Shown: piece by piece, positions 1 through 64,000 of the stretch | Layout: every line of letters starts with the position of its first letter | Position numbering within the stretch: the first letter of the stretch is position 1 | Origin: an uncultured Chloroflexia bacterium | Lineage (GTDB): Bacteria > Chloroflexota > Limnocylindria > Limnocylindrales > CSP1-4 | Reading direction: 5' to 3' | Length of the DNA: 64,000 nt | Assembly (NCBI GenBank): GCA_963783135.1 | Contig: CAWAMH010000007.1 | Span: forward strand, 1,044,672-1,108,671 | The notes under the pieces: generated by a model | Told to the model about the DNA's origin: nothing | The model's database searches: none | The model's input: only the letters and a program-made list of their open reading frames with translations | Position numbers and translations under genes: made by a program

Positions 1-224
1 GGAGGGCCTCAGGGCTCGCCGCCGGGGCGTTCCATGTCCGGACCCAACCCGACCCTTCCGGACCCCACCGGTCGGCACGACGAGCGCCATCGGGCGGTGT
101 CCCGAGACACCACGAGGAGGTCGTCGGCCCTCGACACCCCCGGTACCGACGCCGACAATCGGCTGACCCGAAAGTACCGTCCGCGACGCCTGTCGGGAGC
201 CCCGTCGAGAAAGGTGAGCTGGGA

Positions 225-500
225 ATGACCATCGACGACCGACCGCCGGCCGGGCCGACCGCCCGGCCCGACGTGACCCTCCAGCGCGTGGGTCGCGAGG
301 CGATCCTCCACGACAGCCGGAACGGGCAGGCGCATGTCATCAACGGCACCGCCGCGCAGCTCTGGGAGCTGTGCGACGGGCGGCCGCACGATGAGCTCGT
401 CGCCGCCTTCGCCGCCGTCTACGGTCGCGAGCCGGAGACGGTCGCCGCCGACGTCGATCGGACACTCGCCGGGTTCGCCTCGCTGGGGCTGCTGGCTTGA
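225..500 (+). CDS. PqqD-family RiPP recognition element (RRE) / peptide chaperone
   Basis: 91 aa with the PqqD pattern (EAILHD...HVINGTAAQLWELCDG...YG...VAADVDRTLAGF..LGLL); AAGGTGAG upstream; stop overlaps next TTG start. Confidence 0.88.
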   Translation: MTIDDRPPAGPTARPDVTLQRVGREAILHDSRNGQAHVINGTAAQLWELCDGRPHDELVAAFAAVYGREPETVAADVDRTLAGFASLGLLA

Positions 501-1438
501 GTCCAGCCGGGGGGCAGGCCGAGGGTCCAGCGCCGAGCGACGGGGCGACCGCCGTCGCTCGCTACGACATCCACGGCGTCCAGCTCCTGGTCCGGTCCAA
601 CGACCCTGCAGTGCTTCGCCGGGTCCATGACACCTACGGCTGGTTCGCCGACACCGAGCGCCGGATGACCGGCCACGGCTCGCTGGCGACCGTGGAGGTC
701 GCCTTCGTGCGCGCCGCCGACGGCGGCGTCACGGTGATCGACGCGGAGGGCGAGGCCGTCCGGTGGGACGCGCGCGACGAGCCGCTCGTCGTCCTGTTCG
801 ACGCGATCGTGGCCGGAGTGATCGCCGCCCTGTCACGGATCGGCGTCCTCGCGATCCACGCGGGCGTGGTCGCCGACAACGGTCACGCGATCCTGGTGGC
901 CGGGCGGAGCGGGCGCGGCAAGACGACGCTGGTCCTCGGGCTGCTCCGGCGCGGACTCGACCTGCAGTCCGACGAACTGGCCCTGGTCGCCCAGGACGAC
1001 CGGACGATCCTCGCCTATCCTCGGGCCCTCCACATCCGGCCGGCGGCCCTCGACCTGTTCCCGGAGCTCGGCTTCCTGACCGCCGTCGAGCCGCACGAGC
1101 TCGGCGGTGGGAGCGAGTGGGCGGTCGGGCCGGCTGCCCTCCGACAGGCGTTCGATACCCGGCTCGTCGATGTGGCCCGGCTGTCCGCGGTGATCCTGCT
1201 CGATGGCGACCCCGTCGCGGACGCCGAGCCCGACCTCACGCCGGTCCGTCCGGCGATCGCGACGATGGAGCTCGTCCGCGGGACCCCGGCCGCCGCCTGG
1301 GAGTTCGACGCGGTGTTGTCCCGCCTGTCGCGCGTCGTCGGCGACATGCCGTGTGCGCGGATCCGGTCCGGACGCCTCGAGGACACGGTCGACGCGGTCC
1401 TGGCCTTCGCCGGCCAGACCGCCGGGGCCGCGCGATGA
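497..1438 (+). CDS. HPr kinase-related P-loop kinase (putative peptide kinase)
   Basis: IHAGVV...GRSGRGKTT Walker A followed by SDE.A motif typical of HprK-like kinases; coupled to both neighbours by overlapping stop/start. Confidence 0.8.
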   Translation: MSPAGGQAEGPAPSDGATAVARYDIHGVQLLVRSNDPAVLRRVHDTYGWFADTERRMTGHGSLATVEVAFVRAADGGVTVIDAEGEAVRWDARDEPLVVLFDAIVAGVIAALSRIGVLAIHAGVVADNGHAILVAGRSGRGKTTLVLGLLRRGLDLQSDELALVAQDDRTILAYPRALHIRPAALDLFPELGFLTAVEPHELGGGSEWAVGPAALRQAFDTRLVDVARLSAVILLDGDPVADAEPDLTPVRPAIATMELVRGTPAAAWEFDAVLSRLSRVVGDMPCARIRSGRLEDTVDAVLAFAGQTAGAAR

Positions 1439-2076
1439 CCGGCGTCGGTCCCTTCGGCGCGCCCGAGCGGGCCGGCCTCGAGGGCGAGGCACCCGCCGCC
1501 GACTCGCGGCGACTCGCGCGAGTGGCGTTGTTCGCGCGCTACCGGCGCGAGCGAACGGCCGCGTGGATCGAGGCGAGCGGACCGAGCATGCAGCCCACGA
1601 TCCACCCGGGCGATCGCCTCTTGGTCGCCTTCGGCCAGCGTCCCGAGCGGACGGGTCAGGTCATCCTGTGTGCGATCGACGGCGTGTTCGTCGCGCATCG
1701 GCTCGTGGCCCACCGGCTCGTCGCCGTCGGGGCGGACGCTCCCGTCGTCCGGCTCATCGCCAAGGGTGACGCGGAGGCACTGCCCGACCGGTCGATCGCC
1801 GTCGACGACGTCGTCGGCGTGATCCGGGCGATCCGGCGGAGCGACGGACGGATCGTGACCGCCGGACTCGACGACACCTCGGGCGCGATCGTCGCCCGCA
1901 TCTCGTGGTGGAGCGGCGCGGTGGCCCGTGTCGGTCGCCGGCTCACCCGCCATGCACCCGCGCGGACCGGGCGACCCGTGTCCACGACGCTACTCATCCT
2001 GTCCCGGGTCCCGACCCGGTTGATCACGGCACTCATGCCCTGGTTCGTCCAGGAGACTCGTGCGGAAGGGAGGTGA
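1435..2076 (+). CDS. S24/S26-family (signal peptidase I-like) peptidase, putative leader peptidase
   Basis: SGPSMQPTIHPGD (catalytic Ser box), VAHRL, KGDA; ATG at 1435 overlaps kinase stop (ATGA); no clear N-terminal TM helix. Confidence 0.78.
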   Translation: MTGVGPFGAPERAGLEGEAPAADSRRLARVALFARYRRERTAAWIEASGPSMQPTIHPGDRLLVAFGQRPERTGQVILCAIDGVFVAHRLVAHRLVAVGADAPVVRLIAKGDAEALPDRSIAVDDVVGVIRAIRRSDGRIVTAGLDDTSGAIVARISWWSGAVARVGRRLTRHAPARTGRPVSTTLLILSRVPTRLITALMPWFVQETRAEGR

Positions 2077-2082
2077 CCGGAT

Positions 2083-2184
2083 ATGGAATACGAGAGCCCC
2101 GAGATCATCGCCAGCTACGTCGAAGACGAGCTCGTGGAGGATGCCGCGGTCTGCACCCGCTACTGCGACTTCCAGATCAACTGA
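2083..2184 (+). CDS. Putative RiPP precursor peptide 1 (33 aa, MEYESPEIIASYVEDELVEDAAVCTRYCDFQIN)
   Basis: Translated by hand; GGAGGTGA RBS overlapping the peptidase stop; YxxP leader motif; paralog immediately downstream. Confidence 0.85.
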   Translation: MEYESPEIIASYVEDELVEDAAVCTRYCDFQIN

Positions 2185-2248
2185 TCCAGCGTGCCCATGA
2201 CCTGACCTGGCAGGCATCCAGGAATCCACTCGGAGGGAGGTGATACCT

Positions 2249-2359
2249 ATGGAGTACGAGAGCCCCGAGATCCTCGCCAGCTATGCTGAGGAGGAGCTCG
2301 TCGAGGATGCCGCGGTCTGCACCCGCTACTGCGACTTCCCGAACTTCTTGCACGGCTGA
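2249..2359 (+). CDS. Putative RiPP precursor peptide 2 (36 aa, MEYESPEILASYAEEELVEDAAVCTRYCDFPNFLHG)
   Basis: Translated by hand; GGAGGTGA RBS; near-identical to precursor 1 with several synonymous changes in this frame. Confidence 0.85.
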   Translation: MEYESPEILASYAEEELVEDAAVCTRYCDFPNFLHG

Positions 2360-2372
2360 CCGCCCACACCGT

Positions 2373-2420
2373 GATCCAGGGGCGGCCGGCGACACCCAGG
2401 TCCCGAGCCGCCCCTGGATC
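2373..2420 (+). terminator. Strong stem-loop downstream of precursor genes (mRNA stabiliser/attenuator)
   Basis: Perfect 14-bp inverted repeat GATCCAGGGGCGGC (2373-2386) / GCCGCCCCTGGATC (2407-2420); no U-tract. Confidence 0.55.
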
Positions 2421-2483
2421 CATCCCAGCGCTTCACCGATCGGACCCATCCCAGCGACCAGCGAGGACCGGCGCGCGCCTTCC

Positions 2484-3551
2484 ATGACCTACGCCATCGA
2501 GACCGAATCGCTCACGAAACGATTCCGGCCACTCCGGTCCTATCGCGACCTCGTCTCGCCGGCCCGCCGGGTCGAGCGGACCGCGGTCAGCGAGGTGAAC
2601 CTCCGGATCCCGCCCGGCCAGGTCTTCGGCCTGCTCGGCCAGAACGGCGCCGGTAAGACGACCCTCATCCGGATGCTCACCACCCTGCTCCTGCCGACGA
2701 CCGGGACGGCCCGGGTCGCGGGCTTCGATGTCGCCCAGGAACCGCACGCCGTGCGGGCCAAGATCGGCCTCGTGAGCGGCGACGAGCGCTCGTTCTACTG
2801 GCGCCTGACGGGCCGCCAGAACCTCGAGTTCTTCGCCGCTCTGCAGCACCTGCCGGCGGCGCTGACCCCCGGCCGGATCGCCGACCTCGCCGAGCGACTC
2901 GGGATCGCGGAGCACCTCGACCGGCCGTTCGGTCACCTGTCCACCGGTCAGCGCCAGAAGCTGGCGATCGCCCGCGGTCTGATGAGCGAGCCCGAGATCC
3001 TGTTCATGGATGAGCCGACCCGATCGCTCGATCCGATCTCGGCCGTGGCGATCCGCGAGTTCGTCGCCGAGCACATCGTCGGGGAGCTCGGCTCGAGCGT
3101 CGTCCTCGCGACCCACTCGATGCCCGAGGCGGAGGCGCTCTGCCGGAAGATCGCGTTCATCCAGGACGGCAGGATCGTGGCGGAGGGCTCCGTCGCCGAG
3201 CTGCGCCGGGCCATCGGCTATGGGATCCGCTGCGAGCTGCGTCTCGCACCGGGAGCCGGCACTGCGGGCGTCGACCTGGACCGCCTCCCGGGCGTGCTCG
3301 AAGTGCTGCCGGCCGCCGCCCCGATCGCCCCGTCGGCGAGCGAGCCGACCGAGCCAGGCCCGCTCGTCGTCCGGCTGACGCTGGCCGAGGAGGACGCCCT
3401 GGCCGGGATCCTGCGAGCACTCGTCGTGGCCGGCGCCGACGTCGTCGGTTGCGAGACCCGCGACCTGTCGCTCGAGGAGATCTACGTCCACACGCTCGCG
3501 GCGGGGGCGGCGGCCGCGCCTCGACTCGTCAGCCAGACGGTCGCTCGATGA
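2484..3551 (+). CDS. ABC transporter ATP-binding protein
   Basis: GQNGAGKTT Walker A, LSTGQRQK signature, ILFMDEPT Walker B, ATH switch; start placed at MTYAIETESL. Confidence 0.93.
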   Translation: MTYAIETESLTKRFRPLRSYRDLVSPARRVERTAVSEVNLRIPPGQVFGLLGQNGAGKTTLIRMLTTLLLPTTGTARVAGFDVAQEPHAVRAKIGLVSGDERSFYWRLTGRQNLEFFAALQHLPAALTPGRIADLAERLGIAEHLDRPFGHLSTGQRQKLAIARGLMSEPEILFMDEPTRSLDPISAVAIREFVAEHIVGELGSSVVLATHSMPEAEALCRKIAFIQDGRIVAEGSVAELRRAIGYGIRCELRLAPGAGTAGVDLDRLPGVLEVLPAAAPIAPSASEPTEPGPLVVRLTLAEEDALAGILRALVVAGADVVGCETRDLSLEEIYVHTLAAGAAAAPRLVSQTVAR

Positions 3552-4396
3552 CCGCCGCCACGGCCCGAAGCCCCCGCGGCGGCCTCGCGGTCGCGGCCCG
3601 CGTCCCGGTCGCGTTCTTCCGGCGCGATCGGATCATCGAGACCAGCTACCGGGCGGGGTTCGTCCTCCGGCTCGGGAGCAGCCTCGTCACCGTGCTGGTG
3701 TTCTTCTTCATCAGCCACGCCTTCGGGGCGGCGGTATCGACCCAGATCCAGACCAACGGCGCCGGCTACTTCGCGTTCGTGATCGTCGGCGTGGCCCTGT
3801 CCGAGTTCCTGTCGATGTCGGTCGGCGGGATCGGCGGCAGCCTGCGCGAGAGCCAGACGACCGGGACGCTGGAGCTCATGCTCCTCAGCCCGACGCGGCT
3901 GTCGGTGCTCATGACCTCCTCGGCGCTCTGGCTCCAGGTCTCGGCCGCGATCGGCGCGGTCACCTACCTCGTGGCCGGCGCCCTGCTCGGGGCGGACTTC
4001 TCACACGCCGATGTGTTCGCGACGGCCGGCGCCATGGTCGTCACGATGATCGGCTTCACCGGCATGGGCCTGCTCGCCGGCGCGGTGGTCATCGTGATCA
4101 AGCGCGGCAACCCGGTCGGCTGGCTGCTCCGCGGCGCGTCGGTGGTTCTCGGCGGTGTGTTCTACCCGACCGAGATCCTGCCGCCGCTGCTCCAGGCGCT
4201 CGGCCAGCTGCTGCCGATGACCCACGCCCTCGTGATCCTGCGGGGATCGATCTTCCTGGGCCTCGGCATCAACGACATGCTCCCCCAGTTCGTCGCGCTC
4301 GTCCTGACGAGCTTCTTCTACTACGGCCTCGGCCTGTTCGCCTGTGCGACCGCGATCCGCTACGCGCGGACCGACGGCAGCCTCGCGCAGTACTGA
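3548..4396 (+). CDS. ABC-2 type exporter permease
   Basis: Six hydrophobic segments, ESQTTGTLELMLLSP, GGVFYP..LP..LQ...LLPMTH; ATGA overlap with ATPase. Confidence 0.9.
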   Translation: MTAATARSPRGGLAVAARVPVAFFRRDRIIETSYRAGFVLRLGSSLVTVLVFFFISHAFGAAVSTQIQTNGAGYFAFVIVGVALSEFLSMSVGGIGGSLRESQTTGTLELMLLSPTRLSVLMTSSALWLQVSAAIGAVTYLVAGALLGADFSHADVFATAGAMVVTMIGFTGMGLLAGAVVIVIKRGNPVGWLLRGASVVLGGVFYPTEILPPLLQALGQLLPMTHALVILRGSIFLGLGINDMLPQFVALVLTSFFYYGLGLFACATAIRYARTDGSLAQY

Positions 4397-4407
4397 GGCC
4401 GGGCCCG

Positions 4408-5542
4408 ATGCGCCGCGTGGCGGACCTCGACCGCGAGACGCAGGCGATCTGCCTCGGGGCGCGGACCGTCGTCGACCCACCCGCGGCCGCCGCCCTGGGC
4501 GGGCTCGTCCGGGGCGGTCTCGACTGGGATCGGATGTGGGATCTCGGCCACCGCCACGACGTCCTGCCGCTGCTCGCCGAGACCCTGCCTCCGGCGGCCG
4601 CCGCGGCCGGTGGGGCCGTCCCGGGAGAATGGCTCGAACGGGCCACCCGGCGCCGGCACGTGACGCTGCTCAAGAACGCGCGGATGGCCGATGCCCTCCA
4701 GACCGTGCTCGCCAGGCTCGGCGAGGCGGACGTGCCGGCGATCCCGGTCAAGGGACTCGTCCTGGCCGAGAGCCTGTACGGGACGCTCGCGGCTCGCGGC
4801 GCGGCCGATCTCGACGTGCTCGTCCAGCCGGCGGACCTCGACGCCGCGCGCCGGGTCCTGGTCGAGGTCGGCTACCGTCAGCGGCCCGATCCCACGTTCA
4901 CCGCACTCGTCCACGAATTCCACGACCCGCCCGTGGTACGTCCCGGCCGGCAACGAGATGGTCCGGCTCGAACTCCATCGCGACCTGTGGGCGGACCGGT
5001 TCTTCCGGTCGGACGCGGAGGGGCTCTGGGCGCGCTCGGTCGAGGGCACGCTCCTTGGCCGGCCGACCCGGCTGCTGTCGTGGGAGGACACGCTCATCCA
5101 TCTCGCGATCCATCGCAGCCGGTCGCCGCTCCGGCTGCGCTGGGTGTGCGACATCGCCGAGCTGCTGCGACGCCATGGCGACGAGCTCGACTGGGACGCG
5201 GTCGCCGTCCGCGCCGAGCGCGTCGGGGCGCGGACCTCGACCTGGGTCGTCCTGTCGATGGCCGAGCGGTTCCTCGGCAGCGCACCGCCGGCCGGGACGC
5301 TCGAACGGTTCCGGATCGGGCGGGCGAAAGCGACGCTCCTCGAGCGGACGTGTGGCGGCGAGGCGACCTTCCGGGCCGCGCCGCCCGGCGACACCGACCA
5401 GACGCCGCATCTCACGCTGCGGGTCTTCGAGCAGGACGGCGCGGGTCAGATCGCCCGGGCGCTGGGCTCGAGCATCCGCCGGTCGACCCGCCGGATCCTC
5501 CACGAGGCCGGCATCCGCCGGGTCCGCCACGACCCGACCTGA
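4408..5542 (+). CDS. Nucleotidyltransferase family protein (NTP_transf_5-like), split by a +1 frameshift near 4930
   Basis: N-half VKGLVLAESLYG...R...DLDVLV in ORF 4408; C-half LELH...LIHLAIH...LRWVCDIAELL...LDWD in ORF ending 5542; removing one C in GACCCGCCCGTGG joins them. Confidence 0.82.
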
Positions 5543-5551
5543 GCTCCGGCC

Positions 5552-6610
5552 CTAGGCCTCCTCGCGCTCGACCGCGACACGCGTCGCCGGCGCGACCGTG
5601 GAGCTCGCCGTCGGGACATCGGAGACGTTCGGCACGAAGGACGCGGCGAGCGACGTCTCGGCCGCACGGCGCTGATCGTCGAGCGACAGGATCCCCAGCC
5701 GGCCGAGCGAGGTGAGCTCGTCGCGGATGTACGTCTTGAGCATCTCGGGACCGTCCGTGTTGATCGTGAACCGGATCCCGTTGCGCCGGAACTGGTCGAA
5801 GATCCAGCGGAACTCGTCCCAGCCCGACACGACCCGGGTGTTGAGGTTCGACGTCGGGCAGATCTCGAGGACGATGCCGCGGTCGGCGAGCATCGCCATC
5901 GCGCGCGGGTCGTAGGCCGCCTTGACCCCGTGGCCGATCCGGTCGGGCTCGAGCAGCTCGATGACCCGGGCGACCTCCTCGACCGGCCCGGCCTCGCCGG
6001 TGTGGACGGTCAGGCCCAGCCCGAACTGACGGGCCCGGCGGAACAGCCGCCGGTAGTCGGCGACGCGGAACGTGGCCGACTCGGGCCCGGCGATGTCGAT
6101 CCCGACGACGCCCCGGTCGCGCCAGGCGATCGCCTTCTCGACGAGGATCTCGTTGAGCTCGAACGGGAAGGCCCGGTCCAGGCAGAAGATCAGCCCGGGC
6201 TTGACCGGATACTCGAGGGTCGCCTTGTCCATCCCGCGCAGCGCGGCCGCGATGATGTGGTCGAGGTCCTGCTCGCCGCCCCGGTTCCGCTTCATCGGGT
6301 TGAACCGCAGCTCGGTCGTCGTGATGTTGTTCTTGCGATAGGCGCCGCCGATGACCTCGTAGACGGCGCGCTCGACGGCCAGCGGGCTCGACTGGATGAG
6401 CTCGGTCCAGTGGAACAGCTGGAGGTAGCCGTCGAAGCTCCGCGCCCGACGCGGCGAGACCGTGATCAGGTCGCGGAACTCCCAGTAGTCCTTCGTCGGG
6501 AGCTTGATGCCCTGGGCGTGGGCGATGCCCCACATGATCGCCGGGGTGACCGCGCCGCCGAGGTGACAGTGGAGGTCGGCGAGGGGGATCTTGCGCGAGA
6601 GCTGGGCCAT
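5552..6610 (-). CDS. add: Adenosine deaminase family protein
   Basis: DLHCHLGG, GIDIAGPE, TVHTGEAG, RIGHG, EICPTSN, INTDGP motifs. Confidence 0.88.
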   Translation of the reverse strand: MAQLSRKIPLADLHCHLGGAVTPAIMWGIAHAQGIKLPTKDYWEFRDLITVSPRRARSFDGYLQLFHWTELIQSSPLAVERAVYEVIGGAYRKNNITTTELRFNPMKRNRGGEQDLDHIIAAALRGMDKATLEYPVKPGLIFCLDRAFPFELNEILVEKAIAWRDRGVVGIDIAGPESATFRVADYRRLFRRARQFGLGLTVHTGEAGPVEEVARVIELLEPDRIGHGVKAAYDPRAMAMLADRGIVLEICPTSNLNTRVVSGWDEFRWIFDQFRRNGIRFTINTDGPEMLKTYIRDELTSLGRLGILSLDDQRRAAETSLAASFVPNVSDVPTASSTVAPATRVAVEREEA

Positions 6611-6641
6611 GGCCCCAGCATAGCGCCGGCGGGACCGACGC

Positions 6642-7712
6642 TCAGCCCGCCATCGCCCCCGGCACGATCCGGCCGTCGGAGTCGACGATCGCCCGGCGAC
6701 GGGCCGCCCGGAGCTCGGCGCCCGGGACCTGGTCGCGGGCGTGGTAGCTCGAGCGCACGAGCGGACCCGATTCGACGTGTCGGAACCCGAGCGCGAGGGC
6801 CTCGGCCTTCATCTCCGCGAACTCGTCCGGGTGGTAGTAGCGCTCGAGCGGCAGATGCGCGAGCGACGGCCGCAGGTACTGGCCGATCGTGAGGATGTCG
6901 ACATCGGCCGTCCGGAGCGCCGTGAACGCCTCGGTCAGCTCCGGGCGTGTCTCGCCGAGACCGACCATCAGGCTCGACTTGGTGTGGACCGGGTAGCCGA
7001 TGTCCTCGGCCATGGCCTTGGCCCGCTCGAGGACGTACAGGCTGCGCTCCCAGCGGGCGCGCTTGCGGACCGGCTTCTGAAGCCGGCGGACCGTCTCGAG
7101 GTTGTGGTTGAGGATGTCGGGTCGGGCGTCCATGACCGTCCGGAGCCGGTCGTCCGAGCCGTCGAAGTCCGGGATGAGGACCTCGATGCCCATCCCCGGA
7201 CAGGCCCCCCGAAGCCGGCCGATGGTCTCGGCGAAGATGCGCGACCCACCGTCCGGCAGGTCGTCGCGGGCCACGCTCGTGATGACGACGTGCTCGAGCC
7301 CCAGGGCGGCCACCGCTTCGGCGACGCGCCGTGGCTCGTCGTCATCGAACCAGGTCGGCCGGCCCGTCTTGACCGCGCAGAACCCGCACGCCCGGGTGCA
7401 GGTGTCGCCGAGGATCATGATCGTCGCGGTCCGCTGGTCCCAGCACTCGCCGATGTTCGGGCAGTGGGCCTCCTCGCAGACCGTGTTCAGGGACAGGCCC
7501 CGGAGCAGGCCCTTGAGCTCGTGGTAGTTGTCGCCGGACGGGATCCTCGCCCGGATCCAGTCGGGATGACGGCGGAGCGGGATCGAGCCATCGCTGGCCG
7601 GACCGATCGAACCGCCACCGAGCGCGATCGTGGCCGGCAGGGCGACGACGCCGTCGGCGGCTCCGTGCGCGTGGCCGGTGGGTGGGTCGAACATCGGGAG
7701 CTCGCGGGCCAT
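6642..7712 (-). CDS. lipA: Lipoyl synthase (radical SAM)
   Basis: CEEAHCPNIGEC, CTRACGFC and RSSYHA motifs; start at MARELP. Confidence 0.96.
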   Translation of the reverse strand: MARELPMFDPPTGHAHGAADGVVALPATIALGGGSIGPASDGSIPLRRHPDWIRARIPSGDNYHELKGLLRGLSLNTVCEEAHCPNIGECWDQRTATIMILGDTCTRACGFCAVKTGRPTWFDDDEPRRVAEAVAALGLEHVVITSVARDDLPDGGSRIFAETIGRLRGACPGMGIEVLIPDFDGSDDRLRTVMDARPDILNHNLETVRRLQKPVRKRARWERSLYVLERAKAMAEDIGYPVHTKSSLMVGLGETRPELTEAFTALRTADVDILTIGQYLRPSLAHLPLERYYHPDEFAEMKAEALALGFRHVESGPLVRSSYHARDQVPGAELRAARRRAIVDSDGRIVPGAMAG

Positions 7713-7737
7713 GGCTGGGAGTGTACGCGCGGCCGGA

Positions 7738-8709
7738 TCAGCCCGCGAGGAGCGTGTCCTGGAGTCCCGCCTCGAGCCCGCGCGGGTCGAACCCGAGGTC
7801 CCGCCCGGCCTTGGCGTGCGACGCCCAGTAGGTGACCCCATCACCCGCCTTGATCACCTCGCCGAGATCGGCCGGGATCCCGAACCGTCCGCCGAGCAGT
7901 CCGGACAGCGGCGCCATGATCCGCAGGAACGCCGTCGGCACCGTCAGCCGCGGCAGTGGTCGCTCACCGAGCCTGGCCGCGATCTCGAGGACCTCGATCG
8001 ACCGCGCCGGCTCTCCAGCCAGCACGTAGGACTCGCCGCTCCGTCCTCGATCGAGGGCGGCGATGATGCCACCGGCCAGGTCGTCGACGTGGACGAAGCA
8101 CGCCCCGACATCGGTCAGCGCAAGGGTCCGCAGCGTGCCCTTGAAGGCAGCCCCGAACTGGACACCGAGGGCGCTGTGGTCGCCCGGTCCGTAGACCTGA
8201 CCGGGCATGACGATGACGATCGGCGCACCGGCCTCGATCCGTGCCTCGGCGACGAGGTGGGCTCGGTATTTCGTGTCGTCGTACCAGCTCAGGAACCCGT
8301 CCCGACGATCTCGGCGATAGGTCTCGTCGACGACCGCGCCGTGGGTGTCGCCGAAGACTCCGACCGTCGACACGTCGACGATCCTGGGGACCGCGGCCAA
8401 GATCGCCGCATCGAGGGTCCTGGCCGTCGCACCGACGTTGGCGTCCTCCATCGCCGGACGCTCGTCCCGCCGGATCCCGATCCGATACATGCCCGCGGCA
8501 TGGATGATCGAGTCGCAGCCGGCCATGAACCCGGTCAGCTCGGCGGTGGAGGACAGGTCCGTCCGGACCAGCCGGCAGCCCAGCTCGCCCAGGGCGCGAG
8601 CTCGGTCGGGATCACGGACGGCCGCGATGACGTCGTCGCCGCGGGCACGGAGCGCGCGAACGACCGCCGAACCCACGAACCCGGCGCCGCCGGTGACGAA
8701 GACACGCAT
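7738..8709 (-). CDS. NAD-dependent epimerase/dehydratase (extended SDR)
   Basis: VTGGAGFVG Rossmann motif, YDDTK catalytic motif, VYGPGD. Confidence 0.88.
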   Translation of the reverse strand: MRVFVTGGAGFVGSAVVRALRARGDDVIAAVRDPDRARALGELGCRLVRTDLSSTAELTGFMAGCDSIIHAAGMYRIGIRRDERPAMEDANVGATARTLDAAILAAVPRIVDVSTVGVFGDTHGAVVDETYRRDRRDGFLSWYDDTKYRAHLVAEARIEAGAPIVIVMPGQVYGPGDHSALGVQFGAAFKGTLRTLALTDVGACFVHVDDLAGGIIAALDRGRSGESYVLAGEPARSIEVLEIAARLGERPLPRLTVPTAFLRIMAPLSGLLGGRFGIPADLGEVIKAGDGVTYWASHAKAGRDLGFDPRGLEAGLQDTLLAG

Positions 8710-8739
8710 AGGCGAGGGATCCGCGCCGCCAGGCGCCGG

Positions 8740-10167
8740 TCAGTAGATGGCGGTCTCGGGTCCGACCGCCTCCAGCCAGGCCTTGACGGTTCGCAGGAAC
8801 GCGGCGCCGCCGGCGCCGTCGTTCGCCCGATGATCGATCCCCAGGACCATGTTCATCACCGGGCGGATCGCGATCGCGTCACCCGTCGGCGACTCGACGA
8901 CGACCGCTCGCTTCGTGATCGCCTCCATCGTGAGGATGGCGACCTCCGGCACGTTGATGATCGGCATCGTCAGGTTCGAGCCAAGCCAGCCGGTGTTGTC
9001 GATGGTGAATGTGCCCCCACCGAAGTCGTCGAGCCGGAGCTTGCCGGCCCGGGCTCGGGCCGCGACATCGGCGATGGCCCGGTTCAACCCGGCGATCGAC
9101 AGCGCGTCGACGTCGCGGACGACCGGCACGATGAGGCCATCGTCGACGGCCACGGCGACCCCGACGTTGACCCGGCGCTTGGCCAGCAGCCCGGCGTCGG
9201 TCCAGTGGGCGTTGAACTCGGCGTGGCGACGCAGGGCCTCGACGCTCGCCTTCACGACGAACGGGACGTAGCTGAGCGACAAGCCCTCTCGAGCCTGGAA
9301 GTCGCGCTTCGCCGACTCGCGCAGCCGGACGAGGTTCGTGGCGTCGACCTCCATCGAGACGTACGCGTGCGGCACGGCCAGCGCCCGGGTCATCTGGGCG
9401 CTGATGCCCTTGCGCATCTGGGTCATCGGGACGAGGACCTCGTCCGCGCCGGGCGGGAACTCGATCGACGACGACGGGCTCGGGGTCGCGGCGCGCGGGC
9501 TGCCGGTCACCGGCGTCGTCGGCGGCGGCGCGGCCGAGGGGGCACCCTGGGCACCGACCGGCTGGCCGGTCCGGACGGACTCGACGTGGTCGATGACGTC
9601 CTCGCGGGTGATCCGCCCCCCGCCGCCCGTGCCGACGATCTGGGCGGCAGTGAGTCCGTGCTCTCGGAGGAGCCGACGGACCGCCGGCGTCATCCGGGCG
9701 TCGGGGTCGCCGCGGAGCTCCGTCGTCTCCGAGCCGGCGGCCATCGGGACCGCCGTCGGCGTGGCCGGGACCGGTCGCTCGTCCGACCCGGCCGGGCCGT
9801 TCGCGGCGGCCGGCGGCGCCGGCGGCTGCTGGGCGATCGTCAGCGCCGCCGCTTCCCGGGCCGCAGCCCCCGGGTCGCTCGCGGGCGCCGGAGCCGCAGC
9901 GTCGGCAGCGGCGCTGTCGGACGGCGCTGCGTCGCTCGTCTCGATGACCGCGATCTCGGCGTTGTTCGGGACCGTCTCGCCCTCCTCGACGAGGATCTCG
10001 GTCAGCGTGCCCTCGAACGGCGAGGGGACCTCGGCGTTGACCTTGTCGGTGATGACCTCGAGGAGCGGCTCGTAGCGCGCGACGTGGTCGCCGGGCTGCT
10101 TGAGCCATTTCCCGATCGTCCCCTCGGCGACGCTCTCACCGAGCTGGGGCATGGTCACCTTGGCCAC
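8740..10167 (-). CDS. 2-oxoacid dehydrogenase E2, dihydrolipoamide acyltransferase
   Basis: MPQLGESV...TDKVNAEVPSP lipoyl domain, TPAVRRL...GTGGGGRIT E3-binding domain, DHRANDG catalytic motif; GTG start with GGAGGA RBS. Confidence 0.93.
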   Translation of the reverse strand: MAKVTMPQLGESVAEGTIGKWLKQPGDHVARYEPLLEVITDKVNAEVPSPFEGTLTEILVEEGETVPNNAEIAVIETSDAAPSDSAAADAAAPAPASDPGAAAREAAALTIAQQPPAPPAAANGPAGSDERPVPATPTAVPMAAGSETTELRGDPDARMTPAVRRLLREHGLTAAQIVGTGGGGRITREDVIDHVESVRTGQPVGAQGAPSAAPPPTTPVTGSPRAATPSPSSSIEFPPGADEVLVPMTQMRKGISAQMTRALAVPHAYVSMEVDATNLVRLRESAKRDFQAREGLSLSYVPFVVKASVEALRRHAEFNAHWTDAGLLAKRRVNVGVAVAVDDGLIVPVVRDVDALSIAGLNRAIADVAARARAGKLRLDDFGGGTFTIDNTGWLGSNLTMPIINVPEVAILTMEAITKRAVVVESPTGDAIAIRPVMNMVLGIDHRANDGAGGAAFLRTVKAWLEAVGPETAIY

Positions 10168-10260
10168 GTGTCGGTCCTCCGGGGGGCGCGCTGCGAGGCG
10201 GCGAACAGGGCGGGTGTCATCGACGGATAGTGTCGCGCATCTGGCGGTGTCGCACCACCG

Positions 10261-13146
10261 ATGGCGGACCGCACCCGCGGGGTAGCATCGGGCGACGTGA
10301 GCCGCCTCCTTCGAGTCCTCGGCGTCCGCCCCGACGAGCTTCGGCTGGTCGCGCGGCTGGCCGCGGTCTTCGCCACGGTCGAGGCGGCCCGCGGCGTGGG
10401 CGAGATCGGCGCGGACACGCTGGTCCTCGGGCAACTCGGGCCGGGCTTCCTGCCCTATCTGTACGTCGGCCTCGGGCTCACGAGCCTGGTCGCCGCGCTG
10501 GCGTTCGGTGCCGCGGTGGGCCGGCTGCCGCGACGTCGCCTGTTCGTCGCCGTGATCGGGGGCGGCGCCGCGATCCTGGCCGCCGAGCGGGTCTTGCTCA
10601 TCAACGGGTCGGGCGCCGTGATCCCCGTCGTGTGGCTCACGGTGTATGTGATCGGCAGCCTCATCGGCACGCTTGTCTGGGCGCTCGCCGGCTGGGTGCT
10701 CGACGCCCGCCAGGCGAAGCGGCTGTTCCCGCTATGCGCCAGCGCCGCGATCCTCGGCGGCTTCGTCGGGATGATCTCGGCGGGCCCGCTGGCCCGAGCC
10801 GGCGGCACGGACGACCTGATCCTCGTCCAGGCCGTGCTCCTCGGCGTCGGCGCCTGGCTGACGTGGGGTGTCAGCCGCGCCGGGCGGACATCGACCGGAC
10901 GGCATCGCCCGCGGTCGATCACGGCCGAGCTGCGGATCGGCTTCGACCATGTCCGGATGTCGCCGCTCATGCGCCTGATCGCGGTCGCCTACGTCCTGTT
11001 CGCGATCCTGTTCTTCTCGGTGTCCTATCCGTTCCTGACCGAGATGACTGCGGCGTTCCCGGCCGAGGCCGACCTGGCGACGGCGCTCGGGCTGTTCAGC
11101 GCCGCCACGACGGCCGTGTCGTTCCTGGTCGCCGTGCTGCTCGCCAACCGGCTGTTCGCCCGGTTCGGCATCGCCTCGGTCGCGCTCGTCCTGCCGGTGG
11201 TCTACCTGGCCGGCTTCGGTGTCTGGTTCGTTCGGTTCGGGCTGGCGACGGCGGTCGGCTTCCGGTTCGTCCAGCAGGTGACCCAGCGAGGCGTCTCGAA
11301 CGCGGCCTGGAGCGCCTTCTACAACGTCGTCCCGAGCGACCGACGAGCCCAGGTCCTCGCGTTCATGGACGGCGTCCCAGGCCAGCTCGGGATCGCCCTG
11401 GCCGGCCTGCTCCTGCTCGCGGCCGGCGACCTGCTGTCGCAGTCGATGACGTTCGTCCTCGGGGCGGTCGCCGCGGTCGCGCTGACCTGGGTGGTGTTGC
11501 GCATCCGCGGCGCCTACGCGGACAGCCTGCTGCGGACGCTGCGCGAAGGACTCGCCGAGCAGCTCCTCGAAGGCGGGCCGGGTCTCATCGGGCTCGGCAG
11601 CGATCCGAAGGTCATCGCCGCGTTGCGGGTCGGGCTCAGCGAGCCGAACGCGGGCGTCCGCCGCCTGTCGGTCGACCTCCTCGGCCGACTGGCCGCGACC
11701 GACGCGGCCGATGCCGTGACCGCACTCCTCGACGACCCGGTCCCGGATGTCCGGGCCGCGGCGATCCGGGCGCTGGCGGCGATGCACCGGCCGCTGCGGC
11801 CGGACACGGTCGACCGGCTCGCGGAGGATCCCGACCCGACGGTCCGGGCCGAGCTCGCCGTCGTCCTGATCGCGAGCGCGGATCCTGATCGAGGCCGGTC
11901 CCTGCTCGGGGCCCTGGTCCACGGGCCGGACGTCCCCGCGCGGGTCGCGGGTCTCGAGGGCTGCGCCCGATCCGGCGAAGGCGCGCCTCGGGACTGGATC
12001 TTCGATGGGCTCGCCAGCGAGACGCCCGAGGTCCGGGCCGCCGCCGTCCGTCTGCTCGCGGCTCAGCCGTACGCCGCCGACAGTGCCCTGGCCGATCTCG
12101 TCCGCTGCCTGGACGACGACTCGGCGATGGTCCGGAGCGCCGGGACCCGGGCGTTGGAAGCGATCGGGCCGGCGGGGCGGAGCCGCGCGCTCGAGGTCCT
12201 GCGGTCCGGCAGCGAACGGGCCCAGACCGCGGCGCTCGGCGTGCTCGACGGTCATCCCGAGGAGGTCAGATCCGAGCTCGTCCCGTGGGCGGTCGTCCAG
12301 GTCGATCGGGCGGCCGACATCCGCACCTGGCGCCGCGCGCTGGCGGCTCGGCCCGACCTGCCGGAGGGCGACGACGACGCGCTGCTGGCGTTCCTCGATT
12401 CCGTGTTGGCCGAGCGCGGGTCGCGGATCGACGATCGGCTCGTCCATGCCCTCGCGATCCTCGGCGCGCCGGACGACGGCGCGATGATCCGTCGTTGCCT
12501 GCGCTCCGACGATCCGGAGACCAGGGCGATGGCCATCGAGGCGCTCGACAGCCTGGGCGAGCGACGACTGAGCCGGGCCGTCGTCCATCTCCTCGAGGGC
12601 GAGCCCGACGACCGACCGTCGAGTACAGTCGAGACGCTCCGGACGTTGAGCGACGATCCGGACCCGTGGATCCGGGCGCTCGCCCGGCGGATCGCCGGTT
12701 CGGACTCGGAGGGACGGATGCCGGACACGACTGACACGCTCGATGGGATCGCCAGGATGCTCGTCCTCCGCCGGGTCCCGCTGTTCAGCGAGCTCGCGCC
12801 CGAGGACCTCCAGCGGATCGCCGCGGGGGCCACGGAGCACCTCTATCCGGCCGGAGAGGCGCTCGTCCGCGAGGGTGAGCCGGGCCAGGAGATGGTCGTC
12901 ATCGTCGAGGGCTCCGTCCGGGTCGTCCGAGCCACCGGCGAGTACGTTCGGTCGTATGCCGCGGGCGATCACATCGGCGAGCTCGCCGTGCTTCGTGAGC
13001 AGCCCCGGGCAGCCACGGTCGTCGCCGACGGCGACGTCCGCGGGTTGATCATCGACGGCGTGGGCCTCAAGGCCATCCTGCGCGAGCGTCCGGAGGCCGC
13101 GATGGCGATGCTGGCGACGCTGGCCGAGCGGATCGGCACGGCCTGA
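10261..13146 (+). CDS. MFS/Npt1-like membrane domain + HEAT repeats + C-terminal cyclic-nucleotide-binding domain
   Basis: About 12 TM segments with DARQAKRLFP; repeated DPxPxVRAAA HEAT units; VPLFSEL...GELAVL...PRAATV cNMP fold; alternative GTG start at 10297. Confidence 0.82.
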   Translation: MADRTRGVASGDVSRLLRVLGVRPDELRLVARLAAVFATVEAARGVGEIGADTLVLGQLGPGFLPYLYVGLGLTSLVAALAFGAAVGRLPRRRLFVAVIGGGAAILAAERVLLINGSGAVIPVVWLTVYVIGSLIGTLVWALAGWVLDARQAKRLFPLCASAAILGGFVGMISAGPLARAGGTDDLILVQAVLLGVGAWLTWGVSRAGRTSTGRHRPRSITAELRIGFDHVRMSPLMRLIAVAYVLFAILFFSVSYPFLTEMTAAFPAEADLATALGLFSAATTAVSFLVAVLLANRLFARFGIASVALVLPVVYLAGFGVWFVRFGLATAVGFRFVQQVTQRGVSNAAWSAFYNVVPSDRRAQVLAFMDGVPGQLGIALAGLLLLAAGDLLSQSMTFVLGAVAAVALTWVVLRIRGAYADSLLRTLREGLAEQLLEGGPGLIGLGSDPKVIAALRVGLSEPNAGVRRLSVDLLGRLAATDAADAVTALLDDPVPDVRAAAIRALAAMHRPLRPDTVDRLAEDPDPTVRAELAVVLIASADPDRGRSLLGALVHGPDVPARVAGLEGCARSGEGAPRDWIFDGLASETPEVRAAAVRLLAAQPYAADSALADLVRCLDDDSAMVRSAGTRALEAIGPAGRSRALEVLRSGSERAQTAALGVLDGHPEEVRSELVPWAVVQVDRAADIRTWRRALAARPDLPEGDDDALLAFLDSVLAERGSRIDDRLVHALAILGAPDDGAMIRRCLRSDDPETRAMAIEALDSLGERRLSRAVVHLLEGEPDDRPSSTVETLRTLSDDPDPWIRALARRIAGSDSEGRMPDTTDTLDGIARMLVLRRVPLFSELAPEDLQRIAAGATEHLYPAGEALVREGEPGQEMVVIVEGSVRVVRATGEYVRSYAAGDHIGELAVLREQPRAATVVADGDVRGLIIDGVGLKAILRERPEAAMAMLATLAERIGTA

Positions 13147-13155
13147 TCGGCGACG

Positions 13156-15846
13156 ATGGACGATCCCTCGAGCGCGCTCCCGACCGGGACGATCACCTTC
13201 CTGTTCACCGACATCGAAGGCTCGACGGAGCTCGTCGAGCGGGTCGCGCCCGGTGCCTATCGCGCGGTCCTCGAGCGTCACCACACGATCCTGCGATCGG
13301 CCTGCGCCGCGCACGGCGGCGTCGAGCGCGGGACACAGGGCGACGCGTTCCTGGTCGTGTTCCGCGCTGCACCGTCGGCCGTCGCCGCGGCCGTCGAGGC
13401 GCAGCGGGCGCTGGCAGCCGAGCCCTGGCCGCCCGACGCGGTCGTCCGCGTGCGGATGGGTCTGCACGCCGGCGAAGGCGTCCCCGGTGGCGACGACTAC
13501 GTCGGGAGCGACATCAACCGGGCTGCCCGGGTGGCGGCGGCGGCGCACGGTGGCCAGGTCCTCCTGTCGGAGGCCGCGATGGCGCTCACGCGCCGCTCGT
13601 TGCCCCAGGGCGTCGACTTCGTGGACCTCGGCGAGCACCGCCTGCGCGGGCTCGTCGAGCCGGATCGGCTGTACCAACTGACGATCGACGGTCTGCCTGC
13701 AGAGTTCCCACCGATCCGGACCGTCCACGTCGAGCCGGCCCACCTCCCGCCCCGGATGACGAGCTTCGTCGGGCGCGAACGCGAGCTGGTCGAGCTCGAG
13801 AGGCTACTCGCCGAGAATCGCCTCGTCACCCTCCTGGGAGCCGGCGGAACGGGCAAGACAAGCCTTGCCGTCGAGCTTGCCCGGGGTGCGGCGGACGCCT
13901 TCCCCGATGGCGTGTGGTTCGTCCCGCTCGACGCGATCAGCGACCCGGACCTCGTGGGATCGTCGATCGTCGCCGCGCTCGGCCTGCGCGATGTGACCGG
14001 CCGATCGGCACGAGCGCGACTCCTCGACAACCTTGCCGATCGGACGCTGCTTCTCGTTCTCGACAACTTCGAACAGGTCCTCGCCGGCGCCGGCATCGTC
14101 GGCGAGGTCCTCGCCGGTGCACCGACGGTCAAGGCCATCGCCACGAGCCGAGCTCCCCTGCGGTTGGCGGCCGAACAGGTCTTCGCACTCGGACCGTTGC
14201 CCGTGCCCGGGCAGAGCGACGAGCCGAGGCCCGACGAGGTCGAGCGCGTCGCGTCCGTCCGGCTGTTCCTGGATCGGGTGCGACGGGCCCAGCCGTCGTT
14301 CACGCTGTCCGCACTGAACGTCGAGCCCGCGATCGACATCTGCCGTCGGCTCGATGGACTGCCCCTCGGGATCGAGCTGGCCGCGGCCAGGGTGCCGCTG
14401 CTCGGCGTCGCGGGCGTCCGTGACCGACTGGCCAAGCGGCTGGCCCTGCCGGGCAACGCCAACCTGGACGTCCCTGCTCGACAGCGAACGCTCCAGGATA
14501 CGGTCGCCTGGAGCCTGGACCTGCTCGAACCGGCCGCGCAGTCACTGTTCGCAAGCCTCGCCGTGTTCGTCGGGGGTTGCCGCCCGGAGGAGCTGGAAGC
14601 CGTGTGCGGCCCCGAGGTTCAAGCCGGCCGGGACGTCCTGGACGACATGGCGCATCTCGTCGACCAGAGCCTCGTGTCGGTGACCGAGCATGAAGGCGCG
14701 ATGCGCTTCGAGATGCTCGAAACCATCCGTGGCGCAGCCGCCGACCGGTTCGCCCAGGCGCCAGATCGCGCAGTCGTCGTCCGACGCCACGCACTGACCT
14801 ACCTTGCACTCGCCGAGGCCTGTGCGCCAGCGCTGCCGGGACGCGCCCGGGCGCTCACGCTCGAACGGATCGCCGTCGAGCTCGGCAACCTCAGGGCAAG
14901 CATGCGCTGGGCGATCGACAACGGCGAGGCCGAGATCGGACTCCGGTTGGCAACGGCACTGACGAGGTTCTGGAGCCTGCGCGGCGAGCTCGAGGAAGGA
15001 CGGTCGACGATCGCCTCCGCCCTCTCGATCCCGGGTGCCGACGCCCCGAGTCACGCGCGGATGCGGGCGATCGAGGCCGCCGGCACCCTGGCCTACTACT
15101 CGGGGCGGCAGGACGAGGCAGCGCGCGACTACCAGGCGCAACTCGACCTGGCCCGCCAGCTCGATGACCAGCTTGGGGTCGCGGACGCCCTGTTCAACCT
15201 GCCGTTCACCGTCGATCCCCATGACTGGGCCGAGGTCACCTGGATGATCGACGAGGCCCAAGGGATCTACGAACGCCTCGGCGAGGTGGGCAACGTGGCC
15301 CGGCTCACGTGGCTCCGCGGTGCCACGCTCGCGGCCGCGGGCCGACGCGGCGAGGCCCTGGAGACCTGGACCGAGGCGTACGAAGCCTCGCGCGAGGCTG
15401 ACGACCTCTACTATGCGGCGCTCGCGGCGAGCAGCCTGGCAACGACGAGCCTCGACGCCGGGGACCGCGACGCGGCGGCCCGATGGTTCATCACGGCACT
15501 GGGCATCGCCCGACAGGTCTCTGACATCACGGGGATGACCGTCGCCCTGCCGGTCGCCGCGATGGTGGCGATCGAGCTCGTCGGGCTGGAACCCGGCGCC
15601 GTGATCATGGGCGCCTATCAGAACCAGTCCAAACGGTTCGGCGTCAAACCACCAGCAGGTCTGGGCAGGGTCATCGAACAGGGCGACCCACTCGGACGCC
15701 TCAACGCCGAGCTCGACCCCGAGCGACTCGAAGCAGCGCTCGAGCGCGGGCGAGCGATGACCCCCGACGAGTCCACCGCGTTCGTGCTGGGGCTGTTCGA
15801 CGGGATCCGGCCGCCGAGCGAGACGCCGGGAGCGAGCGATCGATGA
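13156..15846 (+). CDS. Class III adenylate/guanylate cyclase-domain STAND ATPase with TPR-like C-terminus
   Basis: TFLFTDIEGST, GDAF, VRMGLHAG; GAGGTGKT Walker A, LLVLDNFEQV, LDGLPLGIELAA. Confidence 0.88.
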   Translation: MDDPSSALPTGTITFLFTDIEGSTELVERVAPGAYRAVLERHHTILRSACAAHGGVERGTQGDAFLVVFRAAPSAVAAAVEAQRALAAEPWPPDAVVRVRMGLHAGEGVPGGDDYVGSDINRAARVAAAAHGGQVLLSEAAMALTRRSLPQGVDFVDLGEHRLRGLVEPDRLYQLTIDGLPAEFPPIRTVHVEPAHLPPRMTSFVGRERELVELERLLAENRLVTLLGAGGTGKTSLAVELARGAADAFPDGVWFVPLDAISDPDLVGSSIVAALGLRDVTGRSARARLLDNLADRTLLLVLDNFEQVLAGAGIVGEVLAGAPTVKAIATSRAPLRLAAEQVFALGPLPVPGQSDEPRPDEVERVASVRLFLDRVRRAQPSFTLSALNVEPAIDICRRLDGLPLGIELAAARVPLLGVAGVRDRLAKRLALPGNANLDVPARQRTLQDTVAWSLDLLEPAAQSLFASLAVFVGGCRPEELEAVCGPEVQAGRDVLDDMAHLVDQSLVSVTEHEGAMRFEMLETIRGAAADRFAQAPDRAVVVRRHALTYLALAEACAPALPGRARALTLERIAVELGNLRASMRWAIDNGEAEIGLRLATALTRFWSLRGELEEGRSTIASALSIPGADAPSHARMRAIEAAGTLAYYSGRQDEAARDYQAQLDLARQLDDQLGVADALFNLPFTVDPHDWAEVTWMIDEAQGIYERLGEVGNVARLTWLRGATLAAAGRRGEALETWTEAYEASREADDLYYAALAASSLATTSLDAGDRDAAARWFITALGIARQVSDITGMTVALPVAAMVAIELVGLEPGAVIMGAYQNQSKRFGVKPPAGLGRVIEQGDPLGRLNAELDPERLEAALERGRAMTPDESTAFVLGLFDGIRPPSETPGASDR

Positions 15847-15864
15847 CCGAGCCGACGCCTGTGC

Positions 15865-16848
15865 TCAGTACGCGGCGAGCTTGCGGATGCCCGCCAGGAT
15901 CTTCTCGGGATCGACCATGAACCAGTCCTCGAGGACGTGGTTGTAGGGCACGCCTGGGACATCGGGGCCGGCGATCCGGGTGACCGGTCCGTCGAGGTAG
16001 TCGAAGGCCTCCTCGGCGACGATCGCCGCGATCTCGGCGCCGTAGCCGCCGAACCGATTGTCCTCGTACGTGACGAGGCACTTGCCGGTCTTGCGCACCG
16101 ACGCGAGGACGGTCTCCTTGTCGAGCGGGCGGAGTGTCCGGAGATCGACGACCTCGACGCTGATCCCCTCCTCCGCCGCTCGGTCGGCGGCCTCCAGTGC
16201 GTAGTGGGCCATCAGGCCATAGGCGATGACCGTGACCTGCGACCCGGGGTGAGTCACCCGGGCGCGCCCGAGCGGCACGACGAAGTCGCCGTCGGGCACG
16301 TCGCCTCGAACGGAGCGGTACATCTTCTTGTGCTCGAAGAACAGCACCGGGTCGTCGTCCCGGATCGAGCTCCGGAGCAGGCCCCGCGCGTCGTGCGGCG
16401 TCGACGGGACGACGACCTTCAACCCCGGGACGTGGGTGAAGAACGCCTCGACCGACTGCGAGTGATAGAGCGCGCCGTGGACTCCGCCGCCGTACGGCGC
16501 TCGGATCGTCATCGGCACGCCGACGGCGTTGTTCGAGCGGTAGCGCATCCGGGCCGCCTCGGACACGATCTGATTGAACGCGGGATGGATGAAGTCGGCG
16601 AACTGGATCTCGGCCACCGGCCGGAGCCCGTTCACGGCCGCCCCGATCGAGGCCCCGACGATCATCGACTCGGTCAGCGGCGTGTCGATCACCCGGTCGT
16701 CGCCGAACTCGGCCCAGAGCCCATCGGTCGCCAGGAAGACGCCGCCCTTCTTGCCGACGTCCTCGCCCAGCACGATGACGCTCTCGTCACGGCGCATCTC
16801 CTCGGCGAGCGTGTCCCGGATCGACTCGATGAACGTCATGAGCGCCAT
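15865..16848 (-). CDS. 2-oxoacid (branched-chain type) dehydrogenase E1 beta subunit
   Basis: LGEDVGKKGGVF, DTPLTES, EIQFADF, HSQS, FFEHK, DLRTLRPLD. Confidence 0.93.
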   Translation of the reverse strand: MALMTFIESIRDTLAEEMRRDESVIVLGEDVGKKGGVFLATDGLWAEFGDDRVIDTPLTESMIVGASIGAAVNGLRPVAEIQFADFIHPAFNQIVSEAARMRYRSNNAVGVPMTIRAPYGGGVHGALYHSQSVEAFFTHVPGLKVVVPSTPHDARGLLRSSIRDDDPVLFFEHKKMYRSVRGDVPDGDFVVPLGRARVTHPGSQVTVIAYGLMAHYALEAADRAAEEGISVEVVDLRTLRPLDKETVLASVRKTGKCLVTYEDNRFGGYGAEIAAIVAEEAFDYLDGPVTRIAGPDVPGVPYNHVLEDWFMVDPEKILAGIRKLAAY

Positions 16849-17933
16849 CAGCCGGCATCTCCGGCGCGGTTCTGGCCGGTGCCCCACGGCGGCGGGCCCT
16901 CCGACGGCCAATCCTCGGCGTAGACCCAGTCCATCGCCGTCGACGGATCCGGGTCCGGCTCGCCCTCGGCGAACTCGGTCGCGTCCTCGACGAGCCCGGA
17001 GAGCTCGGCCACGAGGGCCTCCTCGATCGGGCCGGTCAGGACGCCGGCCGCGCGGAGCTGGTCGCGGAAGTGGGGCAGCGCGTCGCGGCCCTTCTCCTCG
17101 GCCAGCTCCTCCTCGGAGCGGTACTTCGTCTGTTGGTCGTCCGAGGAGTGCCCGGTCAGCCGGGTGACCTTCGCCTCGATGAGCGTCGGGCCCTCGCCGG
17201 CTCGTGCCCGGGTGACGGCAGTTCGAGCCGCCGCATAGCAGGCCAGCACGTCCGAGCCGTCGACGACGACGCCAGGGATGCCGTAGCCGGCCGCTCGCAT
17301 CGCGACGTCGGGGACCGACACCTCGCGCACGGCTGGGACGCTGATCGCGTAGCCGTTGTTCTCGACCAGGAAGACGAACGGCAGCTTGTGGATCGCGGCG
17401 AAGTTGAGGGCCTCATGGACATCGCCCTGGTTCGACGAGCCCTCGCCCATCGCCGCGAGGGCGACCTGGCCCGTGCCCCGGATCTTCGCCGCGAGGGCGA
17501 TCCCGACGGCATGGAGGATCTGGGTCGCCACCGGCGAGCTGACCGACAGGAGGTTGTGCCGTCGATCGCCGTAGTGGCCCGGCATCTGGCGGCCGCCCGA
17601 CGACGGATCCGATGCCTTGGCGTACTGCGCCAGCATGATGTCGCGCGGGCTCATCCCGAAGGTCAGGCACATCGCGATCGAGCGATAGAACGGCGCGATC
17701 CAGTCGTGGCCCTTCTCGAACGCCCAGGTGACCCCGACCTGCGCGCCCTCGTGGCCCTGGCCGCTGATCACGAACGGGATCCGTCCGGCGCGATTGAGGA
17801 TCCACATCCGCTCGTCCACCGCCCGGGCGAGCGCCACCATCCGGAACATCGCGATGAGATCGTCATCGGTCAGGCCGAGGTCCGCCCCGAACCGGCTCGT
17901 CGCCGTCGCCTTCGCGGGGTCGGTGGCCGTCAT
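16848..17933 (-). CDS. 2-oxoacid (branched-chain type) dehydrogenase E1 alpha subunit
   Basis: GRIPFVISGQGHEGAQ, GEG...N ThDP motif (GEGSSNQG...ENNGYAIS), GHSSDD. Confidence 0.93.
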   Translation of the reverse strand: MTATDPAKATATSRFGADLGLTDDDLIAMFRMVALARAVDERMWILNRAGRIPFVISGQGHEGAQVGVTWAFEKGHDWIAPFYRSIAMCLTFGMSPRDIMLAQYAKASDPSSGGRQMPGHYGDRRHNLLSVSSPVATQILHAVGIALAAKIRGTGQVALAAMGEGSSNQGDVHEALNFAAIHKLPFVFLVENNGYAISVPAVREVSVPDVAMRAAGYGIPGVVVDGSDVLACYAAARTAVTRARAGEGPTLIEAKVTRLTGHSSDDQQTKYRSEEELAEEKGRDALPHFRDQLRAAGVLTGPIEEALVAELSGLVEDATEFAEGEPDPDPSTAMDWVYAEDWPSEGPPPWGTGQNRAGDAG

Positions 17934-17949
17934 CTCGGCTCCGTCGCTG

Positions 17950-19392
17950 TCAGACGTTGATCGACCGCCCACCGACCGCGAGGGCCGCCTCACCGAGGAC
18001 CTCCGACAGCGTCGGGTGGGGGTGGGTCGACCCGCCGATCTCGCCCGGCGTGGCCTCGAGCTCGAATGCGACCGACGCCTCCGCGATGAGATCTGTGGCA
18101 TGCGGCCCGATGATGTGGACCCCGAGGGTGTCGCCCGACTCGGGGCTGCCGATGACCTTGGCGAAGCCTTCGTACTCGCCACCGATGAGTGCCTTGGCGA
18201 TCGCCTGGAACGGAGCCTTGCCGACGGTAAAGGCGATGCCCCGCTCCTCGCACTGCTGCTCGGTCAGGCCGATCGAGGCGATCTCGGGCCGGCAGTAGGT
18301 CGCGCGTGGCTGGTCCGCGTAGTCGATGGCGTGGACGTCCGGGTCTCCGGCGATCGTGTGCGCGGCGACGATCCCTTCGTGGCCGGCCGTGTGGGCGAGC
18401 CACAGGCCCCCGACGATGTCGCCGATCGCGTAGAGGTGCGGTTCGCGGGTCCGCATCTGGCCGTTGACCTTGACGATCCCGCGCTCCACCTCGGCCTTCG
18501 TCGTCTCGAGCCCGACGTCCTCGATGTTGGCGGCCCGTCCGGCGGCCACGAGCAGCGCCTCGGCGGCGACCTTCTCGGTGGGCTTGCCCTCCGGACCGAC
18601 GTCGATGCTGACGCCCTTCGCGCCGACCTTGACCGAGGCAGGATCGAACCGAGCGCTCGTCATGACCGCGATGCCGCGCTTCGTGAAGCTCCGCTCGAGC
18701 AGCTTGCTGACCTCACGATCCTCGAGCGGGACGATCGCCGGGAGGTATTCGAGCAGCGTCACCTGGGTCCCGATATCGTGATAGAAGCTGGCGAACTCCA
18801 CCCCGACGGCGCCGCCGCCGACGATGATCAGGCTGGCCGGCGCACGGTCGAGCCGGAGCACGTCGTCCGAGGTCAGGATCCGCTCGCCATCCGGATCCAG
18901 GCCCGGCAGGCTCTTGACCCGGCTGCCGGTCGCCAGGATCACATCCGTGGCCTGGAGCAGCCGCTCGCCGCCGACGCCCGGCGTACCGTCCTCGCCGGCC
19001 TGCATCACCCGGACCCGGCCTGGGCCGTCGAGGCGGCCGCGACCCTGGATCCAGGTCACCTTGTTCTTGGTGATCAGGCTCTTGAGCCCCGTCCACATCC
19101 GCTTCACGACCTGGTCGCGGCGCTGGGCCATCGTCGCGTAGTCGACCGCGGGCTCGCCGGGGAGCACGACGCCGTAGTCCTTGAGGTGGCGCGCCCGGTT
19201 CATCATCTCGGCCGACTCGAGCAACGCCTTCGTCGGGATGCAGCCGCGATGGAGGCACGTCCCGCCGACCTTGTCCTCGTCGACGAGAGCGACCCGGAGA
19301 CCGAGCTGCGCGGCGCGGAAGGCGGCGGTGTAGCCACCCGTACCGGCGCCCAGGACGACCAGGTCGAAGTCGTTGCTCGAGCCGACGGCCAT
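17950..19392 (-). CDS. lpdA: Dihydrolipoyl dehydrogenase (E3)
   Basis: GAGTGG, GGTCLHRGCIPTK, GGGAVGVE, HPHPTLSE. Confidence 0.96.
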   Translation of the reverse strand: MAVGSSNDFDLVVLGAGTGGYTAAFRAAQLGLRVALVDEDKVGGTCLHRGCIPTKALLESAEMMNRARHLKDYGVVLPGEPAVDYATMAQRRDQVVKRMWTGLKSLITKNKVTWIQGRGRLDGPGRVRVMQAGEDGTPGVGGERLLQATDVILATGSRVKSLPGLDPDGERILTSDDVLRLDRAPASLIIVGGGAVGVEFASFYHDIGTQVTLLEYLPAIVPLEDREVSKLLERSFTKRGIAVMTSARFDPASVKVGAKGVSIDVGPEGKPTEKVAAEALLVAAGRAANIEDVGLETTKAEVERGIVKVNGQMRTREPHLYAIGDIVGGLWLAHTAGHEGIVAAHTIAGDPDVHAIDYADQPRATYCRPEIASIGLTEQQCEERGIAFTVGKAPFQAIAKALIGGEYEGFAKVIGSPESGDTLGVHIIGPHATDLIAEASVAFELEATPGEIGGSTHPHPTLSEVLGEAALAVGGRSINV

Positions 19393-19603
19393 GGGTCTAG
19401 CGGGCCTCAGGATGCGCGGTGGGCAGCGGCGGCCGTTCGGCGGCGCGCGTCACCGTTCGATGGTACGCGCCGCGTCCCGGGCGGCGCAAACGCGCGGCGG
19501 ATGGTGGCGGACCACCGCGCGGGAGGCCGCCACCGGCCCGATGCTATGCTGCCAACCTGGCCCCTCGACGGGTCGGACAGCGCGATGGAGGTCTGGCAGG
19601 CGG

Positions 19604-20254
19604 ATGCAGCCCCTCGGCGCCGTCGTCCTTGTCGGTCTGGCGTATCTGGCCGGTTCGATCCCGTTCGGGGTCATCGTCGCTCGTCTCGCCGGCGCCCCGG
19701 ATCCACGCACGACCGGGTCGGGTCGGACCGGCGGCACGAACGCCCTCCGGGCGATGGGCCGCAAGCTGGCGGCGATCGTCGTGCTCGGCGACCTGGCCAA
19801 GGGCGCGGTCCCCGTCCTCGTGGCTCGCTGGGTGTCCGGCGGCGACCCCGCCCTCGAGGCGGCCTGCGGCGTCGCGGCGGTCATCGGTTCGGCTCGCTCG
19901 ATCTTCCTCGGCTTCCACGGCGGGCGCGGCGTCGCGACCGGCGTCGGGACGATGCTCGTCATCCAGCCACTGGCCGTGATCCTGGCGGCGCCGGTGTTCA
20001 TCGTGGTGATCCTCGTGACCCGCTACGTCTCGCTTGGGTCACTGCTCGGGTCGGCGGCGATGATCCCGGCCGTCGCGCTCGTGTTCCTCGTCCTCACCGG
20101 GACCGTCCCGCCGGCCTACCTGATCTACGCCGTCGTCGGCGTCGGTGTCGTCTGGCTGGCCCACGCCGACAACATCGATCGGTTGCTCCATGGCACGGAG
20201 CGGAAGTTCGACCTCGGGCTGCTGAGCGGCGGAGGCGGCGGCGGCGCCGGCTGA
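19604..20254 (+). CDS. plsY: Glycerol-3-phosphate 1-O-acyltransferase
   Basis: YLAGSIPFG, GSGRTGGTN, DLAKG, FHGGRGVAT, RYVSLGS, HADNIDRL..GTE. Confidence 0.93.
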   Translation: MQPLGAVVLVGLAYLAGSIPFGVIVARLAGAPDPRTTGSGRTGGTNALRAMGRKLAAIVVLGDLAKGAVPVLVARWVSGGDPALEAACGVAAVIGSARSIFLGFHGGRGVATGVGTMLVIQPLAVILAAPVFIVVILVTRYVSLGSLLGSAAMIPAVALVFLVLTGTVPPAYLIYAVVGVGVVWLAHADNIDRLLHGTERKFDLGLLSGGGGGGAG

Positions 20255-20286
20255 CGAGCTCGGGGCGCGGCCGGGCTAGCTGCGGC

Positions 20287-20817
20287 TCATCCCCACGGCT
20301 TGCCGAAGTTGTCCGGCTCTGGCTCGGCGTCCTGCCAGACGTAGGTCTGGACCCCGTCGACCATCGGCCCCTCGACGCTCACTCGGTTGGCCAGCTTCGT
20401 GGCCTGGCGTTGGCGAGCGGAGATCTGTCTGGCCGCTTGGTGTCGAGCCAAGGCGTAGGTCGGGACCATCAGCGCAAGAACCAGTGGACCAACGAAGCCA
20501 TAGGCGTACAGCGTGGCGAGCGCAGGGCCACCAGCCCAGTCAGGGGCGTAGACCACGGCCAGCCCGGTGACAAAGGCAACGACTCCCGCCACGACCGCGC
20601 CAAAGCCGACCCAGGTCTTCTCAGCTACACGACCGGCGACATATCCGACAACGGCGATCCCGGCTATCCCGATGAATGGGGATAGCAGCCAGCCTGACGT
20701 GTAGACGCCTGGACGGCTTGGCGAGATGGCCGTGATCGTCACGCTCACCAGCCCGAGTCCGGCGAGCGTGACCAGAAATGGTGGAACGACACGGGCTACT
20801 GCGGATGTCGAGGTCAC
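20287..20817 (-). CDS. Hypothetical membrane protein
   Basis: 176-aa ORF with four hydrophobic segments; lower GC than flanks; no recognised motif. Confidence 0.5.
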   Translation of the reverse strand: MTSTSAVARVVPPFLVTLAGLGLVSVTITAISPSRPGVYTSGWLLSPFIGIAGIAVVGYVAGRVAEKTWVGFGAVVAGVVAFVTGLAVVYAPDWAGGPALATLYAYGFVGPLVLALMVPTYALARHQAARQISARQRQATKLANRVSVEGPMVDGVQTYVWQDAEPEPDNFGKPWG

Positions 20818-21112
20818 GCGGGGCTCCAGTCGGAAGGACGATGCGGCTTCGTTGGGTCGGCGCGCCCAAGCGACGCGGCGGTCGCCACGATGTTACGGCT
20901 GGGCCGTTGCCCATGGCTCTGAAGGCGCGAGCGACGTGGCGAATCGAGCTAACGGGCTTCTTCTCGCAAGCTTGGCCACGTCCCTGGTCGTCAGGCAGCT
21001 CGGTGACGCACACCGGACAGGGGTACGGGCCCGACCGCTCCGGGAATCGAACGACCCGGTCCGAACATGTCGGGCCGGGTCGATCCGCGATCGTCAGGGA
21101 CGAGCGACGGCG

Positions 21113-21496
21113 TCAGCCGCCGCGCATGCTCCGGAAGCAGTCGCTGCAGTAGACGGGCTTGCCGCTGGTCGGGCGGAACGGGACCTGGGCCTCGCGGCCG
21201 CAGTTGCTGCAGGTCGCGGTGAACATCTCACGGGGACCGCGGTCGCGCGACCCGTAGCTGCTGCCGCCACTGTAGCCGCCACCGGCACCACCGGCGCTGT
21301 ACGAGCCACCGGCGCCGTAGCCACCGGAGCTGTAGCCACCGGACTCGGCGTTACGAGCCGCCTTGCGGCTGGCCCGACAGCTCGGGCAGCGGCGGGGCTC
21401 GGTGAAATTGCGCTGTGCGTAGAAATCCTGCTCGCTGGCAGTGAAGACGAACTCCTGCCCGCAATCGGCGCAGGTCAGGTTCTTGTCGTTGTACAC
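21113..21496 (-). CDS. Zinc-ribbon / CxxC-x17-CxxC domain protein with Gly-rich linker
   Basis: DKNLTCADCG.EFVFTASEQ.FY...PRRCPSCR and REMF.ATCSNCG....VPFRP...PVYCSDCF. Confidence 0.9.
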   Translation of the reverse strand: MYNDKNLTCADCGQEFVFTASEQDFYAQRNFTEPRRCPSCRASRKAARNAESGGYSSGGYGAGGSYSAGGAGGGYSGGSSYGSRDRGPREMFTATCSNCGREAQVPFRPTSGKPVYCSDCFRSMRGG

Positions 21497-21682
21497 CGAA
21501 TCGAAAACTCCTCTGTGTAGCCGCGCGATCCTTCTGTTTCTCGCGTCAGCCGTGAGAGGAGTCGGTCGTCGAGCTACGTGCTCTGGTCACGGCCCAGCCG
21601 TGACGTTTGATCGTCGGAGTGTAGGCCCTCATTCCGGGGCTGTACAGGGGGGAAAATCGTCGGGTCTGCGAGGCCCTCCGCC

Positions 21683-23194
21683 TCAGCTCCCGGGCTCGAC
21701 CCAGCGGAGCGACCGCTCGACGGCCCGATGCCAGCCGTGGACCAGGCCCGCTCGGCGATCCGGGTCCATCGCCGGCTCGAACCGTCGATCGACCGTGCGG
21801 GTGGCCGCGAAGGCCCCGGCGTCCGGCCAGATGCCGACGGCCAGCCCGGCCAGCCCGGCCGCCCCGAGCGCGGTCGTCTCGGCGTGGACCGGGCGTTCGA
21901 CCGGCACGTCGAGGAGGTCCGCCTGGAACTGACACAGGCGATCGTTGCGCGCCGCGCCGCCGTCCACGCGGAGGACGTCGAGGACGATGCCCGAGTCCGA
22001 CGCCATCGCGGCCACGACGTCGGCGACCTGGTAGGCCATCGCGTCGATCGCCGCCCGGGCGATCTCGGCCAGACCGGTGCCGCGAGTGATCCCGATGAGC
22101 GTGCCCCGCGCGTAGGCATCCCAATAGGGCGCCCCGAGCCCGACGAACGCCGGCACGAGGTACACCCCGCCGGTGTCGGTCACCTGGTCGGCAAGGGCGG
22201 CGATCTCGGCCGCGTCGCGGCCCGCCTTCAGCCCGTCGCGGAGCCACTGGACCGCGGCGCCTGCGACGAACGCCGAGCCCTCGAGCGCGTACGTCGTCGT
22301 CGCGGTGTCGTCGCCGAGTCGCCAACCGACCGTCGAGAGCAACCCGTTCGCGGACGTCACCGGCCGGTCGCCGGTGTTCATCAGCAGGAAGGCGCCGGTC
22401 CCGTAGGTCGCCTTCGTGGCCCCCGGTTCGAGACAGGCCTGACCGAATGTCGCCGCTTGCTGGTCGCCGGCGCAGCCACCGATCTGGATCGACCGGCCGA
22501 ACAGCCCCGGGTCGGTCTCGCCGTAGACCTCCGACGACGAGCGGACCTGAGGCAGCATCGACGGCGGGACGCCGACGATCGCGCACAGCTCCTCGTCCCA
22601 GGCGAGCCGGTGGATGTCGAACAGCAGCGTCCGGCTCGCGTTCGAGACGTCCGTCGCGTGGACCCGCCCGCCGGTCAGCCGCCAGATCAGGAACGTGTCC
22701 ACGGTGCCGAAGGCGAGCTCGCCGCGTTCAGCTCGGGCGCGCAGGCCGGGGCCGCGGTCGAGGATCTCGGCGATCTTCGGGCCGCTGAAGTAGGCGTCGA
22801 TCGGCAGGCCGGTCCGTTCCCGGAACCGCGCCTCGTGGCCGGCCGCCCGGAGCTCGTCGCAGCGGCCGGCGGTCACCCGGCTCTGCCAGACGATCGCATT
22901 CGCCACAGGGCGTCCGGTGGCACGCTCCCAGACGATCGTCGTCTCGCGCTGGTTCGCGATGCCGATGGCGGCGATGTCGTCCGGCTCGGTGCCGGACTCG
23001 GCGAGGACCCGACGCGCCGTCGCGAGCTGGGTCGACCAGATCGCCTCCGGATCGTGCTCGACCTCGGCCGGCGCCGGAAAGATCTGGGGCAGCTCCTCGG
23101 AGGCGGACGCCAGGAAGGCGCCGGCCGGGTCGACGAGGACGGCTCGCGACGAGGTCGTGCCCTGGTCGAGGGCCAGGACCAGCGAGCGGCTCAC
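21683..23194 (-). CDS. glpK: Glycerol kinase
   Basis: [48 protein letters not shown]. Confidence 0.95.
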
Positions 23195-23219
23195 GAGCCC
23201 GCGCGGATCACGACCGGAC

Positions 23220-24944
23220 TCACGGCCCAGCGATGGCCGGCGCCGGTTCGTCGAGCGGGTCGGATGGTACGGCGTGAGCCTCGGCCGCGACCGGCGCGGT
23301 CGGCGAGGCCACGGCCGACGGCACGTCGTACTCGCGATGTGCGGACGCCAGGTAGGCCTCGACCGCCGCGGCCCGGTCCGCGTCCGTCCAGTCGAGCTCC
23401 GACGCCATCAGCTCGGCCACCCGACCGACGATCGACGCGCCGCGATCGGGCAGGTCCTGGGCCAGCCGGGTCCGACGGGCGAGCACGTCGTCGAGCGAGA
23501 GCGCCGCCTCGGCCCGGACGGCGCGGACCACCTCGACTTCCAGGTGCGCGATGTCGGGTCCGAGCGGCCGGAGCAGATCGAGCTCGCGACCTAGCGCGAC
23601 GACGTCGGCCGCCTCGGTACCGTGACGGGCGACCAGGCGCTGGGCCCGGGCGGCGTCCAGCCCGGTCTCGGCGGCGATCGCGCTCGCCAGGGCCTCGAGC
23701 TCCGTCGTCGACGCGGCGCCGACCAGCGGCAGCTCATCCGTCCGCGACGGGCGTGCCCGGGCGACATCGCGACCGAGCGCCGCGTCGACGGTCTGGGCCG
23801 CCATCAGCCGGTACGTCGTGTACTTCCCGCCGCCGATCCGGACGAGCCCGTTCGGATCGACCCGGATCCGATGCTCGCGGGAGGCCTTGACCGTGGACCC
23901 CGGCGTCCCGCCCGGATCCGTCGCGAGCGGCCGCAGCCCGGTGTAGGCGCCGACGAGGTCCGACCGGCCGAGGTCGATGTCGAGCGTCGCGTTGACGTTG
24001 TCGAGGATCGCATCGACCTCGGCGCTCGTCGGCACCGGCCGGTCGACCGGTCCGTCGTCGTCGAGATCGGTCGTCCCGATCACCCAGCGATCCGGTGTCG
24101 GGACGAGGAAGCAGACCCGGCCCGGGACGCGGAGCGTCAAGCCGAAGGCGCTCGGGATGCGGTCGCGCCGGACGATGAGGTGGGTCCCGCGGCTCGGCCG
24201 GACGACCGGCCCTGGCCCGACGACCGGGAACGGCCCGTCCGCTCGACCGGACCACACCCCGGTCGCGTCGACGACCCGTTCGGCGTGGATGTCGAAGGCG
24301 TCCCCGGTCAGCTCGTCGCGGGCCGCCACGCCGACGATGCGCCCATCCCGCTGGAGCTCGCCGATCGCGCTGACCCGAGTCATCGGCAGCGCGGACTCGG
24401 CCCGGGCCGTGCGGGCGACGGCGAGCGTGTAGCGCGCGTCGTCCTCCTGGCCGTCGTGGTAGACGAACGCGCCGCGGAGCTGGTCGCGCCGTAGGACGGG
24501 CGTCGCCTCGAGCGCCTCGTCGACCGACAGGTGACGGTGCCAGCCGCCGTCGGACGCGGCGCCGAGGAGGTCGTACAGCGTCAACCCGGCGTCGTAGAAC
24601 GGCCGGGTCAGCGGACCGCCGTAGAGTGGGAACGCGAACGGCTCGATCGTGACGAGGTGCGGGGCCAGGCGAAGCAGCCGGCGCCGCTCGGCCAACGCCT
24701 CGCGGACGAGCCCGATCCGGAACTGCTCGAGATAGCGCAGCCCGCCGTGGATCAGGCGCGATGATCGGCCGCTGGTCCCGACGGCGTGGTCCTCACGCTC
24801 GACCAGCGCCGCGCGCAGGCCACGACTGGCGGCGTCGAGCAGGATCCCGGCGCCGGTGATGCCGCCGCCCACGACGAGCAGGTCCCAGCGCTCGGCGGCG
24901 AGCGTCGCCAGGTCCTCCCGGCGGGCATCGAGGACCGCGCTCAT
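23220..24944 (-). CDS. glpD: FAD-dependent glycerol-3-phosphate dehydrogenase
   Basis: [43 protein letters not shown]. Confidence 0.92.
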
Positions 24945-25159
24945 CGGTCCGGCGGGCGGCGCACGAGACGGACGAGGACGAGTGCGGTCCCGACGACGAG
25001 GACGCCGATCAGGAGCGGGGTCCGGAAGACGAACCGCTGGACGTCGGCCGGCAGCAGGCTCGTCCCGAACGCGAGCCCCAGGACGATCCCGACGACGGCG
25101 GCTGCCACCAGGATGACCTCGCGCCAGCCGACGGCGGCACGTTCAGCCACGATCCGCAT
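24941..25159 (-). CDS. Small membrane protein
   Basis: 72 aa, two TM helices, overlaps both neighbours in the operon. Confidence 0.6.
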   Translation of the reverse strand: MRIVAERAAVGWREVILVAAAVVGIVLGLAFGTSLLPADVQRFVFRTPLLIGVLVVGTALVLVRLVRRPPDR

Positions 25160-25943
25160 CCGGCGGGATCCCGATCGGGGCGACGAGCACGCGACCGGCG
25201 AGCGCGGCGCCGCGCTTCGTCAGCAGCCCGGTCTTCGGCCGGTGGAAGGTGACGGTGAGGTCGGCCCGGACCGCCGGATCGGACGGTTCGCCGCTCGTCA
25301 GGTCGACCGCGGTCGGCGTATCGACGGCGACGACCGGGACACCGGCCTCGCGGGCGCGGCGGATGAGCTCGACGGCGGATCGGATCGGCTCGCGCAGCGC
25401 GCCCCGGACCCCGGTACCGAGCAGCGCATCGACCACGATGCCGGCCTTCTCGACCCCCTGGGCCAGGATCGCCAGGTCGCGCGCGACACCGGCGTGGATC
25501 CGGGTCACGGTCGGCTCGCCGGCGAGCCGATCCCAGTTCTTCGCGGCATCCGCGGTCGTGGGTCGCTCCTCGGTCGCCACGAGCACGGCGACGACCGGCA
25601 GCCCGAGCCTGGCCAGGCGCCGTGCGGCCACGAGCCCGTCGCCGCCGTTGTTGCCGGGGCCGCACAGGACGAGGATGGGTCCGGCCGTGAGGCGACCCTG
25701 ATCGTCGGCGACCGCCCGGGTCGCGGCCGCGACGGCCGTCCCGGCATGCTCCATCAGCCGGGCGCCGGGCACGCCGAGCGCCTGGGCCTTGCGATCGGCG
25801 CCGGTCATCGCCGCGGCGCCGATCGGCGCCCGATCCTTCGTCGCGGACCACCGCTTCACGAGCTCGCGCAGCCCGGCCGACATCAACGTCGGGTCGTCGG
25901 CCGGGAGCGGCTCGGCTGCGGATCGCTCGATCGTCGCGTTCAC
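25143..25943 (-). CDS. nnrE: NAD(P)H-hydrate epimerase (YjeF N-terminal domain)
   Basis: LMEHAG, CGPGNNGGDG, VDALLGTG, AVDTPT, ADLTVTF; GTG start 6 nt after TACGCT. Confidence 0.88.
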   Translation of the reverse strand: MNATIERSAAEPLPADDPTLMSAGLRELVKRWSATKDRAPIGAAAMTGADRKAQALGVPGARLMEHAGTAVAAATRAVADDQGRLTAGPILVLCGPGNNGGDGLVAARRLARLGLPVVAVLVATEERPTTADAAKNWDRLAGEPTVTRIHAGVARDLAILAQGVEKAGIVVDALLGTGVRGALREPIRSAVELIRRAREAGVPVVAVDTPTAVDLTSGEPSDPAVRADLTVTFHRPKTGLLTKRGAALAGRVLVAPIGIPPDADRG

Positions 25944-25977
25944 GACCCCAGCGTAGCCCAGTCGCCGGCGACCCGGA

Positions 25978-26919
25978 TCAGGCCGTCGGCAGCCGCGCGT
26001 GCAGGGGATCGACGCCGGGTGCGATCTCGAGCAGCCCCTCGGCCGCCATCGCCGCGACGGCGGCCGCGACCGCCTCGGGCGGGTGGTCACCCAGGGCAGC
26101 GTCGAGGGTGACCCAGGTCCGGTCCGGCGCATCCCGAAGGCGGTCGAGGATGCGGCCGCGGAGCCAGCGCGACGTCCCCTCGAACGGGGCGGGTCGCTCG
26201 CGGGCGAGCCCGACGCGGCGCGTCCGTGGCGTGGCCCGGGGCCCGACCGCGCCCGCTGCGAACCGGCACATCCTCGCGATCGGGCAGACGTCGCAGCGCG
26301 GCGCCCGGGGTCGACAGACCGTCGAACCGAGGTCCATCAGCGCGGCGGTCCAGTCCGCCGGACGGTCGACCGCCACGAGGTCGTCGGCCAGCCGCTGGAG
26401 CTCGGACGCCGGGAGTCCAGCCACGTCGCCGGCCATCGCCCGACCGAGGACCCGCCGGACGTTCGTGTCGACCGCTCCGACCGGCCGGCCGAACGCGATC
26501 GCGGCGACCGCCCGAGCGGTGTACGGACCGACGCCCGGCAGCCGTTCGAGGTCCTCGACCTCGCTCGGGAAGCGGCCGTCGAGCTCGTCGACGACGATCC
26601 TCGCTGCCCGCTGGAGGTTGAGCGCCCGGCGGTTGTAGCCGAGTCCCCGCCAGGCGCGCAGGACATCGCCCGGCGAGGCTGCGGCCAGCGTCTGGACCGT
26701 CGGGAACCGCTCGACGAACGCCTCCCACGCCGGCCCGCCGCGGGCGACCTGGGTCTGCTGCAGGATCGTCTCGGAGACGAGCACCCGGTAGGGGTCCGTG
26801 GTCCCTCGGAACGGGAAGTGGCGGCCCTCGCGGTCGAACCAATCCAGGACGGCGGCGCGGATCGCCGCGGCATCGGTCGGTGTCAGGGCCACCGGCGCCG
26901 ACGGCGCGCCGCGGCTCAT
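25978..26919 (-). CDS. mutY: A/G-specific adenine glycosylase
   Basis: VSETILQQTQV, WRGLGYNRRA, LPGVGPYTA HhH, VDTNVRRV, CRPRAPRCDVCPI...C Fe-S motif. Confidence 0.9.
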   Translation of the reverse strand: MSRGAPSAPVALTPTDAAAIRAAVLDWFDREGRHFPFRGTTDPYRVLVSETILQQTQVARGGPAWEAFVERFPTVQTLAAASPGDVLRAWRGLGYNRRALNLQRAARIVVDELDGRFPSEVEDLERLPGVGPYTARAVAAIAFGRPVGAVDTNVRRVLGRAMAGDVAGLPASELQRLADDLVAVDRPADWTAALMDLGSTVCRPRAPRCDVCPIARMCRFAAGAVGPRATPRTRRVGLARERPAPFEGTSRWLRGRILDRLRDAPDRTWVTLDAALGDHPPEAVAAAVAAMAAEGLLEIAPGVDPLHARLPTA

Positions 26920-28380
26920 CGTCCGACCTCGCTCGCCGATCCGTTCTCGCCCGGGCGGCGACCAAGGAGCCTCGCCATCCCGGCGTGCGGGGCGTAGAGC
27001 CAGTCCGGCAGGTACGTCGCCGCGTAGACGAACTCGTCGCACTCCTTGGCGACGGCAAGACCGTCGAGCAGTCGCTCGTCGACCGCATCGGCCGTGCCCG
27101 CCCGCCGGCGAGCGGTCGCATACGTCCGCACGAACCGCTCGCGCGACCGTCTGCGCCAGGCGTCGATGTCAAGGCCGGCATGGTCGCCGGGCTGCCATCC
27201 ACGGGCCCTCGCCCGGCGCTCCGCGGTGCTCGACACGTGGTCGAACGACAGGAGCAGGCTGGCCAGGTCGCGCATCGCCGGAGCGAGCTGGCGACGCTCC
27301 TCGACCGGCCGCATGGGTTCGCCCTCGAAGTCGACGAGGACGAACCCGTCCGGCGTCCGGAGGATCTGGCCGAGGTGGAGGTCGCCGTGGATCCGGGTGA
27401 GGAGCGGCGGCTCGTCCAGCGCCTCGAGCCGGGCCAGACGGTCGTGGATGTCCGACGTCCAGGCCCGCAGGTCGGGTCCGACCGTCGGGTCGTCGGCCAG
27501 CGCGGTGTTCGCCGCTGCCAGACGCGCCTCGCCGACCGCCCGCCAGGCGCGCAGATCCTCCGGCCCGGCGCGACGTGGCGCGAAGGCCTCGACGTCGCCC
27601 GGATCGGCCAGAGCCGCGTGGAGCTCGGCCAGGACCTCGCCGAGCCCGGCGGCGTCCTCCGTGGCGTATTCGAGCGCCACCGCACCCGGGGCGACGATCC
27701 AGTCGGTGAGCCGCTCGGCGGTGGTCTCGAACGCGTCTTCCGCATCCGGGATGAGCTCCTGGAGCAGGGCCACCGTCGCGACCGTGCCGTCGCGACCGAC
27801 GTATTCGGCCGAGCCGGCCAGCGCCGGGACGAGCCGGAGTCCGCGCTCCTCGGCCAGGAAGGCGGTCAGCTCGAGGTCCGGGTTCAACCCGGCCGCGACC
27901 CGGCGATACGCCTTCAGGAGGAGCCGCTCGCCGAGGACCGTCGACGTGTTCGACTGGTCGGCACGGAGCGCCCGCTCGCCCCACGTCGCCATCTCGCGCG
28001 CCCCACCGGGCGCGAACGCCGGCAATGCCAGGCCCGGTCGGCAGACGAGCGCCCCTCCCCCGTCGCTGGCGAGCACCCGGCCATCGGCGATCGCGAGGGC
28101 GAGGGCGCGCCAGACCCCATCGCCCGGAAGGGCCTGCCGAGCATCACCGGCCGGGTCCCCGACGATGAACGGGACGAGGTAGCGATCGGTCCCACCCGCT
28201 CGATCGACGACCTCGACGAACGCCAGGATCGCGGCCACGGCGGCATCCGGGTCCGCGTCGGGCGAGGTCGGTCGCACGGACCCGAGGTCGATCGAGTCGA
28301 GCAGGCGGACCGCGCTCGACCCCGCGGGCCTTCCCGCCGTACCAGCGCTGTCGGTCGAACAGGTCGACCGACAGCGCCGC
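26916..28380 (-). CDS. Maltokinase-like phosphotransferase; N-terminus frameshifted near 28320, start uncertain
   Basis: DQSNTS, LLKAYR, RIHGDLHLGQ, VDFEGEP, RDLASLL; N-cap motif QRWYGGKAR at 28324-28350 lies in another frame. Confidence 0.8.
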
Positions 28381-28394
28381 CGCGACCCGTTCGT

Positions 28395-29849
28395 TCAGGA
28401 CTTGATCATCACGTGCTTGACGACCGTGTAGTCCTCGATCGCGTACATCGACTGGTCCTTGCCGTAGCCGGACTCCTTGAAGCCGCCGTGGGGCATCTCG
28501 GACGCGAGCGTGAAGTGGTCGTTGATCCAGACCGTCCCGAACTGGATCGCCTTGGCCACCCGGAGCGCCTTGCCGATGTCCCTCGTCCAGACCGACCCGG
28601 CCAGCCCGAACCGGACGTCGTTCGCCCAGGCGATCGCCTGGTCCTCGTCCTTGAAGTGCTGGACCGTGACGACCGGACCGAACACCTCGTCCTGGACGAT
28701 CTCGCTGTCCTGGGCCGGTCCGGCGATGACCGTCGGCTCGAAATACGAGCCGGGTCGATCCGGCCGGTGACCACCGGCGACGATCGCGGCCCCGCCGGCG
28801 CCGCGGTCGGCCCGCTGGACCATCCCCTCGACCTTGTCGGCCTGGGCGCCGGCGATGAGCGAGCCCATCTCGATGTCGTCGCCCTCGGCGGGGTCACCCC
28901 ACTTGATCGTCTTGACCTGGCCGGCGAGATCGGCGACGAACCGCTCGTAGACCTTCGGGCCGGTGATGACCCGGCACGGCGCGGTGCAGTCCTGACCGGC
29001 GTTCCAGTACGAGAACACCTTGAGGTTCTCGATCACGGCGTCGAGATCGGCGTCGTCGAAGACGATGACCGGCGCCTTGCCACCGAGCTCGAGGTGGAGC
29101 CGCTTGACCATGTCGGCGGCGGTCCGGGCGATGTGCTTGCCGGTCTCCGTGTCGCCGGTGACCGAGATCATCCCGACCTTCGGATGGGCGACGAGCGCAT
29201 CGCCGATCGCGGCGCCGGTCCCGGTGATGACGTTGAGGACGCCGGCGGGCAGGATGTCGGCCGCGATCTCGCCCAGGATCAGGGCGGTCAGCGGGGTCCT
29301 CGCCGACGGCTTGAGGACGACGGTGTTGCCGGCCATGAGCGCCGGCCCGATCTTCCAGCCGGCCATCATGATCGGGTAGTTCCATGGTGCGATCGAGGCG
29401 ACCACCCCGACCGGCTCGCGCCGGATGAGGCTCGTGTGATCGGCCAGGTACTCATTGGCGGCCTTGCCCTCGAGGACGCGACCGGCGCCGGCGAAGAAGC
29501 GCAGGTTGTCGACGACGACCGGGACCTCGTCGATCGCCGCACCGACCGGCTTGCCGGCGTTCTTCGACTCGACCCGGCCGATCTCGTCGGCGCGGGCCTC
29601 GATCGCATCGGCCAGCTTGAGCATGAGCAGGCTGCGATCCTGGGGCGTGGTGTTCTTCCAGCTCTCGAACGCCGTCGCGGCCGCCTTGGCAGCGCGGTCG
29701 ACATCCTCGGGGCCGGACGCCTGGACGTGGGCGATGACCTCGCCGTTCGCCGGGTTCTCGACCGCCAACGTCTGACCGCTGGCACTGTCGACCCAGGCGC
29801 CGTCGATGAATTGCTGGTGGGTCTTGACGCGCTCGAGGGTGTCGGTCAT
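28395..29849 (-). CDS. Aldehyde dehydrogenase (gamma-aminobutyraldehyde dehydrogenase-like)
   Basis: PWNYP, LKPS, LELGGKAP, NAGQDCTA, EVFGPV, PHGGFKESGYGKD. Confidence 0.92.
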   Translation of the reverse strand: MTDTLERVKTHQQFIDGAWVDSASGQTLAVENPANGEVIAHVQASGPEDVDRAAKAAATAFESWKNTTPQDRSLLMLKLADAIEARADEIGRVESKNAGKPVGAAIDEVPVVVDNLRFFAGAGRVLEGKAANEYLADHTSLIRREPVGVVASIAPWNYPIMMAGWKIGPALMAGNTVVLKPSARTPLTALILGEIAADILPAGVLNVITGTGAAIGDALVAHPKVGMISVTGDTETGKHIARTAADMVKRLHLELGGKAPVIVFDDADLDAVIENLKVFSYWNAGQDCTAPCRVITGPKVYERFVADLAGQVKTIKWGDPAEGDDIEMGSLIAGAQADKVEGMVQRADRGAGGAAIVAGGHRPDRPGSYFEPTVIAGPAQDSEIVQDEVFGPVVTVQHFKDEDQAIAWANDVRFGLAGSVWTRDIGKALRVAKAIQFGTVWINDHFTLASEMPHGGFKESGYGKDQSMYAIEDYTVVKHVMIKS

Positions 29850-29932
29850 CGGACTGCCTCCTGGTGTCGGGGTCATGCAGACGATTCAGGCGTCGTGGGA
29901 CCTGAATTGTGCGCTCCCGGGGGAAGCGCGTC

Positions 29933-31096
29933 TCAGCCTGCGGGCTACCCGTTCCGACGCTGCTCGGCGAGGGCGGCCAGCTCAGTGGTCGAGGCCTCGG
30001 CCAGCGCCAGTCGGACACGGCTCGAGCGAGCCGGCGTCCATCGACAGCTCGTCGACTCCCGAGTCCGACGAGGACACGGGCTCCTTCGACGGTCCCGGCG
30101 ATCTCACCGCAGACGGCGACCGGGATCGACCCGCCATGGGCCGCCTCGATGACGCGTCCGATCGCCCGAAGGACCGCCGGATGGAGCGCATCGCGGTAGG
30201 CGCCCAACGCGGGATTGGTGCGGTCCGCGGCGAACAGGTACTGGGTGAGGTCGTTCGTGCCGATGCTCATGAAGGCGACCCGCCGAGCCAGCTCGTCGGC
30301 CAGCCAGATCGCGGATGGGACCTCGACCATGATCCCCGGGACAAGGGCCTCGGCCGCCAGCCGATCGCCGCCGCCGAGCGTCAGGGCCGCCTCGGCGCGC
30401 AGGCCGTCGAAGACGTCGACGTCCTCGAGCGTCGCGACCATCGGCGCCATGACGTGGGGAGCGGTCCCGGTCGCCGCCGCAGCGCGGGCGATCGCCCGGA
30501 TCTGACTCACGAGCAGCTCGGGACGTTCCGCCGCGAGCCGGATCGCGCGCACGCCCAGGAACGGATTGGCTTCAGCCGGCAACCCGAGGTATGGCACCTC
30601 CTTGTCGCCGCCGATGTCGGCCAATCGGATCACGACGGGGCGATGCGGCCGAACGCAGCCAGGATCGCTTGGTACGCCCGGGCCTGCTCGTCCTCGGTCG
30701 GCGGCCGGAGCGGCCGAGGAACAGGAACTCGGTCCGGAACAGCCCGACACCCTCGGCACCGGCAGCCAGCGCGCGATCGACCTCACCCGGCCCGCCCAGG
30801 TTCGCGGCCAACCGGATCGGCCGGCCGTCGCGCGTCGCGCCAGGGCGTCCGCGGAGGGTGGCGGCCGACCGGTCGACGGCCGCCTCGTCGGCCGTTCGCC
30901 GTTCGAGCGCGTCCTGACGGCCCGCGGCACGGAGACCGTCGGCCAGGGCAGTGAGTTGATCGGCGGCGATCGCCGACGCCTCATCGAGCCCGACCCGGCC
31001 CGACGTCCCGTTGTCGTCTGTCGCGTCCGGCGATCGGTAGATCCAGGCCGGACCCAGCGCCGTCCCCGGCGCCGCCGGCAGACCGCGGAGACGCAC
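29933..31096 (-). pseudogene. ptsI: PTS enzyme I, degraded: His domain deleted, multiple frameshifts
   Basis: GVGLFRTEFLFL, DIGGDK, EANPFLGVRAIR, MVEVPSA, SIGTNDLTQY, CGE and VDELSM spread over different frames; TSH phospho-His region absent. Confidence 0.82.
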
Positions 31097-31099
31097 CGA

Positions 31100-31381
31100 T
31101 CAGTCCTCCGACTCGCCGATCCCCGACTCGACGAGCTCGGTCAGGGCGCGCATCGCCGCGTCCTCGTCGACGCCGTCGACGGTCAGCACGATGTGGTGAC
31201 CCGGCGAGACGCCCAGCCCGAGCACGCCGAGGATGCTCTTCGCGTCCACGACCGTGCCATTCCGACTGACGTTCTGGACCGTGATCGCCGAGCTGAACCC
31301 GGCAGCGGCCTTGACGAACGTCGCCGCCGGGCGGGCATGAAGCCCCGAGCGGTTGCGGATCGCGAGCTCGGTCGAGCGCAC
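31100..31381 (-). CDS. ptsH: HPr family phosphocarrier
   Basis: NRSGLHARPAA and DAKSILGVLGLG motifs. Confidence 0.92.
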   Translation of the reverse strand: MRSTELAIRNRSGLHARPAATFVKAAAGFSSAITVQNVSRNGTVVDAKSILGVLGLGVSPGHHIVLTVDGVDEDAAMRALTELVESGIGESED

Positions 31382-31579
31382 GATCAGCCCGCTCCGCCGA
31401 TGTCGGCCAACGCGAGCGATATGTTGTGGTGATCGCGTCGGATGGCTGGTGAGCTCGGAGGCGACCGGGACTGTGGAGTCGGTCGGCCGCAGGCGGAGCA
31501 GGCCTCGAGTTCGTCGCTGGTATCGTGGCGTGCCACCTTCGTGGTCGCGGACGTGGTCGCCGACGGTCGGATCTGTCAA

Positions 31580-31850
31580 TGGCCAGCGCAGGGCGGCGGT
31601 GTGGACCGGAGCATCACAGGCGGTGAGCTCGGCGTGAGCTTGAGCAGGTGATGAGAAGCCGGATCTGAGGCTGTGATGTAGCTCGACCAGGCTCCGCGAT
31701 CGTGACGCACGCTTTGCAGGTAGGCATGGACGCTGTTGTAGGCGATGTACAGCTGATGAGCGGCGTGCCGCCATGTTCACGAACGCCAGGACGTCGTCGC
31801 CGGAGGTCAGACGAGGTCGGCACGATGGATGAGGAGATGCGGGATTGTGA
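31580..31850 (-). pseudogene. dhaK: Degraded C-terminus of dihydroxyacetone kinase DhaK
   Basis: Fragments in shifting frames: GDDVLAFVN, GGTPLI, LYIAYNSVHAYL, LLKL, DAPVHTAALRW, matching the DhaK C-terminal pattern. Confidence 0.7.
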
Positions 31851-31853
31851 GGG

Positions 31854-31910
31854 GATCGCCGTGCCGATGACCTCGGCAACGAGCTTCTGGGACAGAGTCG
31901 GTGACGACAT
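31854..31910 (-). pseudogene. N-terminal stub of an MIP/aquaglyceroporin
   Basis: AGGAGG RBS then MSSPTLSQKLVAEVIGTAI, resembling the MIP TM1 AExxGT motif; similarity stops after about 19 codons. Confidence 0.5.
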
Positions 31911-31940
31911 CGCGTGAGACCCTCCTGTGGCTGCGGCGAT

Positions 31941-32351
31941 CTACGCCGGCGTTCCCCCGGGCGACTTGGCGAGCCGACCGGCCGCCGCAGCCTCGGCCGC
32001 GACCTCCGCCAGACCGGCTCCGATGCTCGCCTGGACCGCCGCGACGACGGCTCCCTCGACGAGCGGGCCATCGCTCACGACGACCCGACGACGGACGTCC
32101 TCCTCGAGCTCCTCCAGCGCCAGCTCGATGCTGAACGCTGCGCTCCCCAGGTCGAGCAGGACGAGCACGCCATCCGGGCCGTCGACCGATCGGATCGCCT
32201 CGACGATGAGCGGTGCACTGGTGCCCAGACGCCCGTCCGGGGTCCCGGCCGCGACGGCGACGAGGACCTCCGGACCGGCCACCTGGGCGACCATCTCGCG
32301 CAGGCCCTCGGCCAGCGTCCGACTATGTGAGACGAGGACGATCCCGACCAC
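31941..32351 (-). CDS. dhaM: Dihydroxyacetone kinase phosphoryl donor subunit (EIIA-Man-like)
   Basis: VGIVLVSHS..LAEG, GRLGTS, LLDLGSA, GPLVEGAVVAA; AAGGAGG RBS. Confidence 0.9.
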   Translation of the reverse strand: MVGIVLVSHSRTLAEGLREMVAQVAGPEVLVAVAAGTPDGRLGTSAPLIVEAIRSVDGPDGVLVLLDLGSAAFSIELALEELEEDVRRRVVVSDGPLVEGAVVAAVQASIGAGLAEVAAEAAAAGRLAKSPGGTPA

Positions 32352-32538
32352 TCCGACCCTCCTTGGGGTTGCCGACCCAGCCTGACGGGCGACTTGGCAA
32401 GATGCCATCAAGATGCCGGCAAGAGTCGCGCTGGATGCGGTCCGGTCGCCTCGGCCGGCGTTGTCGGCATCCGGTCCGCCACCTACACTCGACCCTCCGG
32501 TGGGCCCACGCCGGCCTGCCCCCACGTCGCGGAGCGCC

Positions 32539-33222
32539 GTGTCAGTCATCGCCAGCAGCGACATCCGGGCGGCCTTCGACCGCTGCGCCAGGACGATCGA
32601 ACGCCATCAGGCGTACCTCACCCGGCTCGATGCGGTGCTGGGTGATGGCGATCACGGCGACAACCTCGCGATCGGCTTCCGAGCGGTGTGCGACACGCTC
32701 GCCCAGGCTCCCCAGTCGACGGCGCCGGGGCCGCTGATCCGGAGCGCGGGACATACCCTCGCGGCCTCGGCCGGCGGCGCGTCCGGGCCGCTCTATGGCA
32801 CGGCGCTCATCCAGGCGGGGCTGACCGCGGGCTCAGCCTCGACGCTCGACGAGGCGACACTCGACGCGATGCTCGAGGCGGCGGCCGCAGCGCTCGCGGC
32901 ACGGGGCCGGTGCGGGATCGGCGACAAGACGATCTACGACGCGTTGCGGCCGGGCGTCGACGCTTACCATGCCGCATCCCTCGCCGGCCGGCCGCTCGAG
33001 ATCGGTCTGGCCGACGCGGTCGCGGCCGCCCGGGTCGGTGCGCTCGCGACGCGGGCCATGATCGCCCGCCGAGGGCTGGGACTCCGACTGGGCCCCCGAT
33101 CAGCCGGTCACCTCGACCCCGGCGCGATGTCGTGCGTGCTCCTGCTCCGGGCCCTGGTCCCGCGCGCCGAGGAGACGGACGCTCGACGGATGCCGGAAGC
33201 GGCACCCGTCGGGCGGGGTTGA
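32539..33222 (+). CDS. dhaL: DhaL/DAK2-domain protein (atypical)
   Basis: LDAVLGDGDHG, GGASGPLYG, GDKTIYDAL, GHLDPGA; the GRASY motif reads GLGLR. Confidence 0.82.
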   Translation: MSVIASSDIRAAFDRCARTIERHQAYLTRLDAVLGDGDHGDNLAIGFRAVCDTLAQAPQSTAPGPLIRSAGHTLAASAGGASGPLYGTALIQAGLTAGSASTLDEATLDAMLEAAAAALAARGRCGIGDKTIYDALRPGVDAYHAASLAGRPLEIGLADAVAAARVGALATRAMIARRGLGLRLGPRSAGHLDPGAMSCVLLLRALVPRAEETDARRMPEAAPVGRG

Positions 33223-34862
33223 TGGACCCGGCGACTGACGCCGCCCGCATCGCGGCGCTCGAGGACGAGCTGGCGCGGATCCATGACGAGGCGCGCCGCG
33301 AGTCGGATGCGATGTTCGCCCAGTACCAGCTCAGTCAGATCCTCGCCTCGGGTGGCGACCCCGGCGAGCTGGCCGAGTCGGTCTGCGTGGAGCTCGTCCG
33401 ATTGTGCGGTGCCCGATGCGTGGGGCTGTGGCTGGCGCCTCCCGGCGGCGACGGGTTCGACCTCGTCGGGTCGGCAGGATCTCCGACGGGGCCGCTGCCG
33501 GGTCGGTTCGAGCGACTCGAGGACGGCGACGCCTGGACCGCGGCCCTTCCAGGAGCTGTCTCCCTGACGCTCGTCGAGGGTCGGCCGACCGGCCTGGTCG
33601 GGGTCGTCCCAGCGCCCGATGCGGATCTCGACCGAGCCGGGATCCGGGTCCTCGAGCTCGCCCGACACGAGCTGGCGGTGGCCTTCAGGAACGCCCAGCT
33701 CCGAGCGACGCTGGAGCTCGAACGACTCGAGCTGACCGCGATCATCGACGGCGCGACCGATGCCATCCTCGAGGTCGATGCCGACCGGCGGATCCTTCGC
33801 GTCAACCGGGCCGCGACGGTGCTCCTCGGGTCGGAGCCGGACGGGCTCATCGGTCGGACCTGCGGCGAGGCGCTCGACTGCGTCCGGGCGGGCGGCCACA
33901 CCGAAGCCGCATGTCCGCTGGCTGAGGTCATCCGCACGGGGCAGCCGGTGCGCCTACACACGACCGCCTTGCTTGGCGAGGGCGGGGAGGTTGTTCCGAT
34001 GGTCGGCGGCTACGCCCGGGTGGCGGGGGTCGATGCCCCCCGGGCGACCGCGATCCTGCGCGACATGCGCGACGTACGCGCGCTCGAGGAGCTGCGCGAG
34101 GGGTTCGTGGCGACGGTCAGTCACGAGCTGCGGACGCCGCTCGCCCTGGTCAAGGGTTACGCCGAGAGCCTGCTCCTCCTCGACCTGGCACCGGCCGAGC
34201 GCCAGCGCTACCTCGAACGGATCGACCAGCTGGCAGACCGGCTCCGGACGCTGGTCACCGAGATCCTCGACGTCACCCAGCTCCAGGCCGACCCCCTGGT
34301 CCTGGAGCGCACGCCGGTGCAGTTGGCCGCGTTGGTCACCCGTCTGAGCACGGATCTGGCCGTCGCCGGCGGTTCGGACCGGCTCGAAGTCTCCCTGCCG
34401 TCGGATCTGCCGGCCGTCGAGGTCGACCCGGTCCGGATCGGCCAGGTCCTCGAGAACCTCGTCGACAACGCCGCGAAATACGCGCCCGGGACCAGCACCA
34501 TCCGGGTGTCCGCGTTCAGTGGGCCGCCGGGCTGGCTGACCGTCGAGGTCGTCGACGAGGGCATCGGCATCCCGGCGGCCGACCGCGGACTCGTCTTCGA
34601 GCCGTTCCATCGGGCCCGGAACGTGCGAGAGTCGAGCATCGCCGGGACGGGGCTCGGGCTGGCGATCTCGCGCCGGATCATCCAGGCCCACGGTGGGCGC
34701 CTGTGGCTCGAGGACCGGGCCGACGGCACGGTCGGCACCTGTGTCTCGTTCACGCTCCCGCTCGCCCGCACCCGGCGGCGCGGCACCGCCGATGCCGATC
34801 GCGCTGGGTCGCGCACCCCGGCCGGCTCCAGCCCATCGAGGTCGGTGGCCTCCGATGGCTGA
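33222..34862 (+). CDS. Sensor histidine kinase (GAF-like, PAS, HisKA, HATPase)
   Basis: VSHELRTPL H-box, NLVDNAAKY, DEGIGI, GTGLGLAI; TGATG coupling to dhaL. Confidence 0.92.
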   Translation: MDPATDAARIAALEDELARIHDEARRESDAMFAQYQLSQILASGGDPGELAESVCVELVRLCGARCVGLWLAPPGGDGFDLVGSAGSPTGPLPGRFERLEDGDAWTAALPGAVSLTLVEGRPTGLVGVVPAPDADLDRAGIRVLELARHELAVAFRNAQLRATLELERLELTAIIDGATDAILEVDADRRILRVNRAATVLLGSEPDGLIGRTCGEALDCVRAGGHTEAACPLAEVIRTGQPVRLHTTALLGEGGEVVPMVGGYARVAGVDAPRATAILRDMRDVRALEELREGFVATVSHELRTPLALVKGYAESLLLLDLAPAERQRYLERIDQLADRLRTLVTEILDVTQLQADPLVLERTPVQLAALVTRLSTDLAVAGGSDRLEVSLPSDLPAVEVDPVRIGQVLENLVDNAAKYAPGTSTIRVSAFSGPPGWLTVEVVDEGIGIPAADRGLVFEPFHRARNVRESSIAGTGLGLAISRRIIQAHGGRLWLEDRADGTVGTCVSFTLPLARTRRRGTADADRAGSRTPAGSSPSRSVASDG

Positions 34863-35595
34863 GACCATCCTCATCGTCGAGGACGAGCCCGAGTTCGCCG
34901 CACTGCTCGAACTCTGGGTCCGGACCGCGGGGTACGAGCCCGTGCTCGCCCACAACGGCAACGACGCACTCCGACGCTTCTACGAGGCGCATCCAGACCT
35001 GGTCCTGCTCGACCTGAGCCTGCCTGGCCTGGATGGTTGGCAGGTCCTGGAGCGGATACGGGAGTTCAGCCGAGTCCCGATCCTCATGGTCACCGCACGG
35101 AGCGGTGAAGCGGACAAGATCCGCGGCCTCAAGCTCGGTGCCGACGACTACGTCACGAAGCCGCTGTCACTGCCCGAGCTCCTGGCTCGGGTCGAGGCCG
35201 CGCTCCGCCGGGCGGCCACGTCGTCACCCGAACGACCCCGCCGCTTGCGAAACGGTGCGCTCGTCGTGGACCTGGACGAGCATCGGTCTTATGTGGACGG
35301 CGAGGAGATCCGGCTCACCCCGACCGAGTTCCGGCTGCTGGCCTACCTCGTCGAGCATGCCGGCCAGCTCGTGACCCATCGCCAGGTGCTCGGCAGCGTC
35401 TGGGGCGCCGGCTACGGATCCGACACCCACTTGCTCCGGATGACGATCCGGAACCTCAGGATCAAGCTCGAGGCGGCCGCCCCCGGCTCGTCGTACATCG
35501 GGACCGAGTACGGCCTCGGCTATCGACTGCTCGGTGGCGGCGGTACGAAACAGGCGTCTGGCGAGCCGCCCGGGGCCAGCTCGGCGGGTCCGTAG
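34855..35595 (+). CDS. OmpR-family response regulator
   Basis: ILIVEDE, LLDLSLP, GADDYVTKP, LTPTEFRLL, GLGYR. Confidence 0.93.
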   Translation: MAETILIVEDEPEFAALLELWVRTAGYEPVLAHNGNDALRRFYEAHPDLVLLDLSLPGLDGWQVLERIREFSRVPILMVTARSGEADKIRGLKLGADDYVTKPLSLPELLARVEAALRRAATSSPERPRRLRNGALVVDLDEHRSYVDGEEIRLTPTEFRLLAYLVEHAGQLVTHRQVLGSVWGAGYGSDTHLLRMTIRNLRIKLEAAAPGSSYIGTEYGLGYRLLGGGGTKQASGEPPGASSAGP

Positions 35596-35636
35596 ATCGG
35601 CGTCAACTCTAGTAGCCCTCGGCGCGCGAGCGGCCG

Positions 35637-36947
35637 TCAGCCGGCGGCGGAGGCGCTCGTCGCGAGCCGCTCGATGAGATCAGCCGCGAGGACCGTCCCG
35701 GGCCGGGCGCGGAGTCGGGCGGAGATGGCGTCGAGCCGTGTCCGCAGCGCCCGATCCGCGAGCAACCGATCGATCGCAGCCGTCATCTCCGTCGGTTCGA
35801 ACGTGTAGGTCGGCAGGCGCACGCCGAAGCCGGTCTCGGCGACGCGCTGAGCGTTGTCGTACTGGTCCCAGAACAACGGCAGCAGGATCATCGGGCGGCC
35901 GTCGTGGAAGCACTCGGTGACGGTGTTGTTGCCGCCGTGGGTGATGACCAGGTCGACCTCGGACAGGATCGCCCGCTGCGGGACGAACTCGGCCCCGGCC
36001 ATGTTGTCGGCGAGCTCGTACTGGTCGGCCTGCGGCCCCTTCGAGACGATGAACCGATGGGGCGTCCGGCCGAGGATGTCCACGAGCCGGCGCATGAGCT
36101 CGACATCGGCTGAGCCGAGGCTGCCGAGGCTCAGGTAGATGAGCGCGCCGGATCGGTCGGTCAGCTCGGGCGGGACCGCCCAGTCCGTGTCGGCCGCCCT
36201 GGCCGAGGACTCGAGGCGGTGCCAGGTCGGCGCGAGCGGCGTCGCCCGGTCGTAGTCGACGTCGGCCGGGTAGAGATACAGGTTCAGGTCGGGCGACTCG
36301 TGGATGAACGACGGTCCGCTCGGCCCGTCGGGCAGCCCGGGTGCCCCGTGATCCCGGCAGAAGGCGTCGAAGTCGGACCACAAGTCCGCGTGGACCCGGC
36401 GGTATTCGGCCCGGAAGGACGGCCATGCCGCTCGATCGTCGGCCGGATACCCGGAGAACACCGGAGCGACCTCCGGGTCGAGCAGCTCGGCCGGGTTGCA
36501 AGACGCGATCCGGACCCAGCGCCGCCCGGACGCGGGCAGCGCCGGGAACGCGACCACGTTGTCCTCGACGATCACGTCCGGGTCGATCTCGTCGAAGATC
36601 TCCAGCAGGCGCGGATGGACGTACTTCGCTCCGTCGACGAGCGCTTGCCAGGTCGGCTGGATGAACCCGCCGAGCTGATCGATCGTCGGCATCCTGAAGA
36701 CCGGCGCGGTGTCCCGGATGAAGTCCTTCCAGAACTGGCCGGGGACCTCGGGCACCTCGGGTGGCGGCCCGAGACGCATCAGCCGCTCTTCGAAGCCCTT
36801 CGCCTCGAGCGTCCCGGCGAACGACTCCTCCACGATGAAGACCACCCGATGGCCGCGCTCCCGCAGGACGCTGCCGATCCCGACGCAGTTGTTCGTCGGC
36901 CCGAAGGCTCCCTCGGGAAAGAACACGATCGTCCGCTGCGGATCCAT
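35637..36947 (-). CDS. GT1/MGT-family glycosyltransferase
   Basis: YLSLGSLG, FVPQ..IL, ITHGGNNT, PLFWDQYDNA. Confidence 0.88.
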   Translation of the reverse strand: MDPQRTIVFFPEGAFGPTNNCVGIGSVLRERGHRVVFIVEESFAGTLEAKGFEERLMRLGPPPEVPEVPGQFWKDFIRDTAPVFRMPTIDQLGGFIQPTWQALVDGAKYVHPRLLEIFDEIDPDVIVEDNVVAFPALPASGRRWVRIASCNPAELLDPEVAPVFSGYPADDRAAWPSFRAEYRRVHADLWSDFDAFCRDHGAPGLPDGPSGPSFIHESPDLNLYLYPADVDYDRATPLAPTWHRLESSARAADTDWAVPPELTDRSGALIYLSLGSLGSADVELMRRLVDILGRTPHRFIVSKGPQADQYELADNMAGAEFVPQRAILSEVDLVITHGGNNTVTECFHDGRPMILLPLFWDQYDNAQRVAETGFGVRLPTYTFEPTEMTAAIDRLLADRALRTRLDAISARLRARPGTVLAADLIERLATSASAAG

Positions 36948-37019
36948 GGCGGCAAGGATGCCATCCGACGGGACCCGCCGGCAGGGGTTGCCCACGGTGC
37001 GCGCCGAGGCCGGGCAGGC

Positions 37020-37859
37020 TCAGGCTGAACGGGCGCTCGACGCGATCTGGGCCTGGATCCAGGCAGCCATGTCGGCCGCCACCTCCGGACCCTCCGGTTC
37101 GTTGAGCGTCTCGTGGCGCAGATCCGGGTAGACCCGACGGGTCACGCCCGGCAGCGTGGCGAGGATCTCCGACGACGCCACCGGGACGAGCGGGTCGGAG
37201 CCGCCGTGGGTGACGAACGTCGGGACCCGGAGACGCCCGAGATCCGCCACGGCCCGGGTCTGGGCCTCGAGGAGCGCGCGTCCGAGGCCGGTCGTCGTGC
37301 GGTGGTAGGCCAGCGGGTCGGCCCCGTACGCCTCGCCCACGGCCGGATCGCGCGACAGTGTCGATCCGTCGAAGCCGTTCGAGACCGACAGGGTCGGGAC
37401 GAGCCGCCCCAGGATCCGGGCGCTGGTCCGTCGCCAGCCCGGCAGGTGGTCGGCCAGCCACGGCGAGCTCAGGACCAGCAGGTCCGGCTGGGGTCGATCG
37501 CTCTCGGCGTAGGTCAGCGACACGAGCCCGCCCATCGAGTGACCGAGCAGGACCACGGGTCGGTCTGCCGTCGGGATCCGCAACGCCACGAGCCGATCCT
37601 CGACGTCGTCGAGCCAGGTGTCCCAGCTGGGGATCCACGCCCGCCGGCCCCCGGATCCCCCGAAGCCCTCGAGATCGAACGCCGTGACGTCCAGCCCCGA
37701 CGCGGCGAGGACCCCGGCGGTCCGCTCGTAGCGACCCGAATGCTCGGCGAGACCATGGATGACCAGGACCGAGCCGATCGGCGATCCGTCTGCGGGCCAC
37801 CGGCGCACGAGCATCGGGACACCGTTCCGAGCCGCGACCGTCTCCGTCGAGGACGTCAT
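37020..37859 (-). CDS. Alpha/beta hydrolase (lysophospholipase-like)
   Basis: HGLAEHSGRY, GHSMGG, D.LV, RHETLNE. Confidence 0.88.
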   Translation of the reverse strand: MTSSTETVAARNGVPMLVRRWPADGSPIGSVLVIHGLAEHSGRYERTAGVLAASGLDVTAFDLEGFGGSGGRRAWIPSWDTWLDDVEDRLVALRIPTADRPVVLLGHSMGGLVSLTYAESDRPQPDLLVLSSPWLADHLPGWRRTSARILGRLVPTLSVSNGFDGSTLSRDPAVGEAYGADPLAYHRTTTGLGRALLEAQTRAVADLGRLRVPTFVTHGGSDPLVPVASSEILATLPGVTRRVYPDLRHETLNEPEGPEVAADMAAWIQAQIASSARSA

Positions 37860-37864
37860 CCGCG

Positions 37865-38653
37865 TCACACCGCGGTCGCGATCGGCTCGGGCGGAGCCGC
37901 CATCAGCCGAGCCCGGGAATCCTCGCGCTTCTGGATCCGGCGGACGACCAGGATGGCGAGCGCCGCGGCGACGACGAGCAGGATGTCGACCGCCATCGAG
38001 ACGTTGATGAGCCAGCGAAGATCGTCGACGGTCTCGGTCGGGATCCGGAGCACGAACCACGACGCCCAGTTGCTCACGAGCCAGACCAGCCACCAGCCGA
38101 GCAGGAGTCCTCGCGCCCGGCCGACGTCGTCGCCGACCGCGAGTCGATGGTGCAGGTCGGTGACGATCTGGTACGGCACGAAGAGGTTCGCGATCGGCAC
38201 GAACCACCAGCCGATCGCGCCTCGAGGCGAGTGCTCCGGCGCACCCGCGCCGATCGCGGGCGCGTTGTCTACCGCCCGTGACAGCCAGGCTAGGTAGGCG
38301 ATCACGCAGCCGATGAACACGATGAGATACAAGCCCTGGATCGTCGCCGTAAGCGCGTCCCACCCGTCCGCCTCGGCGACACCCGCGGTCCCGAGCTGGA
38401 TGTCGTGGACGAGGCTCTCGAACGTCAGGAAGTGGGCGATCTCGACGACGGTCACGAGGGCGATCAGCACGAGGCACGCGACCGCGATCTGCGATCTCAG
38501 CCGAGCCGAGCGGAAGCCGCTCGCTCCGACCGTGGATGGTGCCGTCCAGGCGAGGGGAGGCGTCTCTGGGCTGGTAGCCGGCGGATCCGGCGTCGGCCAG
38601 GCGTCGGGCGCCGCCGATCCGCCAGCCGGTGGCGGCTCCGTCATCCCGTTCAT
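37865..38653 (-). CDS. DUF4328-type membrane protein
   Basis: WL.RA..NA...GAIGWWFVPIANLFVPYQIV pattern; GGAGGAG RBS. Confidence 0.75.
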   Translation of the reverse strand: MNGMTEPPPAGGSAAPDAWPTPDPPATSPETPPLAWTAPSTVGASGFRSARLRSQIAVACLVLIALVTVVEIAHFLTFESLVHDIQLGTAGVAEADGWDALTATIQGLYLIVFIGCVIAYLAWLSRAVDNAPAIGAGAPEHSPRGAIGWWFVPIANLFVPYQIVTDLHHRLAVGDDVGRARGLLLGWWLVWLVSNWASWFVLRIPTETVDDLRWLINVSMAVDILLVVAAALAILVVRRIQKREDSRARLMAAPPEPIATAV

Positions 38654-38830
38654 GTGGCTCCTCCGGTCGCGTGGTCCGGGGCGGGTCGATCGTCCGATGA
38701 TGACCCTCTCGCGGCCGCCTCGTGGCGTACGTCCGTGGGCACAGCCCGCGAGCGCTTTCGCGTTCCGCGAAGATAGGGACCGTGCGTCACCCGGGCGTGA
38801 CCGGCCGGAGCGCGTCCGAGGAGAACGTCC

Positions 38831-39700
38831 ATGACCGACGGTGTGCCGGGGATCGAGCTCCGCTCGGGAGCGTCGACGCTGGTCGTGGATGTCGAGCGAG
38901 GTGGCCGGCTGGCCTCGCTGCGCGTGGAGGGCGAGGAGCTCTTGCTCGGGGCCGACGACCCGACCGATCGCTCGATCCAGTGGGGCAGCTTTCCGATGGC
39001 GCCCTGGGCCGGGCGACTCCGCGACGGCATCCTCGACTGGGATGGCCGGCGCCATGAGCTCCGACGGACGCTCGGGCGGCATGCGATCCACGGGGTCGTC
39101 TGGGACCGCGCCTGGACCTTGGACCGGGTCGCGCCTGACGAGGTCGACCTGAGCTGTGAGCTCGGGCCGGCCGGCTGGCCGCTCGGTGGACTGGTCCGTC
39201 AACGGATCCGGCTCGACCCGGATGGCGTGCGTCTCGAGGCGGAGATCGTCGCCGAGCGGTCGATGCCGGCCGCATTCGGCTGGCATCCCTGGTTCCGGCG
39301 TCGCACGGCCGACGCGCGGCTCGAGGTGGATGCCGACGAGGTCCTCGTGACCCGCGACCTGATCCCGACGGGAGAGCGCACTCGGGTCCGCGGGATGACC
39401 GACCTCCGACGTGGCCCGGCGCTGGCCGGCCGGCGTCTGGATCACGCGTATGTCGACGCCCGGTCGCCGGCCGTCATCCGCTGGCCGGACTTCGAGCTCG
39501 CGATCGAGTTCGGGTCGACGGCCTCCGTCGTCGTCGTTCACACCCCGCCACGAGGGTTCTGCGTGGAGCCCCAGACGGCGTGGCCCGACGCGCTATCGAG
39601 CGAGCTCCGGGCCGTGCCGGGAACGGGTCTCGCGGTGCTTGCGGCTGGGGAGAGCCTGCGTGCGACCGCGTCCATCCGCTGGCGACGACCCGGCGCCTGA
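38831..39700 (+). CDS. Aldose 1-epimerase family protein
   Basis: PWAGRL, HAIHG, GWHPWF, CVEPQT. Confidence 0.85.
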   Translation: MTDGVPGIELRSGASTLVVDVERGGRLASLRVEGEELLLGADDPTDRSIQWGSFPMAPWAGRLRDGILDWDGRRHELRRTLGRHAIHGVVWDRAWTLDRVAPDEVDLSCELGPAGWPLGGLVRQRIRLDPDGVRLEAEIVAERSMPAAFGWHPWFRRRTADARLEVDADEVLVTRDLIPTGERTRVRGMTDLRRGPALAGRRLDHAYVDARSPAVIRWPDFELAIEFGSTASVVVVHTPPRGFCVEPQTAWPDALSSELRAVPGTGLAVLAAGESLRATASIRWRRPGA

Positions 39701-39750
39701 CGCGCGCCGCCGGGCCGCGCCCGCGGCCACCTTGGTCGGTGAGGTCCGGG

Positions 39751-40764
39751 TCAGTCGCCGATCCGAACGATCCAGCGGCCGCGGGCTCGACCGGCGAGGA
39801 TCCCATCGAGGGCCATCTCCAACCCGTCGAGGTCCACCTCGGTCACCGCGTCGCCGAGCCCACGCGGACGGAGGTCCTCGGCGATGCGATCCCACAGCCG
39901 GCGACGTTCGACGATCGGCTGCTGGGCCGAGTCGATCCCGATCAGCGCCACGCCGCGCAGGATGAACGGGAAGACCGTGGTCGAGAACGGTGCGCCGCTC
40001 GTGTTGCCACTCGACGCCACGGCCCCGCCCCACTTCAGCGTGCGCAGGATGTACGGCAGGGTCGCCGCCCCGACGCAGTCCACCGCCGCCGCCCAGCGCT
40101 CGGTCTCCAACGGTCGAGCGCTCTCGGCGGTGACCTCGTCGCGGCCCAGGATCCCTGCGGCGCCGAGCGCCGTCAGCTCGTCGTGGGCGTCGGCCTTGCC
40201 GGTCGCCGCCCAGACCTCGTAGCCCCGCCCGGCGAGGATCGCCAGGGCGGTCCGGCCGACACCGCCGCTTGCGCCCGTGACCAGGACCGGACCGTGGTCC
40301 GTTTCGAGCCCGTTGGCCTCAAGTCGTGCGACCGAGAGCGCGGCCGTGAACCCCGCGGTCCCGACGATCATCGCCTCTCGCGGCGTCAGGCCCGCGGGCA
40401 GCGGGACGATCCAACCGGCGGGGACGCGGGCGTACTCCGCGAAGCCTCCGTGGCGCGCGACCCCGAGGTCGTAGCCGTGGGCGATGACCTCCCGTCCGAC
40501 CTCGACGGTCTTGTCCGTGCTGCCGACGACCGTGCCCGCCAGGTCGATGCCGGGGATCAGCGGGCTGATCCGGGCCACCTTGCCGGAGGCGATCGTCGCC
40601 AACCCGTCCTTGTAGTTGACGCTCGACCAGGCCACCCGGACCTCGACCTCGCCGGCCGGCAGGGCCGCCGCGTCGAACGTGCACACGCCGCGGTCCACGC
40701 GGTCGTCGACCTTCTCCGCGACGAAGGCGCGGAAGCGATCGGGGACACGGCTGGACGGGGTCAC
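39751..40764 (-). CDS. YhdH/AcuI-family MDR oxidoreductase (acryloyl-CoA reductase-like)
   Basis: SSVNYKD, PGIDLAG, GTAGFTAALS, VTGASGGVG, PFILRGV. Confidence 0.88.
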   Translation of the reverse strand: MTPSSRVPDRFRAFVAEKVDDRVDRGVCTFDAAALPAGEVEVRVAWSSVNYKDGLATIASGKVARISPLIPGIDLAGTVVGSTDKTVEVGREVIAHGYDLGVARHGGFAEYARVPAGWIVPLPAGLTPREAMIVGTAGFTAALSVARLEANGLETDHGPVLVTGASGGVGRTALAILAGRGYEVWAATGKADAHDELTALGAAGILGRDEVTAESARPLETERWAAAVDCVGAATLPYILRTLKWGGAVASSGNTSGAPFSTTVFPFILRGVALIGIDSAQQPIVERRRLWDRIAEDLRPRGLGDAVTEVDLDGLEMALDGILAGRARGRWIVRIGD

Positions 40765-40896
40765 CGGGCAAGGATAGCGGGGCGTCGGATGGGCTCGAAC
40801 GCCGAGTCGCGTGCATCGGTCCGGGACCCGGTCGGACCGTATACTCGACGCCCCAGCACCTGAGATCACGCGGCCCGACCGGCCGAGGAGGACGTC

Positions 40897-41382
40897 ATGA
40901 GCGACCTGGTCGTCATCACCTTCACCACCCAGGACGCCGGCCTGGCCGCGCTCAAGCACGTCCGCGAGTCCGAGCATGCGACCGACCTGCGCCTGTCCGA
41001 CACCGCGGTCGTCGAGAAGGACGCCGAGGGCAAGATCCACGTCAAGAACGAGCTCAGCTCCGGGACCGAGGTCGGCGCGGTCAGCGGCGGTCTGCTCGGG
41101 CTGCTCCTCGGCGTCGCGTTCTTCCCGGTGCTCGTCATCGGGATCGGGGCGGCCATCGGCGCGGCGATCGGCCACAGCGTCAGCAGCCACGTGGACAAGA
41201 ACTTCGTCAAGGACATCCAGGCGGAGCTGACGCCCGGCACGTCGGCATTGTTCGCCGTCGTGAGTGCGAACCCGAGCGCACTCGTCGCGGCCGTACGCGG
41301 GTTCGATGGCAAGGTCTACCAGACGACGCTGAACCCGGAGCTCGAAGAGTCGCTGAACGACGCGCTCAAGAGCGACGGCTGA
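40897..41382 (+). CDS. DUF1269-type membrane protein
   Basis: D.AVV.KD..GK, Gly-rich hydrophobic hairpin, F...I...L.PGTSALF. Confidence 0.75.
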   Translation: MSDLVVITFTTQDAGLAALKHVRESEHATDLRLSDTAVVEKDAEGKIHVKNELSSGTEVGAVSGGLLGLLLGVAFFPVLVIGIGAAIGAAIGHSVSSHVDKNFVKDIQAELTPGTSALFAVVSANPSALVAAVRGFDGKVYQTTLNPELEESLNDALKSDG

Positions 41383-41439
41383 TCGCGGGACGTCCGTCGA
41401 CGCGGGCCAGGTCGCGAAGGTTGCGTTCCGGCACGACCC

Positions 41440-41469
41440 TTGACGGCCACCTCGGAGGTCGGCCATCAT
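41440..41469 (+). promoter_or_regulatory. Putative sigma70-type promoter
   Basis: TTGACG-18 nt-CATCAT upstream of the Cys-rich uORF. Confidence 0.45.
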
Positions 41470-41479
41470 CCGCGCTCAC

Positions 41480-41548
41480 ATGAGCCGTACTTGCGTCGCC
41501 TGGTCGTGTACCTGCCGGCGGCCCCGCCGTGCGGAGGACGAGGTCTGA
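41480..41548 (+). CDS. Putative Cys-rich leader peptide (MSRTCVAWSCTCRRPRRAEDEV)
   Basis: 22-codon uORF with 3 Cys, directly after the promoter and before a structured UTR and the beta-CA gene. Confidence 0.5.
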   Translation: MSRTCVAWSCTCRRPRRAEDEV

Positions 41549-41722
41549 CGTCCCGCGCTTCCTGACATCGACGAAGCCGGGACCGATGACCGTCCCGTGG
41601 GCCGCGGATCCATCGACTGGACCGCGGTCCTCGATTCTCCGGACCCATGGCGAGAAGTCGCCGGAACCCCGAAGCCGTCCCCCGTCGGGGCACGCCCGCC
41701 CCGACCGCGTCGCCACTCGGAG

Positions 41723-42244
41723 ATGACCACGATGACCGAGATCCAGACCACGACCACCCTCGAGTACTGGCGAGCCCTCGCCGAGAACGACCGCTACGCC
41801 GCCCAGTTCGATCGCTCGTCGCTGCCGACTCCACCGGCTCGGCGGCTGGCGATCATCGCCTGCATGGACGCCCGGATCACCGTCGAGGACGTCCTCGGGC
41901 TCCGTACCGGCGACGCGCACATCATCCGCAACGCCGGTGGCCTGGCGACGGACGACGCGATCCGCTCGCTGGTCATCAGCCAGCACCTCCTCGGGACCGA
42001 GGAGGTCATCGTCATCGAGCACACGGGCTGCGGGATGCTGACCTTCGAGGACGAGCCCGTCCGGAGGCAGATCGCCGCGACCCAGGGCGTCGATGTCGAC
42101 CTGCCGCTCTACTCGTTCCCGGACCTCGAGGCGAACCTCGCTGCACAGGTCGAGCGGGTCCGCAGCCACCCATGGATCAAGGATGTGCCGGTCCACGGAC
42201 TCATCTACGAGGTCGAGACCGGCCGGTTGCGACCCCTCGATTGA
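41723..42244 (+). CDS. Beta-class carbonic anhydrase (small clade-D type, possible COS hydrolase)
   Basis: CMDAR, RNAGG, HTGCGM zinc ligands, YEVETGRL. Confidence 0.92.
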   Translation: MTTMTEIQTTTTLEYWRALAENDRYAAQFDRSSLPTPPARRLAIIACMDARITVEDVLGLRTGDAHIIRNAGGLATDDAIRSLVISQHLLGTEEVIVIEHTGCGMLTFEDEPVRRQIAATQGVDVDLPLYSFPDLEANLAAQVERVRSHPWIKDVPVHGLIYEVETGRLRPLD

Positions 42245-42256
42245 GACGGGCGCCGA

Positions 42257-44194
42257 TCAGGTCTTGCGGTACGCGCTCTTCGGACCGATGTTGCCGGCCG
42301 CGTCGAAGGCGCGGACGTAGTAGCTCGCCCCGGACCGGCGCTTGACCGAGACCGACGTGCCGGTCGTGACCGTCTTGATCGGAGCGGTCACGCCGGAGCG
42401 GTAGACCTTGTAGCCGGCGACCCCGAAGTCGTCGGTGGCCGACGTCCAGTAGAGCTTCGTGGTCGTCTTCCCGACGTTGGCCTTGAGCGTCTTGACCTTG
42501 GTCGGCGGCGTGATGTCGGTACCGGATGGTGGGGTCTTGGCCGAGGCCGCGGCGAGCGGGCCCTCGTTGCCGGAGCCGTCGACCGCGATGACCTTGTACG
42601 CGTAGGTGGTCGCCGGGGTCAGACCCGTGTCACCGAAGCTCAGCCCGGTCGGCGTCGCGACCTCGACCCCGTCGCGAAGCACCCGGTAGTGGTCGACCGC
42701 GTAGTTGTCGGTGGCCTTCGTCCAGGTCACGGTCACGCTCGTCGCACTGGTCGGCGTGGCCTTTGGGCTGCCCGGGGCACCGGGGGCGATCGGGTCCAGG
42801 ACGCTGACGGTCGCCACGCCGGCGCCGGCGGACTGGGTCGTGATCTTCAGGCCGGTGACCGGGTCCGTGAGGGTCGCACCGACGGCCAGCGGCGAGTCCG
42901 CATAGCTGTTCGTGCCGGGCGTCGTATCGACCAGCTGCGTCTGGCTGAGGCCGTAGCCCGGGCTCGGTGCGTCCGGCGAGATCCGGATCGTGACGCCGTT
43001 CACGGCGGCATCGCCCGGGCTGAAGTCGTCGAAGTACGGTGGATGGACAGACCGGAGGTCGAGATAGAACGACGAACCGTCGTGGCGGTCGATCCGCAGC
43101 AGCCGGTCGCTGCCGGCCGGTCCGTCGAGGACGGACCCGAGCTGGTACGGCCCGCCCGGGCCGATCGTCCGGATCTCGCTCGCCGGCAGCCAGCCGAACT
43201 GGCCGAGATGGGTCGCGTGGTCGTGCGCGGACGAGCCACTGCCCATGACCGTGAACGGATCGCCGTACTCCGATGAGGCGCAGGTCGCCGAGATCGACAC
43301 CCGGCTCGAGCCGGACGTGCAGCTCAGGCTGCTGGCGTGGTGGACGCCGAAGTTGTGGCCGAGCTCGTGGGCGACCACCCGGAGCACGAACGAGCCGTTG
43401 TTCCAGCTGTCGGACCCGGGCATCGCGCCGAGCCCGGACCAGCCGCAGCTGTTCGCCTTCGGGAAGGCATAGACGTAGTTCGTGAACGCGCTCAGGTCGA
43501 CCCCGGCGGCGGTCGCCGCGGCCTTCGCCTGGGTGGCCCAGGTGAACGGATCGCAGGTCGACTTGGGGGCGGCGATCTGGTACCAGCCGAAGACCTGGCC
43601 GGTGACGGTGACCGCGCCGCGCGACTCCTCCTCGAAGTAGTTCGCGACGGCATTGCCGTTGCTGAAGGCGATCTGCGTCGCGAGCGCCGGCGCGTAGGGC
43701 TGGCTCGCGTCATCGCTGAACCCGAAGAGGAGGACCGCGACGTGCTTGCTCGAGGCGGCGAGCGGGGCGCCATCGGCGAGGTGGACCGACTGGCCGTCGG
43801 CGCCGAGGACGGCGGTGGTCCGGCGTCGGGGCGGGGCGCTGAGCTTGGCCACCGACGTCGCGTCGCGGGCGGTGCCCACCCGGATCACGCCGTCATGCCA
43901 CGTCCCTCGGACCTGGACCCGCGCGCCGTTGAGGGCCTCCGGGGCAGGCCCGCGGATGTCGAGCGGGACCAGCCCGGCCGACGTCTCGACGGCATAGCCG
44001 TCGGCCCCGACGTCGTCGGCGAAGTCGTCGATGTGGTAGAGCCGGAGGGTGCCCCGGATGGACACGGCGGTGCCCGCCGGGATGAGCTTGCCGGTCCGGG
44101 CCCAGCCCAGCGCGGCCGGGCCATGAGCCTCGACCGGGAGGGCGATGACGAGCGCGCACGCCAGTGCGACGACGATCGCGATCCAGCGGCGCAT
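42257..44194 (-). CDS. Secreted zinc metallopeptidase (M11/M6-like) with C-terminal fibronectin III domains
   Basis: Signal peptide, HELGHNFGVHH, EYGDPFTVMG Met-turn, two W..ATD..V..Y FN3 repeats. Confidence 0.8.
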   Translation of the reverse strand: MRRWIAIVVALACALVIALPVEAHGPAALGWARTGKLIPAGTAVSIRGTLRLYHIDDFADDVGADGYAVETSAGLVPLDIRGPAPEALNGARVQVRGTWHDGVIRVGTARDATSVAKLSAPPRRRTTAVLGADGQSVHLADGAPLAASSKHVAVLLFGFSDDASQPYAPALATQIAFSNGNAVANYFEEESRGAVTVTGQVFGWYQIAAPKSTCDPFTWATQAKAAATAAGVDLSAFTNYVYAFPKANSCGWSGLGAMPGSDSWNNGSFVLRVVAHELGHNFGVHHASSLSCTSGSSRVSISATCASSEYGDPFTVMGSGSSAHDHATHLGQFGWLPASEIRTIGPGGPYQLGSVLDGPAGSDRLLRIDRHDGSSFYLDLRSVHPPYFDDFSPGDAAVNGVTIRISPDAPSPGYGLSQTQLVDTTPGTNSYADSPLAVGATLTDPVTGLKITTQSAGAGVATVSVLDPIAPGAPGSPKATPTSATSVTVTWTKATDNYAVDHYRVLRDGVEVATPTGLSFGDTGLTPATTYAYKVIAVDGSGNEGPLAAASAKTPPSGTDITPPTKVKTLKANVGKTTTKLYWTSATDDFGVAGYKVYRSGVTAPIKTVTTGTSVSVKRRSGASYYVRAFDAAGNIGPKSAYRKT

Positions 44195-44330
44195 CGGTCC
44201 CCTTCCGTCCCTGTCGACCCGGGCACCCGGGTTCGTCGCGAGTGTCGGTCAGCCGTGGCGCCGGTGGAACGGACCCTTCGGTGCAGTCAGCCCGACCGAT
44301 GGTCCGGTTCGGTGCTCGGACGCACCGCCG

Positions 44331-45194
44331 TCAGGGCGTCGGCGCGGCGTCGGTCGGTGTGGGCTCCGGGGTCGGTGTGGGGTCGGGCGTCGGAGTCGGC
44401 TCCGGGGTCGGCGTCGGCTCGGGTGTCGGGGTGGGCTCTGGGGTCGGTGTGGGATCGGGCGTCGTCTGGATCGTCCACAGGACCTGACGCAGCGTCTTCC
44501 CGCTGGCATGGACCCGGGCAGCGAGTTCGCGGCCGACGTAGCGGTAGTGCCACGGCTCGTAGGCGTAGCACGTGACCCGCTTCTTGCCCTTCGGATAGCT
44601 CATCACGAAGCCGTACTTCCAGGCGTTCTTGGCGAGCCAGGCACCCTCCCGACTGCGAGCCCAGTCGGAGTACAGCCACGGGGCGCTACCGCCGACGGAC
44701 TTGAAGTCGATCGTCGTCCCGAGCTGGTGTTCGGAGTGGCCCGGACGGGCGCTCGTCTCGAGGGCCGCCCCGATGCCCCCCTTGGCGACCCAGCTGGCGA
44801 ACGTCCAGACCTGCGTGGCGTAGCTCCGATAGGCGGACTCGACCGCGAGACGGCCGCCGGCCTTGCGGCTCGCGCGGGTCAGCGCCCGAAGGTCGGCCAG
44901 GGCCACCTTGCGGATGGAGCCACCGCCCGACAGCCCGGCGTGACTGACGGCCACGAGCCCGACCGGCCGGTAGGTCTTGGGCAGCCGGTACGTCGTGTCG
45001 AGGAGGCTGCGCGGCCAGTCCGACCGGAGTCGATGCTTGGTCAGGACATCGGCCACGCGGCACTTCGGGAGCGATGCCGCGTCGGTGAGCGCCGCACCCG
45101 GCCCAAGCGCCGCCACGACGATCGCCCCGACCGCCAACGTGGCGAGGATCCGTCGGCGGATCCTGGGTCGGATCGCCGGTCGACGCTGTTCCAT
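44331..45194 (-). CDS. D-alanyl-D-alanine carboxypeptidase (M15B/VanY-like) with Pro-Thr tail
   Basis: SAYRSY, SARPGHSEHQLGTTID, YEPWHYRYVG. Confidence 0.88.
   Translation of the reverse strand: MEQRRPAIRPRIRRRILATLAVGAIVVAALGPGAALTDAASLPKCRVADVLTKHRLRSDWPRSLLDTTYRLPKTYRPVGLVAVSHAGLSGGGSIRKVALADLRALTRASRKAGGRLAVESAYRSYATQVWTFASWVAKGGIGAALETSARPGHSEHQLGTTIDFKSVGGSAPWLYSDWARSREGAWLAKNAWKYGFVMSYPKGKKRVTCYAYEPWHYRYVGRELAARVHASGKTLRQVLWTIQTTPDPTPTPEPTPTPEPTPTPEPTPTPDPTPTPEPTPTDAAPTP
44340..44462 (-). repeat. Coding tandem repeat (PTPE/DPT)n
   Basis: About six degenerate 18-bp units encoding PTPTPE/PTPTPD. Confidence 0.8.
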
Positions 45195-45340
45195 GGTGGT
45201 GAACGATACGTCGGTCGGGCGAGACGAGGCCCCTGCCCGAAGGTCCCGGACCGCACTGGACCACCTGGCGGCGACGCGACGCTCGGACCGGGACGGGTCG
45301 GTCCAGCCTCGGCTTTGGGGTATCATGCCGGGCGCGTCAC

Positions 45341-45415
45341 TGGCGAGTGGCCAAGCGGTAAGGCGCCTGACTCTGGATCAGGAGATCGAAGGTTCGAATC
45401 CTTCCTCGCCAGCCA
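45341..45415 (+). tRNA. tRNA-Gln(CTG)
   Basis: TGGCGAG/CTCGCCA acceptor stem, CCTGA-CT-CTG-GA-TCAGG anticodon arm, GGTTCGAATCC T-arm, encoded CCA; TATCAT upstream. Confidence 0.96.
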
Positions 45416-45545
45416 GTCTTCCCATGGACGCCCGGCCACGGCATGCCCACACGTGGCCGATGTGGCCCGCAACAGGCCCGATGGCCCCTTTCAGACGAGC
45501 GGTCCGGCCGGCAGTGCGAGCGGGATCCGGGCCTAGACTCCTTGG

Positions 45546-47975
45546 ATGAGCGCCATCACCCGACATGCCGCCCCGGCCCCGTACGGGGAGACCGAGGCCC
45601 CGACTGACCCGATCGACCTGACCCGCCACCTGGTGGACAGCGCGATCCTGCCGATGACCGTCGTGGGTCTTCTGGCCGGGCTGGCTCTCACCTGGACCGG
45701 AAACGATCCGGCGGCGGACGTCGCCTGGACGATCCCGGCGGTCGTGGTAGCCGTTCGTCTCGCGTGGGCGATCCTGCGCGACCTGATGCATGGCGAGTTC
45801 GGTGTCGACCTCATCGCGATCCTGGCGATCGTCGGGGCGCTCTTACTCAGCGAGCCATTCGCGGCCGCAGTCATCGGGGTCATGCTGGCGACTGGCGAGG
45901 CGCTGGAACGCTATGCGCAGGGCCGCGCTCAACGCGAACTGACCGCCCTCCTGGGCCGTGCGCCCCGTGACGTCCAGCGCTACGTCGATGGCCGACTGGA
46001 AACCACGCCGATCGAGGCCGTCGGCCCAGGCGACCTGCTCGCCATCCGCCCAGGCGACGTCGTGCCGGTCGATGGCATGGTCGTCGGGAACCCGGCCGTC
46101 CTCGACGAAGCCGCGCTCACCGGCGAGTCGCGACTGATGACCCGCGAAGAGGGCGATGCGGTCAGCTCCGGCACGGTGAACGCCGGCTCTTCGTTCGACC
46201 TCCGCACCGTGTCGACCGCCGCCGACAGCGCCTACGCCGGGATCGTCCGTCTCGTCCAGGAGGCGCAGCACAGCAAGGCGCCCTTCGTCCGACTCGCGGA
46301 CAGGTATGCCCTGGTCTTCGTACCATTCACCCTGGCCATCTCCGTTGCGGCCTGGCTGGTTTCCGGCGATCCCGTCCGCGGCCTTGCGGTGCTGGTCGTC
46401 GCGACGCCGTGTCCGCTCCTGCTCGCCGCGCCGATCGCGATCGTCGCGGGGATCTCCCGGGCGGCCAGACGCGGCGTGATCGTCAAGGGCGGCGGGCCGC
46501 TCGAGACGTTGGCGCGCGCGCGGGTCGTGCTCTTCGACAAGACCGGGACCCTGACCGCCGGCCGACCGCGATTGGCGACGATCGACGCTGGTCCAGCCAC
46601 GGAGCCCGGAGCGCTCGATCAGGGCGAGGTCCTGCGGCTGGCCGCCTCCGTCGAGCAGTTGTCGCCGCACGTGCTGGCGGCATCGATCGTCCATGGAGCC
46701 CGGGAACGAGCACTCGAGATCTCCATGCCGGTCGACGTCGTCGAGACGCCAGGGGCGGGCGTGACCGGACTCGTGGACGGACGGCGCGTCGCTGTCGGGA
46801 CGGCGGAGTTCTGTGCTGGCGACGGTGGTCTGCCACGGTGGGCCCGCGATGTCCGGCGTCGTGCGGCGGTCGAAGGCTCGACATGCGCCTTCGTGCGAGT
46901 CGACGATGTCGTCCGTGGCGCCCTGATCCTCGATGACCCGCTCCGCCCCGAAACCCCACGGGCTATCCGATCGCTCCGACGGATCGGCTTCACGCGGATC
47001 GTCATGGTCACCGGCGACAACGCCGCTGTCGCGGACATCATCGGCTCAGCCATCGGCGTCGACGCAGTGCTTGCCGATCGGGTCCCGTCGGAGAAGGTGG
47101 ATGCCGTGAACAACGAGCGGTCGCAAGCATCCGGGCCGATCGTCATGGTCGGCGACGGGCTCAACGACGCGCCGGCACTGGCCCTTGCCGACGTGGGCGT
47201 GGCGATGGGCGCGCGCGGTGCGAGTGCCTCTTCCGAGGCAGCCGACATCGTCATCACGGTGGACCAACTCGATCGCCTGACCGAAGCGGTCCAGATCGCT
47301 CGACGAGCGCGCTCGATCGCCGTCCAGAGCGTCGTCCTCGGGATGGGGATGTCGATCGTCGCGATGGCTGCCGCGGCACTCGGGTTCCTGCCGGTCGTCG
47401 CCGGGGCGATCCTCCAGGAGGCAATCGACGTCATCGTGATCCTCAACGCGCTTCGCGCTCTGCGAGGGGGTGTTGAGGTCCCGACCCGGATCGCCGGCTG
47501 GACCGAGACAAGCGCACACCTGCGTGCAGCCCATATCGAACTCGAACCGTCCATCGCCCGGATCCGCGGCACGGCGGATATCCTCGACGGCATGTCCCCT
47601 GCTGCCGCGGCGGTCGCCCTCGAGGAGACCCGCCGGTTCGTGTCGGTTGATCTGCTGCCACACGAGGAGCTGGAGGACCGAACGATCTATCCCATTCTCG
47701 CCACCGCCATGGGCTCCGACGACGCGACGGGGTCGATGCACCGGACGCATCAGGAGATCTTCCGACTCGCAAGGCTGCTCGATCGCCTGGTCCGCGACCT
47801 CCCGCCAGACGGCCCGAGCCGAGATGATCGGACGGATCTCCAGCGCCTCCTGTACGGCCTGGAGGCGATCCTTCGATTGCATCAGGCGCAGGAGGAGGAC
47901 CTGTACGCCTCCATCGGCGACAGCACGCCACCGGCCGAACGACCAGCCTCCGCCGCGGCGCCCTCCCGGCTCTGA
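45546..47975 (+). CDS. Heavy-metal P1B-type ATPase (P1B-5) with C-terminal hemerythrin-like domain
   Basis: LTGES, TPCP, DKTGT, GDGLNDAP, QEAID; C-terminal H...HEELED...HRTH...HQAQEE. Confidence 0.9.
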   Translation: MSAITRHAAPAPYGETEAPTDPIDLTRHLVDSAILPMTVVGLLAGLALTWTGNDPAADVAWTIPAVVVAVRLAWAILRDLMHGEFGVDLIAILAIVGALLLSEPFAAAVIGVMLATGEALERYAQGRAQRELTALLGRAPRDVQRYVDGRLETTPIEAVGPGDLLAIRPGDVVPVDGMVVGNPAVLDEAALTGESRLMTREEGDAVSSGTVNAGSSFDLRTVSTAADSAYAGIVRLVQEAQHSKAPFVRLADRYALVFVPFTLAISVAAWLVSGDPVRGLAVLVVATPCPLLLAAPIAIVAGISRAARRGVIVKGGGPLETLARARVVLFDKTGTLTAGRPRLATIDAGPATEPGALDQGEVLRLAASVEQLSPHVLAASIVHGARERALEISMPVDVVETPGAGVTGLVDGRRVAVGTAEFCAGDGGLPRWARDVRRRAAVEGSTCAFVRVDDVVRGALILDDPLRPETPRAIRSLRRIGFTRIVMVTGDNAAVADIIGSAIGVDAVLADRVPSEKVDAVNNERSQASGPIVMVGDGLNDAPALALADVGVAMGARGASASSEAADIVITVDQLDRLTEAVQIARRARSIAVQSVVLGMGMSIVAMAAAALGFLPVVAGAILQEAIDVIVILNALRALRGGVEVPTRIAGWTETSAHLRAAHIELEPSIARIRGTADILDGMSPAAAAVALEETRRFVSVDLLPHEELEDRTIYPILATAMGSDDATGSMHRTHQEIFRLARLLDRLVRDLPPDGPSRDDRTDLQRLLYGLEAILRLHQAQEEDLYASIGDSTPPAERPASAAAPSRL

Positions 47976-48045
47976 CCCGGACCGAGGGACGCCATGGTCG
48001 AGCGCACCAACTCCCGCTAGATCGCCCGCGTCGCGAGCTCCAGAA

Positions 48046-48091
48046 ACTCTGGATCAGGAGATCGAAGGTTCGAATCCTTCCTCGCCAGCCA
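48046..48091 (+). repeat. Duplicated 3' part of tRNA-Gln (att site)
   Basis: ACTCTGGATCAGGAGATCGAAGGTTCGAATCCTTCCTCGCCAGCCA exact copy. Confidence 0.92.
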
Positions 48092-48132
48092 ACGCCTTCT
48101 CTCGGGACAACGTGGACACGTGTCTCACGACG

Positions 48133-48420
48133 TCAACGGGCGCGTCTGGGTTGTGATCGCGCGTCCAACGGCTGTCGGCGCGCGATCGACTTCCAGACCG
48201 TAGATGCTCTGCGCAGGATGTCTTCATACGTCCGCCGGCCGAGGAGGAGCGAACCCGTCGTCGCCGTACCCTCGCCGGCAAGCTTGCCCGACACCTCGTC
48301 CGCATAAGGCGTCGCCCAGCCTCCATGTTTGAACCCGCCGCGGCGATCCTCGTCCGGCCTGCCCGGCGCCTGCATGACCCCGTGAAGGGTGAGACTCGTG
48401 AAGTCGACGATCTCGCTCAT
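48133..48420 (-). pseudogene. Truncated dihydrofolate reductase/RibD-C family gene
   Basis: TLHGVMQAPG.PDEDRRGGF.HGGW...LLLGRRTYE, then similarity is lost just before the att repeat. Confidence 0.7.
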
Positions 48421-48459
48421 GGCGACCTCCAACGGGTCAGTGCACGCCGGCGTGGGCCG

Positions 48460-48891
48460 TCATTGCTCGACCGTCTTCTTGAGACCCTCCAGCATCGGTC
48501 CCCAGTTGTCCGCGGCCATCCTGTCGGCCTCATCCCGGCTCGCGTTGTTGTCCTGCGTGAGGGTCAAGGTGGTCATGGCACCGTTCTGGACGAGCTCATA
48601 CGTGACGGTGTGGTAGTTCTCGGGCCGGTCCGCACTGCCGCCCATGGGACTCCAGTGCGTGTACTTCAGAAGCTTCTCGGGATCGATCTCCAGAACGGTG
48701 CCCTTGTCCACATACGCCTTGCCCTTCCACTCGCCGTTCCAGGCGATCGGGCTGCCGACCTTCCAGTCGGTCGTGAGGTTGGTCCCATGCATGTACTGCT
48801 TGACCTTCTTCGGATCCGTCAACGCCTCCCAGACCTTGGCTTTCGGGGCATCGATCTCGACCGTTGAGACTGCCGCAAATCCTCTCGCCAC
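48460..48891 (-). CDS. SRPBCC/AHSA1 domain protein
   Basis: IDAPKAKVWEALTDP, G.VLEIDPEKLL.YT, NWGPMLEGLK. Confidence 0.85.
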   Translation of the reverse strand: MARGFAAVSTVEIDAPKAKVWEALTDPKKVKQYMHGTNLTTDWKVGSPIAWNGEWKGKAYVDKGTVLEIDPEKLLKYTHWSPMGGSADRPENYHTVTYELVQNGAMTTLTLTQDNNASRDEADRMAADNWGPMLEGLKKTVEQ

Positions 48892-49047
48892 GAGGTCCCT
48901 CCATCTCGTCCCGCCGCCGCACGACGTGCCACGTCGTCCGATGCTAGTCCGACTCGGTGACTGCGTCTCCTGTCTCGCGATCGCCTTCAGCCGCGCCAAG
49001 AACGTCCTGCCGCCGCTCGGGTATGGTCAGCCGGTCAGGAGGGTGAG

Positions 49048-49431
49048 ATGGCCAGAGTCCTCGGGATCGGTGGCGTGTTCTTCAAGTCGAAGGATCCGGG
49101 CGCGCTCACCAGCTGGTACCGCGACGTGATCGGCGTCGAGGTCGAGGACTGGGGCGGTGTCGTCTTCACGCCCGAGGCGATGGCCGCCCATCCGGGCGCG
49201 GGCACCGTGTTCAGCCCGTTCGCGGCGGACACCACCTACTTCGCGCCCTCGACCAAGGAGTTCATGATCAATCTCGCGGTCGACGATCTCGACGGCATCC
49301 TGGCGAGTTGTGCGGAGCACGGCGTGGAAGCGAACGTCCTCCCCGACCAGCCCATGGGCCGCTTCGCGCACATCCTCGACCCGGAAGGGACCAAGATCGA
49401 GCTGTGGGAGCCGAAGCCGATGCCCGCCTGA
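49048..49431 (+). CDS. VOC/glyoxalase family protein
   Basis: GIGGVFFKSKDP...WY, MINLAVDDLD, GRFA...DPEG.KIELWEP. Confidence 0.88.
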   Translation: MARVLGIGGVFFKSKDPGALTSWYRDVIGVEVEDWGGVVFTPEAMAAHPGAGTVFSPFAADTTYFAPSTKEFMINLAVDDLDGILASCAEHGVEANVLPDQPMGRFAHILDPEGTKIELWEPKPMPA

Positions 49432-49528
49432 CCGGGCCAGCGACTCGGTCAGGTTTCGAGAAGCCGGTTCGGCGCTGGCCGACTAGCATCACCTGGTCAT
49501 CCCGATCAGTCGAGAGCGAGGACCAGCC

Positions 49529-49970
49529 ATGGCGCAGAAGACCGCGAAGACGGAGATCTGGACTCCCGAAGAGAAGGCCGCGATGAGGGAAGCCGCCGCG
49601 GAGGCGAAGCGGGCCGCGAAGCGCGGCGCCGACGACGCGGCCGGCGAGTCGGACGTCCTCGCGAAGATCGCCGAGCTGCCGGAGCCGGACCGCTCGATGG
49701 CCGCGCGCATCCACGAGATCGTGAAAGCTGCGGTCCCGGAATTGGTCTCGAAGACCTGGTACGGGATGCCGGCGTACTCGAAGAACGGCAAGTCGATCTG
49801 CTTCTTCCAGCCGGCGTCGAAGTTCAAGGTGCGCTACTCGACCTTCGGGTTCCAGCCGGACGCGCACCTCGATGACGGCGCGATGTGGGCGAACGCATAC
49901 GCGGTGCTCGAGCTGACGCCGGAGGTCGAGAAGCAGGATCGCGGCGCTGGTGAAGCAGGCGGCGGGCTGA
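49529..49970 (+). CDS. DUF1801 (YdhG-like) protein; +1 frameshift near 49937
   Basis: KTWYGMPAY, FFQPASKFKVRYSTFGF; the expected end IAALVKQAAG* lies in the +1 frame. Confidence 0.75.
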
Positions 49971-50001
49971 GCACGAGTGACGATGTGCTACATTCATGTA
50001 C

Positions 50002-50274
50002 ATGGAACGGACGGTGGGCGTCGCCGAGCTGCGCCAGAATCTGAGTCGCTATCTGCAGCGGGTGGCGAACGGGGAGCGCTTGCTTGTGACCGACCGCAAT
50101 CGGCCGGTCGCCGAGCTCGGTCCACCACCCAGTGAGGGCGCGGCCCTGGATCGACTGATCGCGGAGGGACGGGTCAGCCGCCCCACCCGTCGGGGGCTAC
50201 CAGCACCGCTCTCCATGGACGGCGACCCCCACGCCCTGAGTCGCGCACTCGACGAGATCCGCGGCGAACGCTGA
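50002..50274 (+). CDS. vapB: Phd/YefM-family antitoxin
   Basis: VGVAELRQNLSRYL.RV..GE...VTDRNRPVAEL; alternative ATG at 49996. Confidence 0.88.
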   Translation: MERTVGVAELRQNLSRYLQRVANGERLLVTDRNRPVAELGPPPSEGAALDRLIAEGRVSRPTRRGLPAPLSMDGDPHALSRALDEIRGER

Positions 50275-50277
50275 GGC

Positions 50278-50691
50278 GTGCCGCTCTTCTACGCGGATGC
50301 GTCGGCGCTCGTGAAGCTCGTGCGCGACGAACCCGAAAGCCACGCGCTCCGGACGTTCCTGGCCGACGCGGACCTTGTTTCGTGCGAGCTCGTGCTGACC
50401 GAGATCCCGCGGGCGATCCGGCGCGCGGCAGCCCACGACCCTCGTTCGGATCTGGACCTGTTGATGGATCGCGCCGGCGAGGTCATCGATGCGCTCGGGC
50501 TTCTGCCGCTCGACCGGGTGCTGCTCCTGGCGGCGGGCGCATTGTCCGAGCCGGCGCTCCGAGCACTCGACGCGATCCATGTCGCCGCGGCGATCGACGT
50601 CGAGCCAGTCGACGGCTTCGTCACCTACGACGAGCGGCAAGCCGCGGCTGCGCGCCTAGCCGGACTGCGAACGATGTCGCCCGGCGCCTGA
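50278..50691 (+). CDS. vapC: PIN-domain toxin
   Basis: YADASALVKL..E, E, LRALDAIHVA, VTYDERQ. Confidence 0.9.
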   Translation: MPLFYADASALVKLVRDEPESHALRTFLADADLVSCELVLTEIPRAIRRAAAHDPRSDLDLLMDRAGEVIDALGLLPLDRVLLLAAGALSEPALRALDAIHVAAAIDVEPVDGFVTYDERQAAAARLAGLRTMSPGA

Positions 50692-50865
50692 GACCTACGC
50701 GCTTGCAACCAGCCGTCGAGCGTCCACCACTATCTTCCTGCGGACGACGTCCCCATCGAAGGCAGTGGGCAAGACGATGTCATCCAAGAGGGATCGAGCG
50801 CAGCCGACGTCGGCCAGACGAAGCCATTGGGCGGTTGAGGCCGCCGATGAGGGAGGGAACGAGGG

Positions 50866-51918
50866 ATGGCAGAAGTGACCAGTAGCATGACATCGCCGCA
50901 CATCGCGGCCCCCGATCGCTATGACGCGATGGCCTATCGGCGGGTCGGCTCGAGTGGGCTCCACCTGCCCGCGATCTCCCTCGGCCTCTGGCAGAACTTC
51001 GGCGACGACAGACCACTCGCCACCCAGCGGGCGATCGTGCGCCGGGCGTTCGACCGCGGCGTCACGCATTTCGACCTGGCCAACAACTACGGCCCGCCGT
51101 ACGGCTCGGCTGAGACGAACTTCGGGCGCATCCTCGGGTCCGACCTCGGGAGCTATCGCGACGAGCTCGTCATCTCGACCAAGGCCGGCTATGACATGTG
51201 GCCGGGACCCTACGGCGACCACGGATCGCGAAAGTACCTCCTTGCCAGCCTCGATCAGAGCCTGCGCCGGATGGGTCTCGACTATGTCGACATCTTCTAC
51301 TCGCACCGCTTCGACCCAGACTCTCGCCTGGAAGAGACGATGGGCGCCCTCGATACCGCCGTCCGGCAGGGCAAGGCTCTCTACGTGGGTATCTCCTCCT
51401 ATTCAGCGAAGCGGACGCGCGAGGCCGCCGCGATCCTGCGCGGTCTCGGTACGCCGCTGCTCATCCATCAGCCCTCCTACTCGATGTTGAACCGCTGGAT
51501 CGAGGCTGAGCTGCTCGACGTCCTGGCCGAGGAACGGATCGGCGCGATCGCGTTCTCACCCCTCGCGCAGGGCCTGCTCACCGACCGCTACCTCGCTGGC
51601 GTGCCTGCGGGTTCGCGCGCGACGCGCGGCGGCTCGTTCAGCAAGGATCTGCTGACCGACGCCAACCTCGCCAACGTCCGCGGCCTGAACGAGATCGCCA
51701 AGCGACGGGGCCAGAGCCTCGCCCAGATGGCCCTCGCCTGGACCGTCCGCGACCCGCGAGTGGCCTCGGCGCTGGTCGGGGCGAGTTCCGTCGGGCAACT
51801 CGATGACAATCTCGCGGCGCTCGACCACCTCGCGTTCGAGCCAGCCGAACTCGCTGAGATCGATCGTTTCGCGGTCGAGGGCGACGTCAATCTGTGGGCG
51901 TCGTCGAGTAGCGCCTAG
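50866..51918 (+). CDS. Aldo/keto reductase (L-glyceraldehyde 3-phosphate reductase-like)
   Basis: SLGLWQNFG, FDLANNYGPPYGSAE, STKAGY, IHQPSYS, FSPLAQG. Confidence 0.9.
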   Translation: MAEVTSSMTSPHIAAPDRYDAMAYRRVGSSGLHLPAISLGLWQNFGDDRPLATQRAIVRRAFDRGVTHFDLANNYGPPYGSAETNFGRILGSDLGSYRDELVISTKAGYDMWPGPYGDHGSRKYLLASLDQSLRRMGLDYVDIFYSHRFDPDSRLEETMGALDTAVRQGKALYVGISSYSAKRTREAAAILRGLGTPLLIHQPSYSMLNRWIEAELLDVLAEERIGAIAFSPLAQGLLTDRYLAGVPAGSRATRGGSFSKDLLTDANLANVRGLNEIAKRRGQSLAQMALAWTVRDPRVASALVGASSVGQLDDNLAALDHLAFEPAELAEIDRFAVEGDVNLWASSSSA

Positions 51919-51941
51919 ACCACGTGCGGTCTGAAGGCCCG

Positions 51942-52964
51942 CTAGCGCCAGCCGAGCTCTGGGGCCACGAACCTCAGGATGCTCTCGATGGCGTGGGCGT
52001 TGTAGTCGACGCCGAGCTGGTTCGGGACGGTCAGCAGCAGGGTATCGGCTGCCTGGATCGCCGTGTCCTTGGCCAGCTCTTCCACCAGGACATCCGGCTC
52101 CGCGGCGTACGAGCGCCCGAAGATCGCCTTGGTCTGCGCGTCGAGGTAGCCGACGTGATCCGCCTCCTGGCTGCCGCGGCCGAAGAACGCGCGGTCGCGG
52201 TCATCGACGAGCGCGAAGATGCTCCGACTGACCGACACCCGCGGCTCGCGCTGGTGGCCTGCCGCGGCCCAGGCCTCACGGAAGAGGCGGATCTGCTCGG
52301 CCTGAAGCTCGTGGAACGGAACGCCGGCGTCCTCGGTCAGCAGCGTCGACGACATCATGTTCATGCCCTGCTGCCCCGTCCATTGCGCGGTCGCACGTGA
52401 CCCGGCACCCCACCAGATCCGGTCGCGCAAACCGGGCGAGTGCGGCTCGAGGCGGAGGAGGCCGGGCGGGTTCGGGAACATCGGCGAGGGGTTGGGCTGG
52501 GCGAACCCGGCACCGGACAACGCCTCGAGGAAGACCTCGGTGTGGCGGCGGGCCATGTCGGCGTCGGTCTCGCCGTCGGGCGGCGCGTAGCCGAAGTAGC
52601 GGAAGCCATCGATGACCTGTTCGGGTGATCCGCGGCTGATCCCGAGCTGCAGGCGGCCGCCTGCGATGAGGTCGGCGGCACCGGCATCTTCGACCATGTA
52701 GAGCGGGTTCTCGTAACGCATGTCGATGACGGCCGTGCCGATCTCGATCCGCTTCGTTCGCGCCCCGATCGCCGCGAGAAGCGGGAACGGCGATGCGAGC
52801 TGCTGGGCGAAGTGGTGGACCCGGAAGTAGGCACCGTCGGCACCCAGATCCTCGACCGCCTCGGCGAGCTCGATCGACTGGATGAGCGCATCCGAGCCCG
52901 TCCGGACCTGCGAATAGGGCGACGCCGACCAATGCCCGAACGAGAGGAACCCGATCTTCTTCAC
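51942..52964 (-). CDS. LLM-class flavin-dependent oxidoreductase
   Basis: KKIGFLSFGHW, FRVHHFA, IGTAVIDMRYENP, GISRGSPE. Confidence 0.88.
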   Translation of the reverse strand: MKKIGFLSFGHWSASPYSQVRTGSDALIQSIELAEAVEDLGADGAYFRVHHFAQQLASPFPLLAAIGARTKRIEIGTAVIDMRYENPLYMVEDAGAADLIAGGRLQLGISRGSPEQVIDGFRYFGYAPPDGETDADMARRHTEVFLEALSGAGFAQPNPSPMFPNPPGLLRLEPHSPGLRDRIWWGAGSRATAQWTGQQGMNMMSSTLLTEDAGVPFHELQAEQIRLFREAWAAAGHQREPRVSVSRSIFALVDDRDRAFFGRGSQEADHVGYLDAQTKAIFGRSYAAEPDVLVEELAKDTAIQAADTLLLTVPNQLGVDYNAHAIESILRFVAPELGWR

Positions 52965-52974
52965 CGTCCCCGCC

Positions 52975-54066
52975 TCAACCGAAGGTGAAGCAGTACGCCT
53001 CGACGCCCGCGTCGAGGAACTCGATCTCGAACCGGCGGTCGGCGATCGGGCCTGGCTGGCGGATGAGCTGGTAGGTGCGCTGGTCGCTGACGATCCCCGA
53101 GCCGTCGGGGCCAACGTCGCTGCCGAGCGCGTCCTCGGCGGGCTGACCGTCGAGGTAGACCCGGAACGGGACCGACGCGCCGCGCGCGGCCGGTCCCATC
53201 ACGAGATTGACGTCGCGGGCGTGGAACTGGAACGCGATCCGTCCACCGGGTTCGTTGACCACCGCCGGCGTGCCGTGCGACCGTCCACGTTCCCGGCGAG
53301 CCCCCAGTGGTTGAGCGGGAGCCGGCCGGGCGCCGCGAACGCCTGCGGCTGGTCGGTGCGGGCGACAGCCTCCTGGGCGAAGCCGCTGCTCTGGCCGTAG
53401 CCGACGTACGTCTCGGGCGACTGGAGGGTCCGCCAATCGGCGGCGACCTCCAGCCCACGAGGCTCGACCATCACGAGGTCCTGGTCGATGAGCTCCGCGC
53501 CGGCGTCGACGAGCAACTGCTGGATGACCATCTCGGTCATCGCGTACTCGCCCTCGCCGAAGTGGTGGAAGCGGATCCGACCCTGCCCGTCGGCGAGGTA
53601 CACCGCCGGCCAGAAGTGGTTGTCGAACGCGCGCCAGACCCCGTAGTCGCTGTCGATCGCGATCGGGTACTCGACGCCGAAGATGCCGCGACTGCGCGAC
53701 GATGTTGTCGACGTCGCGCTCGAAGCCGAACTCGGGCGTGTGGACGCCGACCACGGTCAGCCCGGCGTCGGCGTACTTCGCCGCCCAGGCGCGGACATAC
53801 GGAAGCGTCCGGAGCCAGTTGACGCACGTGTAGGTCCAGAAGTCGACGAGGACGACGCGTCCCCGAAGTCCCTCCGGTGTCAGCGGCCCGGAGTTCAGCC
53901 AGCCGGTGGCGCCCTCGAACGACGCCAGGCGGCCCTCGATCGGCAGGTCCGGCCGCTCGCCGGCCAGACGATGCGCGATCGAGCGGATCAGGCCGGGTCG
54001 GCTTGGCGGCTCGGACGTCGGCGCCGTGCCCGACGCGTCCGTCGTGCGACTTGTGTCATCGACCAT
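52975..54066 (-). CDS. DipZ-like redoxin with C-terminal beta-sandwich; internal frameshifts
   Basis: WLNS.PL, DFWTYTCVNW, GVHTPEF; middle part (HFGEGEY, SPETYVGY) in another frame; ends FTFG. Confidence 0.78.
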   Translation of the reverse strand: MVDDTSRTTDASGTAPTSEPPSRPGLIRSIAHRLAGERPDLPIEGRLASFEGATGWLNSGPLTPEGLRGRVVLVDFWTYTCVNWLRTLPYVRAWAAKYADAGLTVVGVHTPEFGFERDVDNIVAQSRHLRRRVPDRDRQRLRGLARVRQPLLAGGVPRRRAGSDPLPPLRRGRVRDDRDGHPAVARRRRRGAHRPGPRDGRASWAGGRRRLADPPVARDVRRLRPEQRLRPGGCRPHRPAAGVRGARPAPAQPLGARRERGRSHGTPAVVNEPGGRIAFQFHARDVNLVMGPAARGASVPFRVYLDGQPAEDALGSDVGPDGSGIVSDQRTYQLIRQPGPIADRRFEIEFLDAGVEAYCFTFG

Positions 54067-54087
54067 GGGGCGTGCCTCGCTGGATGG

Positions 54088-55329
54088 TCAGCGCGAGTCC
54101 CGAAGCGGCTTGAACGCGGCCCGAAGCTCCTCCGTGAACAGCTCCGGCTCCTGCCAGGCCGCGAAGTGATCGCCCTTGGCGACTTCGTTGAAGTAGATGA
54201 GGTTCGGGTAGGCCTGCTCGGTCCAGCTCCGCGGCGCCTGATAGAGCTCTCGAGGAAAGACGCTCACGGCAGCCGGGACCTTGACGTCCTTGACGTCGAA
54301 GAAGCCGAGCGTGTTCTCCCAGTAGAGCCGGCCCGAGGACACCCCCGTGTTCGTCACCCACGTCATCGTGATGTTGTCGAGGACCTCGTCTCGGGTGAGG
54401 CCGTCGACGGGGTCGCCCGCGAATGCCCGTGCGATGTCCTCGAGGCTGTAGGCGTCGTGGTCGAGCATCCAGGCGGCGAGGGCGGCTGGCGAATCGGCGA
54501 GCCCGTACAGCGTCTGCGGGCGGTTCCCCATCTCGAGCGCGTAGCCGACGCCCTTCGTGAAGAGGAAGCTCAGCCGGTCGTAGGCGCGTTGTTCGTCGGC
54601 TGTCAGACCGACCGGCGCCGGGTGGCCGGTCCCGAACACGTTCGACGTGAGGGCCCTCGACACGTCGGCTGGAACGGTGCCGGGCATGTTGGAGTGGATG
54701 CCGAGCAACTCCGGTGGTGCCTTGGCACCGATCACGTCGGTGATCTGCGCACCCCAGTCGCCGCCCTGCGCGACGAAGTGCCGATAGCCCAGGCGACGCA
54801 TCAGGGCGATCCAGGCGTCCGCGATGTGGACCGGGTCCCAGCCCGTCGTCGTCGGCTTCCCGGAGTACCCGTAGCCAGGCATCGACGGGACGACGACGTC
54901 GAACGCGTCCGCCGCGTCACCGCCGTGGGCTGTCGGATCGCTGAGCGGGCCGACCACGTTCAGCATCTCGAAGATCGAACCGGGCCAGCCGTGCGTGATG
55001 ATCAGCGGCAGCGCGTTCGCGTGCGGCGATCTGACGTGGATGAAGTGGATGTCGAGGCCGTCGATCTCGGTCAGGAACTGGGGGAACGCGTTGAGCCTGG
55101 CCACGACCCGCCCGAAGTCGTATTCGTCGGCCCAGTAGCGGACGAGTTCCTGGATCGTCGCCAGCGGCACGCCCTGGGACAGGTCGGCGACGGTCTCCCG
55201 CTCGGGCCAGCGCGTCGCATGGAGCCGGCGGCGGAGCTCATCGACGTCCGCCTGGGGGACCTCGGCCCGGAACGGCCGGATGGCCTCCGCTGCGGAGTTC
55301 GGGTTCGGGGCGGTCGCCAGGTCGGACAT
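54088..55329 (-). CDS. Epoxide hydrolase
   Basis: IRPFR, HGWPGS, QGGDWG, HFAAWQEP. Confidence 0.9.
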   Translation of the reverse strand: MSDLATAPNPNSAAEAIRPFRAEVPQADVDELRRRLHATRWPERETVADLSQGVPLATIQELVRYWADEYDFGRVVARLNAFPQFLTEIDGLDIHFIHVRSPHANALPLIITHGWPGSIFEMLNVVGPLSDPTAHGGDAADAFDVVVPSMPGYGYSGKPTTTGWDPVHIADAWIALMRRLGYRHFVAQGGDWGAQITDVIGAKAPPELLGIHSNMPGTVPADVSRALTSNVFGTGHPAPVGLTADEQRAYDRLSFLFTKGVGYALEMGNRPQTLYGLADSPAALAAWMLDHDAYSLEDIARAFAGDPVDGLTRDEVLDNITMTWVTNTGVSSGRLYWENTLGFFDVKDVKVPAAVSVFPRELYQAPRSWTEQAYPNLIYFNEVAKGDHFAAWQEPELFTEELRAAFKPLRDSR

Positions 55330-55438
55330 CTCGGGACTCCTGTTCGGCGGGGCGGTCGGAACAGCGTGCGCGACTCCGCTGAGGATGCCACCGCCAGCGC
55401 GATCTCGCCGGTCGCGGTCACCGGCGTATCCTCCATCC

Positions 55439-56635
55439 ATGTTCCGGATGGCCGTAGGTCACAGCGACGACGTCGACCTCGCGAGCGCGCTGGACACCGT
55501 CTTCGCTGAGTGCGACAGCGGTCTCGCGGGCGCACGACCGAGGGCGGGCCTCCTGGTGGGCGCCTGGGGGGTCGACCACCAGTTCGCGATCGACCAGGTG
55601 CGTGCCCGCTACCCGGGGATCGAGCTTGCCGGCTCGAGCAGCGCCGGCGAGATGTCCTCGATCCTCGGCTTCAGCGAGGATTCCGTGGCGCTGACCCTGT
55701 TCGCTTCGGACTCGATCGACATCGTGGTCGGACTCGGGCGCGACCTCGTCAGGGATCCGCTTGCGGCCGCGCGACGTGCCGTCGCCGAGGCCACGGCGAA
55801 GACGCGACTCGAACCAGCGCTGTGCATCGTGCTGTCGACGATCGGCGGCGTCGAAGCGAGCGTGATCCTCAGTGCGCTCCGGACCGCGCTCGGTCCAGGC
55901 ATCCCGATCTTCGGCGGTGGCGCGTCGCCGCGCGATCCCGGGACCGACGCTGAGGGACTGACCCCTCGGGAGTTCGCCGGCGACATCCTCACCGGCGACG
56001 CCCTCGCCATCCTGCTCTTCGCCGGGCCACTGGTGTTCTCGTTCGGCGTCGAGACCGGCTGGCGTTGCGTGGGTCCACGGGCGACGATCACCCAGACATC
56101 CGAGACGGGTGTGCTCCAGATCGACGGGCGGCCGGCGCTCGAGTTCTACGAGCGCTACCTCGGGGCCGGTCCGCCGCCGGTCGCCAACCCGTTGGCGGTC
56201 TTCGAGGAGTCCGGCTCCGATCGCTTCTACCTCCGGACGCCGATGGCGTTCGACCGTGACCGCGGGTCGATCGGGTTCTTCGGAGCGGTCCCGCAGGGCG
56301 CGACGGTCCAGCTCACGATGGCCGGCACGGACGAGATCTTCGAGGGCGCGAAGGCGTCGTTCGCGGACGCGCTGGCCTCCTTCCCGGAAGGGGCCCGGCC
56401 GGATGGCGCGCTCCTGTTCTCGTGCGCCACGCGCAAGTTCCTGCTTGGGACGCGCGCCGGTCGCGAGATCGAGCTCGCACGCGAGGTCCTTGGGGAAACG
56501 GTGCCGATCGGCGGGTTCTACTGCATGGGCGAGATCGCGCCGATGGCCTCTGGCGACCAGTCGCGGTTCCACAACGCCACGATGGTGTCGGTCTTGCTCG
56601 GGTCCACGTCCGCGGACCAGACCCCCGCGACTTGA
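55439..56635 (+). CDS. FIST domain protein (NosP-like sensor)
   Basis: GSSSAGE, FGGGAS, GW..VG, IDGRPA..FY..YLG, SCATR, GFYCMGEIAP, FHNAT. Confidence 0.88.
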   Translation: MFRMAVGHSDDVDLASALDTVFAECDSGLAGARPRAGLLVGAWGVDHQFAIDQVRARYPGIELAGSSSAGEMSSILGFSEDSVALTLFASDSIDIVVGLGRDLVRDPLAAARRAVAEATAKTRLEPALCIVLSTIGGVEASVILSALRTALGPGIPIFGGGASPRDPGTDAEGLTPREFAGDILTGDALAILLFAGPLVFSFGVETGWRCVGPRATITQTSETGVLQIDGRPALEFYERYLGAGPPPVANPLAVFEESGSDRFYLRTPMAFDRDRGSIGFFGAVPQGATVQLTMAGTDEIFEGAKASFADALASFPEGARPDGALLFSCATRKFLLGTRAGREIELAREVLGETVPIGGFYCMGEIAPMASGDQSRFHNATMVSVLLGSTSADQTPAT

Positions 56636-57429
56636 CGACCGAGCCGGCCGGTCCGCCCGGGCCCGGAGAGCTGGAGAAGGAGAACCTCCGACTCACCCGA
56701 CGCCTCCAGCGGCTCGAGGACAACGTCCGCCGACTCGAGGCGTTCCAGGACTCGAACGCCACGCTCGCGTCGCGGTTGCTCACCGAGCTCGAGGAGGAGC
56801 GCGCGCGATCGGAGCAGCTGCTCCTCAACGTGCTTCCACAGCGGATCGTCGACCGGCTGGCTGCCGGTGAGAAGCTCATCGCGGATCGGCATGCCTCGGT
56901 CAGCGTGCTCTTCGGCGACGTCGTCGGGTTCACGGAGATCTCCGCCCGCCTGGCGCCGTCCGTGCTGATCGAGGAGTTGAACGAGCTCTTCTCCGGCTTC
57001 GACGCGATCTGCGAGCAGACCGGCGTCGAGAAGATCAAGACCGTCGGCGACGCCTATCTCGTCATCGGCGGTCTCGACGGCAGGACGGATCACGCGGTGG
57101 CCGTCGCCGAGACGGCGCTCCGGATGATCGAGCAGATCGAGGCGAGGTCCGGGAACGGAACCGACTGGCGCATCCGGATCGGCCTCCACGGCGGCCCGGC
57201 CGTCGCCGGGGTCATCGGCACGACCAAGTTCGCGTACGACGTCTGGGGCGACACCGTGAATGTCGCCGCTCGACTCGAAGCGGCGTCGGAGCCGAACCGG
57301 ATCCACGTCTCGGGCGTCCTGGCGGAGGAGCTGGAGGACCGTTTCCGGCTGACGCCGCGGGGGCCCGTGGAGCTCAAGGGCAAGGGCCGCGTCGAGACCT
57401 GCTACCTGCTCGGCCGGAGGGACGCCTGA
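56632..57429 (+). CDS. Class III adenylate cyclase with N-terminal coiled coil
   Basis: ERARSEQLLLNVLP, VLFGDVVGFT, KIKTVGDAY, YDVWGDTVNVAARLE; TTG overlaps the FIST stop. Confidence 0.9.
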   Translation: MTTEPAGPPGPGELEKENLRLTRRLQRLEDNVRRLEAFQDSNATLASRLLTELEEERARSEQLLLNVLPQRIVDRLAAGEKLIADRHASVSVLFGDVVGFTEISARLAPSVLIEELNELFSGFDAICEQTGVEKIKTVGDAYLVIGGLDGRTDHAVAVAETALRMIEQIEARSGNGTDWRIRIGLHGGPAVAGVIGTTKFAYDVWGDTVNVAARLEAASEPNRIHVSGVLAEELEDRFRLTPRGPVELKGKGRVETCYLLGRRDA

Positions 57430-57517
57430 GCGGCCCGGTCGCGTCCACCGTGGATGGCGCGCGGTCCAGCGGCGCATTACCATCCTTGCTCGCCAGTCGA
57501 CCTTCACGGGAGAGGAC

Positions 57518-59111
57518 GTGACCAGCCGGACGCTGACGCTCGGCGCCACGAGCTACCCGCTCATCCTGCCCAACACCCGCGATCCGCGACTCCATGTCGC
57601 AGCGGTCATCATCACGATCCACGTCCTCGGCCAGGTCGGGCTCGGGTTCCAGGTGAGCATCCCGCAGATCCTCGCGGCGATCCTCACCTGCGCCGTCATC
57701 GAGGTCGCGCTGACCTTCCGCCAGACGCGCACGTTCGTGTGGCCCGCGAGCGCGATGCTCACCGGCAGCGGCGTGGCGCTCATCCTGCGGGTCGTCGGCA
57801 CGCCGGTCGGCGAGCCGTGGAGCTTCTACGCGTGGTACGTGTTCGCCGGCGTCGCCGCGTTCTCGCTGCTCACGAAGTACGTGATCCGCTACCGCGGCTC
57901 GCACGTCTTCAACCCGTCGAACATCGGCCTGGTCGTCGACGTTCGTCGTGCTGGGCAGCTCGCGCGTCGAGCCGCTCGACTTCTGGTGGGCGCCGCTCGA
58001 TATCTGGATGATCACGGCCTACGCCGTCATCATCACCGGCGGGCTGCTCATCACGCGGCGGCTCCACCTGCTCGGCCTGGCGGGCACGTTCTGGGTGGCG
58101 CTGGCGATCGGCGTCGGCATCCTCGCCGCATCGGGTCACTGCATGACGGCGAACTGGGCCTTCGCGCCGGTCTGCGGGGCCGACTTCTGGCGCGTGATCG
58201 TGACCTCGCCGGAGGTCCTCATCTTCCTGTTCTTCATGATCACCGACCCGAAGACCGTGCCTGCCGGCCGCGTCGGTCGGATCGCGTTCGGCCTGCTCGT
58301 CGCCGTCGCGAGCACGCTCCTGATGGCGCCGCAGACCGATGAGTTCGGCACCAAGGTCGGGCTCCTCGCCGGTCTCGTCGTCCTCTGCGCGGCGCGACCC
58401 CTTCTCGACCGGGTCCTGCCCGAACCGCGTTCGGCGGCGGACGACCTCAGCGGCGTCGCGTCACGCCTGGCGACCGGTGGCACCGGCCGCGGCGGTCTGG
58501 CGCGAGGGGCGGTCCGGGTCGGGCTCCTCGTCGGTGCGCTGTTCCTGGTCGGGGCCGGGATCGTCGTGGCCGGCACGCCTGCGCGTGGTGTCCCCACGCC
58601 GAACGTCGCCGAGATCCTGGACCGCGTCCCCCATCACGTCGACCCCGCCACGTTCCCGACGATCACCCTCCAGCAGGACGTCGTCGACTTCGACCCGACG
58701 ATGGCCGGGCCCGGAGCCCAGGAGCTCCTGAAGACCCTGGCCGAGAACCTCGAGCTCGAGAACCAGGCCCTCCTCCGTCGTGACGAGTCGATCCTCACGG
58801 CGGTCGACCACGGCGACCGGCTGATCGAGATGCAGGGCCGGCTCCAGACAGCGATCGCGACCGGGACGACCGCGATCTCCCGCTACGACATCGACGCCGT
58901 CGATGTGTCGCTGCTCGCTCCGTTCGGCAAGCAGACCGGCCTCAGCCTGGGTGTCGACGCACAGGGCACGCTGACCCAGGAGACGTACGACGCGACGGGC
59001 ACCCTCCTGTCGCGCACGTCAGCCCCGTTCGCCTCGAAGTTCGTCCTGCGTCGGGCGACCGGCGGCCGCTGGTTGAACGTGGCCGTCCTGCCGCCTGGAA
59101 GCGGCGGCTGA
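57518..59111 (+). CDS. RnfD/NqrB-like (UnbU-like) polytopic membrane protein with soluble C-terminal domain; frameshift near 57938
   Basis: SAMLTG, KY.IR....HVFNPSN, FFMITDPKT; two ORFs joined by a +1 shift. Confidence 0.65.
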
Positions 59112-59145
59112 CCGCCAACGACGGTCGGCCGCCCGGCAGTCGGGC

Positions 59146-60207
59146 TCAGACGCCCAGTTCGTGCGAGGCCAGTGCGGTGCCCTCGATCCGCGCCCGGATC
59201 TTCGCGAACGCGGTGTCGCGCGACGTCGAGGTGTCGTCGCCGAACGGCGAGAAGCCGCAGTCGTCGGTCGTGCCGAGATGGCTCGGGTCGATGAACCGGG
59301 CCGCCTCGAGGATCGCGTCGCGGACCTCTTCGGGCGTCTCGACGCGGGGGTCGATCGGGTCGATGACGCCGACGAAGATCCGGCGGTCGCCGGTGGCGTG
59401 CTCGCCGAGGGCCTTGAGCACGCGCTCGCGATCCGCCTCGCTGGCGAGCTGGACGTAGAACGACGGGAGATTGAGCCGGAACAGGCTCGGCAACAGGTCG
59501 AGGTAGTCGATCCCGGCGCTGTGGGTCGAGTCCTGGTCGCCACCCGGGCAGCTGTGGACGCCGACCCGGGCGCGCTCGTCATCGGCCAGCCGGTCCAGCA
59601 CCTGGTTGTTGAGGTCGACGAACGCGTCGAGCAGCCCCTTCGACGGGTCGAGCAAGAGCGACAGGCGCGCCTCGGTGAAGTCGATCTGGACGGTCGTGCA
59701 GCCGAGGGCCAGGCACTCGCGGATCTCGGCTGCCGCCTCGCTGACGAGATCCTCGACGAAGGCTTCCCGGGGATAGCCGGCCAGCCCATCCGCCGGATAC
59801 ATCAGGCTGATGGCCGAGGCCGAGATGACCGCCTGCTTGAGCGGGGTGGTCGTCTCCGACCGCGCCGCCTCGAGATAGGCCGAGGCCTTCGTCGCGTAGC
59901 GGAACGGGGCCGTCGTGAGGACCGGGAGCTGGCGCGAATGGCCGTCCTCGAACGGGATCGTCACGCCGCCGGCGGCGAGTTCCAGCCCCGCCACCGGGTA
60001 GGTCGCGAAGCTCGGTTTGCGCTGCTCGCCATCCGTGATCACCGGTGAACCCGTCGCCTCGAACCGACGCAACGTGTCGCGCACGGCATCGTCGTACAGG
60101 GCGTCGAGGTCCTCGGACGAGAGGGTGCCGGCGGCGGCCGCCCCCATCCCGTCGATGAGCGCCGGGGGCCGGGGGATGCTGCCGATGGGTTCAGTCGGAA
60201 GTGTCAT
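59146..60207 (-). CDS. Cobalamin-independent methionine synthase II family protein
   Basis: IGSIPRP, TDGEQ, VQID, HSC, GVID, DDCGF zinc ligands. Confidence 0.85.
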   Translation of the reverse strand: MTLPTEPIGSIPRPPALIDGMGAAAAGTLSSEDLDALYDDAVRDTLRRFEATGSPVITDGEQRKPSFATYPVAGLELAAGGVTIPFEDGHSRQLPVLTTAPFRYATKASAYLEAARSETTTPLKQAVISASAISLMYPADGLAGYPREAFVEDLVSEAAAEIRECLALGCTTVQIDFTEARLSLLLDPSKGLLDAFVDLNNQVLDRLADDERARVGVHSCPGGDQDSTHSAGIDYLDLLPSLFRLNLPSFYVQLASEADRERVLKALGEHATGDRRIFVGVIDPIDPRVETPEEVRDAILEAARFIDPSHLGTTDDCGFSPFGDDTSTSRDTAFAKIRARIEGTALASHELGV

Positions 60208-60287
60208 GGCCGGATGCTAATCGACCGTACGGAGCGTGTACGCCATACTTGCGCGGTCCGCAACGGCCTCAGGAGGAGATGCTGCGC

Positions 60288-60905
60288 ATGGCTCGCGACG
60301 AGGAGCGCCTGACGCGCTCGCAGGAAGACCCGATCGTCGGTGGACTGCCCGATGTCCCCGGGATCCTCACGGCCCTCCGGTTGACACCCGAGCTCGGCAT
60401 CCATCTGCGCGGTCTCGCCGACGAGCTGCTCGTCAACGACTTCGAGGGGGCGACCCTCAAGCGCGCCGAACGGGAGATGCTCGCGACCGCCGTCTCGGCC
60501 GGAAACGACTGCTTCTACTGCATGGATTCGCATGGCGCGTTCGCGAGCGCGCTGCTCGAGCGCGACGGCGCGACGGACCTCACGCCGTTGGTCGACGTCG
60601 TCAAGGTCGGCTCGTCCGAGGGATTCGATCCGAAGATGCGCGCGCTGCTGCACATCGCCAGGACCGTGCGCCGCGAGCCCCGCGAGCTCACCTCCGCGGA
60701 TGTCTCGGCGGCTCACGCGGCCGGCGCCTCCGATGCGGACGTCCAGCTGGCGGTGCTCATCGCGGCCGCGTTCTCGATGTACAACCGGATGGTCGAGGGC
60801 TTCCGGGCGAGGACCCTCCCGAGTGCCGACGCCTATCGGTCGCGCGCCGGCGAGATCGCGGCCCACGGCTACAGCGACAACCGGGTGACGTCGGTCCCGA
60901 GCTGA
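60288..60905 (+). CDS. AhpD/carboxymuconolactone decarboxylase family protein
   Basis: EREMLATAVS..NDCFYCMDSH, MYNRMV; AGGAGG RBS. Confidence 0.85.
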   Translation: MARDEERLTRSQEDPIVGGLPDVPGILTALRLTPELGIHLRGLADELLVNDFEGATLKRAEREMLATAVSAGNDCFYCMDSHGAFASALLERDGATDLTPLVDVVKVGSSEGFDPKMRALLHIARTVRREPRELTSADVSAAHAAGASDADVQLAVLIAAAFSMYNRMVEGFRARTLPSADAYRSRAGEIAAHGYSDNRVTSVPS

Positions 60906-60977
60906 ACGCCCACCCGGACGATCTCGTCCAGACGTTGCCACGCGGCCACTGCCGCGACCACGGATCAAGGAGATGAG

Positions 60978-61337
60978 ATGAACCTCAACAGCATCCTGAT
61001 CGGATCCGAGGATCCGCAACGCCTGGCGACCTACTACACGCGTCTGTTCGGTGCGCCGGGCTGGGAGGATGGCGGCTACAGCGGCTGGCAGGTCGGCACC
61101 GGCTTCGTCTCGGTCGGACCGCACGACCAGGTCACCGGTCGGAGCCCGCAGCCCGGACGCGTGATCTGGAACATCGAGAGCCCCGACGTCCCAGCCGACT
61201 TCGAACGGCTCAAGGGCGCCGGTGCCATCGTCATCCGCGAGCCGTACCACCCCGGCGAGGTGCCCGAGGCCTGGATCGCCACGTTCGCCGATCCTGACGA
61301 CAACTACTTCCAGCTCATGAGCCAGATGTCGATGTGA
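60978..61337 (+). CDS. VOC family protein
   Basis: DPQRLA.YY..LFG, ATFADPDDNYFQL; AAGGAG RBS. Confidence 0.82.
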   Translation: MNLNSILIGSEDPQRLATYYTRLFGAPGWEDGGYSGWQVGTGFVSVGPHDQVTGRSPQPGRVIWNIESPDVPADFERLKGAGAIVIREPYHPGEVPEAWIATFADPDDNYFQLMSQMSM

Positions 61338-61406
61338 CGTTCGACCATCCGACGTCAGCCGGGCGTCGGATCGTAGCCCAAGCGCGCCGGAGAGTCGACT
61401 GGTCGA

Positions 61407-64000
61407 GTGGACACCCAGGAGCTCGTTTGCGTGGCTTGCGGGCGGGCGAACCCGTCCGTGTTCAGCTTCTGTGGCGCCTGCGGGGCGAGCCTGGAACCGG
61501 TCTGCCCGTCGTGCGCTGCGCCGATCTCGAGAGGACTCGCGTTCTGCGGTCGCTGCGGAGCCCGTCTGCCTGACGCAACGGCGACGGCTGGCCGCGTCGC
61601 GGCGGGCCACCCCGACGGCTCACCGCCAGACAGCAGCAAGACGGGACTCGAGAGCGCGACCGAGGAGCGCAAGGTCGTCACCGTCCTGTACGCCGATCTC
61701 GTGGCGTCGACCGAGCTCGCCACGCAGCTCGACCCCGAGGAGCTCCGGGCGATCCTCGGGCCGTTCTTCGAGACGATGGCCGACGAGATCGCCCGCCACG
61801 GTGGGACCGTGGAGAAGTACATCGGCGATGCGATCGTTGCGGTCTTCGGCCACCCCGTCGCCCATGAGGACGATGCCGAGCGAGCGGTCCGGGCCGCCCT
61901 GGCGATGCAGGCCCGTCTGGTCCGCGACCGCCGGTTCTCGTACGGGACCGACGGGCGCCTCGCGATGCGGATCGGCGTGAATACCGGCGACGTGCTGGCT
62001 GGCCCCGCCTCGGACCGCGGAGGCGCCGTGACCGGTGACGCGATCAGCCTGGCCGCTCGGATCCAGTCGCTGGCCCCGGCGGGCTCGGTCGTCGTCGCGG
62101 ATCGGACTCGACGGGTGACCCGTCGAGCGTTCGCCTATCGTGACCTGGGCGAGGCGACGCTGAAGGGCGTCGACCGTCCGATCCCGGTCTGGGAGATCGT
62201 TCCCGACGCCCAGCCGAGCGTCGAGCCGAGCGACCTGCGATCGGTGATGGTCGGGAGGGACGGCGAGCTCGTCCTCCTGCGCGCGCTGTTCGACCGAACC
62301 ATCCGGGCGCGGGCGCCGACGCTGGTGACCCTCATGGGCCCGCCTGGGATCGGCAAGAGCCGCCTGGCCCACGAGTTCGCCAGCTCGGTACCAGACGCGC
62401 GGGTGGTCCGGGGACGGTGCCTTCCGTACGGCGACGGGGTCGCCTACTGGGCCATGGCCGAGATCCTCAAGTCCGAGGCTGGGATCCTCGACAGCGACCC
62501 GCCCGAGACGATCGCAGCGAAGGCGACCGGCCGCCTGGGTCAGCGCTTCGTGGGGACCGACGAGGCGTTCCGCACCACGGAGGTGCTCCTGTCGTCCATC
62601 GGGATCGGGCTCGGATCGGATCCGCTCGCCGACCTCGACCCAGCTGTGGCCAGACGCGCCATCGCTGCAGCCTGGCAGCGGTACTTCGAGTCGATCTCGA
62701 GCGAGGGCCCGGTCGTGGCGCTCATCGAGGACATCCACTGGGCCGAGGCGGGCCTGCTCGACCTGCTCGAGTCCCTGGCCGGCTCCGTGTCGGGTCCGGT
62801 CCTCCTCGTGTGCACCGCCCGGCCGGAGGTCTGGGAGCGGCGCCCCAGCTGGGGTGCTGCCCTCGCGAACGCGAACACGATGGCGCTGGCGCCGTTGTCC
62901 GGTGCCGACGGCGTCGAGCTGGTCCACCGCCTCCTCGCCGGGGAAGGTCCGCCCGAGATCGTCGAGCGCGTGCTCCACCAGTCGGAAGGCAATCCGTTCT
63001 ACGTGGGCGAGCTGCTCCGGATGATGGTCGACGACGGGACGCTCGAACGCTCGAGCAGTGGCGGTTGGCGGGCGACCCGATCGCTGCCGTCGGCCTTGCC
63101 CGACACGGTCCAGGGCGTCATCGCCTCGCGACTCGACCTGCTGACGCGAACCGGCAAGCGCGCCATCCAGGACGCGTCGGTCGTCGGGCGCGTGTTCTGG
63201 CCGGGCGTCCTGGCCCGACTGGGTCCCGGCGAAGCCCTGGCGGTCACGGACGAGCTGGTCGACAAGGGCTTGGTCGTGGAACGCGACGGCTCGGCGATCG
63301 AGGGTGAGCGCGAGCTCATGTTCAACCACGTCCTGACCCGCGACGTGGCCTACGCCAGCATCCCGCGTGCGCGGCGGGTCGAGGCGCACGCCATCGTCCT
63401 GGACTGGATCGAGCAGGTGACCGGTGGGCGCGACGAGGAGTTCGCCGAGATCCTGTCGCACCACGCCAGCGAGGCAGGCGACCTCGAGCGGTCGGCCCGG
63501 TTCGCGATGCTGGCTGGCTACCGACATCGCCGCGTGTACGACGCCGACGAGGCGATCCGCTGGTACGACCGCGCGCTGGATGCGCTGGATCGCCAGGGGT
63601 CGGAGCCCGCAGCGCTCGTCCGGTTCGAGACCCTGCTCGCTCTGGGCGAGGCGTACGAGCAGCTCGGGCGGTTCGCGGAGGCCCGGTCGGGCTTCGAGCG
63701 CGCCCTCGAGGTCGCTCGGCTGCGACCGACGGGCAGCCGCGAGTGGCTCGAGGGCCGGGCCCTGGCCGCGCTCGTCCAGGTGGACTGGAGTGCCGGCTGG
63801 CTCGACGATGCGGAGGCGCTCCTGCCGCAGGCGCTCGAGGCTGCCGTGGATCAAGGTGCCGACGATCTCATCGCCCTGCTGTCGTCGGGTGCCGGGTCGA
63901 CCGCCCTCCTCCGGGGCGACCCGACCAGCGCCATCGCCCTCCACGAGCGAGCTCTCGCGGTGGCGCAGGAGGCCGAAGACCGCGAAGCCGAGGCTGTGGC
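61407..64000 (+). CDS. Double zinc ribbon + class III cyclase + AAA ATPase + TPR protein (runs off window end)
   Basis: Hand translation: CVACG...FCGACG...CPSC...FCGRCG, EERKVVTVLYADLVAST, EKYIGDA, GPPGIGKS, EDIHWA, GNPFY; absent from the ORF track because no stop occurs in the window. Confidence 0.88.
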   Translation, partial: MDTQELVCVACGRANPSVFSFCGACGASLEPVCPSCAAPISRGLAFCGRCGARLPDATATAGRVAAGHPDGSPPDSSKTGLESATEERKVVTVLYADLVASTELATQLDPEELRAILGPFFETMADEIARHGGTVEKYIGDAIVAVFGHPVAHEDDAERAVRAALAMQARLVRDRRFSYGTDGRLAMRIGVNTGDVLAGPASDRGGAVTGDAISLAARIQSLAPAGSVVVADRTRRVTRRAFAYRDLGEATLKGVDRPIPVWEIVPDAQPSVEPSDLRSVMVGRDGELVLLRALFDRTIRARAPTLVTLMGPPGIGKSRLAHEFASSVPDARVVRGRCLPYGDGVAYWAMAEILKSEAGILDSDPPETIAAKATGRLGQRFVGTDEAFRTTEVLLSSIGIGLGSDPLADLDPAVARRAIAAAWQRYFESISSEGPVVALIEDIHWAEAGLLDLLESLAGSVSGPVLLVCTARPEVWERRPSWGAALANANTMALAPLSGADGVELVHRLLAGEGPPEIVERVLHQSEGNPFYVGELLRMMVDDGTLERSSSGGWRATRSLPSALPDTVQGVIASRLDLLTRTGKRAIQDASVVGRVFWPGVLARLGPGEALAVTDELVDKGLVVERDGSAIEGERELMFNHVLTRDVAYASIPRARRVEAHAIVLDWIEQVTGGRDEEFAEILSHHASEAGDLERSARFAMLAGYRHRRVYDADEAIRWYDRALDALDRQGSEPAALVRFETLLALGEAYEQLGRFAEARSGFERALEVARLRPTGSREWLEGRALAALVQVDWSAGWLDDAEALLPQALEAAVDQGADDLIALLSSGAGSTALLRGDPTSAIALHERALAVAQEAEDREAEAV

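What the first reader, a model, noticed from the sequence alone, without database searches (positions are those of the whole stretch)
225..5542. Candidate new RiPP system: RRE + HPr-like kinase + S26 peptidase + twin precursors + ABC exporter + nucleotidyltransferase, with no known class-defining enzyme
Seen: eight co-oriented genes, most with overlapping or near-adjacent stops and starts, centred on two tiny paralogous ORFs missed by the ORF track. Known: PqqD-like RREs bind YxxP-type leaders. HprK-like kinases and this nucleotidyltransferase family are tailoring enzymes in paeninodin/pseudomycoidin-type lasso clusters, and also occur in the uncharacterised HPr-rel-A and SynChlorMet cassettes. 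Here no lasso cyclase, transglutaminase-like B2 protease, radical SAM/SPASM, YcaO or LanB/C/M accompanies them, and an S26 peptidase occupies the protease role. Inference: kinase plus nucleotidyltransferase may be the primary chemistry, giving an exported phospho- or nucleotidyl-phospho-peptide. Caveat: only 224 bp upstream are visible, and frame 1 is open from the window edge to 228.
Basis: partly seen in the sequence, partly recalled or inferred. Interest (0 to 1): 0.92.

Follow-up and report, generated by a model that had tools for sequence, protein, structure and literature searches.

The report
LPP-like phosphopeptide gene cluster in Chloroflexota
This is a real gene cluster for small ribosomal peptides that are probably phosphorylated, trimmed and exported; it has the same architecture as a peptide class first described in 2026 in a different bacterial phylum, but with different precursors.

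Summary
[quoted passage not shown] Directly upstream, outside the window, lie a second kinase and peptidase, four more precursors and a SufR-like regulator. There is no lasso cyclase, B2 protease or SPASM gene there or anywhere in the 86%-complete genome. The cassette is syntenic in 15 other loci, nearly all from Chloroflexota MAGs, which together hold 46 precursors. These share a conserved YExP leader, an invariant [E/D]-A-A, a near-invariant Tyr and a hypervariable 4-10 aa tail.

The "new RiPP system" claim is superseded. Popov et al. (Nat Commun, May 2026) described the same five-function architecture as Linear Polyphosphorylated Peptides (LPP). They showed kinase-dependent polyphosphorylation of core Ser3 and leader removal by the signal-peptidase-like enzyme.

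This family differs from LPP in five ways:
- It lies outside Bacillota, although the authors call LPP Bacillota-restricted.
- Its precursors are short and multi-copy.
- It uses an ABC-2 exporter.
- It has duplicated kinase and peptidase genes.
- It lacks a conserved Ser acceptor; 9 of 45 cores have no Ser or Thr, leaving only Tyr.

Verdict: a new variant of a known kind, of moderate interest.

The parts
131..159 (+). sigma-70-like promoter match upstream of the RRE gene (weak)
   Evidence: One search found one site (TCGACA-17-GACAAT) at L076 1117-1145, which is window 131-159. Shuffles gave a mean of 0.1 sites. This is a consensus match only.
225..500 (+). discrete PqqD-type RiPP recognition element (RRE), 91 aa; the only copy in the genome
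   Evidence: Families: PF05402, E 8.9e-14; TIGR04353, 36.5 bits against a cut-off of 35. The family profile A2 hits the lasso RREs TbiB1 (2.6e-5) and TfuB1 (4.8e-4), and LppB (9x8z) at 0.084. N40 and D76 are invariant in 13 sequences. It is the single copy in the genome.
497..1438 (+). HprK-like P-loop kinase ('KinW', 313 aa, TTG start overlapping the RRE stop)
   Evidence: Families: TIGR04352, E 1.4e-13 at 50.6 bits, below the 200-bit cut-off. The precomputed Pfam label is PF27840, named 'ScmC'. The AF2 model has pLDDT 88 and a PEPCK / HprK-P fold. The P-loop G136-T144, H121 and D159/E160 are invariant in 15 sequences.
1435..2076 (+). S26B (Sec11/SipW-type) signal-peptidase-like leader peptidase ('PepW', 213 aa)
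   Evidence: PF00717, E 2.3e-7. S51, H88 and D112 are invariant in 18 sequences. The family profile's best PDB hits are SEC11C (1.7e-9) and SEC11A (4.4e-9), against bacterial SPase I (0.025) and LexA/UmuD (about 0.05).
2083..2184 (+). precursor peptide W1 (33 aa)
   Evidence: Seen. It is 82% identical to W2 and has a GGAGG Shine-Dalgarno sequence. A peptide with the same last 15 residues occurs in L014.
2249..2359 (+). precursor peptide W2 (36 aa; alternative GTG start at 2240)
2484..3551 (+). ABC transporter ATP-binding subunit (DrrA-like)
   Evidence: TIGR01188, E 3.9e-70; PF00005. It is syntenic in 13 of 15 related loci, and a 14th (L011) is cut by the contig end.
3548..4396 (+). ABC-2 type permease
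   Evidence: PF01061, E 1.8e-11. Syntenic in related loci.
4408..5542 (+). NTP_transf_5 nucleotidyltransferase, split by a +1 frameshift in the CCC run at 4930-4932
   Evidence: Both halves hit PF14907, E 6.8e-25 and 1.2e-22. They abut without loss of residues against 11 intact homologues. Contigs of relatives about 96% identical lack one base at 4930. The intact L003 homologue gives PF14907 E 5.8e-50. Its AF2 model has pLDDT 91 and is closest to ANT(2'')-Ia and LnuA.

Best explanation
This is a RiPP biosynthetic cluster of the LPP (linear polyphosphorylated peptide) type, in a deeply divergent Chloroflexota form.

Proposed pathway:
1. The single RRE binds the conserved Y-E-x-P-E-[IV]-[IL] strand of each 32-38 aa precursor. 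This genome has six precursors.
2. The RRE presents them to the HprK-like kinases (two old paralogues, KinU and KinW). These phosphorylate, perhaps repeatedly, a hydroxyl in the conserved segment A-V-[S/C/A]-x-x-Y.
3. The cytoplasmic Sec11/SipW-type Ser-His-Asp peptidases (PepU, PepW) remove the leader at the invariant [E/D]-A-A. The cut is most likely [E/D]-A|A, mirroring LPP's F-E-T|A-Q-S.
4. The nucleotidyltransferase adds a further group to the phosphate or a hydroxyl.
5. The DrrAB-like ABC-2 pump exports linear peptides of about 10-16 aa, whose hypervariable tails carry the specificity.

Status of each step:
- Shown here: gene content, homology, catalytic residues, synteny and precursor conservation.
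- Shown by others for the Bacillota system only: phosphorylation and cleavage.
- Inferred: the acceptor residue, the cleavage bond, the NTase product and the biological role.
For: Gene families and catalytic residues.

Synteny in the 15 related loci:
- RRE, kinase, peptidase and at least one precursor in 15 of 15.
- Exporter and NTase in 13 of 15. L011 is cut at the contig end; L015 is a partial cassette.

Precursors:
- 46 precursors; 44 of 46 have a Shine-Dalgarno sequence.
- Column entropy is 0-2.9 bits (most columns under 2.2) up to the Tyr, and 3.2-3.6 bits in the tail columns that follow.
- Among the four U-type paralogues, codons 2-27 differ by 37 synonymous and 21 non-synonymous changes. 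The pairs are not independent.

No competing class-defining enzyme was found.

Published experiments on the same architecture (PMC13381572, sections 6, 7 and 11):
- Deleting lppK abolishes the +80 Da series.
- Deleting lppS abolishes leader removal.
- LppS needs the RRE, and has the catalytic residues S29/H68/D93. Here the invariant residues are S51/H88/D112.

Complex prediction for RRE + precursor + PepW gave weak support.
- ipSAE was 0.47 (runs 0.42, 0.47, 0.47); the best of 3 controls was 0.00.
- That mark was reached by 58 of 80 solved complexes and 2 of 110 mismatched pairs.
- A score of 0.60 or below occurred in only 7 of those 80 and in both passing mismatches.
- The runs agree in at least 73% of contacts, and partner pLDDT is at least 74.
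- My own alignments were used, and a 3-chain job is unlike the calibration set.

The NTase fold is closest to O-nucleotidylyltransferases.
Against: - No chemistry was measured for this family.
- LPP's acceptor, Ser3, is not conserved. The matching position is S 23, C 14, A 8 of 45 precursors, and 9 of 45 putative cores have no Ser or Thr at all. LppK did not accept Thr or Tyr at that position.
- The LPP precursor motif Px9Fx[T/A] is not met.
- The exporter is an ABC-2 pair, not MsbA-like.
- The RRE family profile scores LppB (0.084) worse than the lasso RREs TbiB1 and TfuB1.
- The kinase sits nearer the 'HprK-related kinase A / ScmC' families. I could not fetch LppK, LppS or LppN, so direct sequence kinship with LPP enzymes is untested.
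- The window's NTase is frameshifted.
- The -3 position before [E/D]-A|A is variable and often charged, which is unusual for signal peptidases.
Confidence: 0.72

Rival explanations
1. The parts list is the same but the chemistry differs, so this would be a RiPP class of its own. The HprK-like enzymes act on the near-invariant Tyr, giving O-phospho-, polyphospho- or nucleotidyl-Tyr. Alternatively they use ATP to activate a group for ring closure with the frequent Cys or Ser. Under either version the products are not LPP-like phospho-Ser peptides.
For: - Tyr is present at the conserved position in 44 of 45 precursors.
- 9 of 45 cores have no Ser or Thr.
- The position matching LPP Ser3 is S/C/A and switches within single kinase clades.
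- The kinase is only remotely related to characterised HprK-like RiPP kinases.
- The NTase resembles enzymes that nucleotidylate hydroxyls.
Against: - No HprK-family enzyme is known to me to phosphorylate Tyr (recalled, not searched).
- LppK rejected the S3Y variant.
- No nucleophile position is conserved for a ring.
- The Tyr could simply be a recognition residue for the kinase or the peptidase.
Confidence: 0.18
2. Leader-cleaved but otherwise unmodified secreted peptides (pheromone- or bacteriocin-like). The kinase-like and NTase proteins would serve as scaffolds or act on another substrate.
For: - Many paralogous precursors with hypervariable tails sit next to a dedicated exporter.
- Related ScmC-family proteins occur beside radical SAM enzymes, where they need not be the modifying enzyme (L071).
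Against: - The P-loop and the Asp/His catalytic-type residues are invariant in 15 kinases.
- The NTase D-x-D motif is conserved.
- Both enzymes are retained in 13 of 15 loci.
- In LPP the kinase is catalytically required.
Confidence: 0.06
3. A decayed remnant of a paeninodin-like lasso peptide cluster that lost its cyclase and B2 protease.
For: - RRE, HprK-like kinase and NTase are the tailoring set of paeninodin- and pseudomycoidin-type lasso clusters (PMC8498205, passages).
- The RRE profile's best solved relatives are lasso B1 proteins.
- The NTase is frameshifted in this assembly.
Against: - The cyclase-free cassette is conserved with intact genes in 15 other loci across several lineages.
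- The genome has no Asn_synthase-family or Transglut_core3 gene (85.9% complete).
- The putative cores are 10-16 aa and have no conserved acidic residue at positions 7-9.
- The frameshift is absent from relatives about 96% identical.
Confidence: 0.03

Closest known systems
Linear Polyphosphorylated Peptides (LPP; lpp cluster of Paenibacillus alginolyticus DSM5050; Popov et al., Nat Commun 2026, PMC13381572)
   Same: - The same five core functions: discrete RRE, HprK-like kinase, archaeal/ER-type signal peptidase I with a Ser-His-Asp triad, NTP transferase, exporter.
- YxxPx[V/I][L/I] leader.
- An acidic residue at -2 and Ala at +1 of the likely cut site.
- No cyclase.
- Patchy distribution: 80 of 9173 Bacilli genomes for LPP, against 5 of 301 genomes of this class here.
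   Different: - Phylum: Chloroflexota, plus two MAGs labelled Actinomycetes. The authors write that LPP is 'restricted to the Bacillota'.
- Precursors of 27-54 aa (45 of the 46 are 27-38 aa; L013's poly-Gly one is 54 aa), 1-7 per locus (6 here), against 35-200 aa in 1-3 copies.
- Px9Fx[T/A] motif and conserved Ser3 are absent.
- ABC-2 two-gene exporter instead of MsbA-like.
- Two kinase and peptidase paralogues with one RRE in 5 of 16 loci.
- The RRE is not specifically close to LppB.
Paeninodin / pseudomycoidin-type phosphorylated lasso peptide clusters
   Same: RRE (B1), an HPr-kinase homologue that (poly)phosphorylates the precursor, and a nucleotidyltransferase that decorates the phosphate (PMC8498205, passages).
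   Different: - No macrolactam cyclase or B2 protease here.
- The acceptor there is the C-terminal Ser; only 5 of 46 precursors here end in Ser.
- The leader protease here is a serine S26B enzyme.
HPr-rel-A system (NCBIfam TIGR04352 / TIGR04353), uncharacterised
   Same: - The RRE passes the TIGR04353 cut-off (36.5 against 35).
- The kinase's best NCBIfam hit is TIGR04352.
- Its nearest ESM Atlas clusters are 'HprK-related kinase A' (score 0.98).
   Different: - The kinase scores 50.6 bits against a cut-off of 200.
- The distant HprK-like loci from Sphingomonas and Allosphingosinicella (L045, L049, L055, L063, L066) gave no S26 peptidase hit in my tblastn. That these loci represent the HPr-rel-A system is my assumption.
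SynChlorMet cassette (ScmC/ScmD with radical SAM/SPASM ScmE/F)
   Same: The kinase carries the Pfam 38.1 label PF27840 'ScmC'. There are weak hits to ScmC and ScmD.
   Different: - No radical SAM/SPASM partner. The only rSAM nearby is housekeeping LipA at 6642-7844(-).
- Scores are far below cut-off (20.5 against 125; 17 against 100).
SipW / Sec11 (family S26B signal peptidases)
   Same: The SMxP...HR...KGD motifs and the Ser-His-Asp triad. The best solved relatives are SEC11C and SEC11A.
   Different: - No N-terminal membrane anchor; instead an amphipathic N-terminal helix region.
- Genetically coupled to an RRE and kinase.
- The substrate is a 33-aa cytoplasmic peptide rather than a secretory preprotein.

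Membership tests
LPP (Popov et al. 2026) | Archaeal-type signal peptidase I (Ser/His/Asp) encoded in the cluster as leader peptidase | tested here: met
   S51/H88/D112 are invariant in 18 sequences. The profile's best PDB hits are SEC11C/A at 1.7e-9 and 4.4e-9. PepU hits TIGR02228 at E 1.1e-8 and PepW at 1.0e-5, both below cut-off. Peptidase activity itself was not tested.
LPP (Popov et al. 2026) | Discrete RRE, HprK-like kinase and NTP transferase co-located, with no macrolactam cyclase or B2 | tested here: met
   The genome has no PF00733 or PF13471 gene. Whether LppN is a PF14907 protein is not stated in the sections I read.
LPP (Popov et al. 2026) | MsbA-like exporter | tested here: not met
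   The exporter is a DrrA-like ATPase plus a separate ABC-2 permease.
LPP (Popov et al. 2026) | Precursor motif YxxPxVLxHQxIxFETxxS / Px9Fx[T/A] | tested here: not met
   Only YxxPx[IV][ILV] is shared. Here the pattern is P-x10-L-x-x-[E/D]-A-A, with S/C/A at the position matching Ser3.
LPP (Popov et al. 2026) | Kinase-dependent polyphosphorylation of core Ser3, and RRE-dependent leader cleavage | not testable with these tools
   This needs expression and mass spectrometry. Complex prediction for peptidase + RRE + precursor gave only weak support.
LPP (Popov et al. 2026) | RRE belongs to the LPP clade / Bacillota | tested here: inconclusive
   Profile A2 scores LppB (9x8z) at E 0.084, against TbiB1 at 2.6e-5. 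No joint tree was possible, because the LPP sequences could not be fetched. The loci come from Chloroflexota MAGs.
Lasso peptide (paeninodin-like) | Asn-synthetase-like macrolactam cyclase and transglutaminase-like B2 protease | tested here: not met
   There are 0 hits for PF00733 and PF13471 in the whole genome (85.9% complete). None was found among the neighbours scanned in own and distant loci.
Lasso peptide (paeninodin-like) | Core with Gly/Ala/Ser/Cys at position 1, an acidic residue at 7-9 and a threaded tail | tested here: not met
   No conserved acidic position exists, and the tails beyond it are 0-4 aa where one is present.
HPr-rel-A system (NCBIfam) | Kinase above the TIGR04352 cut-off and PqqD protein above the TIGR04353 cut-off | tested here: inconclusive
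   The RRE scores 36.5 against a cut-off of 35 (met). The kinase scores 50.6 against 200 (not met).
SynChlorMet cassette | ScmC and ScmD together with the radical SAM/SPASM proteins ScmE/F | tested here: not met
   ScmC scores 20.5 against 125 and ScmD 17 against 100. There are 0 SPASM hits in the genome.

The most novel reading that the evidence does not exclude
The Chloroflexota family is not merely LPP in another phylum. It would be a distinct class in which an HprK/PEPCK-fold kinase targets the near-invariant Tyr of an A-V-[S/C/A]-x-x-Y module, and a conserved ANT/Lnu-like nucleotidyltransferase caps it. The products would be exported (poly)phospho- or nucleotidyl-phospho-tyrosine peptides of about 12 aa with hypervariable tails. 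This would be the first Tyr-directed HprK-type RiPP kinase. Paired kinase/peptidase paralogues (U and W) would each be matched to their own precursor subtype.
Probability: 0.25. Interest if true: 0.8.

Novelty: new variant of a known kind. Interest (0 to 1): 0.52.

Why it matters
LPP is a six-month-old RiPP class. Its final product, NTase function and biological role are unknown, and its authors describe it as confined to Bacillota.

This family matters for four reasons:
- It shows the same five-function architecture in soil Chloroflexota. About 80 kinase homologues exist in 5.8 billion proteins, and the kinase occurs in 5 of 301 genomes of the class.
- Its precursors are much smaller and simpler, with predicted cores of 10-16 aa.
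- It is a natural experiment on acceptor choice. Nine cores have Tyr as their only hydroxyl.
- Two co-resident kinase/peptidase pairs share one RRE.

These features make the open LPP questions easier to address with synthetic peptides: what the NTase adds, how leader cleavage is coupled to phosphorylation, and what sets substrate specificity. The family also widens the known range of signal-peptidase-type leader peptidases in RiPP biosynthesis.

Tried and rejected
- **Lasso reading.** Rejected: there is no cyclase or B2 protease in the neighbourhood or the genome, and the cores are unsuitable.
- **Radical SAM reading.** Rejected: the only nearby rSAM is LipA, next to an E2 acyltransferase on the other strand, and the genome has 0 SPASM hits.
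- **Extra conserved genes.** All-against-all clustering of ORFs from 16 loci found nothing shared beyond the cassette, apart from flanks syntenic within one lineage. The output is noisy because of overlapping frames in high-GC DNA.
- **Neighbours in distant loci.** Ten immediate neighbours were scanned in 5 distant loci. None belonged to a RiPP enzyme family. I had 82 flank ORFs listed and scanned only 10 of them.
- **Direct comparison with LppK, LppS and LppN.** Not possible: no tool fetches by accession. A peptidase-profile search returned no Bacillota-named proteins (best 120 of 188 listed). Only LppB could be compared, through the PDB.
- **Supplements of PMC13381572.** These were closed, so I could not check Supplementary Data 1 and 2 or Supplementary Fig. 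1. They may list non-Bacillota hits or the Pfam identity of LppN.
- **Expression.** No RNA holder was listed.
- **Frameshift in the same strain.** Contigs identical to the window (X5, X6) do not cover position 4930. Whether the frameshift is real in this strain therefore stays open.
- **Terminators.** The scan found none.
- **Kinase tree outgroups.** L018 and L020 are long branches placed unreliably, so I draw no rooting from the tree.
- **YcaO and LanB/C/M.** Not searched genome-wide. They are absent only from the ORFs I scanned.
- **Literature searches for prior description.**. Only PMC13381572 describes this architecture. Nothing was found on PF27840, PF14907 in RiPPs, HPr-rel-A, or a Chloroflexota/Limnocylindria version.

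Full report
**Observation.** The window is 64-76% G+C over its first 12 kb. It lies at G000:C7:1044672-1108671, in a 3.4-Mb, 8-contig assembly that is 85.9% complete. The eight co-oriented genes of the finding are present:
- RRE, 225-500: PF05402, E 8.9e-14; TIGR04353, 36.5 bits against a cut-off of 35.
- HprK-like kinase, 497-1438: TIGR04352, E 1.4e-13 but only 50.6 of the 200 bits required.
- S24/S26 peptidase, 1435-2076: PF00717, E 2.3e-7.
- Two small ORFs, 2083-2184 and 2249-2359.
- DrrA-like ABC ATPase, 2484-3551.
- ABC-2 permease, 3548-4396.
- NTP_transf_5 gene in two frames, 4408-5542. Its halves match profile positions 3-121 and 137-249 of 249.

Four-base start/stop overlaps at 497-500, 1435-1438 and 3548-3551, and gaps of 6 and 11 nt, fit one operon.

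The 20 kb upstream (L001) hold no cyclase or radical SAM gene. Instead they hold a second module, in L001 coordinates (window = L001 minus 20000):
- A SufR-like ArsR-type regulator at 16914-17630: TIGR02702, E 3.2e-25, below cut-off; PF01022.
- A second kinase, 'KinU', at 17852-18799: 45% identical to the window's kinase.
- A second peptidase, 'PepU', at about 18792-19364: 38% identical to the window's peptidase.
- Four more precursors at 19371-19472, 19531-19632, 19701-19799 and 19871-19972.

Further upstream lie an acyl-CoA dehydrogenase on the other strand, a sortase, DUF1015 and a hydrolase. Downstream lie adenosine deaminase, lipoyl synthase LipA, an epimerase and an E2 acyltransferase, all on the minus strand. 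The frame open from the window edge to 228 is the spacer between the fourth upstream precursor and the RRE gene. The genome has one RRE of this kind, two kinases, two peptidases and six precursors, and no other copy elsewhere.

**What the proteins are.**
- *Peptidase.* It is not a LexA/UmuD-type S24 enzyme. In an 18-sequence alignment the invariant residues are G49, S51, M52, P54, G74, H88, R89, G111 and D112. The family profile's best solved relatives are human SEC11C (1.7e-9) and SEC11A (4.4e-9). Bacterial signal peptidase I scores 0.025, and LexA/UmuD about 0.05. It is therefore a Ser-His-Asp S26B ('archaeal/ER-type') signal peptidase homologue. It has an N-terminal amphipathic segment rather than a membrane anchor.
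- *Kinase.* It keeps the P-loop (G136-T144), H121 and D159/E160 in 15 sequences. Its profile hits HprK/P only around the P-loop (3.8e-4). It folds confidently (pLDDT 88, pTM 0.84) into the PEPCK / HprK-P fold. Precomputed labels and the ESM Atlas place it in Pfam 38.1 PF27840 'ScmC' and 'HprK-related kinase A'.
- *NTase.* The intact homologue from L003 matches PF14907 end to end (E 5.8e-50). It folds at pLDDT 91, and its catalytic domain is closest to the O-nucleotidylyltransferases ANT(2'')-Ia and LnuA (E about 1e-3, TM 0.6-0.67 on the target).

**Comparative genomics.** The kinase has about 84 close homologues (E below 1e-25) among 5.8 billion proteins. All are metagenomic, and the named ones are 'Candidatus Limnocylindrales'. 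The peptidase family is of similar size.

A genome-collection scan with the kinase alignment gave 70 loci. Fifteen of them (L003-L017) carry kinases 38-74% identical. They come from MAGs titled Chloroflexia, Chloroflexota, Ca. Limnocylindrales, Kouleothrix, Roseiflexaceae and Ca. Ribeiella, plus two 'uncultured Actinomycetes'. In these 15 loci:
- RRE, kinase, peptidase and at least one precursor occur in 15 of 15.
- Both ABC genes and the NTase occur in 13 of 15. L011 ends inside the ATPase gene. L015 has only RRE, kinase and peptidase, with one atypical precursor.
- The regulator occurs in 9 of 15.
- The NTase sits upstream of the RRE in the three Roseiflexaceae loci.
- L003, L004, L014 and L017 have the two-module layout of this genome.

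A kinase tree separates a W clade and a U clade, each with starred support, so the two modules are old paralogues. The outgroups are long-branched and give no reliable root.

Clustering of all ORFs from the 16 loci found no further family shared beyond lineage-specific synteny. Ten immediate neighbours in five distant loci belong to no RiPP enzyme family. The whole genome has no Asn_synthase-family, Transglut_core3 or SPASM match. In a sample of the same class, 5 of 301 genomes including this one carry the kinase at E of 1e-20 or better. The distribution is patchy.

**Precursors.** The 16 loci hold 46 precursors.
- 42 start with ATG.
- 44 of 46 have GGAG/GAGG/AGGA at -18..-4, against 641 of 5100 random windows.
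- In the 45 aligned (L013's poly-Gly one was left out), M1, Y3, E4, P6, Y12, L17 and A21 are invariant. A10, E16, A22 and Y27 are at least 90% conserved.
- Column entropy is 0-2.9 bits up to the Tyr, then 3.2-3.6 bits in the 4-10 residue tail.
- The pattern is M-x-Y-E-x-P-E-[IV]-[ILV]-A-[ST]-Y-x-E-x-E-L-x-x-[ED]-A-A-V-[SCA]-x-x-Y-[GC...]-tail.
- Among the four U-type copies, codons 2-27 differ at 37 synonymous and 21 non-synonymous codons. The pairs are not independent.
- W1 shares its last 15 residues (the conserved module and tail) with a precursor in L014.

**Literature.** Full-text searches found one directly relevant paper, PMC13381572 (Popov et al., Nat Commun, 20 May 2026). I read its abstract and outline, sections 6, 7, 8, 11, 12, 16 and 35, and term passages. 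Its supplements were closed.

The paper defines Linear Polyphosphorylated Peptides. [quoted passage not shown] There are 1-3 precursors of 35-200 aa carrying YxxPxVLxHQxIxFETxxS.

In Bacillus subtilis the authors showed the following:
- One to four phosphates are added to core Ser3, and this depends on lppK.
- S3T and S3Y variants are not modified.
- The leader is cleaved after T-1, and this depends on lppS and, in vitro, on LppB.
- Deleting lppN has no effect.

The final product and its role are unknown. The authors write that LPP and paeninodins 'are restricted to the Bacillota'. For lasso systems, a review states two things (PMC8498205, passages only). HPr-kinase homologues (poly)phosphorylate the C-terminal Ser of paeninodin-type precursors. 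The pseudomycoidin nucleotidyltransferase adds one or two hexoses to that phosphate.

**Comparison with LPP.**

Same:
- All five functions.
- The S26B Ser-His-Asp peptidase.
- The YxxP leader.
- An acidic residue at -2 and Ala at +1 of the probable cut (x-E-A|A-V-S here, F-E-T|A-Q-S in LPP).
- Absence of a cyclase.
- Patchy phyletic pattern.
- The RRE keeps an invariant Asn and Asp 36 residues apart (N40, D76). In LppB, N33 and D70 hold the Pro kink and the Tyr hydroxyl. I did not see a residue-level alignment to LppB, so this is a lead and not a test.

Different:
- Phylum.
- ABC-2 pair instead of MsbA-like.
- Short multi-copy precursors.
- Px9Fx[T/A] motif absent.
- The residue matching Ser3 is S 23, C 14, A 8 of 45, and 9 of 45 putative cores contain no Ser or Thr.
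- The RRE profile scores LppB at 0.084, PbaB1 at 0.029, PqqD at 0.0019, TfuB1 at 4.8e-4 and TbiB1 at 2.6e-5.
- Kinase and peptidase are duplicated around one RRE.

I could not obtain the LppK, LppS or LppN sequences. Common descent and independent assembly therefore remain unresolved.

**Mechanism.** The most likely pathway is the LPP one: RRE-guided phosphorylation by the HprK-like kinases, RRE-assisted leader removal by the S26B peptidases at [E/D]-A|A, a further NTase-dependent decoration, and ABC-2 export of linear peptides of 10-16 aa.

A three-chain prediction (RRE, precursor, peptidase as the scored partner) gave weak support.
- ipSAE was 0.47 (runs 0.42, 0.47, 0.47), with the best of three controls at 0.00.
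- The mark was reached by 58 of 80 solved complexes and 2 of 110 mismatches.
- At 0.60 or below it was reached by only 7 of those 80, and by both mismatches that passed.
- The runs agree in at least 73% of contacts, and partner pLDDT is at least 74.
- No contacts were reported. My own alignments were used, and the job is unlike the calibration.

The acceptor is the main open point. In this genome S24 or T25 (U type) and T25 (W type) are available. Across the family, only Tyr27 is a conserved hydroxyl downstream of the RRE-binding strand. Position 19 is Ala in U-type precursors and Glu in the W-type precursors of the loci that also encode a W-type peptidase. This hints at paralogue-specific recognition near the cut site.

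**The NTase frameshift.** The two halves abut at ...H-D-P | P-W-Y... with no residue lost relative to 11 intact homologues. The break lies in the CCC run at 4930-4932. Short-read contigs from soil-metagenome runs X1 and X2 are about 96% identical to the window. Their differences are 35 and 45 over 1034 and 1158 bases. Both lack exactly one base at 4930. The gene is therefore intact in close relatives. Whether the extra base here is a real mutation or an assembly error is undecided. The related long-read MAG loci L014 and L017 also show several frame breaks.

**Rivals.**
- Same parts, different chemistry (Tyr-directed, or ATP-activated ring closure): 0.18.
- Unmodified secreted peptides: 0.06.
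- A decayed lasso cluster: 0.03.

The evidence for and against each is given in the Rival explanations section.

**Verdict.** The mechanistic reading is largely right. The claim of a new RiPP system is overtaken by the 2026 LPP paper. What is left is a new, deeply divergent variant of that class outside Bacillota, with small multi-copy precursors and probably a different acceptor residue. Interest is moderate. It would be high if the Tyr-directed reading holds.

Noticed in passing
L071 8261-11075 (Thermodesulfovibrionales MAG): A different cassette pairs a radical SAM gene, a 64-aa ORF with a Y-E-K-P-R-L leader motif, an HprK-like protein and an S24/S26 peptidase. The kinase-like plus S26-type peptidase pair therefore recurs with other RiPP chemistries. 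S26-type peptidase hits also sit beside HprK-like genes in L056, L059, L068 and L069.
   Followed up: partly
L025 9426-9557 and L027 3995-4120 (Chloroflexota / Anaerolinea MAGs): A conserved small ORF of about 42 aa with a Y-Q-T-P-T-L motif lies between an RRE and an HprK-like kinase. It looks like another uncharacterised RRE-plus-kinase peptide family.
   Followed up: no
L001 16914-17630 (window -3086 to -2370): A SufR-like regulator (ArsR-type wHTH with a Cys-rich C-terminal part; TIGR02702, E 3e-25, below cut-off) sits at the 5' end of the cluster. It does so here and in 9 of 15 related loci, with no suf genes beside it. It may be a redox- or Fe-S-sensing regulator of the cluster.
   Followed up: partly
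L013 2994-3155: One Roseiflexaceae precursor ends in a run of 23 Gly followed by Ser, after the conserved A-V-C-V-V-Y-G-P module. This is either an odd core or an assembly artefact.
   Followed up: no
window 1690-1735: The W-type peptidase carries a tandem A-H-R-L-V A-H-R-L-V repeat around the catalytic His. L005's orthologue shares it; the U-type peptidase does not.
   Followed up: no
window 6642-7844 (-): The only radical SAM gene near the cluster is lipoyl synthase LipA (TIGR00510, 357 bits). It lies next to a 2-oxoacid dehydrogenase E2 gene at 8740-10434(-). It is housekeeping and not part of the cluster.
   Followed up: yes
L001 11841-15621: A 795-aa ORF with no Pfam or NCBIfam match is followed by a sortase-domain gene. 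This may be a sortase and its surface substrate. The pair is syntenic in the related Limnocylindria-type loci.
   Followed up: no
L010 13561-14298 and L012 13702-14439; L010 5928-8297: In the Roseiflexaceae loci a conserved 246-aa ORF without a Pfam match follows the permease. A 790-aa LTD + DUF11 protein precedes the NTase. Whether either belongs to the cluster is unknown.
   Followed up: partly

Follow-up and report, generated by a model that had tools for sequence, protein, structure and literature searches.

Candidate precursor peptides of a putative LPP-type RiPP pathway in uncultured soil Limnocylindrales (Chloroflexota)

Two short tandem genes, A5 and A6, were found within a 64,000-nt stretch of DNA from an uncultured soil bacterium of the Limnocylindrales (Chloroflexota), this whole stretch being referred to hereafter as the window. 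They probably encode, at an estimated probability of about 0.7, two of six precursors of an LPP-type RiPP pathway. LPPs (Linear Polyphosphorylated Peptides) were described from the lpp cluster of Paenibacillus alginolyticus DSM5050 (Popov et al., Nat Commun 2026;17:6633, PMC13381572), and that paper presents them as restricted to Bacillota. As a more tentative extension, to which we give less than even odds, the peptides would be the first ribosomal ones in which an RRE-guided kinase of the HprK/PEPCK fold (poly)phosphorylates tyrosine, yielding secreted phosphotyrosine products of 8-12 residues with hypervariable tails, up to seven per genome. All coordinates are positions of the window, and all features described lie on its + strand.

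Precursor genes and their relatives

A5 occupies positions 2083..2184 (33 aa; ATG at 2083, stop codon at 2182-2184) and A6 positions 2249..2359 (36 aa; ATG at 2249, stop codon at 2357-2359), the frame of A6 also having an in-frame GTG at 2240, which is the start given by the ORF list. A Shine-Dalgarno sequence, GGAGGTGA, can be read upstream of each of them, at 2069..2076 for A5, where it shares bases with the stop codon of the preceding peptidase gene, and at 2236..2243 for A6, with 9 and 8 nt, respectively, from GGAGG to the ATG. In agreement with the initial annotation, each ORF is preceded by this ribosome-binding site, the two peptides are identical at 27 of their first 30 residues (the differences being residues 9, 13 and 15) and diverge after CDF, and the genes carry synonymous changes at codons 2 and 14 (GAA/GAG), 12 (TAC/TAT) and 18 (GTG/GTC). 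Its description of a pair of tandem precursors holds within the window, but the genome encodes six paralogous precursors, the other four lying just upstream, and the cluster begins before the window.

The reading frame, whose loss in homologous DNA the same annotation had named as evidence against it, is kept. Among 54 distinct copies from the genus, codons 2-27 gave pS 0.423, pN 0.126 and a dN/dS of 0.22 (Nei-Gojobori), whereas the two shifted frames of the same DNA gave pN/pS values of 1.61 and 1.73 and contained stop codons in 5/54 and 34/54 copies. RBS-like motifs (GGAG/GAGG/AGGA) were present upstream of 115 of 136 family ORFs, which had been collected by regex. Judged by these comparisons, A5 and A6 are real genes with a frame under purifying selection. 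That the ORFs arose by chance, or that their short products are made but left unmodified, could be argued from the many spurious ORFs that high-GC DNA yields, and from evidence that stands at the level of genes and RNA. Chance ORFs are nevertheless already contradicted by the frame-specific selection, and the ribosome-binding sites, the conservation across the whole family together with hypervariable tails, the constant position of precursors directly behind a peptidase gene and the presence of RNA-library contigs make this reading scarcely credible.

These contigs, overlapping both genes, are 98-99% identical to positions 2059-2338 and come from two metatranscriptome runs of two studies; one of 196 nt, covering 2137-2332 with 2 mismatches, was found in both runs. 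They are a hint of transcription of the precursor genes, contaminating DNA being another possible source. Between the last precursor gene and the exporter genes lies a GC-rich hairpin (2373..2420; an inverted repeat with 21-nt arms, 86% complementary), whose RNA fold has -44.8 kcal/mol and z -4.85, with 0 of 200 shuffles as good, and which is followed by no U-run. The equivalent intergenic stretch had z < -2 in 26 of 32 loci, its sequence differing between lineages, and the hairpin is possibly an attenuator or an RNA-stabilising stem. In the two RNA libraries depth was zero over the peptidase gene at 1500-2035 and over 2371-2571, where the DNA runs continue. A stretch without cover counts as no finding, and the pattern is at most a faint indication that transcripts of the precursor genes stop at the hairpin or ahead of it.

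A search of Chloroflexota genomes and MAGs for relatives of the peptides, the check that the initial annotation had proposed, was productive. Of the 18 other genomes in the genus, 12 had strong matches (E <= 2.2e-14), and one further match was weak; relatives were found at 20 Chloroflexota MAG loci (in a search of genome contigs, all titled as Chloroflexota-type MAGs) and 51 metagenome loci, while a search of 1.84 billion proteins returned 85 representatives at E <= 1e-3. Within the phylum the family is rare, with matches in 3 of 401 sampled Chloroflexota genomes, the source genome, G000, included. The weak one of these three, in genome G163 (E 4e-4), lies within a 195-aa frame and was set aside as probably spurious. 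Up to 7 precursor matches occur per genome, and the precursors measure 32-37 aa, with a median of 10-16 residues after residue 24 and proposed cores of about 8-12 aa. When A5 was searched against the ESM Atlas, unnamed small-protein clusters scored 0.83-0.85; the nearest named clusters, a type-A lantibiotic (0.77) and a lasso leader (0.76), fall short of the level that counts as more than a lead.

The surrounding cassette

The reading of the peptides as tandem RiPP-type precursors, with a conserved acidic YxxP leader and a variable tail, is supported, and nearby lies the gene for a discrete PqqD-type RRE of 91 aa at 225..500 (PF05402 PqqD, 4.1e-13, on the longer open frame 3-500). This protein, conserved across 25 aligned loci, reaches 36.5 bits with TIGR04353 ("HPr-rel-A system PqqD family peptide chaperone"), just over the cut-off of 35, and matches the lasso PqqD model NF033530 (3.3e-07) under its cut-off; its weak sequence matches in the PDB (E 0.11-0.13) are TfuB1 and TbiB1, both of them lasso B1 proteins. 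A modelled complex of the RRE with the peptide had an ipSAE of 0.55 against 0.03 for the best control, three runs agreeing on at least 84% of contacts with a partner pLDDT of at least 55, and was graded as weak support. Of 80 solved complexes, 58 passed the mark applied, as did 2 of 110 mismatched pairs; at values of 0.60 or lower, the passes were 7 of the 80 and both mismatches; the pass of this model may reflect likeness to solved RRE-leader complexes.

An HprK-like P-loop kinase of 313 aa, K2, is encoded at 497..1438, and its paralogue K1 lies upstream of the window. K2 matches TIGR04352 HprK_rel_A (1.4e-13) and PF07475 (0.0011), both below cut-off, and TIGR04352 is the best NCBIfam match of both kinases, at 50.6 and 63 bits. 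Among 34 aligned sequences, the Walker A motif G-x-S-G-x-G-K-T-T and a D-E pair show little or no variation. With the AlphaFold2 model of K2 (pLDDT 88.7), Foldseek placed PEP carboxykinases at the top (E 4e-8) and HprK/P 2qmh at ranks 45-47 (E 2e-5); a search of PDB sequences gave marginal HprK matches only. The annotation PF27840 is carried by kinase homologues in the protein collection. The RRE score and the best kinase match are likenesses to the HPr-rel-A system, from which the cassette differs in that its kinases fall far below the TIGR04352 cut-off of 200 bits. A literature search found no paper on the HPr-rel-A system, HprK-related kinase, TIGR04352 or TIGR04353.

Positions 1435..2076 encode S26_2, a signal peptidase I homologue of the archaeal/ER (SipW/SEC11-like) type (PF00717, 1.9e-06; TIGR02228 sigpep_I_arch, 6.7e-06), whose true start may be about 18 codons downstream, most homologues having 195 aa. 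Its best PDB sequence match is SEC11C (7p2q, E 8e-4); the catalytic Ser (S-M-x-P), His (H-R) and Asp (K-G-D..D) align to those of SEC11C and SEC11A, and the SM-P, HR and KGD..D motifs are conserved in 47 aligned copies. On the other hand, these homologues of about 195 aa carry a conserved C-terminal extension and match TIGR02228 below its cut-off, and their proposed substrate would be a cytoplasmic, RRE-bound leader and not a Sec signal peptide.

Downstream of the hairpin follow a DrrA-like ABC transporter ATP-binding subunit (2484..3551; PF00005, 4.9e-29; TIGR01188 drrA, 3.9e-70, below cut-off) and an ABC-2 type permease (3548..4396; PF01061 ABC2_membrane, 2.3e-11), the start of the latter being placed at ATG 3548 from the ATGA overlap with the ATPase stop codon, where the ORF list gives TTG 3449. 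A PF14907 nucleotidyltransferase of the LppN/PsmN type (4.7e-24 on its first half) is encoded at 4408..5542 with a 1-nt frameshift near 4931: by tblastn, an intact 375-aa orthologue aligns to 4408-4932 in frame +1 and to 4931-5533 in frame +2. Either an error of long-read sequencing or a genuine defect of the gene may account for the frameshift, and the gene is intact in relatives. A D-x-D-V-L-V motif is conserved in 23 copies, and the model of the orthologue (pLDDT 76.8) has fold matches to ANT(2'')-Ia, MenT, LnuA and FKRP (E 5e-4 to 2e-2), while the PDB sequence search gave no match for this enzyme. With catalytic motifs conserved and fold searches fitting the assignments, the cassette enzymes look active.

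The conserved neighbours of the precursors are a PqqD-type RRE, one or two HprK-like kinases, one or two signal peptidase I homologues, a PF14907 protein and an ABC exporter. As far as each contig reaches, the seven parts (RRE, kinase, SpI-like peptidase, precursor or precursors, ABC ATPase, ABC-2 permease and PF14907) are syntenic at all 13 loci of the genus and at all 8 other Limnocylindrales loci mapped, and the cassette also occurs in G401, from another family of the same phylum. RRE and peptidase genes are adjacent, or separated by the kinase alone, in all mapped cassettes, and loci L027 and L028 have a minimal version, in which kinase, peptidase and precursor occur once each. Among the 25 metagenome loci of at least 2.4 kb, the cassette genes stand together in 16 (58-71% GC), and in 9 the DNA available contains a family peptide but none of the cassette genes; at one of these nine, L103, unrelated metabolic genes surround the peptide (Pfam).

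Relation to LPPs and to phosphorylated lasso peptides

[quoted passage not shown] The likeness of the present cassette lies in gene set and precursor features, LppK, LppS, LppB and LppN having been compared by description only. In both, an archaeal-type (SipW-like) signal peptidase I gene stands near the gene of a discrete RRE, and the cluster holds an HprK-like kinase (here with family scores below the curated cut-offs and with Walker A and fold in agreement) and an NTP transferase (the PF14907 gene, frameshifted in this assembly), with neither a macrolactam cyclase nor a B2 protease. One or more precursors combine a YxxPx[V/I][L/I] N-terminus with variable C-termini, and a hydroxyl is conserved three residues after a small junction residue, in T-x-x-S for LPPs, cleaved after T-1, and in [S/C/A]-x-x-Y here.

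The differences from LPPs are several. The exporter consists here of a separate DrrA-like ATPase and ABC-2 permease and in LPPs is MsbA-like, and the phylum is Chloroflexota and not Bacillota. The conserved residue is Tyr, whereas in LPPs it is Ser, and the junction reads A-V-[S/C/A]-x-x-Y and not F-E-T-x-x-S; the leader is devoid of the H-Q-x-I-x-F-E-T part, and its YxxP-to-junction spacing is 6 residues longer. Precursors of 32-37 aa with cores of about 8-12 aa compare with 35-200 aa and a core of 45 aa in LPPs. Up to 7 precursor matches occur per genome here, with duplicated kinase and peptidase modules, and the cluster is neither in a capsule locus nor beside a lasso cluster. In sequence, a great distance separates the cassette proteins from the described family: the kinases score 50-63 bits against the TIGR04352 cut-off of 200, and the peptidases fall below the TIGR02228 cut-off. 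None of the 120 matches of a kinase search was named as Bacillota, the names being of Chloroflexota type plus one Phycisphaerae, and none of the 70 matches of a peptidase search, where names were of Chloroflexota type only; most matches in both searches were unnamed. A literature search found no second paper on LPPs.

Enzymes of the same kinds also tailor lasso peptides. In the phosphorylated and phosphoglycosylated lasso peptides paeninodin and pseudomycoidin, according to a review, an HPr-kinase homologue acts on the linear lasso precursor, with the C-terminal Ser as its target, and PsmN, a PF14907-type nucleotidyltransferase, adds a hexose to the phosphate (PMC8498205). A5 and A6 share with these systems the kinase homologue, the PF14907-type transferase, the PqqD-type RRE and the [Y/W]xxP leader, and the best PDB and NCBIfam neighbours of the RRE include lasso B1 proteins, all of which would suit lasso precursors whose cyclase and B2 protease are encoded at another site of the genome or in the portion missing from the assembly, the genome being 86% complete. 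Yet a profile search of that genome returned neither PF00733 (Asn-synthase-type cyclase) nor PF13471 (B2 protease) above cut-off, a result on which the lasso reading was rejected, and no mapped syntenic cassette contained either. A dedicated SpI-like leader peptidase is present instead, the C-terminal residue varies (15 different residues among the 54 genus copies, Ser once), no Asp or Glu is conserved at core positions 7-9, as it would be in a lasso core, which begins with G, A, S or C, and a core of 8-12 residues does not have the length that a ring plus a threaded tail would take. Lasso precursors are thereby highly improbable, and the product of a pathway with neither cyclase nor B2 protease would be linear.

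The junction tyrosine and the proposed pathway

Over 130 unique family members, summed over three groups (the genus, other Limnocylindrales and metagenome), the junction region reads ..E-L-x-x-E-A-A-V-[S/C/A]-x-x-Y, position 22 being A in 119, position 23 V in 124, position 24 S, C or A in 129 and position 27 Y in 124. Beyond the junction no acidic position is conserved. The proposed leader of both A5 and A6 is residues 1-24, followed by the proposed cores T-R-Y-C-D-F-Q-I-N in A5 and T-R-Y-C-D-F-P-N-F-L-H-G in A6.

The initial annotation had seen in the CxxxC of both peptides a small ring or a metal site, a proposal that the comparison does not support. A disulfide or thioether ring, or a metal site, formed by Cys24 and Cys28 around a modified Thr or Tyr, with the tails setting specificity, agrees with the C-T-R-Y-C of A5 and A6, with Cys at either of the two positions, taken singly, in 19 of 54 genus copies and with Cys24 in 56 of the 57 copies of the metagenome group. 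However, Cys24 is replaced by Ser in 35 of the 54 genus copies and by Ala in 12 of 19 from other Limnocylindrales, and position 28 is mostly Gly, with C, D, T, S and others. The four upstream paralogues of the same genome read S-T-C-Y or S-T-F-Y at the junction and have a single Cys each, in another place, and the conserved cassette holds no oxidase, radical SAM maturase, cyclase or lanthionine-type enzyme; the lipoyl synthase gene in the vicinity belongs to the housekeeping neighbours and is missing from distant cassettes. A Cys ring or metal site is thus very improbable. Position 24, occupied by small residues only, reads better as the -1 residue of a signal-peptidase-type cleavage site. Classical signal peptidases follow a -3/-1 rule, with A-x-[small] before the cut, and the residues before the proposed cut fit this rule. 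Were the cut one residue later instead, after residue 25, the -3 and -1 residues would be V and T, resembling the F-E-T of LPPs, and Tyr would stand at +2.

The initial annotation had further named Thr or Tyr as acceptor of a phosphate or nucleotide. A hydroxyl acceptor fits the neighbouring HprK-like kinase and PF14907 protein, and of its two candidates Tyr27 is the conserved one whereas Thr25, although T in 48 of the 54 genus copies, is replaced across the family by M, V, Q, C, H, G and others. We infer that the leader is cut after residue 24, by which Tyr27 becomes core residue 3, and that this Tyr accepts the phosphate. Because 24 of 125 unique Y27 peptides have no Ser or Thr after position 24, Tyr would be the only common acceptor if every member is O-phosphorylated in its core. 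In LPPs, mutating core residues 1-5 left cleavage unimpaired and the conserved Ser3 is the kinase site (PMC13381572); by analogy, conservation of a residue in the core would reflect the needs of the kinase and not those of the peptidase.

Within the same LPP-type pathway, the acceptor could instead be one of the variable Ser and Thr residues, such as Thr25 of A5 and A6, or another group, A-V-[S/C/A]-x-x-Y then being only a recognition or cleavage determinant for the complex of peptidase and RRE. The characterised enzymes speak for it: LppK, the only characterised LPP kinase, left S3Y and S3T substrates unphosphorylated (PMC13381572), and HprK-family kinases characterised so far act on Ser (PMC8498205); moreover, Thr25 in 48 and Ser24 in 35 of the 54 genus copies offer such hydroxyls. 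We consider it unlikely, in view of the Y27 peptides devoid of Ser and Thr after position 24, the many with Ala or Cys at 24, the standing of Tyr27 as the sole hydroxyl common to the family and the dispensability of the first five core residues for LPP cleavage. Since the characterised LPP kinase rejected S3Y and S3T, a Tyr acceptor needs a changed kinase specificity.

From the genes with their conservation, synteny, selection and motifs, and from the RNA contigs, the chemical steps (acceptor, cleavage site and polyphosphorylation) are proposed to run as follows for tyrosine as the acceptor. The discrete PqqD-type RRE would bind the N-terminal Y-x-x-P-E-I/V-I/L of the leader, by analogy with lasso B1 and LppB and with weak support from the model, and would present the peptide to the HprK-like kinase, which would phosphorylate Tyr27, the one conserved hydroxyl at the leader-core junction, possibly several times. 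The SipW/SEC11-type peptidase would then remove the leader, most likely after residue 24, with A22 at -3 and [S/C/A]24 at -1. After this cut the Tyr would be core residue 3, the position of Ser3 in LppA, which is the kinase site and is polyphosphorylated (PMC13381572). The PF14907 nucleotidyltransferase may, more speculatively, further decorate the phosphate, as PsmN does in pseudomycoidin, and the two-component ABC-2 exporter would secrete the hypervariable product of 8-12 residues.

LPPs are known from Bacillota and only since 2026, and have yet to be given a final structure and a function (PMC13381572). A distant and compact version in Chloroflexota would mean that the RRE, the HprK-like kinase and the SipW-type peptidase form a module of greater age or mobility than had been supposed. 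The family is a natural test of acceptor specificity, Tyr versus Ser, in this kinase family, and its dozens of natural core variants, being short, lend themselves to synthesis and assays. Should Tyr be the acceptor, RiPPs would gain a new post-translational modification, and LPP chemistry would be confined neither to Bacillota nor to serine. The pathway would also give a function to a syntenic locus of an abundant, uncultured soil lineage.

Precursor genes A5 and A6 and their upstream paralogues

The initial annotation described two tandem precursor genes, each with its own ribosome-binding site, and both were found on the + strand of the window (GC content, 71%): A5 at 2083-2184 (33 codons), preceded by GGAGGTGA at 2069-2076, and A6 at 2249-2359 (36 codons), preceded by GGAGGTGA at 2236-2243, its ATG now being refined to 2249. 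The close relationship reported for the two products held as well, with 27 of the 30 N-terminal residues shared, mismatches at residues 9, 13 and 15, and divergence after C-D-F, and all the synonymous codon differences named between the two genes are present. Four more paralogous precursor genes, A1-A4, lie between 29 and 630 bases before the window begins (L001 9371-9972, where L001 is the organism's own upstream DNA and its coordinates are window coordinates plus 10000), at 9371-9472, 9531-9632, 9701-9799 and 9871-9972; the fourth gene begins with GTG, and the junction in A1-A4 reads S-T-C-Y or S-T-F-Y. A profile of the six peptides, searched against the organism's own genome (3.4 Mb, 8 contigs, 86% complete), recovered exactly the six known copies. 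A soil-metagenome contig (DNA run X1) goes directly from 2136 to 2303, the 166 bases between them being absent; the result is one hybrid precursor gene that combines the A5 leader with the A6 tail, so tandem copy number differs between strains.

The reading frame, on whose preservation in homologous DNA the initial annotation had staked these peptides, is kept: 54 distinct gene copies within the genus, compared over codons 2-27, gave pS 0.423, pN 0.126 and dN/dS 0.22, versus pN/pS of 1.61 and 1.73 in the frames shifted by one and two bases, with stops in 5/54 and 34/54 copies, respectively. An RBS-like word precedes 115 of the 136 family ORFs found by a regular expression, which took any Leu or Val codon as a start, eight of these starts not being true start codons. 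Contigs 98-99% identical to positions 2059-2338 were present in two metatranscriptome runs from two studies, and a 196-nt contig found in both runs (2137-2332, 2 mismatches) bridges A5 and A6; since RNA libraries can carry DNA, these contigs are a hint of transcription, short of proof. We conclude that A5 and A6 are genuine precursor genes. In the same kind of library, contigs with loose ends at 2130 (X19) and 2296 (X20) continue into differing leader or core sequence, so those libraries contain further paralogous or orthologous precursors as well.

Organization of the cluster and its enzymes

The cluster begins before the window start. In order, it comprises a SufR/ArsR-type HTH regulator (L001 6914-7630), the second HprK-like kinase K1 (L001 7852-8799), the second SipW-like peptidase S26_1 (L001 8792-9364), A1-A4 and a PqqD-type RiPP recognition element (RRE), followed by the kinase K2, the peptidase S26_2, A5 and A6, a hairpin, an ABC ATPase, an ABC-2 permease and a PF14907 nucleotidyltransferase. 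Its neighbours are an acyl-CoA dehydrogenase gene at one end and genes for adenosine deaminase and lipoyl synthase at the other end. The hairpin (2373-2420), strong, GC-rich and devoid of a U-run, lies 3' of the last precursor gene and 5' of the exporter genes; at the equivalent place z was below -2 in 26/32 loci, the structure being kept while the sequence depends on lineage. Neither a lasso cyclase nor a B2 protease scored above cut-off anywhere in the 86% complete genome.

The RRE matches PqqD (PF05402, 4e-13) and lies barely above the cut-off of NCBIfam TIGR04353 ("HPr-rel-A system PqqD family peptide chaperone"). The best match of the kinases, TIGR04352, falls far below its cut-off, and both the Walker A motif and a D-E pair are retained. 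PEP carboxykinases were the top structural matches of the K2 model (pLDDT 88.7), with HprK/P further down the list; the structural kinship of these two families is known. Most kinase homologues (P0002-P0115) bear the precomputed Pfam label PF27840.1, the name of which might be an existing description of the K1/K2-type family. [quoted passage not shown] The catalytic His region of S26_2 (residues ~86-96, window 1690-1720) reads A-H-R-L-V-A-H-R-L-V, in which five residues are repeated in tandem; the SEC11 alignment shows no such duplication.

The PF14907 gene changes frame at 4925-4935, running in +1 up to 4932 and in +2 from 4931, and its orthologues are intact (e.g. L021 5688-6815, from a related locus); either an indel error of long-read sequencing or true pseudogenization could account for the change. 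In tblastn, cassette genes of several relatives were likewise split into fragments. An intact orthologue was modelled at pLDDT 76.8, and its fold is similar to that of ANT(2'')-Ia and LnuA, which are small-molecule O-nucleotidyltransferases, and of the MenT toxins, with a weaker likeness to FKRP.

A two-chain model of the RRE with A5, built from our own alignments, reached an ipSAE of 0.55 (runs 0.59, 0.55 and 0.54) against 0.03 for the best control, with contact agreement of at least 84% and partner pLDDT of at least 55. The corresponding grade, "weak support", was reached by 58/80 solved complexes and 2/110 mismatched pairs, but at ipSAE values up to 0.60 by only 7/80 solved complexes and by both mismatches. 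As like complexes have already been solved, the pass may come from likeness to them, and the model raises only a little the already high prior for the predicted binding.

Distribution of the peptide family and conservation of the cassette

Apart from the organism's own genome, 13/18 genomes of the genus matched the peptide profile, each 1-7 times, and in 12 of these the match was strong. There was no match in 6 genomes representing the family's other genera, nor in 16 small genomes belonging to a second family. When the phylum was sampled evenly, 3/401 genomes held the peptides, namely the organism's own, a strong case from another family (G401) and a weak one. Scanning 185,579 species genomes for the peptide pattern uncovered 20 loci, every one in an entry titled as a Chloroflexota, Chloroflexia, Limnocylindrales or Anaerolineaceae MAG. 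Among 1.84 billion representative proteins the profile had 85 matches at E <= 1e-3, almost all between 30 and 70 residues in length, and a metagenome scan yielded 51 loci. One related kinase carries the source name "Candidatus Limnocylindrales bacterium". The peptide family is thus real and patchy, and was seen here only in Chloroflexota-labelled or unlabelled environmental DNA. In distant metagenomic members (L072, L079, L080, L088, L091) the tail after C-x-x-Y-G is almost all Gly or Gly and Pro, with examples of 14-24 Gly runs ending in Asn.

Mapping of the organism's proteins by tblastn placed the same genes at the same chromosomal place, within contig limits, in 13/13 genus loci and 8/8 other Limnocylindrales loci. 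The minimal cassette (L027, L028) consists of the HTH regulator, RRE, kinase, peptidase, one precursor, ABC ATPase, permease and nucleotidyltransferase, and G401 has the full gene set. Among distant loci of at least 2.4 kb (58-71% GC), 16/25 had the same neighbours, the nucleotidyltransferase gene being relocated to the front in some cassettes. The other nine (L060, L094, L095, L096, L098, L099, L101, L103 and L104) showed no cassette gene within the DNA available at each, and their peptides belong to the M-x-x-Y-V-R-P-E subgroup. At L103, the 8 kb on each side hold unrelated metabolic genes (M20 peptidase, GH2, alpha/beta-hydrolase, aminotransferase, adenosine deaminase). Some precursors are therefore encoded apart from their enzymes, or are part of something else.

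Comparison with linear polyphosphorylated peptides

Linear Polyphosphorylated Peptides (LPP) are defined by Popov et al. (Nat Commun 2026; PMC13381572) through a core set comprising the SipW-like signal peptidase I LppS (catalytic S29, H68, D93), the discrete RRE LppB, the HprK-like kinase LppK, an MsbA-like exporter and the NTP transferase LppN, the latter without detectable effect in the authors' host. There, one to three precursors of 35-200 aa carry YxxPxVLxHQxIxFETxxS and variable C-termini. LppS cleaves after T-1 and requires LppB, cleavage being lowered by mutations of F-3, E-2 and T-1 and indifferent to core residues 1-5, and LppK adds up to four phosphates to core Ser3, with S3A, S3T and S3Y remaining unphosphorylated (PMC13381572). 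[quoted passage not shown]

Measured against that description, our locus matches the core gene content and precursor layout, and on these grounds we consider it an LPP-like pathway (probability about 0.8). It differs in belonging to Chloroflexota, whereas LPP are stated to be restricted to Bacillota, in exporting through an ABC ATPase and ABC-2 permease instead of an MsbA-like protein, in precursor length (33 and 36 aa for A5 and A6), in having arrays of precursor genes and two copies of the kinase and peptidase modules, and in a junction of A-V-[S/C/A]-x-x-Y in place of F-E-T-x-x-S.

Among 130 unique peptides, summed over three groups, Ala occupies position 22 in 119 and Val position 23 in 124; position 24 holds Ser, Cys or Ala in 129, and Tyr stands at position 27 in 124, with positions 25, 26 and 28 onward variable. 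Substrates of signal peptidase I classically have small residues at -1 and -3, a pattern that Ala22 and the small residue 24 fit. We give roughly even odds to a leader cut after residue 24, which would make Tyr27 core residue 3, the place of Ser3 in LppA. A cut after 25 is a possible alternative register, which would set Val at -3 and Thr at -1 in the manner of F-E-T, but residue 25 shows little conservation. Of the 125 unique peptides that carry Tyr27, 24 lack any Ser or Thr beyond position 24, so Tyr is the sole hydroxyl common to all; from this conservation Tyr27 is a plausible candidate acceptor, at slightly less than an even chance. Of the two acceptors proposed initially, Tyr thus stays plausible, and Thr25 is not conserved. 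The ring or metal site proposed for CxxxC is contradicted by the replacement of Cys24 with Ser or Ala and by the variability of position 28, and the cassette genes include no enzyme for such chemistry.

The A5/A6 cluster would thus be a new, distant variant of the LPP family described in 2026, compatible both with true evolutionary membership of LPP and with parallel assembly from lasso-type parts, and its predicted twist on LPP is a Tyr in place of the Ser.
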